Assembly (NCBI RefSeq): GCF_009914755.1 | Contig: NC_060929.1 | Origin: the human T2T-CHM13v2.0 reference genome, Homo sapiens | Strand: one strand, 5' to 3' | Length of the DNA: 64,000 nucleotides | In this document: positions 1-64,000 of the stretch, piece by piece | How the letters are laid out: every line of letters begins with the position of its first letter | Position numbering within the stretch: position 1 is the first letter of the stretch | The notes under the pieces: model-generated | Database searches by the model: none | Told to the model about the DNA's origin: nothing | The model's input: the letters and a program-made list of their open reading frames with translations, nothing else | Translations under genes and position numbers: made by a program

Positions 1-496
1 AGCTGCTGTTCCTCCTTGGCAGCTCATCACAGTGCCTAGGTGCCTCATCTTGGCTCTTAGCAGTGCTGATTTGCCTTGCAGATTTGAGCTCATGTTAATG
101 TTTGGCCCATGACTCAGTGGCAAAGAGTTGACTATATCCTATTTCCTCTGATTTTTCTAAAAATGAAAGACTGGGACTAGATGGAAACCTGGGATGGGTA
201 CTGTCTGTGCCTGTCCCTGCCTTTCGTACACAACATGAAGAGAAAGACGTGTTAATCCCCCCCAACCTCTTGATGAGCATCAACAAAACAGACGCATGGT
301 TTCCTTGAATGACATCCTGCATTAGGCAAATTGATTAAGCTGAGAGCGCCTAGTCACTGGACTGGTCGTCTCAAAAAAACTGGCAAGGAAGAAGATTGAA
401 ATACAAGACAGGAAACTAAGCTGATTGCTTTGCTGCTGAGTTAAATCAAAAATGCATGTAGTGTTAGGTCCCTGACTTGATATCCTTGTTTTGTAG

Positions 497-679
<183 letters not shown>

Positions 680-1064
680 TAGTATACTATTGATATCTCT
701 GGTATCTGAATTATCTTTCAGAACTATGAAGTGTGATCATATAGGTTTTGTCTTTCTTATGTAAATATTATGTATATGTATATATAAATGTATGTAATGT
801 GCTACCTTTTCTGAATCTTCCCCAGACTTTACCCCAGAGCCACACCTCTGCAGAACCTCTTGAGTAGCATTTTAATTAAGGATGCACCTCAGATGCAGCC
901 ATGAAACATTTTCAGAATAGCAGTGGCTGGGCCTCATCCTAAACCTACTGAAACAGTCCTTGAAGAAGCAACCCCTCATGCCATTCCTCCATTTAGAAAA
1001 GCAGAACAAAACAAAACACTCCCAATGATTTTGATAACTTCTCTAAGAACGATTCTCCCAGAAT

Positions 1065-1246
1065 GAATGATTTTCATTTCCCAGCTACACATCAGGATTA
1101 GCTAGGGGAGTTTTTACTAAATTATATGACTTAGGCCCACCTCCAGTGATTCTGATGTAATTATTCCAAGGTAGGGCCCTGGCATCGTTATTTTTAAAAG
1201 CTCCCAGGTGATTCTAACATATGTATCCCAGGTTAAGAAAAACTGA
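1065..1246. mobile_element. MER5A-like hAT-Charlie MITE
   Basis: Near-palindromic match to the MER5A consensus (…ttttaaaagctcccaggtgattctaa…ccaggttaagaa). Confidence 0.75.
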
Positions 1247-1837
1247 CTTAGGACTCTGTGAACCATAGTTTAAAAATGTTAAAGGATCAAAAGAACCAGA
1301 TCAGCACAATATGATACCAGAGGGGAATTGAGGGTCTGCATTCCTGACTTGTGACCTATGTTGTTTTATCTTTGAGGATTATTTTTTGGAGAGGGTATCT
1401 AGCAAGGATGGGTTGAGTATAATAAATAACTGATTAGAAATTTGAGATTGTAACCCTGGCAATGATCTGTCATATATAACATGTTCAAGAGAGTATTTCA
1501 CAGTATTTATAATTTTTTTTTTACCTTAAGTTTTTATACTTTCTGTATTTTCAAAGAGAGAACACATACTTGTTTGAAAATCCAGAAAAGACAGAAACAG
1601 AAGCCTGTCCCACTGTTCGAGTCAATGTTAGGCCTAAGCGTGGAACCACTCATTTCTCACCCTTTTGTAGAGAAAGAACATGGAGATGCCTGCACAACTG
1701 AGGGATTTAAGCTTTTTTTTTTTTTTTTTTTTTTACACCATGAGACATAGAAGCAATTCTTGATTTCCCCAACACAGAAACATACCACATTGTTAATTGT
1801 GGTTATTTATATGGCTGGTGTACCTTTCTTTCTATAT

Positions 1838-2021
1838 CAGGAGTCAGTAAACTCTATGAAGGTCCAGATAGTAAATATTTTAGGCTTTGCAGGCCTACTC
1901 AACGCTGCTGTTATGAATAATATGTACACAAGTGGACTTGACTGTCTTTTAATAAAACTTTATTTACAAAGAAAGGCAGTGCATGGTATTTGTCCCAGAA
2001 GCTATGGTTGGCTGACCCCTG
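1838..2021. mobile_element. MER58-like hAT-Charlie MITE
   Basis: caggagtcagtaaact…ccagatagtaaatattttaggctttgcagg…aataaaactttatttacaaa…gctgacccctg. Confidence 0.75.
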
Positions 2022-2305
2022 CTCAGTATCAGAAAAAATGTACAGATGACAGATATTGTGGTTTTGCAACCTGTCTGATCCTTGTTTTAAGATTTCTATA
2101 TTTTTACACATAGTCATGGAGATGAAAATGTGAAGTCTTTTCTTTCAACAGCGGCCAATAAGTATTTTGTTTCATTATATCTGCTACTTTTATATTGTAA
2201 AATAGAAGAAAACTGCCTACATGCATAGAATTACTCAAGGAAAATAAAATGTGAAGCTCTGCATTATTACTCCATCCATAAGAGCATGAAATAGTATTAT
2301 TTTAG

Positions 2306-2500
<195 letters not shown>

Positions 2501-3759
2501 TAAGGGCAGTGTTCTCTGTTTACTCCAATAAGCCCTCTATACATGATGGAAGTTGATTTGTAAAACATGTCAGCTTTTCACTTAACACTGAAATTTTCCT
2601 CATGTTTTACTTTTGTTCGCTTTTTTAGCTTTAGGATCCAAGAGGGTCAGCCAGAGATTGATTTACCTATTTTGCTGATTTTCTTTTGTGTCCATCTCAT
2701 CCTTGTCAGTATATGCTAACGGCAAGAGTTAGAAAAGGTGCTCCAGTACAGTTATCTTTATTTTAAACAGTGTAGGTATTTGCAGAAATCAGCTTGTTCT
2801 TTAGGAACTTTAATCGTGCATGTGCTTCTCTCTGCCATGCACGTGGAGCCTTTGGATTGGGCTCTTTACATGGAGGGAGCCTGGTGAGCCACACTTCGCT
2901 GTTAGAGAACACAGGTCTGTGGGCCTTCGCTGCAGGCTGCATTGCTTGGCGTGCTCTTACCGTCTGAACGGCCGTTTGCCACCATGCCAATCAGACGTTT
3001 ACAGACGCATACTTTATCTTTTCATTACTTTTATTTTTGTTTTTACAAGTCAGTATTTCACCCATTGTGCCACCTTTCAAATCATCCTGATGTGTTTATT
3101 CAGTGGTCCTACAGATATTGTCCTATAACTTACTTAGCCTTCAACTATTTTAGCCAGATAACAGCACACACCCTTAATTTTTTTCTAGTAGGTCCATGTG
3201 TTAATTTAATTTTCACTCACTATGTTACTGAATAATCTGTTTATGAGAAAATTACAAATTCAGCAAATGTCTTGCTTTTCGGCATACTGTATTTCTGCTG
3301 AACTCACCCCTGTGCCCACTTCTTCCGTCTTTCCCTTCAGCTCTGATGCCATGGGTTTTTTCCATATCGCCAGCACACATATTCTTCCTGATTGTGACAA
3401 AGCTTTGTGACATTTCCTTGGGAATTCACTTTAGCTCTGTACCTTTATATTGAGCTTTTTTCTTTTGCCAGAAGCTCATTGACATTAAATGCTCAGTCTT
3501 GTATGAGCTGTGTTTAACTGTTAATGTAATGCTTGTGTCATCCATTAGGCCCATCACTCATCCATATTTCACTTCTCTTCAAAGGCTTTCATTTTCTCTG
3601 TTGATTTATTGGTGTAAGTATTGAAATGCTTGACTGTATATTTCAGTAGACTATAGTGCTTAGATTTTCAACCTAACTACCTTACTTGAATTTTTCCTTT
3701 TTCTGAAATGAAGATATTTTCAAGACATTCTTGCTTGATGTGCCACCACACTAAATGGG

Positions 3760-3995
3760 GTTACGAATGCACACTTGAGTCCAATACCTGGGTTCAAATC
3801 CTTGATCCCCCACTTACTGACTGAGATCTTGGTTGAATTAGTTAAGCTTTTTGTTCCTTGGTTTTTGCCTCTGTGCAATAGATAACAGTAATCTATTTAC
3901 TGTGTAAGCTTCGTAGGAGGGTCAAACGGATTAATACATGTCGTCCTCTTAGAAGAGTGCCTGTCGTCATGTAGTAAACACTCAGTGAACGTTAG
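3760..3995 (+). mobile_element. MIR SINE
   Basis: Core cctgggttcaaatcc…cacttact and tail ttagaagagtgcctg…tagtaaacactcagtgaacgttag. Confidence 0.7.
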
Positions 3996-4963
3996 TTCTC
4001 CTCCTGGTTGTGCACACTATCACCTTAATATTTCTGAGTTGTGAGAGTGATATTTTACATGTAGCTGTTATTGTTGAACTGTAGTTTTATAAACTTGTTT
4101 TCACAAAGGCTCCTCAGGGCAGCTCTAATGTGTAACCACATTTTGAGTAGTGTACCACATGAGCACCTCCCGAGCACAGTGAAATGACAACCTGAGTCAT
4201 AATGACACACGGGCCTGAAATCTGCCTCCTCTTGGTATTCATTTCGCTTTAGGAATTAGAATTTAATTGATCCTCCTTTGAGCTGTGATTAAAAGTGGTG
4301 TTATTTCCACAGCCCTGCCACAGTCTTATCCACTGACTCTACTTAAACTTCTCTGTTCAGGGAATGGCTGTTGTTATGATAATTTGTTAGTAGTAGGTGG
4401 ACTGCCACATTTAAAAAATCTATTTATGATGAATTCAACTTTCCCAAAGGAGGGTTGCTTTTTTTTTCTCCTGTTGTCAGCCTCCCTGGGAATTTTACTA
4501 AAATAAAAAAATAAATAAAGGCTTTAACTATTTATTTAGTCCAAGGACTTGGCATTAATCCATAGTGATTTCTTGGTGATATTTTAATCTGTAGGAAACA
4601 GATCAGTAGATCAGTAAATTGGCTAGGCAAAAAAAAAAAAAAAAAAGGTGCATTTGATGGATGGAATGAGCATTTGCAGCATTATGGTAGCCTTGGATTT
4701 TGGTTAAGTTCTGTTAGCATTAGTATGCCTATTTAAAATTATATCTTCTTAAAATAAAGTTTACCAATTCTGGAATATTAGGAGGAATTCTATTCCTGTC
4801 ATCCTATTACTAGAATATCTTCCTATCCCTCTTCATTTCTTCTACCTTTATACATACTCATGTTTTCAGCTACGGTGCTAATGAACACATAATATATCCT
4901 GCTTGTTAAAACTTAATCATGAAGTATTTTTTGTATTCCGAATGGTCTTCATAGTGTTTCTAA

Positions 4964-5470
<507 letters not shown>

Positions 5471-5530
5471 TAGATGCTATTTAATCATGGATGTTTGCTT
5501 TGGGCTTTTAAATTATTATTACATTAGAAG

Positions 5531-5737
5531 AGAGGTCAACAAACTATGGCTTACTGGCCCAATGTGGCCCAGAGCCTTTCTTTTGTAAATAGATTTTACT
5601 GGAACACAGCCATGCCTATTCATTTAGGTAGTGTCTATGACAGCTTTTGAGCTGCAATAGCAGAGTTAGTGGTTACCACAGGGGCCTGCAATGCCTAAGG
5701 CATTTGGCCCCTTCCAGTAAAAGTTTTCCCACCCAGG
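5531..5737. mobile_element. MER58-like MITE, opposite orientation to the 1838 copy
   Basis: caaactatggc…tttgtaaatagattttactggaacacagccatgcctattcattta…. Confidence 0.7.
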
Positions 5738-6509
5738 TATTACAAAAGGTCTTGTATTATTACTTCTGTATTTGAAGAAGTAGATAAGAACTCAGTTTCA
5801 TCATTATTTTGGAGAACTAACAACTTGGTTTCTCATTTTAGATGAGTCAAACAGAGATGAGTTGTGTGGGCAGTGAGTTGAGTATCACATTGCATAATAG
5901 CTAATTTCTCCCCACAGGCAGTGTATGGTACCCTGAAGTTTTTCTAACCTGCTTAAAATAAGTTTCCAGAGCAGGCAGTCTTTGAATGCAGGGCTAAGCC
6001 CTCTTTCTGTTGAGTGGCTGTTTGGAGTTCCACATGGACTTTTCTTACAAAAACCACACCCTTACTGCAGCTATTACCAGTTTTAATTTCTTGTTTTTTT
6101 TAATGAAGACAGATTTAGACATTTAAGAAATAATTTGGATGCAGCATCTTTCTTGTATATTAGCACTGTTTGTAAACACCTGGTATGATAGCAATTTTTT
6201 TTAGCATCTTTTATAATGTCTTTCTAAAGCTTTCATGTAAGTATGATTTTGTGTATAAACAACTATGGGCTATTGTTTTTGCACTTGTACTTCATTATTT
6301 TGTGAATTGTTTAAGTGAGATAATTGCAGTAAGTGTATCTCAGTCTGGTTTGGGAACAGACACAACTTATGCCTGGACTGGTGGGAGCAGAGTGCAGTGT
6401 TGCACCACAGACAGGATCAGTTCATGGCAGCGGGGATAGAGATTAATCATTAATCTGACTAGGAGTTTTAAATTAGCCGGAAGATCTGTTAAGAGTTTAT
6501 GGGTTTTTT

Positions 6510-6610
6510 CCGGGAGGCGGAGGTTGCAGTGAGCCAAGATTGCGCCACTGCACTCCAGCCTGAGCGACAGAGTAAGACTCCGTCTCAAAAAAAAAAAAAA
6601 AAAAAAAAAA
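6510..6610 (+). mobile_element. 5'-truncated Alu (right-arm 3' end) with poly(A) and TSD
   Basis: ccgggaggcggaggttgcagtgagcc…gactccgtctc(A)n, flanked by aagagtttatgggtttttt and aaaagtttctgggtttttt. Confidence 0.92.
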
Positions 6611-6761
6611 GTTTCTGGGTTTTTTCTTAATAGAAAGTGTCATTAAATAGGCTTGAGTTGTTAATAATGTAGTTAAAAGATTTAACAAATCTGAAGTACT
6701 TAAGAGAGACAATATAAATATGAAATAATATACTGAGAGAGTAAAGAATTGGGAAAAAAAG

Positions 6762-9622
6762 AATGTTTTGTAGGGCATCCTCTTGGGACCATTGCCTTGA
6801 GGCACAGAGGGGTTGGAAGCAGGATTGGGCACAGTGAGAAGCTGAGCTGCGATGCAGTCTCAACAAAGGCCTCAGTCAGCTCCTCTCCATATGGTACCTT
6901 TCTGCCATGTGGAAGTATTACCTCTAATAACCAGAGGGTCTTCTGGGTTGTGTGGTAGAGCGGCAGGACCTGTTAACGAGCACTGTCACTTGGATCTGCT
7001 GTAGAGCCCTCTCCTGCTCTGGGCCCCACGCAAAGCTGGTGGCCTTTTCTGTCACCTGGTATTTGGGTCTCAGCAGTCCTCCCAGGTATGGAATGTGCTA
7101 CCCACAGATCCTGAAGAGACTTAGCAGTGGTTCTGCTTCTCTCTAGAAGTGAGGTACAAGGTGCACTAGTGTGGCCTTCACTTGGGAGGGGATGTCCTGA
7201 CGTGCACCAAACTGTTAGAACCCTAAAAATTGTGCTGGCACTGCAGGCCCTTTAATTGCATAGGGCATGGGTCTTACCAAAGACCGCACTGTCCTGGCTA
7301 CTCCTCGTTGCTCATTCAGTCTGATAGCACGATGCCCCTGATAGAGTAGGCTAGTGTGGTGCTTTGCAGGTGTTCCACATTTATTCAGACTCTTATAACA
7401 GCAGGCAGGACTTATGATAGCCCTGGGGCATAATTGTAAATTTATACATTGTTCCAGCGCAAAGTGAACTGTTTCTGATCCTCTTTAGTGATAGGGTTGG
7501 GAAGGAGCACTTTGACTAAATCATTGTCCGTGTACCTGAGGCCATGCTAGTCTACTTTGTTAAGGAAAACCAGCTTGCACGGAGGTTACAGTGGACCTGT
7601 TTCTTGTTTGAGTTTCCAGTAGTTCAGTGTCATCCCCCAGGATTTATGTGGTTTTTGCAGTGGTCAAACTGGTGAATTAAATGGAGATACGATAGAGACC
7701 ATCCCCTGTGTCCTCCAGCTTTTTAAGGATGTCATTTCTCTCAGGATGCTATTTTGTTTCTCTTGTTCTATCTTGGTGTTTAGGGAGGAGGATGGCGTCA
7801 AATTCAGAGACTTCTTCTTGGCCCTCCCCATGATGATAGATCTTAACGTCATAGGCCAATAATTCGGTGTTGCCCTGTGCCAGCTGCTGAGTGGCCACTG
7901 GAGGTCCTGGGCCAGGACGCCATTTACCGCCTGGCCCCCATGTGCCTTGCTGTCATAGATGAGCTATGCTGATGCTTTGGGTCCCTGGGTAACAACATTC
8001 ATTTGAACCCCCTCTTAACAGACCCTGGAATGTTTGCACATTCCCCTTAGCCCAGTGTACATTTCCCCTTTGGGAGAAGGACTGCAGAAGCCATTGTCAA
8101 GTACAGTTTCTATAGTGTCTCACAGTCCCTCCTCCTAGGGACCTCTTCTCTCCTACAGTCAGTGGGTTGCAGGTCTGGAAACAGGGCAAAGGATCGTTTT
8201 TATTGGAGCAGCGGCCTACAGCTCCTTTTACATGCCTCCTTGATTTCTTTTCATTGTAAGGATTGATCCAGTGCCTTTGTGGGCTGCCCATTTTTTACAT
8301 CTGTGTTCTGCCCTCCTCAATTTAGGACCTCAGCTGTGTTGTGTGCATTCTCTCCTAGCTCCTGTGGGGGCATAGTGCTCTGTCGTATACTTTCTTAGGG
8401 GTTAGTCCCTTACCTTCCTTAGCTAGCCCAGTGCTTTAGTGGCCGAGTGTGTCGCAACAACCCCAGTTATTGGTCTAGCAACCAGAAGAGGGGATGGGGT
8501 GTGGTAGTGGGGGTACAGGCATGTGCTGTGGGCAGAGGTCCTTACACCATCCAGATGCGAGAAGGGAGTTCTTACTCTTCATGGGAGGGACTGGCCACAT
8601 CTGCAGGCTCAAAGAGTTCAAGGGAATCTGGGTAGGAAGATTTTTAAGGGAATCTGGGTAGTCAAGATTTTTAAGGCGTTCTGGGTAGTCAAGATTTTTA
8701 AGGGAATCTGAGTATTCAAGATTTTTTTTCCCAGTTAGTCCTTGGCTTTCTCTGCCTTCACTGTCATGGGCTGCATGAGATGACTGTGTCTTTCTAAGCT
8801 CCTGAGGATGTCCCCTGGCTTAGTTCTATTTTAGTTTTACTTAGTTCTTAATTGGTGATTTGTCCTTTAAGCTTTTTGCATTTTTTTTCAAGTGCGAGTG
8901 AATTTTAGCAGTAGCCCCCCAAGTCCCACCAGTCTTCTCTTCTGCTGTTTCTCTCTAGTTCTCAAGCACCTGATGGATCTTGCAAGGTGATGCATTTGCT
9001 TCCACTGGCACTCCCTGCTACTTACGGTTGCATTGTTGCTGTGTGCCAGTGCCGTCTGTCTGCTCTCTCACTGGTGTGGTGTTCTCATTGTCAAACAGGC
9101 AGATGATCCAGCTCTAGACTCCATTTTAGCATCTTTCCCAGGCTACCCTGGCACTGACTGTCACAGGCTGGTTCCCAGGAGTCAAACAATGAGATGTTTT
9201 TAGGGCATCCTCTTGACAGCATCATCTTTGGGCATGGAGGGATGGAAGCAGGATTGGGCACAGTGAGAAGCTGAGCTGCTGTGCAGTCTCAGCAAAGGCC
9301 TCAGCCAATCCCACAGGGTTCTCTGGAGCTGGTGGGTCTTCAGAGTTGTCCTGAGTTGGAACGAAGAGGCTGGACCTTTGTAGTCTTTGATGAGACATTG
9401 GATGTGGGTTGCCTCTGAAAGGAGGTGTGGGCAGGGGTAAGGTGTGACCTAAGAATGCTGAAGTGTTTCTTTCAGGTGGCAGAGGTAGTCATTGTCAGCA
9501 CTGCCATAGCCTTTGCAGAAGGCAGTCTTCTTAGGGGTACATCTCAGTACCCCCACATTATGGCTCCCAGACACCCAGAACTGACCTTCATCCCAGCTTT
9601 CCCATATAGCCACTTATCCACA
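6762..9622 (-). mobile_element. Degenerate ERV-L-class provirus (LTR33/LTR16-like LTRs plus pol fossil) in MTRR intron 5
   Basis: Two same-orientation LTR copies at 6762-6880 (partial) and 9159-9622 share gaagcaggattgggcacagtgagaagctgagctgc. Minus-strand RT-like peptides: SPFNSPV*PLQKPHKSWGMTLNYWKL, KEDQKQFTLRW..FTIMPQGY and HIPYLGGLLRPKYQVTEKATSFAWGPEQERAL. Confidence 0.85.
8621..8725. repeat. Tandem repeat, about 4 x 27 bp
   Basis: Unit AGGGAATCTGGGTAGTCAAGATTTTTA, inside the ERV internal region. Confidence 0.9.
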
Positions 9623-9729
9623 GTTAATTGACTAGTACTGTTAAAATATTTTGTTTTTAAACTTAGGAATATAGAAAAGGAGTAGGGAGTATTATAAAGA
9701 ACTGGGATTTTTTGCAGTTTTCCAAGACC

Positions 9730-9870
9730 TACTGTGTCCAGTACAGGAGCTGCTGGCCACATATAGCTACTCAAATTTAAATTAATGAACATTTGTTAAG
9801 ATTAATAATTAGTTTCTTAGTGACACTACCTGTATTTCACCAGCCATATTTCAGCAGCCATATGAACAGC
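9730..9870. mobile_element. MER3/MER33-like hAT-Charlie fragment
   Basis: ctgtgtccagtacagg…ggccacatatagctactcaaatttaaattaa…. Confidence 0.6.
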
Positions 9871-10225
9871 ATTGCCCCACACTAGGGGGTTCCTGTGACC
9901 ATCTACACACATGTTGCATTCTTAAACATCTGTCACATTCTTCAAGATCTCTCCTTCCTGAAACATTTGCAGACATTCTGTTTCCCTTGACGTAGTTTAT
10001 TAGGAAAACTACTAGATCTTTACATGAACATGCCAGTATTTTTATTTTCTATTTGTATTTCAGAAATTCTAATGTCTAATAGATAAAGCGTTTGAGATAG
10101 AATTGAGCTTCTCTTCTGAAAAGCTAGCTCCATATATCTGCCCTCATTCATTTACCTTGGAAATGAATACTGAGTAGCCAGGAAGTTTTGTAAGCCCCTG
10201 TGGATCTTGCGTAGTCACTAATTGA

Positions 10226-10432
<207 letters not shown>

Positions 10433-10456
10433 TAATATTGTCAGGATGTGCAGAAA

Positions 10457-10746
10457 GAGTTGTGTGGTGCTTGGTTATATATGCTGAGTGGTGTGCTGCT
10501 TGGTTACATATGCTGAGTTGTGTGCGGCTTGGTTACATGTGCTGAGTTGTGTGGTGCTTGGTTACATATGCTGAGTTGTGTGGTGCTTGGTTACATATGC
10601 TGAGTTGTGTGGTGCTTGGTTACATATGCTGAGTTGTGTGGTGCTTGGTTACATATGCTGAGTTGTGTGGTGCTTGGTTACATATGCTGAGTTGTGTGGT
10701 GCTTGGTTATGTATGCTGAGTTGTGTGGTGCTTGGTTATACATGCT
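10457..10746. repeat. Minisatellite/VNTR, 10 x 29 bp
   Basis: Unit GAGTTGTGTGGTGCTTGGTTACATATGCT. Ten contiguous copies counted; units 4-8 are identical and there are no spacers. Confidence 0.95.
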
Positions 10747-10848
10747 CAGAAGAATGAGAGGTCTCTGACAGGACATCTTGCCATTTTATTCCTGACCCAT
10801 CATTTTTTTCTCTCTTCTATTTTCACACCTATTTTCTTTCCACTTCAG

Positions 10849-10988
10849 GGAAGGACTAGGGAAGAATGGCTGGAGGAGATTCAGCCTGAGAGGAAGATGC
10901 TGGCTTACTCAATAAGCCATGAAAGAATAATGGGATCAGAACAGCATTTTATATATAAGAGGCCCAGGAAAGGAAGCTGTCCACTAAG
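10849..10988 (+). other. MTRR: Cryptic 140-nt pseudoexon in MTRR intron 6 (activated by c.903+469T>C in cblE)
   Basis: Branch-like CTGAC (A at 10795), long polypyrimidine tract, ttcag|GGAAGG acceptor and AAG|gtcagc donor give exactly 140 nt. 10402+469=10871 is T and is exon position 23, matching the described cblE pseudoexon. Confidence 0.92.
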
Positions 10989-11018
10989 GTCAGCCAGGAA
11001 GTTAGAAATAGAGCCTAA

Positions 11019-11332
<314 letters not shown>

Positions 11333-11412
11333 TTAGGGTTAATTCCTCAGAGCAGTGGTTTTGATTTCTTGAGAATCTGGAAAAAATTATGGACTCTCCC
11401 AAAAAATGATTA

Positions 11413-11724
11413 CACTTGTCCCTTAGTATCTTCGAAGGATTTGTCCCAGGACCCCTTTCAGATACCCAAATCCTCAAAGCTCAAGTCCCTTATGTAAAAT
11501 GTTACAGTATTTGTATATAATCTATGCACATCCTCCCCTACACTTTAAGTCATCTGTAGATTACTTACAGTATCTAACACCACGTAAGTAGTTGCTATAC
11601 TGTATTTTTAAGTTTACATTATTTTTATTGTTATTTTTTATTGTTTTTTTCCGTCCCAAATATTTTCCATTCAGGTTTGGTTGATTCTGAGGGTGGAGAA
11701 CCTGAGGATATGGAGGGCCAACTG
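11413..11724. mobile_element. MER2 (Tigger-type MITE) nested in an older Charlie-like MITE (~11350-11845)
   Basis: TA|cacttgtcccttagtatc…gatatggagggccaactg|TA: terminal inverted repeats with a TA TSD. Confidence 0.8.
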
Positions 11725-12825
11725 TATATAGAAACATTTACGTACAGTTTTAGTCTGAGATGTGCCTCGATGCACCCCCTCCATGGGCCCCCTTCCTACC
11801 CTCCACACCCTGCTGGAATCCATTGACCTTAGGTTAAGAAACTGACTGATAATCCTAAAATAAGTGTTTGAGTACCTCTTCAAAGTCATTTAGCTCAACC
11901 GTTTATTTTATGAAAGTCTTGAGAGGTTAAGTGGGTTATTCTTTCAGAAAAGCAAGGGCACATTAAGGCTGTTGGTGTAGATTTAATCAAACTTCCTAAC
12001 AGAAAAAAATACAATGTGTCAAAACTAGATGGTTTTGCATCCATAAATATTAATACTATGTACACCAAAATATTTTTTATTCTGGTATTTTACATTTTTG
12101 TCATAAAGAGGCAAGGGTTGGTCTGTGCTTAGTCCAGTCTCTCTCCCTTGCTGGCAAGAAATGTGAGCTTGTGTCATTGTGAGAGGCTCCTCCCCAGAGC
12201 CCTGGCCTGCATCTGTATCACTCTGGGGCTTAGAGGCAATGGGCCTAGTAATAGACTTGACTTGGGAAGTGGTGACTTTTTCAGCCCATGTTTGCTCACA
12301 ACCAGTATCGAGCCAGATAGTGTAATGTTTTATACTTAAGGAAATAAAGTACCCTTTCCTGTCCCCTAAAGGAAAAGAGTAAAGTAAGGAGAAGAAAATT
12401 GAAAACCAATGCATTTGACCATAATTAGTTTCTTTTGGTCATAATGTATGTTTTCGTGTGTGTGTGCATGTATGTTTTTGTAAGAGGGATTTTTATATTT
12501 ACATGGGTTATTGAAAACACCATAGGACCTTACTTTGTAGAGAACAAGGAAGGTCTGACTTCCATTCTTTAAGTATGATAAAAGGCAAAACACTGGGTAA
12601 CTACCAGATTTCGTTTTAATAGTAACTGCTAATAATGAAAGTATGTTTATTTGGTTAGTTGGGCTTATTTTTTAAAACAATTGTGTGTTTTTTTTTTTGA
12701 AATTCTATTTTCTGAGTTCACATATTAAAATCATAATATTGAAAACTATATTTTTGTTACCCTACAGCTTAAACTATGTAACACGTATAATGTATTTTTT
12801 TTTTTTCATTTTGGCTCTTCTCTAG

Positions 12826-12979
12826 AATACAGACTTTTCCTATCAGCCTGGAGATGCCTTCAGCGTGATCTGCCCTAACAGTGATTCTGAGGTACAAAGC
12901 CTACTCCAAAGACTGCAGCTTGAAGATAAAAGAGAGCACTGCGTCCTTTTGAAAATAAAGGCAGACACAAAGAAGAAAG
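12826..12979 (+). CDS. MTRR: MTRR exon 7
   Basis: ctctag|AATACA...AGAAAG|gtaaca, 154 nt. Encodes [30 protein letters not shown]...ADTKKK, with the YQPGD FAD-domain motif. Confidence 0.96.
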
Positions 12980-13735
12980 GTAACAGCCCTGATGCTGTGA
13001 CGTTGGGGTGTTGTGGGCCAGTGGACTGGAGCTGATGGTGAGAGTGTGGCTCTAAGGTTCAGGGTCCTGTGTGTTGGCCGCACAGATGCCTGGGGCTCAG
13101 CTGCGCATCAAGGTCTGGGAACACAGGCATACGCTGGTATTGGTAGTTTCTTAACTTTCATGTTAATTGCACTGAATAAGAAGATAATGGATGTTCTAAT
13201 TATTGGACATTTGTGGACATGAAAACTGAGTGTAAATGTAGTTTTTGAGAAGCATTGGCCTAGGTTATTTTTAAAAATTCTTTTCCTATTATGTTTACTT
13301 CTCATAGTATGTTTGTTTTTGCTCATTTATTATATAAAATAATTGCTTTTTCCATAATTAAGAGAAGTTATTTATTTTTCAAAATATAAATATATTATTT
13401 ACTTAGAATCTTGAAGTAGTCCTAAATTGATTTTTTGAGAAGAATAATGCTAATGGAGTACTGCTGTCTTTTTAGCTTTCATTTCCTTAATTTTAAATAA
13501 TTTTCCTTTCTTTTATTTGGCCTATCTTGAATTTATAGTCTTCTTATGTTTTTGTAAGGTGGAGTTTTTTACTGTATTCATTTTGGGGAATTTTTTTGGC
13601 TGAATAAACATTGCCACAAGTCATGTTGCACTTTGATGCGCTGTAAAGTACTACAGTAATTGTGTTTTGGGGAGTGTGTAAAACATTTTATTCTTCATCT
13701 TCTATGTCATGAACCCCTTTCCCGTCTTTACCTGA

Positions 13736-13852
<117 letters not shown>

Positions 13853-14825
13853 TAACTATTTTAAAATATGCTTAGCTTTATTTAGGATTGATTAAACAAA
13901 TTTAGAATATGCCCTTTGCAGTCTTAAAAAATGTGATCTTGATAGCATGTTTTTAATATTAGTTCCCAAGGGTGTGTGCTATCATCGTAACTATCATCTA
14001 TGAATCTTTTTATGTTGTATTTGCATTTAAATTTTTGTTTTCTATTGAAATGAGGGCTTAAATAGGGCTTTTTCTTAGTCTAAATAGGGCTTTTTCTTTG
14101 TCTTACTTTTACTAGTTATTAACTACGTAGCACATTCCACAGTGATGGAGGTGACTGCAGTTGACCTTGTGTTACCCAGCTACACATTGCTGCTCCTTCT
14201 TTAATTGGTGACAGAAAGCTAATGAGAGCGTAGGATTCCCCCCAACCACCACTTGCCACTTCCTACAGTTGTTAAGATCTACTTTGTGTAATACTACATA
14301 ACTATTTATTGCTGTAACAGAAAGCTTCAGGAAAAATGGAAGGGTTTTGGTAGGTAATAATCAATTATTATGTGAACTTGGAGGTAGAATAATCCACTAG
14401 ATGTCAGTATTGTACCAGGAACTGTTTTTTTAAAACTACTTGTAACTGATTTCTTCTAACCAGCTCCCGGAAGTGGCCATTAATGGATACAATTTTTCAA
14501 ATGTGCCTTGCCACACTTGTATTGTCAGTGAGCATAAAGAGTGTTGTAATTAGGCCGCCATCTCCCCAGTGTGGTTTTCGTGTCGTTTTATTAATGTGTT
14601 TATTGCATTTCTAGTCTTGGGTGAGTAAAGTACTTTAGAGAGAGGCTCAGCTCTCTAAATAAATATATGTATATTTATATATATATAGATTTATATATAT
14701 ATATATTCCATCTTCCTTTCCTGGTAATCAGCTCGAGATGTAATTTGAGTATTTAGAATTAATTTACTGTAATGAAAGCTTACCGATTAAGTCACAATTT
14801 TGGTTCAGCTCTACCCTTTTAAAAT

Positions 14826-14911
14826 TTGTGTAAAGTGTGTGTGTATGTCTGTATATGTGTATATATATGTGTGTGTATATATGTGTGTGTATGTATATAT
14901 TTGTGTGTGTG

Positions 14912-14955
<44 letters not shown>
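14826..14955. repeat. Compound (TG)n/(TA)n microsatellite
   Basis: Directly visible. A second (TA)n tract lies at about 14665-14706. Confidence 0.95.
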
Positions 14956-14956
<1 letters not shown>

Positions 14957-16217
14957 GTTTTTTCAAAAATAGTATGCTCATTGGAAAAATTCTGGATACA
15001 GAAATAACCCAGGAAACCAAAGTATTTTATAATCAAACCCTCTGAGTTAACACTTGAATTTTGTTTTCCTGAGGAAAATATGGGTATCCATATTATATGT
15101 GCTGTTCCATAACTTGCCTTTTTAACTTAAATCAAGAATCTGTATATTTCAGGATGGAAAGAGTTTTAATGGATACTATGGATACACCATTATTTGTTGA
15201 TGTAATTATGGGCAATTGAGTCATTTTTGCTTTTTCACTATTAAAAAAGGCAAACTTTCTTGTACTGTATTAATTTTTGAACACTTACTTGAAGTATATT
15301 TGTAAAACAAATTCCTTGGAGTAGAATTGCTGTTTTAAAAATATTTACATTTTAAATTGTAGTAATGTTTGTCAGGTTTGTCATCTTGTTCTCCAAAAAC
15401 AGTGCAGTATTTCCTGTTGTAGTACCATAAAGTTTTTGTAGTTCTAAAGTGAAAAAAGTATGTTAAAGGAAAAATTGTCACTGTTTTAGCTTTTAATTTA
15501 GGAGATTGTATTGGCTTTAGAATTTACAAACTGTTATTGGTAGATGTTTTTATTATCTTGCCAAAGTCTTTGCAGAGATTTGGGGCGTCCATTCAGCAGT
15601 GTTTCCTGAGTCGTTGTTTTTGGTCAATGCTGAGTTTGGCACTTGGAGGAACACGTGTAATTTGTTAGTGTCCAGGTATTTTAGACAGAGATTCTTCAGC
15701 CAAACCTTTGGAAACCTGTGACTCCTTTGGGAACAGTGATTTTGTCCTCCCTGTTAAGGAAGTCCAGGACACAATCATCTTGAGCCATGGAATTTAAAGT
15801 AGCAGTACCCATTAGCATTTCACATAACATTTGATGCAGATAATTACTGAAGTGCTTTGTTCCTAAAGAGCCCTTGAGAAATAAGCTATGTCTGCCTGTA
15901 ATTAATAACTTGTAATTGCATTGAAATAAAAAATTCTTACTAGCAAGTTTGATGTTTTGTTCAGGAATTTAGACTTTGAGAATTGAGATTCAGAATTTTA
16001 TTAGTTTTATTTATTTATTTATATTGTGGAATTTTTCTAACAGGTCAACATTAAAGCAAATGGTAAATTAAATTCCCTCCTCCTGACAATAGCTCCTAGT
16101 GGCTTTCTCATTTTTTCTTGGGTAATTGGGTGCATCCCTAGGCAGACATTTAACTGAATATTCTAATAGCTCTACCCACAAATTGTGTCACAATTTAAGG
16201 CGGGCTCCTTTTTGTAG

Positions 16218-16403
<186 letters not shown>

Positions 16404-18494
16404 TAGTCGCTTTCACAAGCACCTTGGTGGCTGTTCGTGCACTGGTAGGCGGGCCACCTTTCTGTAGTAAAGAAAATTTGCTGCTCTTGTCTTACCCTTT
16501 GTATCCTATGCCTAAAGAATATATCTAAATGAATGGTGGTGATTGGTAAGTAAACATCTTATATCTTGTCTTCAGGGTGCTGTGACATCTGTGTGCCCTT
16601 CCAGAAGTCACAGAATTCCCCTTCCAGACTTTTGGTTTTCTTTTTTTTCCTTCCAGCAGTGTCACTATCATTTTCTCTCTTAATAGAGTCAGTTGTTACT
16701 CTCTTTTTGGCTCAGAATTGAGCATCTTTTCTAATTTAACTTTTTTCAGAAAGGTTGTTTAGCTAAATGTCTAAAAATGAGCTTCCTATAAAATTTTCTT
16801 TTTCAAAGCTAACGAACATCATATTTAATTGAAAGAGGCTGATGCAGTCTGTGCTGTGTGCAGAATGCAGAAATGCCCCCATCTGAGCAAGTCCAGATCG
16901 AGGGTCCTTCAAGAGCAAAAGGGGACTGTGTCGTACCAGTGCAAATCAACATACTCATGGTACTGCCAGGCAGAGAACCATCATCCCATTTCAGATGAAG
17001 AGTAACCCATTTTTTTGCCCAGAGTGACTCTTCTAGTCCTCATACTCCAACAGAAGAGACCTCAGCATTGTCCCTGAGCAGTCGATGTCCTAGGACCTCT
17101 CTGTGGCTCTCAGGAAGGGATTGAAAATGCTTGCTAGGGGTGAAGACTAAGCGCTTTATAGGACTTCAAAGCCTTTATTACTTTCTTGTGCTTGTAACTT
17201 TGTCATCTCCTTTCCCATAGTGGTAAGTAGTTATGCCTTTAACATTTGCATTTTTCTTTGGTGACACCAAAATGTATATTGTCCTTTTTACTCTTGGGCC
17301 AGCAAGATCCTTTTCGATGCCCAGTACAATTAAAGGCACCCTTCTTTGCAAGTCAGGGCCTGATTTCTCCTCCTTTTTCTTAGTGTTTTTTCCACTTAGG
17401 ACCTCCCCAAAATGCTAAGACCGTGTTGCTGAATGAGGCTGCTCTTCTCACCATCCTGTCCTCAGGCTGGCCCTCTCACCCTCTTCAGTGAAGTCTTCGA
17501 GAACCATCAGCAGGAATAGGATGACAGAACACAGGGTGGGGAGTTCTAAGTAGTATTAGAAAGTTCTCTTATCGCATACTAATTTATTTCAATTCTTTTC
17601 GTAGATTTTTTGTTACCTTTTAGAATGTTAGAATGTTTGTAACAATACCACATTACGTAGTTATATAAAAAAATTAAAGTCATTGGGACTTATAAAAAAT
17701 TATATTATTTTCTAATTAAGAACAATTAAAATATCTAAAGCTTGATATTAAGTTGAACACCCTACTAAACCTTATTTTGATGTTTAAAACTCTACGCCAT
17801 TATACATAGACCTTTTCATATTTTCAATTAAGTAACTGCTAAAAATAAAACATACCAAAACATAAAACATTTCAAAGTTTATTAGTGGATAGTTCAATAT
17901 TTAAATACAGATTATTTAACCTGCTTTTGAAAGAATACCTACGTATTTTGAAATCACTGATTTTTTTTGATAAATTTTTAAAAACCAAACACTTTAATTA
18001 TTTTAAATGTAAGATGGAAAATATTTCAAGCCTAAGCATTTTCAGTAATTCTTGAAAGAGTAGCCTTTAATCTTTTTGGGATCATGACTTTATTTTAAAT
18101 CTGAAAACTGGGCACCTCCCTGCAGAAAACTGCGCACCTCCCTGCAGAAAACTGCACATATACCTAGTAAGGGTTTGCTGAGCTCCTCACCTCTGAAGCC
18201 AACTTATGGACCCATTCCTAGAAGCCTTTGCTTTTAAAATTCGCCTTTGGGTAGAAATACTGATTTAAGAGTAAGAAAATGCATCTTATCTGGTTTTTAA
18301 CTTTAGGAGTTGAAAGAAAAAATAGTAATATTTTACTTGAACACAAAGTTCAAGTGCTTAACTATGATTTAAAACTAGAACATGATTTGAGTATTCTAAA
18401 TAAGACATGGAATTTTTTTTTTTTTTTTTTTTTTTAGGTAAGGTTATTTTCAGTAGTAGTGAATTAATAATTGCTTGTTTTTATTTTTTTCTAG

Positions 18495-18537
18495 AACATC
18501 TTCCTAAACTTCAACCCAGACCATATTCGTGTGCAAG
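18495..18537 (+). CDS. MTRR: MTRR exon 10
   Basis: ttctag|AACATC...TGCAAG|gtacta, 43 nt. Encodes (E)HLPKLQPRPYSCA(S), with the RxYS FAD-binding motif. Confidence 0.96.
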
Positions 18538-18883
18538 GTACTACTATTTATTCACGTAATATATAGCATTGTTTCTCCAAAATCTTAGACTCAGGCTTCC
18601 AGATCATTAGAGTTTACTAATTTATTCAGTGAAAACTTACCTGCTTTATGGAAGACAGTACCAGGCATAATAAAGCAGAAGAAGAATCATAGAGCTCCTG
18701 TCCTCTGGGACTTCATAGAATTTAACATCTTGGGTGGCTTCCCATGGCCCAGTACTATGTTTCCCCACTTAGGAGTCTCAGGCTCCTCCACATGCTTCCT
18801 GTGTCCGTGTGCCCAGCCACCTTCACTGAGTGGCAGCCGGAGGCAGGGGAGACAGAAAAGTTCCACTATAAAACATTTGATGA

Positions 18884-19200
<317 letters not shown>

Positions 19201-19814
19201 TTATAGGATTCTCCCTGTGGCCTTCATTCCATTGCACAGCCTCTACCGTTTTCCCGTCTGGCTCTCTGTTTTGCCTTTCAGTAATAATACAAGAAGGTGC
19301 ACCATTCTTTTGGTTGAAAGGGGAATTAAGAATGAACTCAAGTTCTTTCGCATTATTTACCGTGTAATGTGAAAAGAAATCTACTTTTGTAGGGATGTCT
19401 TTTAAAGATGTTTTTACTTTGAATTTTTAGTTTTCTCCTTTCTGGGTGTATACTTCAGTCACTTTCAAGTTTTATGATCTTACCAGTAGATAATGTATGG
19501 ATATTTGTTAGAATTTATCCCCATTTCTTCACATCTTTATAATAAATATTGAGTGAATGAATCCTTTACATGAAGATCCTTAGGGCATATTAGATTTTAT
19601 AAATATCATCTAGTCCTAGTGCAAGCAAATAAAATTGGAAACTTTCTTGAATAACAAAATGTAGGGTGTGAGAGTGTGAAGGTTGGGGGCAGTTTTTAAT
19701 TACGTAATAATGGCTTTCCTCTGTGAGGATTTGGAAGGTAGATTAGAGCCTATAAGGAAATATTTCTAAACTGAATAAAAGGATTGGTTTGACCCATATG
19801 TGTAGTAGTACTGA

Positions 19815-20045
<231 letters not shown>

Positions 20046-21889
20046 TAGTACCTTAACCTCAGCATTGTTAACTCATACTCTTTGTTTCATTAGAAAAAAC
20101 AGTGTTGTCTCACCCACATCATTCATTACTGTCATAAGAAAATTTATGCTGTTCTTGAATTTTAAAATCTCTATTGCAAGAGCAGAAAACTGTTTACTTC
20201 CATGTACTCTTTAACTAGTGTGTGTATTTTCTGAATGTATAAAGCATGAATTTTATATAGTACGGTCTTTGCTTGTCCTATTCATGGAAAAGAAGACCTT
20301 TTATGTTGATATTCTTGGTACATTGGCCTGGGGAGGGGTGGAGAACTGTCTAGGAAGTATTTAAGGGGGGTGATGAGAGACAGTCTCATTTTATGTTTAA
20401 GATGTATACTGCCTCTCAAATAAGTAGTTTTACATTGGGAGTCTGAGGGCAACTAAAGATTAATTTTATATTGTCCAATTTTGGCTAGTAGGGTCCCCGC
20501 ATCCCTGTTTTTCTGCTTTTGTTATCTGTGGTGTCTGACATCTGAACTTGTGCCATTATTGAGAAGACATATGGCTGTAAATACTTTTACAACACCTAGG
20601 AGTAAAAGGTTATGTGATTTTCTCAACAGATTGTGGACACTTTACACTTGGACTCAGTGACATCTTTTTATGTTTTGATACGGCACTCAGCAGAATTTCG
20701 AGACCACGTGTGTAGGCAACAGTTTAAAGTTGTCCACAAGAATGGTTGAAATAAAGCAACATTTCAGGCTTTATCATGAAGTCCTCTTTCTTCATAGTAA
20801 TGAAGAAATCAGTGATTCACTTGGAGTGTTGTCTTAGGAGAAGTTTGGTTTCTTTATTAGAGTTGAAAGGTTCATAGACCTCAATAGTGGGGATTAGGAC
20901 TTCTTGGGATATACTTGAGAGGATAAGGGATGATTGCTGCTTGAAATTGCCGTTTAACTTGATGTTTTTCCAGTCTGCTGCCTGGAACAGAGAGATGCTT
21001 TATTGTGTTCTCTATACATCATGTATTCATTATACATCAAAATATTAGGAACCTTACAGAAACTTTCTTTTTTGAGAAGAAATATTATAGTACTGATATA
21101 CAAGTATATGTCACTTGGTGATTGTATAAAGATAGCAGATGATCTCCAGAACATTAAAAACAATGTGTGTCCATCATGTATCGTAAACACTAAACATGGG
21201 TGCCTTTCACCTACTCCTCCTTTCCTCCCTCCCTCTCTTCGTCCTTCCTTCCCCATTTTAACAGATTTTTATTAACTATCCAATCTATATGCAGTAGAAG
21301 TGCAGATATGAAGGATATAATTTAAAACTATCTGAAATTACCTGTGCTTGTGTTGTGTTTTATTACAAATTATACAGAATGTTGACTTTTGCAAGACCTA
21401 TCACCCACCCTGCCCTACTATGGCGGATAGTACAGTTATTCACAGATTAACCCTGCCACTGATGTTCAGCCTGGCTGTGTGAACAGAAGGACATCTGCCA
21501 CATCTAAGCAGGAGCACTAAGCCTGTGGGCGTGGTGTAGCTTGGCTCTCTTCTTCCTATCTGCCATGATATTCTCTCCACATAGACCCTCAAGTGAAGCA
21601 GTCCCACAGCCTTCGAGGAAGAGAGCCCCAGAACGTAGAAAGTGTGCTGTTGTCACAGGATCTTTGTACATGTGTTTTTCTTTTCTGCCAGGAATATGCT
21701 CTGGCATGGCTAACTCCCTTGATTCAGATCGTGGTCAAAGGTCTCATTGTAGACATGGGCCTTCTTTGACATTGGTGTTTGAATTAGCAGCTCACTGCCA
21801 CACCCATCATTTCCTTATCCTGTGTAATTTTGCTTCCTAAGACATTGGGAAGTCATTACCCATCATTCTGTGGATATATGTGATAATGT

Positions 21890-22018
21890 GTATGTTTATT
21901 TTCTTTTCCTTCCACTAGAATGTAAGTTCCGTAAAGACAGGGGCGTTGTTTTGTTCATTTCTGTATCCTTAATGCCTGTCATGGTGAATACTTTCAGTAA
22001 ATCTGTTAAATGAATGAA
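21890..22018 (+). mobile_element. L2 3' end
   Basis: ccactagaatgtaagttcc…gacagggg…tcagtaaatctgttaaatgaatgaa. Confidence 0.7.
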
Positions 22019-22754
22019 GCAAAGAAGGCTAATGTAATGTTAACTAGTTTCATTCCCAAGTAAGAGCAGTAATGAGACACAGCTTTGCCATTCCTTCATT
22101 TAAAAGGTATGGTGTTCAGGCTCGTCATTACTTCCTACAGTCGTCCTTGAGTTAAAAGTTAAAATGTATACAGTTACACCACCATGCAAGGTGGAGGGGA
22201 ATCCTGTCATTCTTAAATCTTGGTATCAGTATGACTTTTGCATATGACAGTGAAACTGGAAGTGAAACATACTCAGATTGATTCAGAAATATCTTTTGAA
22301 ATTTTAACAAAAAGATTTTGATAATTATATGATTTGTTTAGTTATAACAAAAATAATTCTGGGTAATATTGGACCCAGAATAGCAAATACAGCACCATTA
22401 TCTGGAATATTTGGAGCAGCCCCTCAATTTCTTTTTAAGGTGCCTGACTTTTATTTAAAATTTTTCAACCTCATCGTGATGCTAATCTTTATTGTCTTCA
22501 TATTTAGGGTACATTTCTCCATAATATATGCTATTGTCTGCCCACCAGAAAGCAGATCTTATCCATAGACCAAGAAACATGATTTGATTATCTATTTAGA
22601 GTTCTACCTCAAAGACACCATGCCTATCATTTTTTACAACATTTTTTATTTGAATAGAAAAGAAAAATTTGCAAGACAAACTTCTTTCTGTAGTGACAAA
22701 TGTGCTCATGGTTTCAATAAAATCTGATGCCACTATTTAGTGATGTTTCTTTGA

Positions 22755-23012
<258 letters not shown>

Positions 23013-23986
23013 TGAGTAACCGTTTTTGTTTCTTTAGTCATTTTGAGGATAATTGGACTTTGTAAAATTTTTATTTAAAAAATTATTATTCAATGTGCGA
23101 TAACATAATTTGTCACCATGGGAAAAGTAAACACAATGTTGTAGAGATTGTGCTTTGTACTAGAACTTCCTTTTTTACTGTGGCACTTTTAGTTTTTTCT
23201 TTTCTCAGCTACACTGGTTTGTAGCATATGTGGTTGGGGACAAATATTGGGCATACCTTCGTACTGTGATGATATACAGCTGTTGTATCTATCCCTTAAT
23301 TGGATACAATTGGTAGTGACAGAGATCCAATTTTAGTAAAAGTTTCAACATTAAACTCAAACATCAGTAATTTTCAACAGAATGTTAATAAGTTTAACTT
23401 CATATCAGAACAGAAGTATTTGATATGAAATAAGTAAAATAAAATTGTACTTCTGTTTATATTTGTGAAGTAATGAGCAAGTCTTAGATACTATTTGTCA
23501 GATAGTAGAGTCCTGTCCTTCGGACAGTTATTTTATTTCGTTTTAATTTTTTCCTTAAGCAAAAGCATAATCACAGATGTCTCTGTCTCATCAGTGTGTT
23601 CACCATTTCGTAGACACTTTACACATTCTGCCTTTAACAGCCCTGAGCCACTTTTCCATAGTACAAGTTCATTTATTCATAAAATTGCTATTAATGTTAT
23701 TGAATGTAGAGCTCTCTCTAGATCTCACAGTGTGATACTTTGAATTGTCCTCATTTTGTGTATGTCGGATGTAGCTGCCTCTCCACACACTTGCCTAGTG
23801 TGGCATCTGCTCGAGTGGCCATGACAGCCTGTGGAGAGTAAAATGCTAATTAAATGACTGAATGTTCAAATGCAGAGATGGATTTTACAAATCCGTCTGA
23901 GTTTGTTGGTGGTAGTTCCTAATGAAAGAGATTGGTTTTACATATTCTTTATATCACACACCTAAACTTTTTTTTTTTCCACTTAG

Positions 23987-24079
23987 AGAGAAACTCCAAG
24001 AACAACACCCAGATGGAAATTTTGGAGCAATGTGGTTGTTTTTTGGCTGCAGGCATAAGGATAGGGATTATCTATTCAG
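23987..24079 (+). CDS. MTRR: MTRR exon 13
   Basis: acttag|AGAGAA...ATTCAG|gtattg, 93 nt. Encodes [30 protein letters not shown](R). Confidence 0.96.
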
Positions 24080-24187
24080 GTATTGTACAATTCCAGTATT
24101 GTACTCAACCACTGAGTGTACAATTCTAATTCTCAGACTTTTTCAGCTTGACAACCTTTTAGTGATCCATTATATATTATATTTCAG

Positions 24188-24370
24188 AAAAGAGCTCAGA
24201 CATTTCCTTAAGCATGGGATCTTAACTCATCTAAAGGTTTCCTTCTCAAGAGATGCTCCTGTTGGGGAGGAGGAAGCCCCAGCAAAGTATGTGCAAGACA
24301 ACATCCAGCTTCATGGCCAGCAGGTGGCGAGAATCCTCCTCCAGGAGAACGGCCATATTTATGTGTGTGG
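24188..24370 (+). CDS. MTRR: MTRR exon 14
   Basis: tttcag|AAAAGA...GTGTGG|gtgagt, 183 nt. Encodes [22 protein letters not shown]...KYVQDNI...HIYVCG. Confidence 0.97.
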
Positions 24371-25997
24371 GTGAGTCATTATCGTGCCTAAGTCGGGTAG
24401 GAGAGGGCCATCAGTGATGTCTGTAGAAGAAAAAAAGGACCGAGAAGCCAATAATCTAGATATGTAGGGATAAGACATTTGATTCTTAAGTACAGGAATA
24501 GAAATAACAGTTCTGAAATGATTTTGACATATTTAATAGCCCAGAGGTTGTTATTATCAGGGAAATAGTGGTGAAAGTTAATGCTTGCATTGTACATTCT
24601 TGGTACCATTTACTTACCTGTTTTTAGCCTCTGAAAATTACACTCATGTTACTACATTAATCATGTGACTTGAAATCTCCAGATTGATTTTGTTATATAT
24701 AAGAATAGGTGATTTGTGCTGTTGTGAACTATTGATAAGTAAGAAAGAAAAAGTATGATTTTTGATGCTGAGAATGTGGATACTAGGATTCTTTTTCTGC
24801 TAGGCATAATTCTTGGTGATAAAGTTGAAACGTTCTGTGTTACTGAATTTGATCTACTTTCTGAGGCAAGATCTGTTACAGGAACCCATAATTGCCATAG
24901 AAAAATTGTTTAACGCTTATTTGCTTATTTTGATAAGACTCAAAAAATTTCTGCTAGTTAAAAAGGAGTTTTGAAGTAAGAAATTCACTTTTTCATCCAA
25001 ACACATTCCTAGGATTTAACACATTCTCTAAGTCAGGTTCTTTTTTTTTTCAACTGTAATGTAGAAGACAAAATACTGGCATCGTGACCCAGAACATATG
25101 GATAAAGATAATTGAAACAAGTTTCATGAAACAAAGCAACGTTTTCTGTTTAGTTTTTATAACACATTCTGATCATTTCTCTTCCATTTTATTTAGTTTG
25201 CTTTAAAAGCTAGCTTTGGCTACTAAGTTAATTTCATGTCCTTTCAATAGATTTTGACTCCTAATTGAAAAACATTGCTTTAGGTCAATAAAGGGCAGAA
25301 ATTCTAGACATTGTTTTGGTTTACATTTTCCTTCGCTTTTAATGAAGTATTTAATCTGCATTTTGTTTGGCGAGGACAGTGTCATCGGTGGTCAAATACA
25401 GGCTGGAGTTTTAGAGATGCACCTCTAAATAGTAGAGGCAGAGTTCATTGTACAGATCACAGATATCTGGTCATTGAGAACTTGGAGAATATCTTAAATG
25501 TCCAGACTCCTAAAACATTATTCCAGAAATAGCTCCTCCCAATCACTGGTGCTTTACTTTGTCACATTTGTGAAATGCACTTGGAAGCATTAATAGCAGT
25601 GGTCAGAGGGCTCAGAAGGAAACCCTGGGGCACTTGAACATTGATCGTCCGTCAGGGAAGCAGGAACAAAGTAGACAGAAGGAACAGCCACTGAAGAAGC
25701 AAAATTGTCCCAAAGCCAAGAGGGTGCTGTTTCAGAGAGGGAGCCTGTACTGCTGATGAGTCAAATGAGAAGACAGCGGAGCAGGATCTTGGGGTATAAG
25801 TTCCCTGAGAATAGTGGAGAGGAGAGCCTCTTGAGACAGGTGAGACAGACACCTCTCAAGAAATTTCACTGTGAGGGGCCAGGACATGTTCAGTTCCTAA
25901 CATAGTAGAGTCTTGTCTGACACTTCGCTTCATTCAGCAAACACCTGAGTGCTGGCTAAGTGCTTGGGGCATATTCAGATGTCGATAGATACGAGGA

Positions 25998-26388
25998 TAT
26001 ATTAGTTTTTCTGTTGAGGAATACCTGAGACTAAAGAAAAGAGATTTAATGGGCTCACGGTTTAGGCTGTAGAGGAAACATGGTGCCGGCACCTGCTTCT
26101 GGTGAAGACCCCAGGAAGCTTCCACTCTGACAGAAGGCAAAGGGGGAGCAGGCACCTCACACGGCAAGAGAGGGAGCAAGAGGCAGGGGGAGGTGCCACA
26201 CACTCAAATAGCCAGATCTCTCAGGAACTCAGAGGGAGAACTCACTCATTACAGCGAGCATAACATCAAGCCATTCATGAGGCATCTGCCCCCATGACCC
26301 AGACGCCTCCCACCAAGCCCCACTTCTAACACTGGGAACCACATTTTAACATAAAGATTTGGAGAGGGCACACATCCAAACTGGATCA
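25998..26388 (-). mobile_element. MST-family MaLR solo LTR inserted in an antisense L2
   Basis: MSTB-like (tggtgccggcacctgcttctggtgaa…catccaaactggatca) with 5-bp TSD GAGGA at 25993-25997 and 26389-26393. Confidence 0.85.
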
Positions 26389-26992
26389 GAGGATAAGTGA
26401 GTTACACTTCCTACCCTCAAACAACTTACTCCCTGGTGAGAAAGCTACATATAAACAGACGTTTCTAACGTCGGAAGTGTTCCAGAGAGGACTGCAAGAG
26501 CACCCAGGAGGGGTACCGCCCCCTTCTTGTAAATTGAAGAGTTAAGATGTAGAAGCACTTCAAAAGGACCTGGCACATAGTAAGTCCTCAATAAAGGTGT
26601 CTGTTACTAACTGTATGTGTATAAAGACCTAGAAGTGTGCGAGAGATCTGGTTCCCTTCAGGAGCACGAGTCTACTGTGTGCTTTGAGAGTGGAGGGCAG
26701 GGAATGAGGGGTGAGCCAGCAGGTGGGTCGGAGCCAGGCAGGACCTCAGATGCTTCTCTGACACCTAGGAAATCCTTGGCCTACTGTCGGGACCTGGAGC
26801 CTGTGGAGGATTGGGAGCTGTAGAACCGTGTGGTCAGCTCTGTCTCCTAGAACAGTCACTGTAGGCAAAGGCCTGGCCTGGGCATGAGTGAGGCTGGGAG
26901 ATCTGTGTGAGATGTTCTGAGAAGACGGAGGGAAGAACTATGGTGGTACAGTCAAAAGGAATTAGACTTGTGAATTAAGGAGGATTTACTAA

Positions 26993-27181
<189 letters not shown>

Positions 27182-28245
27182 AACCAGAAATTAAAGAAAG
27201 AGGATTAAGCTTTTTTGACTGAAAGTACTAAAAGTCAGCTTTACTAGTGCCAAACCTTTAAATTTTCAAAAGAAAATTTTCTTTCAACATTTCTTGAAGG
27301 ACATGGAGTGGAGATTGGATCATTTAACAATATAACAAAACTTCCTGATTTGATTTTACGTATCTTCTATCTACGCCCTTCCTGTGCCTGTGACTCTCCC
27401 CAAATTGCCCTGTTGCCTTGAGCTCTTCTGAGCTAAGGCAGCCTTCAGTCCCTATCAGCGCCTCCTTTACTTCCCAGAGAACTTCACAGAGACTCTGTCC
27501 TTCCATGCAAAGGCTTCCTGAAATAGGGAGACTGACTGAGTAGCTCATTCTTGTGACTTACAGTGCCAACATTTAAAAAAGTATGAAAATGATTTATTTT
27601 TATATGATGTATACCCATAAAGAATGCTCATATTAATGTACTTAAATTACACATGTAGAGCATATCTGTTATATGTTTATGTAACTATCAAATGGTTATT
27701 TGTTACTAAAGCTATATTTCTGATAAAAAATATTTTAGGATAATTGCCTACAGAGGGATTTATTTTTATGATGCTGGAAATATGAAATGTATTTTAAAAT
27801 TTCACTCTGGCATATGATTTATCTATCACCATTACTTTTTTTTAAGTCACAATTTCAGAATTTTGGGACATTTGCATTCAATTTACAGGTACCAGTACGT
27901 ACATATTTTAATAGAAAGATACAACCTTTTTATTTTCACTCCTTTTATTTCTGCTGCTTGGCACATTTTTGAGTTTTCCCACATTATTTGTCTCCATGAT
28001 ACCACTCAAGCAGTGTGCTGGACCTAAAATACTGACTTTAGTTAGTATCCTTGGATTTTTAGATTCCCAGTGTCTAATTCCCTGTTATAATTTGCACAAA
28101 CAAAACAAAATGTTATGATAATCTTTCTCCACTGTTCTAATATATATTGTATTTTTATTTGATAGCTTGGGATTTAAAACATCTCTGTTGAAGGCTTTTG
28201 ATCCTTTTGAGAAATAAAGATCTGAAAGAAATGGCATAATCTTAA
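27182..28245 (+). other. MTRR: MTRR 3' UTR
   Basis: AT-rich unique sequence from the stop codon to about 25 nt past AATAAA. The 3' end is approximate. Confidence 0.85.
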
Positions 28246-28270
28246 AACTTGGTAAGTTTTTGTGGCTGTG
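28213..28270 (+). terminator. MTRR polyadenylation signal and downstream GU-rich element
   Basis: AATAAA at 28213-28218, followed by a U/GU-rich tract (gtttttgtggctgtgt) at about 28256-28271. Confidence 0.85.
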
Positions 28271-29954
28271 TAATCTCTTCATTATTATATATTTTATAAT
28301 AGAAACCAATCTAAAAATATGGGATAGGAAAATATACTAAGCAAGTACTATGTAACATACATAATTACATGTGTAAGTTGTATGTATCAGCCAAGATACA
28401 CTTAAGGTGAAAACATTAAAAGAGACAAAAATATTCCTTATTAATAAGATACAACAATCAAGAACTTGTGTCCACCTACCAATACTGTCTATAATTACAT
28501 GACCCAAAACTTTTATCTATAAAAAGAAACTGACAAATAGTCAATCATAACTTGGTGTTGGAAACTGACCTAAGCCAATTTGCTTATACACAGCATCCAA
28601 GTTATGTCTAGAAACTGCTGGATTATCTAAGTTTTAGGTGGGTATCGTTCAGCTGCTCCCCGCAGACTTACGAGCTAGTGATAGTGAAAATACATTTCAT
28701 GATAAATGCTGCTGTACATACAGATATGTATTTATTATCTATTTACTAGTTATTTTTATTATTTATTATTATCTATGATTTATTAGTAATCAGGCACAAA
28801 ACAGCTCTACTATCCTAGTTTCTAAGCCTAATGAAGTTCCAGCTGTCTCTTTAGGCACTCCACCACATCTCGCAGGAAGAGTTTACTCAAGGTGCGTCAC
28901 AACGTGGATGTGACTGCTCCAGGGGCAAAATTTTGTCCTTACTGTGAACCATCCTCTAACCTAGTGACTGGACATGCTATTTCAGAGTTAAGCCTCAGGC
29001 ATCACCCTAGGGCCTTGCTAGATAAAGTCTTTCACCTTGCTTATGTAGGAGTAGGGAGTAGTTAGCAGTGAGGGACCTTTTCTAACCTGCTATTCTAACA
29101 AGCCACTGTAGCGCTCATTATTTTTAATAGCCAGTCTTCATACTGATCAGTGATAAAATTAACAAAAGAGCTTGTAGTAGGCAGTTCTGCAATGTGACAT
29201 TTCTGATTAGAATGCTCACTGCATCTAGAGGGTTCCTTTCTGTGCTTCAGACTTATACAGTGTTTGTGGATTATTCTAAAGTGAGTTACACTGTTGTACT
29301 GAAACAATCATTCTATTGAGTCATAAACTACCGGAAAAAAAAAGAATTTGGATTTCACTGCAAACTATATGACATATATGCTACACCCAACAAACTGGGC
29401 ACCCATGTTGATTTCAAATACACTTGAACCATTTTAAAACATTGACCATGAACTAAGCCATAAAGGAAAACTCAGCAAATTACATGAAATAAAGCGTTGT
29501 TCACTGACTCTAATAAAAAACCAACTGCAAAAAAACCCACAAAGGCCACAGTGAAACATTTTAAACACATGCAGATGATTCATAGCTTAAATTATTAAAT
29601 GTGCACATGGAATTCAGGCGAAACAATACCCAGGGGGAGGATTCATCTATTTCACAAAGTACTGTGCACCCAGTGACCAAAATAGTTAAAACACCATTGT
29701 TTTCAGGGAGCTTTACATTGAGGAGAGACATAAAATAAAAAATCCGTGAATTGCATGGGGTCTGAGAAGGTGATAAAGGCTATGGAGGATGACAAGTCAG
29801 AGTAAATGGGATGTGTGGCCTGCAGTCTTGTAGGGTTGGTGTGACTTCATACTCAGGGAGTCTCTGAAGGTAAACACTTGAAAAAGACAAAAGAGCCAGC
29901 CATCATGAGTATCTTGTGGAGGGAAGAGTCAGAACGAAGGCCCTGAGATAGAAT

Positions 29955-30560
29955 GGTTACAGGAAATGTGTCTTAATCCAGACCCCAGGAGAGAGTTTTT
30001 GGATCTCACACAAGAAAGAGTTTGGGACGAATCCATAAAGTGAAAACAAGTTTATTAGAGAAGTAAAGAAACAAAAGAATGGCAACTACAGAGGGCAGCT
30101 CCAAGGGCTGCTGGTTGGCTATTTTTGCGGCTATTTCTTGATAATATGCTAGGGTGGATTATTCATGAGTTTTCCCAAGAAGACGGGGGGATTTCCCCAG
30201 AACTGAGGGTTCCTCCCACTTGTAGACCTTATAGGGTAACTTCTGGATGTTGCCATGGCATTTGTAAACTGTCATGGTGCTGCTAATCCATTATAATTAG
30301 CGTATGATGAGCAGTAAGGACTACCAGAGGTCACTTGTTGCCATCTTGACTTTGGCAGGTTTTGGCTGGCTTATTTACAGCGTCCTGTTTTATCAGCAGA
30401 GTCTTTACAACCTGTATCTTGTGATACCAGTCCTGCTGCCCTCCTATCATCCTGTGATTAAGAATGCCTAACCTCCTGGGAATGCAGCCCAGTAGGCCTC
30501 AGCCTCATTTTGCCTTGCCCCATTCAAGATGGAGTCACTCTAGTTCAAACGCCTGTGAGA
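29955..30560 (-). mobile_element. MER41-family solo LTR (ERV1)
   Basis: Minus strand begins …caggcgtttgaactagagtgactccatcttgaat…aaaatgaggctgaggcctactgggctgcattcccaggaggttaggcattc, the MER41 5' end; 4-bp TSD gaat/gaac. Confidence 0.85.
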
Positions 30561-30728
30561 GAACTGCCAGACAAGTTGGAACAGCAAGAAGGGCATTGGA
30601 TATTGAGCAGTGACAAAGGGGGAAACTAGTAAGTGATGACGACAGGAGAGAAATGGGGAGGTCTGATAATGGTTTCAGATCGTCATAGGATTTTGGCTTT
30701 TACTGTGAATACAAATCCATTTGGTCAG

Positions 30729-31105
30729 TGTTAACAGTGGAAGGTATTTGAGTTACCAGCAGTGAATCTGTATGGGTCTGCAGCAACCTCAATTCTTGCC
30801 TCTAAAGAAAGAATTCAACTGAGGGGCATAAGGCAGAAAAAGACCAAGGCAAGTTTCAGAGCAGGAGTGGAAGTTTATTTAAAAGGCTGTAGAGCAGGGA
30901 AGAAAGGAAAGGAGAGAATGCTTGGAAGAGACCCAAGCTGGCACCAAGATCAAGTGCCCTGTTTAACAGTGATGCTAGGACTTTATAGGATGGCACTTTT
31001 CCCACGATTCTTTCCTTAGGGTGGGCTGCCCGCACACTCAGTGCCTCCCTTACCCTTGGGAAGTGAGCACCCGCTGTGTGCTTAGGAAGCTGTGCACATG
31101 CCCAT
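30729..31105 (-). mobile_element. ERV1 LTR fragment (MER50-like)
   Basis: gggtctgcagcaacctcaattcttgcctc…gaattcaactgaggggcataaggcag…gcaggagtggaagtttatt. Subfamily assignment is from memory. Confidence 0.6.
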
Positions 31106-31109
31106 TTTT

Positions 31110-32640
31110 AAAACTTAAACCACAGGCTTTATTCCGACTTGACTTTTCCCACCAACATTTTTCCATTCCAGAATTTCATCCAGGACATCACATTGCATTT
31201 CGTTTTTTGCCTCCTGAGTCTTCTCCAGTCTGTGACAGTTTCTCATCTTTTGTTGTTTTTCATGACCTTGAAGGCCCCTGGTCAGGTATTTTGTAGGAGG
31301 TTCCTCAATTTGGGTTTGTCTGAGGTTTAAACGCACAATTACACTGGGTTTCTGGGTTTTGAGGAGAGCACACTAGCAGTTTTTTTTTTTTCTCATCGTT
31401 TCATATCATGGAGTATATGGTATAATATGATTAATCACTAGGGATCTCAACCCTGATCTCTTTGGTAAGATGGTATGTGCCAGTTTCTCTACTATAAGGT
31501 TACTCTTTTTCCCTTTTCATATGACATTGTTTGGAAATGAGTCACTAAGTTCAGCCTACATTCAAAGGAAGAGAAATTAAGCTCCACCTCCTGGAGGGGT
31601 TACTATCTACATGTATAATTTGTAATTCTTTTGCAAGGAAAAGCTGTTCCTTCTCCCAATTTAGTTACTTATTTTATCATGTATTTCTGGAAGTATGGAC
31701 TCATGGATATTTATTTAATACTTTGGGTTATAATATAATACTGTATTACTTATTTTATTGCTCAAATGATCATATGTGACGTCTCTCAGGGTGACTGTTG
31801 TGTTCCTTTGCCATGCTCTCCTTTTTTGTTGGGGAGGAGGGCCAAGCCATTTTACTAAGGAGAATGGAAAGGGAGACAAAGAAGCGCTGATGACAGTGAG
31901 ATCTGACATCCTTGGCTGGGCCAGAATCTTAAAGGCTTTGCAGTTGCAGAACTATTCCTGTTTTTTAAAGTTTCACGTATGTATGAGTGCTGTTTATACA
32001 TGATGTCTTGGAATATGTATCATTTGTTTCACTGTTTCAGCACTTCGTTTTTTTTGGTAGTCTAAAATGCTCCAGGTTGCCCTTGATTTTTACCTATCCC
32101 AGTGTTAAGAATGAACCATTTCTCCAGTAAGTCACAATTCCTTTTATCAGAGAACCCCTGACAACCACTTAGCTATTTTCCATGCTTATAGTTTTGCCTT
32201 TTCCAGACTGTGTGATACAACTGGAATTACACAACATTGAGCTTTTTGGGTCAGACTTATTTCACTTAGTGAAATATATTTAAGGTTAACCCATGTTGTT
32301 GTGTGAATTGATATCTGGTTCCTTTTTATTGCTCAGTACTATTCTGTTGTATGGATGTACAGTGGTTTATTTATCCATTCGTTTATTGAGGGAAATCTTG
32401 GTTGCCTCCAGTTTATGACAATTATGATTAAGCTGCTGTAAACATTTGCATACATATTTCTGCATGAATATAAGTTTTTAATTTACTTGGATAAATACAT
32501 CAGAGTGGGATTTTTGGGTCGTATGCTAAGTTTTTCTTTTAATTTCTAAGAAACTGTCAAACTGTTTTCTAAAGTAGCTGTCTCATTTTACATTCCCATG
32601 AACAAGGAATGAGAGTTCATGGATTTGTTTTTGAGAGACC
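31110..32640 (-). mobile_element. Old L1 (L1M) 3' fragments
   Basis: Antisense L1 3'/ORF2-end phrases (ttatttcacttagt…, ggttgcctccagttt…, tttacattccc…gaatgagagtt). Confidence 0.7.
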
Positions 32641-35600
32641 TTTTTGAAGAGTTCAGCATTGTTAGAGTTTGCTTTGGTGCAGTCCATGTCTCCAGTCCCT
32701 GTGCATTTAAACAGTAGATTCAAAATTAAAATGATAGCATAGAAATTATAAACAACACGAAGAAATACAAATGGAGTTACTTTAGTTCTGTTATTGTGTG
32801 TGTGACCACTTGAATTTTTCCTCATGATGACTTTTGTTTAAACATTTGGAAAACATTTATTTCTTTCAGTCTCACCTCATAGATGAAAAATGCTTCAGAA
32901 TATAGTTATAACTGTGAAAAGACTGTTCCTGATGTTATGATTTGCTCACTGTGAAGCTTTTCATGCACTACAGACAAATGTTGGAAAGTCTGTCTCAACT
33001 TCAAGGGCAGTGAATTCTGAAAGTTAATGTGGACACAAGAGTTTCTTCTCAGATTTCCTCCTCTGCTGCATTTTTTTTTTGAGTTATCTTCTTTTCTGGT
33101 ATGAAATTGTAAATCAAGTAAGTCAGATATAAAAATATTTGCAAACAGTCAAAATCAACTCTAAAAGTGATGTAGTGAAACTCAAGCTTTAAAATTGTTC
33201 CTTGAAGAGCAGCACACAAAAATTGTGTAGAAAATTATTAACTATGTAACAACAACAAAAAGGTCAATGACATTTAGACAGAAAAAAAAAAGAAATTTCT
33301 GGGAAGAATATTAGGGAAAAGAACAACAACTGCTGGCCTTGCAGCAGCAGAAGGAATTGCAGGGTGTGTTGAATATTTTGATTATTTCCACCAGGAACTA
33401 GATACTTGTAAAGCGGTGGATTAAGCATTCTCAAGTTCCTTAATGTTTAGCCCATTTTCTCATATTCTTTTAGCAGAGAAGAAAAACTTTAGAAGCTTTC
33501 ACCCAGTGTAATAGAAACTTATGATGAATTTTCTGGTGAAAATATCTTAGGGGAATTTCTTCTATTGCAGAGATGTTTGAAAACTATTATAATCCATCCT
33601 GAAGAAAGAAAAACATGAACAGTATTTCAATTTCTGGAGGTTATTGTAAAATGTGATTTTTATGAATCTCTGAAAAACTCATCCTCGTACTTAAGACTTT
33701 TTCCAAGTCTTCATACATCTATGACTCCACATGAAAAAAACTTTTCAAAATTAAAATTTAAGAAGTTTTTCAATTCGAGTGAAGAAAGCTGATAAATTCT
33801 CTTAAATATCCATAGAATGTGAATATACAAAAATTAATTTTTGTAAATATGCAGAAGTTACAGATCAAAAGCAGATACTATAATATAATTCGCAGTGGTT
33901 TAAGACCAATATGTAGGTGTAAGTTTCCCTTGTTTTCCCAAAAAACACATTAGTGCAATTAAAAAGAATTTATCGCTTTTTGTCTTTAAAATTTTTTAAA
34001 TTTATCCCAATAAATATAAATTTTGAGGGTATATCTGCTAATTTAATACCTTTATATAATTTGTAAAGATAAAATCACTGTAACTAGAATACCCATCACC
34101 TTAAATATTGGTCTTTTCTTTATGCTAGAAACATTCAAATTATTCCCTTCTGACTATTTTGAAATATTTAATAGATGATTGTAAACTATGCTAACCCTAC
34201 TGATCTATCAATCACTAGGTTTTATTTATTCTAACAAATTGTATATTTGTCCCCATTAGTCAAACCTTTCTTCATCCTCCCCTTCCCTCTACCCTTCCCA
34301 GCCTCCAGTAATCACCAATCTACTCTATATCTTCATGAGATCCACTTTTTTTTAGCTCCCACATATGAGTGAGGCTATGCAATATTTTTTTAATTTCCTT
34401 CTTAATTTCTTCATAGACCCATTGGTCATTCAGAACCGTGTTGTTTAATTTCCATGCGTTTGTGTGCTTTCCAAAGTTTCTTTTGCTATTAATTTTTAGT
34501 TTTATCCTATTGTGGTCTGAAAAGATACTTGGTATGATTTATACATTTTTGAATTTGTTGATACTTTTTTTGTGGCTATTCTGGACTTTTGGGGTCTATT
34601 CTGGACCTCTACATGCCAGTGTTTTTATTTTTATGAATCTATTATAGATTTTGCATTGTAGTTACTATGTGGCTTACAAAAACCAACTTATACATGTAAA
34701 AATTTATTTCAAAGAGGTGAAAACTTATCTTAGATCACACAGAAAAGAATAGAAAAAATGAAAAAAGCCTATATACTTCATCCCCCAGTTTTGACTTTAT
34801 ATTGTCTCAATTTTCATATTTTTATACTGCCTATTTCTTAACAGGTTGCTGTATCTATTATTGTTTTGATAGACTTGTCTTTCTTTCTTCATACTAGAAT
34901 TATGAATGGATTGCTCACCATAATTGCAGTGTTAGCATATTCTTGGTTTTCCGTGTACTTAATTCTATCAGTGTGTGTTATACTTCCAAATGTTTTCTTT
35001 TTTCACTGAAGTGTTTTTATTTATTTTAGATTGAAGAACACCTTTTAGCATTTCTTGTAAGATGGGTCTCTTGGTGAATTCTCTCAGCTTTTGTTTGAGA
35101 TATCTCATTCATATTTGAAGGATTGCTTTGCTGGATACAGTATTCTTGAATGGAAGCGTTTTTTCTTTCAGAACTTTGAAAATGTCACCCCACTGTTTCC
35201 TGGTCTGTATAGCTTTCATTAAGAAGTCTGTTGCCCAATGAATTGGAGTTTCTTTGTACATTGTTGATTTTGTCTTGCTGCTTTTAGGATCCTCTCTTTT
35301 TCTTTGGCTTATGATAATTTGATTGTTATATGCCTTGGAGTAGTTGTATTTGGATTGAATCTGTTTTGCGTTTGCTGACCTTTCTAAAGCTGGATATTTA
35401 TCCCTTTCTTAAGTTTTGGAAAGTTTTCTGTTATTATTTTTTTGAATAAGCTTTCTATCCCTTGCTCTTGCTCAACTCCCTCTTGAATACCACTAATTAT
35501 TAGTTTTGATCTTTTCAGGTAATTTTCTATATCTTGTAGCCAATCTTCATTTGTTTTCATTATTTTTTCTCTTCTGACTATTTATTTTCAAATGGTCTGT

Positions 35601-37038
35601 CATAGAGCTCATTGATTATTTCTTCTCCTTGACCTGATCTGCTGAGAGCCTCTAATGAATTTTCCATTTCGGCAAATGAATTTCTCAGTTCCAAGATTTC
35701 TGTTTGACTTTTTATTATGATTATTTCAATCATTTAGTTAAATTTCTCTGATAAGTTTCTGAATTGCTTTTCTGTGTTATCCTGAATATCACTGAGTTTC
35801 CTTAAAACTGCCATTTTGAATTCTTGGTCAGAGAGTTCACATATCACCATTTCATTAGGGTCAGTTGCCAGTTCCTTGCTTTGTCCATTTAGGAGAGATC
35901 ATGGTTCTCTGCTATTGTTTCTGTTGGATGTACATCTGTGTCTTTTCATTGAAGAATTAGTTATTTATTCTAGTCTTCTCTGACATTTTTGTTTTTTATT
36001 GGATATGTTTTCTTAGAGATCCTTTATAATTTACCTTTTGATATTTTTTCTTTTTTTCCCCTACTAGGTTGCTGCTCCCTTTTCAGCAGTAGATGACACC
36101 TTAAGACCAAGTTTGCCTTGGTTCTAGTAAGCAATCAGAGTACCACCTATCTCAAATCAGAAGGTTTCAAAGGGGATATCCCAGTAGTATGAGAAGGCTG
36201 GGGGTTCATGCCCAGAGGACCTGTGAAACAAACCTCTTACAGCATCATGCTACTGAAGAGCCACTCTGATTTAGTGTTTTAGTTGGCCAAATTACAGAGC
36301 AAAATTTTCAGGCCTAGGGATGGTAGTTCCACCTTCCCTCTTTGTCTCTGGCTGTTCTCAGGGATATTTCTCCCTTCAGACACTACTGATAGTTTCTGTG
36401 GGCAAAAGGGAAAGGTCTCCTACTAGGGTGCCCTGAATGGTGGGGAAGCTGATTGTCCACCTTGATGTCACTTTTTTCAGTGTAGAGACTGTATGTTGAG
36501 GGAAAATTTTCCACATGCTTTGTGATGGGCAGATTGGGTGGAGGGGCATTATGAATATGGAAGTCTGATTCCCTTACTGTCTGCTTAAAATTTGTTCAAT
36601 TCTCTGTGATTCCAGGAACTGTCTCATTCTCATCTGAGTCCTGGAATACTACTGGTGATAATCTTGGCACTGTGTATTTGTTTCTGGGTTTCTGTGGGGA
36701 GGAGGTAATGAGGCCAACTTGTTTCTACACCACCATTTTGGAATGGGAAGCTTTCATTTAAGTTGTAATACTTATTTTACTTTTTATTTTTAACTGGAAT
36801 GATATATACATAGATGAGGTTCAGTAAAACTTTTTTTTAACTGACTGTAAACATTTTTACTGACCGTGTTTTACTGACTGTGCTTTTTAATGACTGTGAA
36901 CATTTTTACTGTGTTTATTTTCCACCATCATTAATATATGTTTCATTACATAATTACTACTGAAAAGAATTTTGTCACATAAGGGATGTGATAAACCATT
37001 ATCTGCTTGGGTTTCAAATGTGTTATGGATAACACTGC
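32640..37038 (+). mobile_element. hAT (Tip100/Arthur1-like) DNA transposon fossil interrupted by L1
   Basis: 33661-33765 translates YESLKNSSSYLRLFPSLHTSMTPHEKNFSKLKFKK, resembling the hAT C-terminal dimerisation motif (…ERSFSKLKLIK). A probable terminal segment resumes at about 36750-37038. Confidence 0.6.
33990..36750 (-). mobile_element. L1 (L1M-type) antisense, 3' end plus 5'/ORF1-region pieces
   Basis: T-rich antisense L1 (ttttagctcccacatatgag; ttagcatttcttgtaag…ctctcagcttttgtt; ccaccattttggaa). Confidence 0.8.
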
Positions 37039-38389
37039 TGAACCAAAGCATAACTTTTGAAAGAGGAAGTACATGGGATCATCATAATAAATAATACAGT
37101 GTCCTGAGTGATGAGCTTTCTATTATGCTACAGGAAGAATTTCATTAAAAATAATAATAGAAAAACATTTAAAAATTTTACCATTTTATTAACATTCTAT
37201 ATTTTTCTACTCCGTTAAAATGCAGAAGTCAGAAAATGGAACATTTCCCTTTCACTATTTCTGCCATTAAAAAAATAGTACATTTTCTTGATTGTTTGTC
37301 ATCTTAAACTACCTTTATCCTTTTGCAAGGTAGACTCTTCAGTATCTTTTTTAATCACAACAGATTAGAATATATACGATGGTACTTCGGAATATATGAA
37401 TTACATTTTAATTTCTGAATGTTTATCTTATTTAATGTCAAATATATATATGTGTGTGTGTGTGGGTGTGTATGTATAGTACTTGTATGGCTTAAGGCTT
37501 CAAATGCTACTCAAAATAGTATCCACACTAAATCATTTTCTCTGAAAACACTCCTTCCTGTGTTTTGAGCTGGGCTCTGGGTAAACAAAAAAAGGAGTAA
37601 AGCTTAATAATGTTTCCTGTATCTCCAGTCTGCTGGCCTTCTCGTTCAACCAAGAACTTTGATTTGCAGATTTGGTGTTAACAGCCTTTGTAACATTGTC
37701 CTCGTTTTGAGGAAATTATTAAATCTTTATCAACCTTTGTAATTGGGTAGGCATGTTAACCTAAATGGATAGGAATTTTGATAGTGGCTCATTAGTTTAT
37801 TTAATAAAAGTGTTTAAAGCTATATCTGACACAAAATAAGTATTTAAAATGTATGAGTATTTATGCTACTGTTACTGCTATTACTATTACTACTATCACT
37901 TCTACAAATGTTCCTGGAGAAACACCAGGTTGATGGGTGTGCTCTGAATTTTGGAGAAGGATTTAATGTACAACAAGGTCATTTTGATGTGTTTTTAGTT
38001 CTCCTGGCAAGTGCCCAGCTCATCACATGGTTCCAGAGCAGACATCTGTCTCCATGGTCCTTTATTCAGTAGCAGTTAACTCAGCACCTTTCACAGCTTT
38101 AATTCATTTTCTAAAGGTTAACAGGCAAAGAACAGGTTCAGAAAAGGTCTAAATCATGTTTTTATTTTTCCAGGTGGATGACTTTAACAAAAGATCATGA
38201 CTCCATTGTGTATAAGAGCAGTTAAATTCTGCCTTTGTTTCAGAACATATCTGTAGGTTATTAAGTTTTTCTTTTGCTTCAGTATTTTCAAGGGGAAGTG
38301 AGAAAGTTGTAATTTCTTTGTAAGAAGTTTCTCTGTAAAATATGTGAGCTACTGTCACAAGACCCAGTACAGCTGAGGGACTTAGCCGC

Positions 38390-40668
38390 TGTATCAGTCT
38401 GTTTTCACGCTGCTGATAAAGGCATACCCCAGACTGGGCAATTTACAATTTACAAAAGAAAGAGGTTTATTGGACTCACATTTCCACATGGCTGGGGAGG
38501 CCTCATGATCATGGTGGAAGGTGAAAGGCACTTCTCACATGATGGCAGACAAGAGAAGAGAGCTTATGCAGGGAAACTCCCCTTTTTAAAACAATCAGAT
38601 CTTGTGAGACTTACTCACTATCATGAGAATAGCATGGGAAAGACCCGTCCCCATGATTCAATTACCTCCCACAGGATCCTTCCCACAACACATGGGAATT
38701 CTGGGAGCTACATTTCAAGATGCGATTTGGGTTGGGACACAGCCAAACCATATCATTCCGACCCTGACCCCTCCCAAATCTCATGTCCTCACATTTCAAA
38801 ACCAATCATGCCTTCCCAAGAGTCCCTCAAAGTCTTAACTCATTTCACTGTTAAAAGTCTACCATCCAAAGCCTCATCTGAGACAAGGTAAGTCCCTTCT
38901 GACTATGAGCCAGTAAAACCAAAAGCAAGTTAGTTACTTCCTAGATAAAATGAGGGTACAGGTGTGGATAAATGCAGCCATTCCAAATGGGAGAAATTGG
39001 CCAAAACAAAGGGGCTACAGGCCCCATGCAAGTCCGAAATCCAACAGGGTAGTCAAATCTTAAAGCTCCAAAATGATCTCCTTTGACTCCATGTCTCACA
39101 TCCGGGTCACTCTGATGCAAGAAGTGGGTTCCCATAGTCTTGAGCAGCTCTGCCCCTGTGGCTTTACAGGGTACAGCCTCCCTCCTGGCTGCTTTCATGG
39201 GAGGGTTGAGTCTGTGACTTTTCCAGGCACATGGTGCAAGCTGTCGGTGGATATACCATTCTGGGGTCTGGAGGATGGTAGCCCTCTTCTCACAGCTCCA
39301 CTAGGCAGCACCCCAGTGGGGACTCTCTGTGGGGGCTCTCACTCCACATTTCCCTTCTGCACTGCCCTAGCAGAGGTTTTCCATGAACGTCCTGCCACTG
39401 CAGCAAACTTGTTCCCGGACATTCAGGCATTTTCATACATCCTCTGAAAACTAGGTAGAGGTTCCCAAACCTTAATTCTTGACTTCTGTGCACCCACAGG
39501 CTCAACACCATGTGGAAGCTGCCAAGATTTGGGGCTTACACCCTCTGAAGCCACAGCCCAAGCTGTACCTTGGCCTCTTTTAGTCATGACTGGCGTGGCT
39601 GGGATGCAGGGCGCCAAGTTCTTAGGCTGCAGACAGCAGAGAGACCCTGGGCCTGGGCCCACAAAACCATTTTTACCTTCTAGGCCTCTGGGACTGTGAT
39701 GGGAGGGGCTGTTGTAAAGGTCTCTGAGATGCCCTGGAAACATCTTCCCCATTGATTAACATTGGGCTTCTCATTACATATGCAAATTTCTGCAGCCTGC
39801 TTGAATTTCTTCTCAGAAAATGGGATTTTCTTTTCTATCACATTGGTCAGGCTGCAAATTTTCTGAACTTTTATGCTCTGTTGCTCTTTTAAAACTGAAT
39901 GCCTTTAACAGCACCCAGGTCACCTCTTGAATGCTTTGCTGCTTAGACATTTCTTCTGCCAGATACCTGAATCATCTCTCTCAAATTCAAAGTTCCACAA
40001 ACCTCTTAGGGCAGGAGCAAAGTGCTGCTAGTCTCTTTGCTAAAACATAACAAGAGTCACCTTTGCTTCAGTTCCCAACAAGTTCCTAATCTCTGTCTGA
40101 GACCACCTCAGCCTGGATTTCATTGTCCATATCATTATCAGCATTTTGGTCAATGCCATTCAACAAGTCTCTAGGGAGTTCCAAACTTTCCCACATTTTC
40201 CTGTCTTCTGAGCCCTCGAAACTGTTCCAACCTCTACCCAGTTCCAAAGTTGCTTCCACATTTTTGGGTTTCTTTGCAGCAGCACCATGCTCTACCAGTA
40301 CCAATTTACTGTATTAGTCCATTTTCATGCTTGTGATAAAGACATACTTGAGACTTGGCGATTTACAAAAGAAAGAATTTTATTGAACTCACAGTTTCAC
40401 GTACCTGGGGAGGCCTCACAGTCATGGCAGAAGGTGAAAGGCATGTCTTACATGGCAGCAGACAAGAGAAGAGAGCTTGTGCAGGGAAATGCCCCTTTTT
40501 AAAACCATCAGATCTTGTGAGACTTATTCACTATCACAAGAATAGCATGGGAAAGATGCATCTGCATAATTTAATTGCCTCCCACTGGGTCCCTCCTGCA
40601 ACACGTGGGAATTATGGGCGATACAATTCAAGATGGGATTTGGGTGGGGACACAGCCAAACCATATCA
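38390..40668 (-). mobile_element. Full-length THE1 MaLR element (LTR-internal-LTR)
   Basis: LTRs at 38390-38755 and 40310-40668, both ending gacacagccaaaccatatca, with THE1-int between; 5-bp TSD gccgc/gccac. Confidence 0.95.
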
Positions 40669-42119
40669 GCCACATACACAAATTGTTTTCCCATTTGCAC
40701 TCGTACTTAATAGCAACTACACATAGTTAATCTGTAGTTGTAGCAAATTATCACTCACCTGCATTTCTGCCTTATTAACTCAAGATGGTTTCATTTGGAG
40801 TTAGACTGGAAAATTCCAGAGGATGAATGTGGTTTGATCCAGTAAGATTTGGGAATAAACTGTGATTAGGCAGCCAAGTATGGTCCTTAGTGATGCACTG
40901 ATGTGCTTTAATAATTTTAGATCCAACAACTAACACATGTTGAAATTCTATGGGACAAAGTTACTGAATGTGAAATACAAAAAATAAGGGAAAAGCAAAT
41001 GGGAAATACTTCTTGCCCATTTTCTCCCTTGAATATTAGATCTACAGTTCCACTTGCTGTCTAATCAAAGTATTGTAGCTGAGAAACTCAAAATACTCCC
41101 CTACTGAGCAGTAAATGACCTGGTTCTCTTAAAAGAACTTAAATAGTACCTAAATAGGGCGGAATTTCTCCCTCAATGCTTCAGAGCTGACCTGAGCCAA
41201 AGTCCCAAGTCAATTAAATCTGCATTATAACCCTGTCTCTCAGTTTTCCCTGTGTAACACAGAACAGGTTCAATATGGGAGATGCATCCTTCAGTGGAGG
41301 AAAATCAACCAGAGCACAGAGCATGGTTAATGTAAACCATTAATCAGGATACCGAGGTTTCAGACTACTCCCTCTGAATATTCTGCCTTGGAGAAGGAGA
41401 GGTGAAATTTTATAGAGCCTTAGCGAGTGGGTCGGCCTAAGTTTAGCTAGTTTCTGGAATAGTTAGTCCAAGATTATTCTTAGAAGAAGGATGTTCTGGC
41501 GTTTATCAGTCTTTATTTGAGCAGCTTCTGTTTAGCAAGAGAAGTTGGGAAGGAACAGCTATGGGGCCAAGATATTGAGGCTGCATCGAAAATGTTCTGG
41601 TTTGACTGCCAAATCAACCAAAATAAAGGCAACCAACGGATCAGGTTAATGGAGTGTCTCTGAGATGGACAGGGACCCTTCGCACTCCTGCACCAGGACA
41701 GCGCCCAAGCATCTGGAGGAATCTGCACATTCTATTGATGGCAATGAGGAATCAAATCTGTAATGCCAGGGGGCAAAGTTGGGTGGAGGCACCCTCACAT
41801 TCCCATGGCACCTGCCCTTATTCCAGTTTACAATCGTGGACCTGAATCCAGTGAAGCCACTCATGGGCTGCCTTTCAGCCCCACTTGAAAGAATCCTTCT
41901 ACTGGGGCTGGGAAAGAGCAGCTTGGTGACCTTTTCCAGCCTCTTGGCATCAGCTTGGGTGGGAAAGCTGGGTGGGCAGGGGAAGAGTCTCCTGAGGGTG
42001 GAGAAAATCAGGCAGAGGCACCTTAGGAGGAGCCATGTAGCTGTACAAACAGAAACATTATTGGGAGCTTCAGCTAAAAAGCTTGGACCTGTGTGTTTTT
42101 AGTGTTATATACATATGTA

Positions 42120-43150
42120 TCCATCCATCCATCCGTCCATCCCTCCATCCAACAAATGCTCAGTGAGCCCCTGTTACAAACCTGTTCCTTGCTAGGTGCT
42201 CCACAAAGAATGCACAGTCTAGGGTGGGAGACAATTACATTAATTGATAAATTATTAGATAATAGTTAAGATAAGTCACACTGTAAACATATTGAGAATT
42301 TCTGTCCTTGTCTGTCTCTTCAGGCACTCTTATCACCACTCCTAGTCTCAATTTATTGAGACTTCAGCAACGTAAAGCTGCTTGTTTCTCCTGAAAAATA
42401 TGCCACACTTTCAGGCTTCTATTCCTTTTAAATACTGTAACCAATGTTTGGAATGACTCCTATTCCCCATTTCTGCTTGTCTACTTGGCCAATTTTCCCA
42501 TCCCTCAAAACTCAGCCCAGGAGAGGTTGCTTGGTGTAGCTGCCATGATTCTGGCTCATTTGGTTCCTGGCTGATTTAACCACTGCCTGTTGTTGTCACC
42601 AGACCACTAGCCAGTGACCATACTGGGTTGACACTGTTCACAGGAGGCCACCTCACTGAGCTCTAAGTTCTTTTTTGGCCTGGACTATAGCACTGCATCT
42701 TCATAATCCCTGTGAGTGGTGCACTGTGGGTTACCCAAAAATGCTTGCTGGAGAAATGGAATGAACTAATGGTGTGCTCTGGCAGCAAGGAAGATCAATT
42801 AGCCAACTCTTGTTTCCTCATCATTCCACAATCATCCATAGGTATTTCTAGTGTGTGCCAGGCCTATGCTGGGAGCTGAGGTCACTGTGGTGAGTGTAGT
42901 ACCTCTCCTCACAGAGCTTTCCCTCTGACAGACGTCAAATGCAGTTATCAATAGTCACAGAACAGTACGCATATGATCGTGAGGCTTTGGGTTAAAGACC
43001 CTATGACTGTGGGAAGCCCAGGTAGAAGGGATGAAGGTGACAAGGCCCCATCCCAAGCTGTGGCAGGGTCAAGGCAGAGGCAGGGGTTAGAATAGGAGAG
43101 GGAAGGAGCCTTCAGGGAGGTGTCAGCAAACAAAGCCCTGTCCATGAAGA
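42120..43150. mobile_element. Cluster of L2 fragments with (CCAT)n tail
   Basis: catccatcc…aacaaatgctcagtgagc; L2 3' tail aatgcttgctggagaaatggaatgaa; gtgtgccaggcctatgctgggagctgag. Confidence 0.6.
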
Positions 43151-44270
43151 TGAGGTTCTTTTTGCTGGTTGTAATTATCCTGCAAGTGTCTGGGATCTCA
43201 GTGGAATAAAAGGCCAGCCTCCAGACAAATGGAAATGAGTCTAGGAGATGAAGGAAGAAATAAGTGAAAAGGTTCCCAAAGCAGGCAGTTCTGCAAAGGG
43301 AGCAAACATAAAATTGAAGAGGTATATGAAGGTCTTCTTCAATTTACCTTAATAATAAAAGTATCTATTTCCTTGGCTTTCAGAATTTAGCCCTCAGGGC
43401 AGTTAAATTGGAAATGATAGCGGTATTGTGTAATGTTTACTTTGAACCACACATGTAAGAATGATTTAGGAACTGGATTCTATTACAAATGCCCACATAA
43501 ACCTCTAGGGCTCCCTCATCCTGCTCACATTTCAAACAGCTTGTCTCTCCACATCACCGCAAAGCTGCTTTTCTTGGGAGAATTCATTATAAAACTCGAA
43601 GGGCAGTTTGGACGAGGGCAACCATTAGGCTAGATCACTTACAAACTGGTGTAGGTATTGGAAAATGAATGGGAATAAATACTGTTTGAAATACTACAGG
43701 GAAGCTTACAAGCCTCAGCTTCCTGGTGTGACATCATTATTGTGCATGATCCTAGAATGAGTGGGAACGTGCCCACTTAGGCTTATTTCCATAGAAATGT
43801 CATTGGATTTTTTTTTTTTTAAACCAAGGAAACTCGAATCACAAAGTTGGTTCCAAGGCTGGTTCTTACACCATCTTGACAAGCCATTCATTCACACACC
43901 ATCTCAACAAGTGACATCATCTTGACAAGACCTTGATCTTCCTCTGTACATCCAGGCAGCCAAGCTGTATGAACTGGAGCTTTCCATCTATAGTCTTCTG
44001 TTTCTTAGTATGCGGGTTATACAAGTGTTAACTCAGTGTAGATTGAGAAAAAAGAAAAACTACCAGCAAATGTTCTATTGAGACAAAAAAGATATGGGAG
44101 AGTGTTTTCAAAAATTATAAAGTTCTAGGCAAATGGCTGCCTTCTTATTACTAGTATTATAACTTTTGTTAAATATTTGATCGATTCCTCACTTTCCCTT
44201 AACAGAAATATGTTTAATGGACATTGGAAAGAGAAAATGTTGTTGAATTCTGAAAGTTTAGGTAAGTTAT

Positions 44271-44648
44271 TGTATTAGTTTGTGAGGACTGTCATAACAA
44301 ACTACCACATTCTGGGTGGTTTAAACAAAGGAAATTTATTTTCTCACTGTTCTGGAAGCACAGAAGATCAATGTCAGCAGGGTTAGGTTTTTCTGAGGCC
44401 TCTTTCCTTGGCTTGTATATGGCTGTCTTTTCCTTGTATTGTCACATGGTATTTTCCCTGTATATGTCTGTATTCAAATTTCTTCTTCTTGTAAGGACAC
44501 CAGTCATACTGGACACCCTAATGACTCTATTTTAACTTAATTACCTCGTTAAACACCCCATCATCAAATATAGCCACATTCTGAAGTACCGGGGGTTAGG
44601 ACTTCAACGTATAAGCCTGGGAAGGTGGATATAACTCAATCCATAACA
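44271..44648 (-). mobile_element. MLT1 (MaLR) solo LTR
   Basis: tgtattagttt…cataacaaactaccaca…gggggttaggacttcaac…tccataaca with perfect TSD GTTAT at 44266-44270 and 44649-44653. Confidence 0.88.
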
Positions 44649-45955
44649 GTTATTGCATCACAGTTTTTACAGCTTTATTGAATGATAACTGTCATACAAT
44701 CAACTACACGTTTAAAGTTCACAATATGGTGACTTTTGACATCTGCATATCACTGAGTTGAAATAATGAACACCAAGAACTTTTCTGTGACCCTTTGAAA
44801 CACATACTTTCCATCACTTCAATACCCCTGTTGTTGCAAACAACCGAGGGTCTGCTTTATGTCACTATAGAGTACTTTACATTTTCTAGAACTTTCTATG
44901 AATTGAATCATATGCTATGTACTTTCCTTTTCTCTGACTTCTTTCAGGCAGCATAAATGTTTTAAAATTTGTTTATGTTGTTGCATGCATCAGTAGTTTA
45001 TCCCTTGTTATTGCTGAGTAATATTCCATTGTATGAATATATCATGATTTGCTGATTCATTCACATTTTGATGAAAATTTGGGTTTTTCCAGTGTTTGGC
45101 TATTTCAGATAAAGCTGCTGTGACTTTGGTGCACAGGAATTTGTGTGACTATATGCTTTTATTACTTCAGCAGATCCCTAGATATGGAATAACTGGGCCA
45201 TGTGAAGGTAATGTTTTTAGAAACTTCCAAAGTGTTTCCCAAAGAGGTTGTGCTACTTTATAAGAAACGGTTTTATTTTTATTTTTTATTTTTTTGCTTC
45301 ACATCCTCACCAGGTATACTTGTTCTGGTCAGTCTCTTTTGATTTTAGCTATTCTCATGTTTGTGTTGTGTTATCTCATTGTGCTTTTAACCTGCATTCT
45401 CCTAATGACTACTGATGTTGAGCTTATTTTCAGCTGTTTATTTGCCATTCATTTATCATCTTTGGTAGAGTGTCCGTTCAAAACTGTTTTCCATATTTTA
45501 TATTTTATCATTAGGCTGTAAGAGTTTTATTTTATATATTCAGAAAAAAGTTTTCATCAAATATATATTTTTTCCCATTTGGTGACTTACAGTTTCATTT
45601 TTAATACATATTTGGAGAGGAGAAATTTTTAATTAAAATGAAGTCCAAAGTTCTTTTCCTTTTTTAAAATTGTTAGTGCCTTTTGGGTTCTACTTAAAAA
45701 CATCTGCCAAGCTCAAGGTCTCTAAGATTTTCTCCTATGTTTTGTTTGGGAAATGTTATGATTTTATCTCTTAAATTTAGGTTTATGACCCATTTTCAGG
45801 TAGTATTTATGTATTATGTAAGGTAAGGGTTGTGGTTCATTTTTCATGCATATGGATAATGGATATCCACTTGCTCCAGCACTATTTATTTAAACAATTG
45901 GACTTTCCTTATTGTGTCACCTTGGTACCTTTGTCAAATTTGAATTGCTCGTCAA

Positions 45956-46264
45956 TAGTTGACCCTTGAACAACACAGAAGTTAGAAATGCTGATTCCCT
46001 GTGTAGTCAAAAATCCACATATAATTTTTGACTTCCCCTAACTTAACTACTAATAATTTGCTGTTGACTGGAAACTTTACCAGTTTCATTATGGCACTCA
46101 TTATGAAGTTTTTTATCCTCATTGTCTTCATGTTGAATGCAAATAAGAGGAGGAGGCAAAAGAGGAGAGGTTGGTCTGGCTGTCTCTTGAGTGGCAGAAG
46201 TGCAAGAAACTCCACATATGGTGGAACTGCACAGTTCAAAGTTGTGTTGTTCAAAGATCAACTG
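45956..46264. mobile_element. Tigger2-derived MITE (Tigger2a/MER8-like)
   Basis: Terminal inverted repeats agttgacccttgaacaacac … gtgttgttcaaagatcaactg|ta. Confidence 0.8.
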
Positions 46265-46962
46265 TACAGTGTGGCTGTGTTTCTGGATTCTCTAACCTGT
46301 TCCATTGATTTCTATGTTTATCTTTATGCCCATACAAAACTAGCTATTATAGGTTTACAAAGTTTTGAAATCAAGTAGTGTAATTCTCCAACTTTGTTCT
46401 TCTGTTATAAAATATGTTATTTCTAGGTTCATTGCATTTCCATACAAATTTTGGAATGAGCATTTCAATTTCTGCAAAAAAAATTATTCTCAAACTTTAG
46501 TTTTAATTGCATTGGGGAAAACTGACATCTTTACAATACTGAGTCTTTCCTTCATAAAACATAGGATACTCTTCTATTTATTTAGACATTTAATTTCTTT
46601 CAGCAATGCTTTATAAATTTTAGTGTACACATTTTAGAAAGTTTTTGTCAAATTTATCTAAATATTTCATTTTTTTCATGTGCTTTTAAATGGTATTTTT
46701 AAAAGTTTCAATTCCCAGTTGTTCATTGCTGGTGCGTAGAAATGTAATTGATTTTTGTATATTGACCTTTTATCGTGTAACCATGATAACTCAATTATTA
46801 GTTATAATAGCTGTTTTTTAAATGGCTTAAGATTTTCTACATAGATAAGCACATAATCTGCAAGTAAAGAAAATTATACTTTATTATTTCAGTCTTCGCA
46901 TACTTTATTTCTTTTTCTTGTGTTATTGCACTGGCTATAACATTCAGTATAATGTTGAATAA

Positions 46963-47321
<359 letters not shown>

Positions 47322-49068
47322 CATTTTTTTTTATCATTGCATATGATGTTACCTCTAGGGTTTTCATAGATGCCCTTTATCCAGTTTCAGAAGCTTCATT
47401 CTATTTTTAAGTTGCTGAGAATCTTTGCCATTAATGGATGTTGGATTTTGTTAAATATTGATGGCATGTATTGAGATGTACATAGGGGTTTTCTTTATTG
47501 GTCTGTTGACATGGTAAATTAAATGGCTTAATTTTTGAATAATACAGTAACTTTGTCTTAAGATAAACCTATGTAGCCATCATATTATCCTTTTTACATA
47601 TTGTCAGATTTGATTTAAAATGTTTTTTAAAATAACTTTTGTATCTATTACCATGACATATATTGGCCTGTAGTTTTCTATTTTGCAATGTCTTTTTTTT
47701 TTCTTAATCAGGATAATACCTCACAGAATGAGTTCTGGGGAATGTTCCTTCCTTTCTTTTTCTGAAAATATTTGTGTAGAATGGGTATTATTTCCTCCAT
47801 AAATGTGTGGTATAATTCACCAGTGAATCTACCTAGAGTTTTATTTGTGGGAATGGTTTTATTTATAAATTCAATTAGTTTAATAGGTATTGGAATATTC
47901 AGGTCATCTACTTCTTTGTGAGGAAAATTTGGTAGTGTGAGACAATTTCTTTTTGAATTAGTTTTTTAAGGAATTTGTCTTTTTCATTCAAGTTGTAAAA
48001 TTTATTGACTAAAGTTGCTTATAATATTTCTTCATTATCATTCTACTGTCTATAGAATCTGTTGTGATGGATTCTCTCTTTTTTCAAATGACTAGTCAGG
48101 CTAGAAGTTTATCAGTTTTGTTTATCTTTTCAAATAACCAGGATTTAGTTTCATTGGTTTTATCTGTTGTGTTTCTGTCATCTGTCATTGATTTCTGCTC
48201 TTAACTTTATATTTTCCCATCTTCCATTTACTTTGGGTTTAATATGATATTTTAACAAAATCTTGTTTCTTAAGGCAGAAGCTTAGGTAACTGATCTGAA
48301 ACCTTTCTAATGTAAGTGTTAACACCATAAATTTCCTTTTAATTACTACTTAAGTTGCATCTTATGATTTTTGATGTCATGACTTTATTTGAAAATACTC
48401 TAATCTTCTGTTATTATTTCCTCTTTGCTTGATGTATTATTTGGTAGTATGTTGTTTACTTTACAAATATTTATAGATTTTCCAGATATCTTTCTGTTAT
48501 GAATTTTTAATTTAATTTCTATGGTTGGAGAACATACTTTGTATAATAAAAGACTTTTGAAATGTTTGACACTTCTTTTATGACCTGTAATATGGTCTAT
48601 CTTGGTTATGTTTCATGTTCACTTTTGAACAACGTGCATGTATAGAAACTTATATAAATGTTAATTAGCTCAAGTTGATTTTATGGTGTTGTTCAAACCT
48701 TCTATGTCCTTGCTGACTTTCTGTCTACATGTTTTATCAATATCTGAGAAAGGGGTGTTGAAATCTCCAGCTATAATTGTGAATTTAATCTCTTAATTAT
48801 TTCATTTTTACCAGGTTTATTATCTTGATATATTTTGAAAACACATATTTTTATGTACAAAAAATTTAGAATTGTTATTTCTTCTTGATGAACTGGCATG
48901 TTTTCATTATGAAACTGCCTTCTCTCTGTCTCTGGTAATGTCTCTTTTCTTAAAACTAGTGTTTTCTTAAAACTGGTGTTCTGCAAACACCATGGAAAGC
49001 TAGTTGTATACTTTTTATTCTAGGTGAGGGCAGACACATCAATTAGAGATAATAAGATTTGTAAGTGA

Positions 49069-50650
49069 TTTGTGGTTTAGATTTGCATTTCTCCAATGAT
49101 TAGTGATGGTGAGCAATTTTTCATATACCTGTTGACCATTTGTATGTCTTCTTTTAAGGGATGTGTATTCAAATCTATGCCCATTTTTAAACCAGATTCT
49201 TTGTTTTTTTACTAAGTTTTTTGAGTTTCTTATATATTCTGGCTATTAGTTCCTTGTCAGATGGATTTTGTAGATTATCTCTTCACTTTGTTGATCGTTT
49301 ACTGTGCACAAGCTTTTTGCTTGATGTGATCCCATTTGTCCATTTTTGCTTTGGTTGCCTGCACTTTTGGTTTTATCAAGAAATCTTTACCCAGACCAGT
49401 CTTCTGGAGAGTTTCCCCAGTGTTTTTTTTCTAGTAGTTTTATAGTTTCAGGTCTATTATTTAAGTCTCTATTTTGATTCCACTTTGTATATGGTGAGAG
49501 CTAAGGGTCTAGTTGCATTATTCTGCATATTAATATTCAGTTTTCCCAGCACCGTTTATTGGAGAGACTGTTCGTTCCCCAGTGCATGTTCTTGGCCCCT
49601 TTGTCAAAAATGAGTTGACTGTAAATACATAGACTTATTTCTGGGTTCTCTATTCTGTTCATTGGTCTTTGTGTCTATTTTTTCTGCCACTACCATGCTG
49701 TTTTGGTTATTACAACTTTGTAGAAAACTAAAATAAAATATCATCTCACCCACGTTAAAATAACTTTTATTTTAAAAAAGGCAATAACAGATGCTGGAAA
49801 GAATGTGGAGAAAGGGGAGCCCTCCTTGTACATTGTTGGTGGGAATGTAAATTAATTAGTACAGCCACTATGGAGAACAATATGGAAGTCGCCCTCAAAA
49901 TAAAAGTAGAACTATCATCTAATCCAAAATAAAAGTATCTATTAATTCAAAATAAAAGTAGAACTATCATCTAAACTGCTGGGCATATATCCAAAAGAAA
50001 AGAAATGAGTATATCAAAGAGATATCTGCACTGCCTTGTTAATTGCAACACTATTCACAACAGCTTCAAGACATAGAATCAATCTAAGTGTCCATCAATT
50101 AATGAGTGGACAAAGAAAATGTAATATATATACACAATGGAATATTATTCAGCCCCCCAGAAAATAAAATCCTGTCATTTGTAACCACATGTATGGAACT
50201 GGAGGCCATTATGTGGAGTAAAACAAGCCAACCACAGAAAGATAAATATTGCATGTTCTCACTAATATATGAGAGCTGAAAAAGTTGACCTCATGGAGAT
50301 AGAGAGTAGAATGAAGATTGCCAGAGGCTGGGAAACGTAGCGCAGAGGTGGGGGATAGAGGGGTGCTAGTTAATGGGCACGAAAATACAGTTAGATAGTA
50401 GGAATAAGATCTAGTGTTCGGTAGCACAATAGAGAGATCATAGTTAACGACAATGTATTGTATATTTCAAAATAACTAGAATAGTGAAATTTGAATGTTC
50501 TTAACATAAAGAAATAATAAATGCTTGAGGCAATGAGAATATCCCAATTACCCTGATTTGATAACTGCACATGGTATGCTTGTATCAAAGCATCACATGT
50601 ATCCCATAAATATGTACAACTGTTACGTATTCACAAAAATTAAAGATAAA
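49069..50650. mobile_element. L1 (L1MA-like) with 5' inversion (twin priming)
   Basis: Antisense ORF2 piece at 49069-~49722 joined to a sense 3' end at ~49723-50650 with A-rich tail; flanking degenerate TSD aagatttgtaagtga / aagatttatgggtga. Confidence 0.85.
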
Positions 50651-52073
50651 AAGATTTATGGGTGAAAAAATTGTCTATTTTTTCAGGCCGCACTTGTCAA
50701 AAGGAAGCTGAATAGTTGGCTTTTAATATGTAATATTAAATAGGGTTTATCAACTGTTGTGTTCCCATGGTCTTTAGAATATGAATATGTAGAAAACAAA
50801 AGTTGAAAACTTAAATTTAGTTCATTATTTAATTTTTTTCTAGAATGGTGATTTTCCTAGTTTGTTAACTATGTTTTAGCCAATTTTGATTTTAACTATT
50901 AAAATCTTTCCTTTAATGGTTTTAATATGGTGTTGATTTTTGGTTATACAATTTTACACAACCAGAGAGTCACTTTCTTTAAGAGATCCTAATGTACATG
51001 GAAAAATAGAAAGCCTTCATCAGTTTTATTTTGGAGAGCAGGTGGGCCCCTATGCTACAGGCTTTCCAAAAGAACTCAAACAGATACTGCACCCCCACCT
51101 GAGGAGTAATGCTGTATACATGTAAATCATTTCCTATATGCCACAATGGACATCTGGGTCTTGATGTGAACCAAAGCAAAGGTCAATCTGTGGAAAACAT
51201 TAAGTTTTTGCTCTTTTTCTCCTGTTTGCTTTTATTCTTTTATTTATAGTGAAGATAATACTGTTCTAGAGAGAATTATTAGCTTTCACCTTATCAACAC
51301 CTAGATTAAATATTGGAATAAAATCGTAAGGGTGTGATCTTTCTTTTCTATTTAGAGACAGGCCCTCACTATGTTGAACTCAAGCGATCTTCCCACCTCA
51401 GCCTCTCGAGTACCTGGGACTACTGGTGTGTGCCACCGAGCCCAGCTCATGACCCATTTTCAATTCTCATCTTCCAAAAGAAAAAGATTTCTGGACTCAC
51501 GGTATGGTGTGTTATGCTTGAGGGCTAAAACACATAGGAGATGTCCCATTGCTGGCAGCTTCCTGTGGGTTTTGTATTTGGGATGGCAAAGAGCATGCAT
51601 AGGCTCTTGAAGAGGGACTTTATTTGTTCAGGTGACTTCCTTTGAGCTCTCCTGGATTAGTCCATCTCTGCAGGAAATGGGACAACACCGGCTTTGATAA
51701 AACCAAAGAGCTGAGGCAGAAACACTGCCCACCACTGCAGGCACAGTCCGGGCTCCACAGCCGGAAGTGTGCATTTTTCTAGGCAACCAGCACAAGCATG
51801 GGGACTTGGCTGAGGCCAGTGCTGTGATTTTGGCCTGAGGGGCAGTGCTGGGCAACTTCCCTACATCCTCCCTCAAGGTATCCCTGACCAAAAGCAGATG
51901 TACAAATAAACACGCATAAAACCTGAAGTAGAAATATTCAATACCTGGCTTAATATTATAACTTTTAGTCATAAGCTTCTAGAACTGTAAGTCATGTACA
52001 AATAAAAACTACTTAGGTATTTTTAAAGACAAGCATTAATGTGACCATCCCTCCATATTCTTTGTTCTCCCAG

Positions 52074-52120
52074 AAGAATCTGTAGCAAGATCCAGGACTC
52101 AGGAGAGAGGACATGTGGAG
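52074..52120 (+). pseudogene. SEMA5A-like exon remnant 1 (juxtamembrane micro-exon)
   Basis: tttgttctcccag|AAGAATCTGTAGCAAGATCC…ACATGTGGAG|gtcagt reads (E)ESVARSRTQE/ERTCG, versus recalled SEMA5A EVSVARSSSVEEKRCG. 47 nt with one frameshift; both splice sites are intact. Confidence 0.8.
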
Positions 52121-54539
52121 GTCAGTTATTTACCTACTTACTTTCTGATATTTTCTAATGATTTCTTTTTTTAATCTTTTATAAATTGTTTCTTTGTCTT
52201 GTGGCCAAAATTGAGACTGGAGACACTCCGTGGACCCCAAATGCCATGTATGTTAATTATAAATGTGTTATTCAATAATTGATGGCTAGATAATACCTAG
52301 TTGAAATATCACTGGAGTGAAACAGAATTGAAGCATTTATGTACATTGGCATTGCAGCTCCATGACGGTCAGTGCCAAGTCTCTAGTCCTCTGGAATGAA
52401 CTCAATTTTAATGGAGCATGAAGATTTACCTACATATTAGAGGCATTCTACAACCTTGGATGAAAAAAAGAAAAACACATTCTCTGCTTCAATTCCATAA
52501 TAAATTTGGATTTTTCAGTCGATGCCATCTGTGTGCCATGAAAGTGCTCACCTATGTGTCAACTGTACTTGGAGAAGAGGGGCTTACTGTTAGCAACACA
52601 GATGCTCTGGTTGACCCTGTCTGGGCTAAAAGGTGGGAGTTTTTCAAGGGCCTTGAGCACCAGGTAAATGACACATACCCCATTTCCATCCTAAAATGCT
52701 GCTGCTGTGTGTCAGAGCCAGCAAGGCCAACTGATTACCCAACTCACGTTGATATTGATCAAACTTACAGAAAATTTAATTACTCTATAATCTTCAGAAA
52801 TGATGTTTTAACTCTTTAGGCTGCTGCTATTGACACATCAACATAATAGGCAGATGAGAGAATGGATGGATTTTATTTTAGAACTGACAGGTTAAAAACA
52901 AGCGATTATCTGACAAAGCTGCTCTAGGATGCTTAGGGAGACAATGTAGACTTTCTTCTGTTTATTGAAAAATCAGACTTTGCTTAACCAACAGGATGGT
53001 TTCCATCCCTGCTTACTGGCCGATAATGGCAAAAAAAAAAAAAAAAAGCCACGTTGAAAAGAAAGCGCCACACCAAGCAGATTCAAAAACGATTTAATGG
53101 GCACTATTTTTCTCTATGCAGAAAATGTGCTTCAATTCAAATTTTTCATCTTAGAGAGCTATTTTTAGTTGCATGAGACACAAAGACTATATAATCATCA
53201 TAAAGATGTCAGCTGGCCCCAGCCTTTCCCAGGCACCTGCTGGAATGATTCATTTGACTAATGGCACAGTATCTGCATATGGAGACCGTCATGCATCTTC
53301 CCTATGTTATAATGAAACATGAGTTATCAGTGCAGCAGGAAGTATTTCCTTCGGTACAAGGCATTGACCCTGAGAGTGCTAACAGCTAAAGTACAGAGAA
53401 GTAAGAACTTGTGTGAAATCAGCTCTTGCTTATCTAAGTACAGCTTCAGTGTTACAGTTAAAGTCCCAGTGGCTGCTGGTGGAATGCCCCCTGGATGCTT
53501 CATCCGGTTGTCCCAGGTTGGGAGTTCTCCAGCCCTAGAGGCTTCATGACTGAGTCAGAAAAGGCCAAAGATTCTGAAACCACTGACCAACTAAGCTGCA
53601 AGTGAAAAGTTGAGGTGGTTGTCAGGGAGTGGGTGATGCTTGTGGAATGTTCTAGTGCTGTCGTCTGGGATGATCCAACCCTTAGTGCTGAGTACATTGG
53701 GCGCCTGTGCTGGGAACTGCATTGCCCACTGGGACTTCAGTGGTCAGGAGTGTGTTGTGAGTTCTGCCTGACAGCGAGTCAGAGAGAAGGCAGCCTCCCT
53801 TCACAGTGTGCACCCAAGGGGGCAGATCCAGCTCCAAAGTCCTGGGTTCCTGGAACATGGTGTCTAGAACAGCCAAGGAGCATGACTTAGAGGGAAAAGC
53901 TCAGGGTTTAGGGACAAAAAGGGATAGTCAACCTCTGCCAGTAGCACAGGTGAGGTCTTGATGGCATCTCCCGACCTGTGGCTCAGCTTCCCATGGGGCC
54001 TCTTGGCCACTGCAGGGTTACATGAGGTTCAGGACGGACTCAGGCAGAGCCCTGGAGACCCAAGCCTGGTGGGAACTCAGTGAAGAGTGGCCGAGTGACC
54101 CTTTGACATCAAACCCCATGGCTGGCGCTGGCAGGACAAAGTCTCTTCCAGGTGGCGGGGGTCACGAGCACAGGGAAGGTGGGTTGGAAAACCCCTGGGG
54201 AGGAGGCTGGAGTGGTTAATGTGCAGACACCCCTGGCCTCGGGTGCAGGGGAAATCCTACAGGCCCTTCCCCTTGTCCTGAGATCCCTGAAGGCTTTGCT
54301 TTGCAGCCAGGTGGACTTGCCTGCCATTGCAGTGATGCCCAGCAAGCATTTCACGTCTCTCCCTGGGCTGCTCCTGTCTGTGGATAGGCTTCTCACCCTG
54401 CTACTCAAGCTGAGGCCCCTGAGCTAGGGCAGCCCTTCTCACATGCCTGCCTTGTTCTGCACCCAAAGGCTGAATTGTTCAGGAAGGGAAGTAAGGGATG
54501 GGGAAGGGAGCCAGTACCACTTTGCTCCTGTCCCCCCAG

Positions 54540-54722
54540 GGTTCAGTGTGTTCCACATGATCACGTGGGGCTCAGCCTGCTGGTCTATACCTACAGTAGC
54601 AGCACCAACAGCAATCCCACAATGCGACTGTCGTCCACCCCGTCTCGCCTACCCTCCTCAACACCAGCATAACGAACCACACCAACAAACTGGACAAGTA
54701 CGACTCGGTGGAGGCCATCAAG
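54540..54722 (+). pseudogene. SEMA5A-like exon remnant 2 (transmembrane/cytoplasmic exon)
   Basis: With frameshifts it reads FSVFHMI/VGLS[del]LLVYTYS/QHQQQSHNATVVHPVSPTLLNTSITNHTNKLDKYDSVEAIK, versus recalled SEMA5A FNMFHMIAVGLSSSILGCLLTLLVYTYCQRYQQQSHDATVIHPVSPAPLNTSITNHINKLDKYDSVEAIK. Acceptor intact; donor mutated to AAG|ataagg. Confidence 0.9.
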
Positions 54723-55299
54723 ATAAGGAGTTGGCAGCATCAGCAGCAGCCAGGTGTGCACAGAAGGCAAGTGGACGCGGGGACTTTCAGCAAAGCTCTG
54801 TGGGGGTGGCGCTGGTGGCGGAGTTGGGGACAGGTAAGGGTTCCCCTTATGAAAAACTGCCTTTCTAGCTTTGGGGCGCCTGTGAAACCATGGCGTGTCA
54901 CCTTGGGCACATAGATTATAAAGGAACAAAGGAAAAGCAAGAAATAAAGATCTGCCCCATGTTGGGTAATTGTCCAATGTCCAGCTCTGCCTCAGCCCAA
55001 ACCGTGGCTTCCGTGTCCCAAGGGTCAGAGAAAAGGCGGCAGGATGGAGGGGAGGATGTCGCTTCAGCACCTGCCTCTAGATGGCAGCCTGAGACAACTA
55101 TTGTATCGCTATCAATTACACCTTCAGATCTCTTTCCAGGGCAATAAAAGTGCCTCACATACTATAAGGCAGCTTCCCATTTCTGGTGTGAGGTGGCGTG
55201 TTCTGTATTTTTTCCCCCATTGGACAATTAAATCCCTAGTTTTTAAAGCAGAAATTTTGTGTGGAGGGCCAGCCTCCTAGTCCGCAGGAAGAAGGGCTG

Positions 55300-55700
55300 C
55301 GAAGGACATCAGCTTTGGACTCAGCTGACCTCAGTCGGGTCAGACGCTCACACCCTCTAGGCCTCCATTTCTTTATAAGCTGGGGATAACGACCTTCACT
55401 TAGAGCAGTGTTGTGAGGATTTCATGAGGTAATTTCTATAAAACGCCTTCAACAGTGCATGACACTTAAGTGCTCATGAAATTGGGGTCTTGTTTGAGGG
55501 ATTTCATGTGGTGGTTATAGCTGGAGGCTTGAAACAGGATGCCCTACAGCCATTTCTTACCAAAGTGGCGCCAGGTGAGGTACTTGGCCTCCTGTGTCTC
55601 AGTGTCTTCATCTTTCACACGGATGAAAGGCTGTGTATTTCCATCTTGCTGTAGGGTTTAAATGGGTGAACGTGCTCAGCAAAGGGTAGCTGGTAGTCTT
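55300..55700 (+). mobile_element. Two degenerate MIR copies
   Basis: MIR core phrases (gttgtgaggatttcatgaggtaat…, ctcagtgtcttcatctt…, gggtttaaatggg). Confidence 0.55.
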
Positions 55701-57001
55701 ACTTGTGCCTCCACACAAGGCTGCAAGGGAACCTGAAGAGACATGAAAGGCTGCGTTCAACCTCCCCTCTCACAGCTGTGGATGAAGGGAATTCTTCTGA
55801 ACTAGGTAAACCAAACATGATTTTCTCATTCATTTGATGATTTCCCTTAAAATCCTTAGGGAGTGTTGTGATTTCCCCTCTGTTGTACCCGCGTCATCTC
55901 CCTTTGTAATTAAAGTTTCTTCCCACTAGTTTGCCTGTACTCCCGGGGCCTCTGGTTGAACTGGGGTCAAGAATCCATCAGCTCCTCACATGAGTCAGGT
56001 GAAAGTCCTGAAGTGAAGCATCGTGAATTACACAGCCCTCACGGCCCCTCAGAACTGGGCTCCCAGAGGTGAGGAGGAGAAAGAGCAACTCGTTTTACAA
56101 GGAGCTCCCACATTCTCCTGTATAAAGAGGTCTTGAGAACTTTCCAAGTGAACTTCCAGGACAAAAGAAATGGGTTTGGCTACATGTGATTCCAACATCA
56201 GTGCTGGGTGGTCACTCCAGGAATCTGGATGGTCATTTAGCTGGTGCTAAGTTCTCTCTTGGGATGTGGAGCCTTTTGAATTAATCAGAAGTCTTGCTGC
56301 CATGTGAGCAGACTCTAGTGGCACTGACCTGTCCCCTGATCATTCGTAAATCTCTCAGACCCCTCCATCACATGGCTGGCCTATGCCAACCATCTTCATC
56401 ATTCTCCAGTCATCCCAATACTTACCCTCCACCTGTGAGAGTGTAACGATTTGAAATTTCAGCTTACTTTAACATCATGAATGAGGAAGATTATATCCAG
56501 AAATAGGTACAATAGTCACTTTTCAAACAAACTGCACATGGAACAAATGAATAGTAATTCAGACATTTGGAATATGAGGAATTTAGCTGAAGAAGGTCTT
56601 TCAGGAACTCTTATGAATGTACCTTTCTGTGATAATCAGAAATCTACTTATATGTCTACAGAACTCCACGGGGTAATACTTGGTAACATTCTAAGTGTCT
56701 CTTCATTGGAAATGAAGCATTTGCTGAGTTTCTTGAGTTTGCTGTTACAATAAATAATGCTTAGCTTCTCTTGAAAATATTGTGGCAAAAGCAGAAAAAT
56801 AGACTGGAAGACATAGAAAAATATTTGCCAATTCAGTTACTAGATGATAAGTTCTTATTGAAGTGAATAATCTGTGGTAAAACACCATGAAAAAGCACAT
56901 TTTAGCATCACAGGACTTTTGGAGAGAAGTTGAGTCGTAACGTAATAGTCTCTTTCTCAAAGTCTACTTATTGAGTATTTTTTTAAACATTTTTTTTCCT
57001 G

Positions 57002-57118
57002 GAGTTTAATAATAAAACGATTCTAGGGGAAAGAAGCAAATACTTCAAGCCACATCACAGAAACACCTCTTCTAATGTCTGCTTTCTGGGTCTCGATCAT
57101 TCTGATGAATTCCAGTGA
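57002..57118 (+). pseudogene. SEMA5A-like exon remnant 3 (terminal coding exon)
   Basis: Reads EFNNKTILGERSKYFKPHHRNTSSNVCFLGLDHSDEFQ*, versus recalled SEMA5A AFNKNNLILEERNKYFNPHLTGKTYSNAYFTDLNNYDEY*. Preceded by a poly-T tract whose AG has become TG. Confidence 0.82.
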
Positions 57119-58536
57119 ATTCCAAGAGCTTTTATATTTTTCATCTCTCATAATTTCCCATTGCCCTAAGTATATGCTCAGTGCCTCCCCACGTTTCCGA
57201 GGCTTCAGAGGTGAAGAGTGATATATTGCAAGCACACTTCAAGCCATGAGTGCCCATCCTTGCCAAAAATCACATCCTTTAAATGCAACAAGAATTACAT
57301 ATGGCCGAGTGACAATTCAGTCTATAATACAGGAGCACAGCTGGGGGAGCCATGGGAAGCACTGCAGGTCACAGCGTGAAGTTGATGATTGTGTTTCGCC
57401 AGTTTCCTCTAAGAAGTGGATTGTTTTCTTGAGCTTTTTTTTTTTTTTTTCTTAAGTAATAGTCTTATACTTTTGGAATAGTCTTATTTTTATTTGAAAA
57501 AGTCTTTAGGAACAAGACATCTTCTCACTTTTGATTGAGAATATTCAAGATGTTTAATTCGAGGTAACAGGCATTTAGTCTGAGAATCCATTCCCCTCAT
57601 CCCCGCCCCAGGAGTGCCTGGGTTCGTGGCATTTGATAAAATGAAGAAAATAAATGTGACCACACAGATATTCACCATGGATCTCCCATGTTCCTCTGTC
57701 TGAATAACACTGTGGAATTCTTGGAAGCAGCTTGTGTGTTTTAATCTTGGAAGCTCAGGAATTCCACCTGGTCTGCACCTGCAGAAGCTACAGTAGGCAC
57801 CCCAACTTGCTGCTGATGCAGTTTCTGTGCCATTGCTGGTGGAGGCAGCGGAGCAGAGGCGCAGGCACAATGAAGCGGGGACGTGTTCTGCAGATTGCTG
57901 CTAAACTCGCTTTATTCTGACTTTTGGATTTCATGACATTCCAGGGAGCTTCCTGCCATGCTGTTGGCCTGGAAGCCCACCTGACTGGTCCATAGTGACG
58001 TCCTGAAGAGCCAGTCTGTAAAATAACCAACAACTTGTTTAGCTTTTGGATAGACTCCACACCTCCTCTTTCTCTGCAAAGAAAAATCTTGAATATTTAT
58101 GGATGCCAATTAGGGAAAGTATTGAAAATAGTGAAATATAATTAAAAACAACATGTATTTTTCATGTTATGAAAAATATTGAAAGAACTGATATTAATGA
58201 AAATTAATATTTTATTTTCCATCTCCCCAGTGTAACTAATTTGTGGCAATCACCCCCTACCAAGAGCAGTAATGCTGTGTAAAGCTGGCTTTCTGGAGTC
58301 CGCTGGATCCATACGAAGTGTGATCCCTGGTTTCCTCTGTTACTTGCTGCATCCAAGCCAGGGGAGCAGGAGATGCTCAGCTCTGGTGCCTTTGATTTTA
58401 TGTCATTGCTGCCTTCCTGCCTGCTCAGTTCACCCACCCCCGTTTCCCTCCGTATGGAGGCAACAGCATTTCAGGATGTACCTTGGGGTGTCAGGGTAGC
58501 TGCAAGTAAGGGTTTTTATGATCCTCATGGTCTCAT

Positions 58537-59329
58537 TGATACAGACAGGAGACAGGGAAATACTGGATAGAAGAGGGTGGGTTGCTGGCAAAGGCTCCAC
58601 CCTCAAGCCTGAATACCTGTGGCCCTAAGTGAGAACAGGCATTCCTGTTTTTGTGCCCAAAAAGCTGCCTTTTGGCCCACCATGCCTTCTATCCTATACC
58701 CTTATAAACGCCAAACCCCAGGCTCCAGAAGCAGGTGAGAAGATGAGGAGACAAGCCGATAAACAGCAAAATGATGCAACAGAGAAAGAGAGAAGAGGAG
58801 GAGTCTCTGAATGCCAAGAGGAGCTTGGCTGTGGATGGTCAGAGAGGAGTTTAGCTGCTGGGTGGCCAAACTCTAGGAGAAGATCCCACTCTATCCCCCT
58901 TCCAGCTCCCCATCCATCCTACTGAGAGCCACCTCCACCACTCAATAAAGCGCCCGCATTCTCCACTCTTCAAGTCCCTGTGTGACCCAATTCTTCCAGG
59001 ATGCTGGACAAGAGCTCAGGATACAGAAAGTTGTCACACTGTCCCTCTGCCCTTGCAGAAAGGCAGAGGGGGCACAGAGCTGGTTAACACTTAAGCCGTC
59101 TGCAAGGCAGAGCTAAAAGAGCATTGTAACACTGGGGTTGCAGGCACCCACCCCAGATGCTACTGTGGGGCCAGAGCCCAAAGCTCTCACCCCAGCTCCT
59201 GCACCTTCCCGTCTGTGTGGTCCCCCTCCCGTAAGGGGGGTTTGAGCCTACGGCGGTGGAACAGAGGGCAGCACCCCTGTGAGGGGATTGCATGCCCTGT
59301 GAGGGGAACCAGGGAACTCTCCTGTCTTG
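58537..59329 (+). mobile_element. LTR1-family solo LTR (ERV1)
   Basis: Begins tgatacagacaggagacagggaaatactgg…ccaccctcaagcctg; AATAAA at 58944; ends …agggaactctcctgtcttg; 4-bp TSD tcat/ttat. Confidence 0.8.
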
Positions 59330-59449
59330 TTATCACTGATCATTGATAAGCATTTCAGAGTGGGATAACATCATTCATAGAGGTTCCCAAAAAGAAAAAA
59401 AAAAGAGATACATTTCTCACAAACGGATCCATAACCAGGACATCTTGAT

Positions 59450-59765
59450 TTCTTCTAGTTTTTGATGATTATGAGAAAAAGCTGCTATAAACATTTGCAT
59501 GCCAGTTTTTGTGTGGTCATACATTTTTAATTCTGTTGGGGAAAACCAACAGGAGCACTATTGCTGGATCATATGATAAGGTTATGTTTAGCTTTGCAGG
59601 AAAGTACAAAATTGTCTTCTAAAGAGGCTGTATGACTTTGCATTCCCACCAACAATGAATGAGAGTTCCTGTTGCTCCACATCCTCACCAGCAATTGATA
59701 TTGTCGATGTTTTGGAACTTAGTCATCCTAGTGGGTGTACAGTGGTGTGTCATTGTTGTTACCTT
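59450..59765 (-). mobile_element. L1M antisense fragment
   Basis: ttgcattcccaccaacaatgaatgagagttcctgttgctccacatcctcaccagca. Confidence 0.8.
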
Positions 59766-60077
59766 TTAAAATTATCATTTAGCAGAAGAGCGATTGGTTT
59801 AGAACAATTTTAGCTATATTCTAAGCTATATTCTCGCCAGCCGTGGAAGAACTTTTGTTTTCCTGTGACTCTATAGCTTTTGCTTGTGTTTTCATGCCTC
59901 TCACTCCTCCTCTTGCTGTTACATGAACCGTCATGTGGTGGGTATATGCAGTGCTATTTGCCACCTCTACTGGAACCTCTTTCATAATGCATCTCTTCTT
60001 TAGGCTGGAAAGTTTGGGGTTCCTGCCAAAACTTTCTGGGGACACTTGTCACAGTTATAATTTCTGTATAACTTTTT

Positions 60078-60260
60078 TTTTTTACTTTTTCTTTTTTTAA
60101 TTTATTTTTTATTATTATTATACTTTAAGTTCTAGGGTACATGTGCACAATGTGCAGGTTTGTTACATATGTATACATGTGCCATGTTGGTGTGCTGCAC
60201 CCATTAACTTGTCATTTACATTAGGTATTTCTCCTAATGCTATCCCTCCCCCTTCTTCCC
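60078..60260 (-). mobile_element. Short 5'-truncated L1PA 3' end
   Basis: attatactttaagttctagggtacatgtgcacaatgtgcagg…cctaatgctatccctcccc, with perfect TSD ttctgtataacttttt at 60062-60077 and 60261-60276. Confidence 0.92.
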
Positions 60261-63200
60261 TTCTGTATAACTTTTTAATTTGCTTTTTATCTTTCTTTTT
60301 ACTGTAAGAAATGCAATTAAAGACCAATACTTTTAAACTTCACCAAGTAATTTAATCCCTCTAAGAGGAACCTGATGTCAAATGACATTAATCACAAATC
60401 ACAGTTTAATTTCTATGGTTGTTTCTGAATACAGTTGAAGATTGGCTGGTTTTCATGAGGAAGCTGGCTTTAGTCTTACATTTAAATTCTTTGAAAGTGA
60501 CTTCCAGTGCTATTCAGGGTCCTTTCTTGAGGCTAGACTCATCACCAATCTAATATTGATTTTACAGTGCACTGACAGTTTACAGGAAGGAGAAGGATGG
60601 AATTCCTGCACACTGGACAGCACGTGGCCTTCCCCATAGCTCCAGTGGCATGTGGCTTTGGTGAAACTTGGGGCTTTGTCACCTCTGAATGATGTGGACT
60701 CAGTGAATTCTAAGGAACTCAGGGACACTGGGTCAGGCTCTGCCACACAGAAGAGCCACAGTCTCCAGGCTCATGGCGTTCCCTCCAGAACTCCCCATTC
60801 CACTCTGAGCATATTTCTATGCTGCTGCTTCTTGTGACTTACATGAGGCATCTCAGCTTCTTCCTGTTTGTAGGGATGTTTCCCTAAGCCTGTTCAAGTA
60901 GATTCTCACTAGAATTAGCATGCATATTGGAGTAAAAAAGAACATTTAATAAATATGTGTGTTTCTGTGGGGCCGAGGCTCTAAAGGAATTGAAAGGAGA
61001 TTATAAACAGTGAATGAGTGTGAGGGCATCCCTGCTGGGGAGAAACCTCTGTCCCTAGAGAGGGTCCTTTCATGTTCATGTGGTCGGGGATGAGCCAGGG
61101 GTCTGGCCTCATCAGCTCACAAGTGACACCAAGAGAAAAGAAGCAAATGGAGGAAATGGTCAGATAAGTAGGTGATGTGAAAGGCAGGACCTGGTCACCC
61201 CAGCGAGCACTATGGCCAGTTCCCGGGGCCCGTGACCCACTGCACAGGTCCATGAGTCTGACTCTTGGACTCTGCCAGGATCAGCTGCCCAGAGTGCCAG
61301 AGTTTTCGCCAAGGGTGTCCTTAATTCCTTATTTATCAGCAAAAGAATGAAAATCATGGGAGTCAAAGCTTATTTTTCTGAGTGTTCCCACTGGAGTGTC
61401 TGGTGGAATTAGTGGGTCATGCCATCAAAGTCATGAACAAAGCCTCAACAGGGGTCTCCATGTCCCCAACTGGCCATCTAAGGGGATACATTGGCATGCA
61501 ATTGAATATCAAAGGAAATTTTACCTCAAAATATATCGTCTATACTCGGCTAATCATTTTGTGTGAATACTTTCTTAATGAACACTGAAGGTGCAAGCTT
61601 GATAATGTTTGGATTTGCAAATATCGTTAGGATACTTGAAAATGTTTTTCTAACTTTCAGAGTAAATCAGGAACATTAACACTGTCACACCACTTCCTGC
61701 ACCAATTTTGCTCCGTGGCCATCAACTTTCTTTAGCCCCAGGGTGTCTTTTACAGTTCCATGTTTTTTTTGTGTGTGTGTGCACGAATTTTTAGAGTATC
61801 TTTATTGCTTTTACCTGAGTTCAGCATTTCTGCCTCAAAAGATGGTTATGGGGTGCAAAACAGCAGGTAACAGGTACCACTAGCAGATACAATGAACCGC
61901 GTCTGACTCAAAGCAGTTGTTCTCCATTTGGGGGGGCTCATACTTTAATCCCATAGCTCTAGTAGTACATTTCTGCATAAGTAGAGTATTCCAATGGCAA
62001 CCTTAAATCAACTCATGTGCAAAACCTTTGTCATTCTTTTTAAAATGATTGCATTGGTCCTGTCCAGTACATCTATTTGTTGATGGTGTACTTGGTGATT
62101 TCTCTGGACACAACATAGTCAATATTTGATTACCAATCAGCAGATTATCTATGTCAGACACCAGAAAAACATTCTGAGTCCCCTGCTTCTCTGATCAGTG
62201 GGTGTGAAATGGGAGAAATAGGGTAATATTCACTTTGACCTGAGAAATGCACAGACCGTAATGTTAAATATTGGACAATGCATTGTCATGTTGGATACAA
62301 TATTTGCAGACAGGGCACTATTTTAGAATTTATTTCTGCTGTGCTTCTCCATCCAGGCCATGAATAGTAATAGATTTATAGTTGATTTAAGAAATTTTTG
62401 TAACTCAATAAATACTGAACTAAAGCATTCAAATTATCTGCTTTGAAACTGTAAATTTTTGTTCTAATCCTAACTCTCTTCTTTTTGGATACTGAAAAAC
62501 AATGAAGGTGATGCATTCTCCCAGCCTGATTGCCTCTCTGCAATGTCGAAGTATTGGCAGTGATTTCTAAAATAGCAATATTTTATACACTTTTTAAAAT
62601 GAGCTTAATATTAAAATGAATTATACATTTCTCTGAGCAGATGGAACAATGTTTTATTCAATTTTACTATAGTTTATTTTCAGAAATTTGATATAAAAAC
62701 ATCAGGAATAAAAACCTGCTCTCTCCTGAAAATATGGTTCATGTAGAAAAGTGGCTTAGAGATTAATAGAAACTTAATTTAGAGACCGATATCAACTGCA
62801 CAGTTACTAGTAAATGTCATTTCATATAGTCTGTTCTAAAGATCATATTAGCTCATCCACTAAAAAATCAAGCTTATTACTCATGATAAGAGTTGATATC
62901 AGATCTAGCTCAGATAAACTTATTGTACTATGTTGACAAGATAAAGCTAGCTAGTCAAGAACACTTTCACGAAAAAAGAGAAAAGTAGTACAAATTCTTT
63001 TCGCAATGCTAGTGGCAAAAAACCACTCTATGATATTTATTAAACTAAAATGTAGGTCAGACAAGAAATTGTATTCCACCTCTTATTTAATTAGTAATCA
63101 GAGGTCAGCAGTTCAAATGTGCTCCCTTTCCTTCTCAACTGTTTGGCAATTTAATGCTATGTAACGTGAAACACGTAAAATGTCTCAGTGTTAGATAAAG

Positions 63201-64000
63201 AGTCACAAGATAGAAGGGAGATCTGGATTCTGGAAAATCCAGACTTTCCTTCTAACCTGTTGCTAAGAAGATCACATTGCTGGCTTTCATCTCTGTAAGC
63301 GTAGACAGCTCAACTTCCTACAAGAATTTGCTAGTGCCTGTTTAAGGTGATGGTTTATCATTTCACCTGGATGTTACTGGTTTCAATTAGAAGCAGAGGA
63401 TTGACTGGATGTACTTTAAAGAAAATTGATTTTATAATTCTCTTTGAATTCAGAATAGAAAATGAACAATGAACGCATCAGCACTCTCCACCGTAGTGCC
63501 AGAAGAGCTGCAGGGGGTACTTAGAATTTAGGTTAATCCAGTATTCAGCATCCCAGAATATGATGTCACTCTAATTTTACACCTTCCCAAAACAAACAAA
63601 TGAATAAACAAACAACTTCCAAAACCACTGCAGTGTTTTACACTAGGAATGTCAGCATGACACCTATGGAAATTGGAATGTGTTACTGTTTCTCTTCAGA
63701 CAAGTCCATAGGTACAGAAGAAAGCAGGCACAGGTGGTGACAGCTGGCACAGATATGGTGCAGGGCTAAATGAGAGTCACCTAGAACATTGCCTGATTTT
63801 TACTTTTTAAAGTCAATTTCAAACTGCTTCACAAGTTTACAGAAGAGCTCACCCTTAGTTTTGCTTTCTCCCAGTACGGTGACTGTTGACCGACATAAAA
63901 CTTGAACTTAGGCACTGTTAAAGGTAGTACACTAAGCTTCAATCTGAGCATCTAGATTCAACACTGAAACTCTATATCACCTGCAAAAATATGTGTATAT

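What the first reader, a model, noticed from the sequence alone, without database searches (positions are those of the whole stretch)
52074..57118. Hidden unprocessed partial duplicate of SEMA5A (last three exons with introns) downstream of MTRR
Seen: three exon-like blocks in correct order and orientation at 52074-52120, 54540-54722 and 57002-57118, separated by about 2.4 and 2.3 kb. Each is preceded by a pyrimidine tract, and the ORF track misses them because of frameshifts. They translate to the SEMA5A juxtamembrane, transmembrane and cytoplasmic tail, including the near-identical NTSITNHxNKLDKYDSVEAIK. Lesions: 1-nt losses, a 27-nt deletion in the TM segment, donor GT>AT and acceptor AG>TG. 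Recalled: SEMA5A lies roughly 1 Mb away in 5p15.31 on the opposite strand. Inference: an old local inverted duplication rather than a retrocopy. I found no remnant of the preceding TSP1 exon, so the breakpoint probably lies in the upstream intron. I cannot tell whether this is already annotated.
Basis: partly seen in the sequence, partly recalled or inferred. Interest (0 to 1): 0.85.

Follow-up and report, generated by a model that had tools for sequence, protein, structure and literature searches.

The report
Decayed partial SEMA5A duplicate beside MTRR
This is a dead, intron-containing inverted copy of the tail end of the SEMA5A gene lying just downstream of MTRR; it is much longer than first described, is already partly annotated, and is ordinary except for a few oddly well-preserved stretches.

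Summary
The parent lies 1.12 Mb away on the opposite strand. Its exon translates 100% identical to named semaphorin-5A proteins.

Intron and 3'UTR homology shows a DNA-level duplication, not a retrocopy. It is not hidden: RefSeq LOC100422730 ('semaphorin 5A pseudogene', 54135-54722) covers the middle exon.

Unique collinear homology runs from 37676 to about 66947, which is 2.9 kb past the window end. That is about 29 kb of copy against about 30 kb of parent. The span covers three thrombospondin-repeat exons, which have left no trace, and 9.3 kb from the parent's last-exon acceptor onward.

Divergence falls into two classes. The background has K2P 0.41-0.63. Four blocks have K2P 0.11-0.15: an intronic block at 53100-54050, the 3' part of the middle exon, 57650-58450, and 60350-61600. 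Later gene conversion (about 45%) or purifying selection on both copies (about 30%) could explain the blocks. I could not separate these without other species' genomes.

The parts
37676..38352 (+). Most upstream detectable patch of the duplicate. It derives from the SEMA5A intron just upstream of the thrombospondin-repeat exon that encodes aa 768-839.
   Evidence: Collinear blastn hits to parent_rc 26141-26750 (E 3.6e-28 and 1.2e-6). The only other match in the 3.1-Gb genome is that SEMA5A intron.
43409..44275 (+). Two intron-derived patches, 43409-43783 and 44034-44275.
   Evidence: Collinear hits to parent_rc 32449-32818 and 34170-34412 (E 1.9e-26 and 1.4e-19). 43380-43780 is two-copy genome-wide. 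K2P 0.41-0.43.
50713..52073 (+). Intron-derived sequence between the lost last thrombospondin-repeat exon and the exon -3 remnant. A partial Alu at about 51353-51446 interrupts it.
   Evidence: Hits 50713-50947, 50971-51064 and 51477-52284 to parent_rc 38341-39899. 51450-51750 is two-copy. Partial Alu.
52074..52120 (+). Exon -3 remnant (juxtamembrane). 47 nt against 48 in the parent, with a 1-nt deletion. AG and GT are kept.
   Evidence: Alignment. Parental exon boundaries. SW z = 20.
53100..54050 (+). High-identity block A, intronic in the parent. 89.7% identity over 892 columns, K2P 0.112, including a 115-bp perfect run at 53149-53263.
   Evidence: Two-copy in the genome.
54540..54722 (+). 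Exon -2 remnant (transmembrane plus proximal cytoplasmic part). 183 nt against 212, with two 1-nt deletions, a 27-nt deletion and donor GT>AT. The 3' part (54573-54722) is 88.7% identical, K2P 0.125.
   Evidence: tblastn E 1.3e-13. RefSeq LOC100422730 covers it (hub table).
55931..57001 (+). Remnant of the last intron, at low identity (59%, K2P 0.61).
57002..57118 (+). Coding remnant of the last exon (cytoplasmic tail). Acceptor AG>TG. 38 codons plus TGA remain open.
57119..64000 (+). Sequence derived from the parent's last exon downstream of the stop codon (the 3'UTR by position). It continues to about 66947 beyond the window. It contains high-identity block C (57650-58450, K2P 0.154) and block D (about 60350-61600, K2P 0.115). 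A copy-specific dispersed repeat at 58535-59320 interrupts it.
   Evidence: Blocks C and D are two-copy. The repeat gave 1970 first-look candidates.

Best explanation
The region is a non-functional, unprocessed (intron-containing) partial duplicate of the 3' part of SEMA5A.

An ancient DNA-level duplication placed about 30 kb of the gene in inverted, tail-to-tail orientation about 1.09 Mb away, just downstream of MTRR. The 30 kb ran from the intron before the fifth-from-last coding exon that I could map, through the whole last exon, to 9.3 kb past its acceptor.

The copy never had the 5' part of the gene and decayed. Three thrombospondin-repeat exons are gone. The three remaining exon remnants carry frameshifts, a 27-nt deletion and two destroyed splice sites. 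Transposable elements have been inserted.

These steps are shown by the sequence comparison. The following steps are inferred.

(a) Age. The copy is older than the primate Alu and LTR insertions that interrupt either copy. Three shared tetrapod-type residues suggest it is younger than the split from ray-finned fishes. The order of magnitude is 100-200 Myr.

(b) Origin. A plain inverted duplication fits. So does an inversion of the intervening 1.09 Mb with staggered breaks, which leaves inverted duplicates at its ends.

(c) The four blocks that are only 11-15% diverged. I put about 45% on later non-allelic gene conversion between copy and parent, so that these tracts are effectively younger. 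I put about 30% on purifying selection on both copies.
For: Identity of the parent:
- Parental exon -2 (L005:4236-4445, minus strand) matched 151 proteins at E<=0.001 among 186 candidates, of which the best 120 are listed. Many of those listed at 100% identity are named semaphorin-5A, from primates and birds.
- The three upstream parental exons are Pfam TSP_1, above the curated cut-off.

Unprocessed duplicate:
- A collinear, same-orientation chain of hits runs from 37676 to 66947 against parent_rc 26141-56420. It has 12,930 aligned columns at 75.3% identity.
- All 7 stretches tested genome-wide had only the SEMA5A locus as a second copy.
- The reversed-sequence control gave 0 hits.
- Exon boundaries of the remnants coincide with the parental AG/GT boundaries.

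Disablement:
- Frameshifts, a stop codon in the projected frame, GT>AT and AG>TG.

Age:
- Background K2P is 0.41-0.63.
- Parental Alus at parent_rc 40680, 45063 and 51115 are absent from the copy.
- A copy-specific LTR element at 38389-40668 has LTR-LTR K2P 0.186.
- The copy shares 'VSP' and 'DE' states with tetrapod rather than fish SEMA5A.

Conversion sub-claim:
- The four blocks have similar K2P (0.112, 0.125, 0.154, 0.115), clearly separate from the background.
- Three of the edges I profiled are step-like, rising within about 50 bp at 53100, 57700 and 60350.
- Indels per substitution are no lower in the blocks (21 events per 326 substitutions, 0.064) than in the background (157 per 2513, 0.062).
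- CpG o/e in the non-coding blocks is as low as in neutral DNA (0.08-0.25). One-sided CpGs are split evenly, 16 window-only against 11 parent-only in blocks A, C and D up to 61100. So the parent is not frozen there.
- GC is higher in the blocks (0.45-0.49) than in the background (0.30-0.42).
Against: Against the core claim: nothing found.

Against the extension upstream of 50.7 kb:
- Only about 1.6 kb of about 13 kb aligns.
- None of the three thrombospondin-repeat exons expected there is detectable. SW z-scores are 0.9, -0.9 and -1.0. tblastn gives no collinear hit.
- The extension therefore rests on four unique collinear intron patches.

Against the conversion sub-claim:
- By recall, homologous conversion needs long, nearly identical stretches. 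The flanks were already far diverged when these tracts were last equalised. Four separate tracts would need either repeated events or prior preservation.
- A 115-bp perfect run in block A is very unlikely under a uniform 10% divergence (about 5e-4 by my arithmetic). That points to rate heterogeneity or to a more recent event.
- Transposon insertions at the block edges fit selection as well as conversion.
- A parental Alu sits inside block D. Its non-CpG divergence of 0.104 from a local Alu consensus is higher than the per-lineage divergence of the block as a whole (about 0.057), although close to that of its immediate flanks (about 0.08).
Confidence: 0.93

Rival explanations
1. The four high-identity blocks are cis-regulatory or RNA elements of SEMA5A that were duplicated with the gene fragment. 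Purifying selection has kept them in both copies. On this reading the 'pseudogene' locus is a functional non-coding locus.
For: - Divergence falls into two classes, and several block edges are step-like.
- Block K2P is 0.11-0.15. That is about half of what the copy alone should have gathered if it were neutral for the whole time. The two low-identity exon remnants (exon -3 and the last-exon coding part, about 75-77% identical) imply about 0.25 per lineage.
- Block A has a 115-bp perfect core.
- With one exception (the Alu in parental block D), transposon insertions lie outside the blocks.
- A RefSeq 'enhancer' feature (55459-56654, hub table) lies inside the locus, though not in a high-identity block.
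Against: - Indels are not depleted relative to substitutions in the blocks: 0.064 per substitution against 0.062 in the background. Block A has a 58-bp indel.
- CpGs are decayed to o/e 0.08-0.25. Only 5 of 32 aligned CpGs are shared in blocks A, C and D up to 61100.
- The parent has lost as many CpGs as the copy.
- No Rfam family matches any block.
- Cross-species conservation could not be examined.
Confidence: 0.3
2. The exon-like blocks are a processed (retrotransposed) SEMA5A pseudogene, later split by insertions.
For: None beyond the presence of exon and 3'UTR sequence.
Against: - The spacers between the blocks are homologous to the parental introns in collinear order, including a 950-bp intronic block at 90% identity.
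- Splice-site dinucleotides and polypyrimidine tracts are retained at the parental boundaries.
Confidence: 0.01
3. The remnants still encode a short SEMA5A-like transmembrane or cytoplasmic protein, or serve as exons of another coding gene.
For: - The last-exon remnant keeps an open frame of 38 codons.
- 36 codons of exon -2 are 86% identical in protein.
Against: - Frameshifts in exon -3 and exon -2.
- The transmembrane helix is lost through the 27-nt deletion.
- There is a stop codon in the projected frame.
- The donor of exon -2 and the acceptor of the last exon are destroyed.
- No upstream SEMA5A exons or start are present.
- The hub gene table shows no coding model here.
Confidence: 0.01

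Closest known systems
RefSeq LOC100422730, 'semaphorin 5A pseudogene' (hub gene table, window 54135-54722)
   Same: It is the same locus and the same parent. It covers the exon -2 remnant plus 405 bp of intron-derived sequence upstream.
   Different: The annotation is 588 bp with no exon structure. The homologous segment found here is about 29 kb (37676 to about 66947). It includes two further exon remnants at 52074-52120 and 57002-57118, and sequence matching 9.3 kb of the parent from its last-exon acceptor onward.
Unprocessed pseudogenes in inverted orientation to their parent on the same chromosome, e.g. SORD/SORD2P. PMC12632684 reports 411 such pairs (abstract and passages read).
   Same: An intron-containing partial gene copy, on the same chromosome, in opposite orientation. 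This geometry allows conversion or inversion.
   Different: - This pair is far older and more diverged, about 75% identity over aligned columns against the high similarity stressed in that paper.
- It lies 1.09 Mb apart.
- SEMA5A does not occur in that paper's text or in its one held supplementary file.
Duplicated conserved non-coding elements retained near paralogous genes
   Same: Non-coding blocks are much more similar between paralogous segments than the surrounding sequence, and than some exons.
   Different: - Those cases concern functional paralogous genes from whole-genome duplication, with cross-species conservation shown.
- Here the host copy is a dead gene fragment, and conservation across species is untested.

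Membership tests
Unprocessed (duplicated) pseudogene | Exon homologues of one parent gene, in parental order and orientation | tested here: met
   Three remnants in order on the + strand match parental exons at parent_rc 39677-39724, 45554-45765 and 47123 onward.
Unprocessed (duplicated) pseudogene | Introns retained and homologous to the parental introns | tested here: met
   Collinear intron matches lie on both sides of every remnant. All 7 stretches tested are two-copy genome-wide.
Unprocessed (duplicated) pseudogene | Disabling lesions, with no intact reading frame | tested here: met
   1-nt and 27-nt deletions, a stop codon in the projected frame, GT>AT and AG>TG.
Processed pseudogene (retrocopy) | Exons joined without introns | tested here: not met
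   2.4-kb and 2.3-kb intron-derived spacers separate the remnants.
Semaphorin-5A (parent identity) | Protein-level match to named SEMA5A rather than another semaphorin | tested here: met
   Parental exon -2 is 100% identical to entries named semaphorin-5A. The copy matches P0017 residues 1000-1035 at 86% identity.
Segmental duplication in the usual catalogue sense (at least 1 kb at 90% identity or more; threshold recalled) | At least 1 kb at 90% identity or more | tested here: not met
   The best blocks are 892 columns at 89.7% and 1026 columns at 89.5%. The whole chain is 75.3%.
Duplicated conserved non-coding element | Each copy conserved across species beyond the neutral rate | not testable with these tools
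   No other vertebrate genome is held. Only the paralogue-to-paralogue comparison was possible.
Non-allelic gene conversion tract | A tract younger than its flanks, shown by phylogeny with orthologues from other species | not testable with these tools
   Only indirect signs are available: two classes of K2P, a neutral-like indel-to-substitution ratio, and higher GC in the blocks.

The most novel reading that the evidence does not exclude
The locus is not just a dead gene fragment. Four elements have been kept by purifying selection in both copies for 100 Myr or more: a roughly 950-bp intronic element, the 3' half of the transmembrane/cytoplasmic exon read as DNA or RNA rather than as protein, and two roughly 1-kb 3'UTR elements. 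The MTRR-side copy would then work as a non-coding regulatory or RNA locus, descended from SEMA5A's own regulatory sequence.
Probability: 0.25. Interest if true: 0.55.

Novelty: already known. Interest (0 to 1): 0.28.

Why it matters
As a pseudogene it matters little. It is an annotated relic, and the useful results are corrections.
- The true extent is about 29 kb rather than the 588 bp annotated or the 5 kb reported.
- Two exon remnants are unannotated.
- The duplicate once reached at least three exons further upstream.

Practical points:
- Four stretches of about 150 bp to 1.2 kb at about 86-90% identity to SEMA5A, including a 115-bp perfect run, can mislead read mapping, primer design and variant calling in the SEMA5A 3'UTR and last introns.
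- The inverted geometry in principle allows conversion or inversion.

The one open biological point is why these stretches are far better preserved than the other two exon remnants. If selection is the cause, the locus would be an example of regulatory sequence outliving the gene copy that carried it.

Tried and rejected
**Remnants of the three thrombospondin-repeat exons**
- tblastn with the parental ORFs gave no collinear hit. The best hits (E 0.001-0.05) lay off the diagonal or in Alus.
- Smith-Waterman of each exon against its expected interval, with 200 shuffles, gave z = 0.9, -0.9 and -1.0. The positive control gave 20.0.
- tblastn with full-length semaphorin-5A P0017 detected 2 of the 7 parental exons in the window.

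**Homology upstream of 37676, towards the MTRR 3' end at 28236**
- There was no on-diagonal hit at E<=10 except one at E 0.45.

**Other searches**
- Pfam on the two translated remnants: 0 families.
- Rfam over 37000-64000: only Alu-derived matches and chance-level hits.
- PDB: parental exons match thrombospondin repeats generally. The solved Semaphorin-5A chain covers other repeats.
- Literature: 0 papers for 'SEMA5A pseudogene', 'LOC100422730', 'SEMA5AP1' or 'semaphorin 5A pseudogene'. The searches gave nothing on this locus.
- PMC13176653 (one passage read) shows only that MTRR and SEMA5A are neighbours in a tortoise. It also names the chromosomes carrying their orthologues in human, caecilian and coelacanth.
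- PMC12632684 does not list SEMA5A in its text or its one held supplement.

**Separating conversion from selection**
- Transition/transversion ratio, CpG decay, shared CpGs, GC content, edge sharpness and the Alu inside block D all fit both readings.
- Only the undepleted indel-to-substitution ratio leans towards conversion. Only the 115-bp perfect run leans towards rate heterogeneity.

**Parent polyA site**
- I could not place it with the tools. Candidate signals are listed.


Full report
**Observation**

A search of the window's own genome with 54500-54760 found one other copy, at C5:8984231-8984469 on the minus strand, 77% identical.

I fetched 90 kb around that place and 20 kb beyond the window end.
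- Block 1 (52074-52120) is 47 nt against a 48-nt parental exon flanked by AG and GT. It carries one 1-nt deletion.
- Block 2 (54540-54722) is 183 nt against 212 nt. It has two 1-nt deletions, a 27-nt deletion in the transmembrane segment, and donor GT>AT.
- Block 3 starts at 57002 behind a TG where the parent has AG. It still reads as 38 codons plus TGA.

A control with the reversed parent gave 0 hits at E<=1e-3, against 345 for the real parent.

**Identity of the parent**

The translation of parental exon -2 matched 151 proteins at E<=0.001 among 186 candidates, of which the best 120 are listed. Many are 100% identical over the 70 residues and are named semaphorin-5A, from primates and birds. 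Fish and shark entries are 90-94% identical.

The three parental exons upstream are Pfam TSP_1 domains above the curated cut-off.

tblastn with a named 1074-aa semaphorin-5A (P0017) recovers seven consecutive exons (aa 692-1074) in the parental stretch. In the window it recovers two: aa 1000-1035 at 54615-54722 (86%, E 1.3e-13) and aa 1040-1074 at 57011-57112 (46%, E 0.099). Exon -3 is too short for tblastn but is clear at the DNA level, with z = 20 against shuffles.

**Kind of copy**

The spacers between the blocks are homologous to the parental introns, and the sequence after block 3 is homologous to the rest of the parental last exon. This is an unprocessed DNA-level duplicate in inverted orientation, not a retrocopy.

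The inner ends of the two copies are 1,094,633 bp apart and their 3' ends face each other.

The hub's gene table shows that RefSeq already names 54135-54722 'semaphorin 5A pseudogene' (LOC100422730). The locus is therefore known, though only its middle exon remnant is covered.

**Extent**

With a scoring scheme suited to low identity, the collinear, single-copy chain runs as follows:

| Window | Parent_rc |
|---|---|
| 37676-38352 | 26141-26750 |
| 43409-43783 | 32449-32818 |
| 44034-44275 | 34170-34412 |
| 50713-51064 | 38341-38737 |
| 51477 to 66947, nearly continuous | 39084-56420 |

- That is 29,272 bp of copy against 30,280 bp of parent.
- There are 12,930 aligned columns at 75.3% identity.
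- The three upstream patches tested, and four downstream stretches, each have the SEMA5A locus as their only other match in the 3.1-Gb genome.
- The duplicate ends 2.9 kb beyond the window. In the parent it ends 9.3 kb past the last-exon acceptor.
- I recall a SEMA5A 3'UTR of about 8 kb but could not place the polyA site with the tools.
- The parental interval holds three thrombospondin-repeat exons. None is detectable in the window.
The exons were lost by deletion or decay inside a longer duplicate.
- No homology was found between 28236 and 37676.

**Insertions since the duplication**

In the copy:
- An element with two LTRs at 38389-38755 and 40309-40668, with LTR-LTR K2P 0.186.
- A dispersed repeat at 58535-59320, with 1970 first-look candidates in the genome.
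- An Alu at 65552-65826.
- 54760-55920 is single-copy and has no parental counterpart.

In the parent:
- Alus at parent_rc 40680, 45063 and 51115.

**Age**

Background K2P is 0.41-0.63. That is about 0.2-0.3 per lineage, against 0.05-0.125 for 19 of the 22 Alus measured against a local Alu consensus.

The two low-identity exon remnants are 75-77% identical. The parent protein has hardly changed across jawed vertebrates, so these exons give a similar per-lineage figure for the copy.

The copy shares 'VSP' and 'DE' with tetrapod rather than fish sequences. That is three positions, so the support is weak.

I read this as a duplication after the fish split and well before the primate Alu burst, on the order of 100-200 Myr. 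This is inference.

**The unusual part: two classes of divergence**

Four blocks have K2P 0.112, 0.125, 0.154 and 0.115:
- Block A at 53100-54050, which is intronic in the parent.
- The 3' part of exon -2.
- Block C at 57650-58450.
- Block D at about 60350-61600.

Everything else is at 0.41-0.63, apart from one shoulder at 0.33. The intronic block is better preserved than the two other exon remnants.

This is too similar even if the parent had been frozen and the copy neutral throughout, which would give about 0.25.

Two readings remain.

Later non-allelic gene conversion is favoured by:
- The similar K2P values of the four blocks.
- The step-like rise at 53100, 57700 and 60350.
- An indel-to-substitution ratio no lower than in the background, 21/326 against 157/2513.
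- Neutral-like CpG depletion, with CpG losses symmetric between the copies.
- Higher GC in the blocks.

Purifying selection on both copies is favoured by:
- The difficulty of converting between sequences whose flanks were already far diverged (recalled requirement for long identical stretches).
- A 115-bp perfect run in block A, which a uniform 10% divergence would give with a probability of about 5e-4.
- Transposon insertions lying at block edges rather than within them, apart from the Alu inside parental block D.

The measures I could compute scale alike with time and with rate. Without other species I cannot decide. I put conversion at about 45%, selection at about 30%, and a mixture or other cause at the rest.

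**Origin**

A plain inverted duplication fits the tail-to-tail geometry. So does an inversion of the intervening 1.09 Mb made with staggered breaks, which leaves inverted duplicates at its two ends (a recalled model). Neither could be tested.

One passage of PMC13176653 says MTRR and SEMA5A flank an interferon gene on one tortoise chromosome. It also names the chromosomes that carry their orthologues in human, caecilian and coelacanth.

**Verdict**

- It is an ordinary old unprocessed pseudogene with one unexplained feature worth a look in multi-species alignments.
- No paper was found on the locus.

Noticed in passing
window 38389-40668: A retroelement with two LTRs (38389-38755 and 40309-40668; 82% identical, K2P 0.186) is inserted into the duplicate. 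A related element lies downstream of SEMA5A at C5:8966148-8968429 (74% over 2.4 kb).
   Followed up: partly
window 58535-59320: A 776-bp dispersed repeat (1970 first-look candidates genome-wide, about 77-81% identical to other copies). It is present in the copy but not in the parent and sits at the right edge of high-identity block C.
   Followed up: partly
window 54760-55920, overlapping the RefSeq enhancer feature at 55459-56654: This 1.16-kb stretch inside the pseudogene's last intron is single-copy in the genome and has no counterpart in the SEMA5A intron. About 460 bp of the annotated enhancer lies in it, and the rest lies in low-identity intron-derived sequence.
   Followed up: partly
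parent locus L005, C5:8978592-8978886 (parent_rc 51115-51409): An Alu inserted inside the parental counterpart of high-identity block D and absent from the copy. Its non-CpG divergence from a local Alu consensus is 0.104, which bounds the last equalisation across that site.
   Followed up: partly
parent locus L005, C5:8987270-8987360 (parent_rc about 42640-42730), opposite window 53050-53140: The parent carries a roughly 42-bp tandem duplication exactly at the left edge of high-identity block A. The copy has one unit.
   Followed up: no
window 47003-47341 and 51353-51446: A full-length Alu and a partial Alu on the minus strand. They also give sub-threshold Rfam matches to mir-1268, mir-3135 and SRP RNA, which are Alu-derived look-alikes.
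   Followed up: no
parent exons -3, -2 and last (L005/L006): The SEMA5A transmembrane and cytoplasmic tail is extremely conserved. The 70 residues of exon -2 are 100% identical between human and birds and 90-94% identical to sharks and teleosts.
   Followed up: partly
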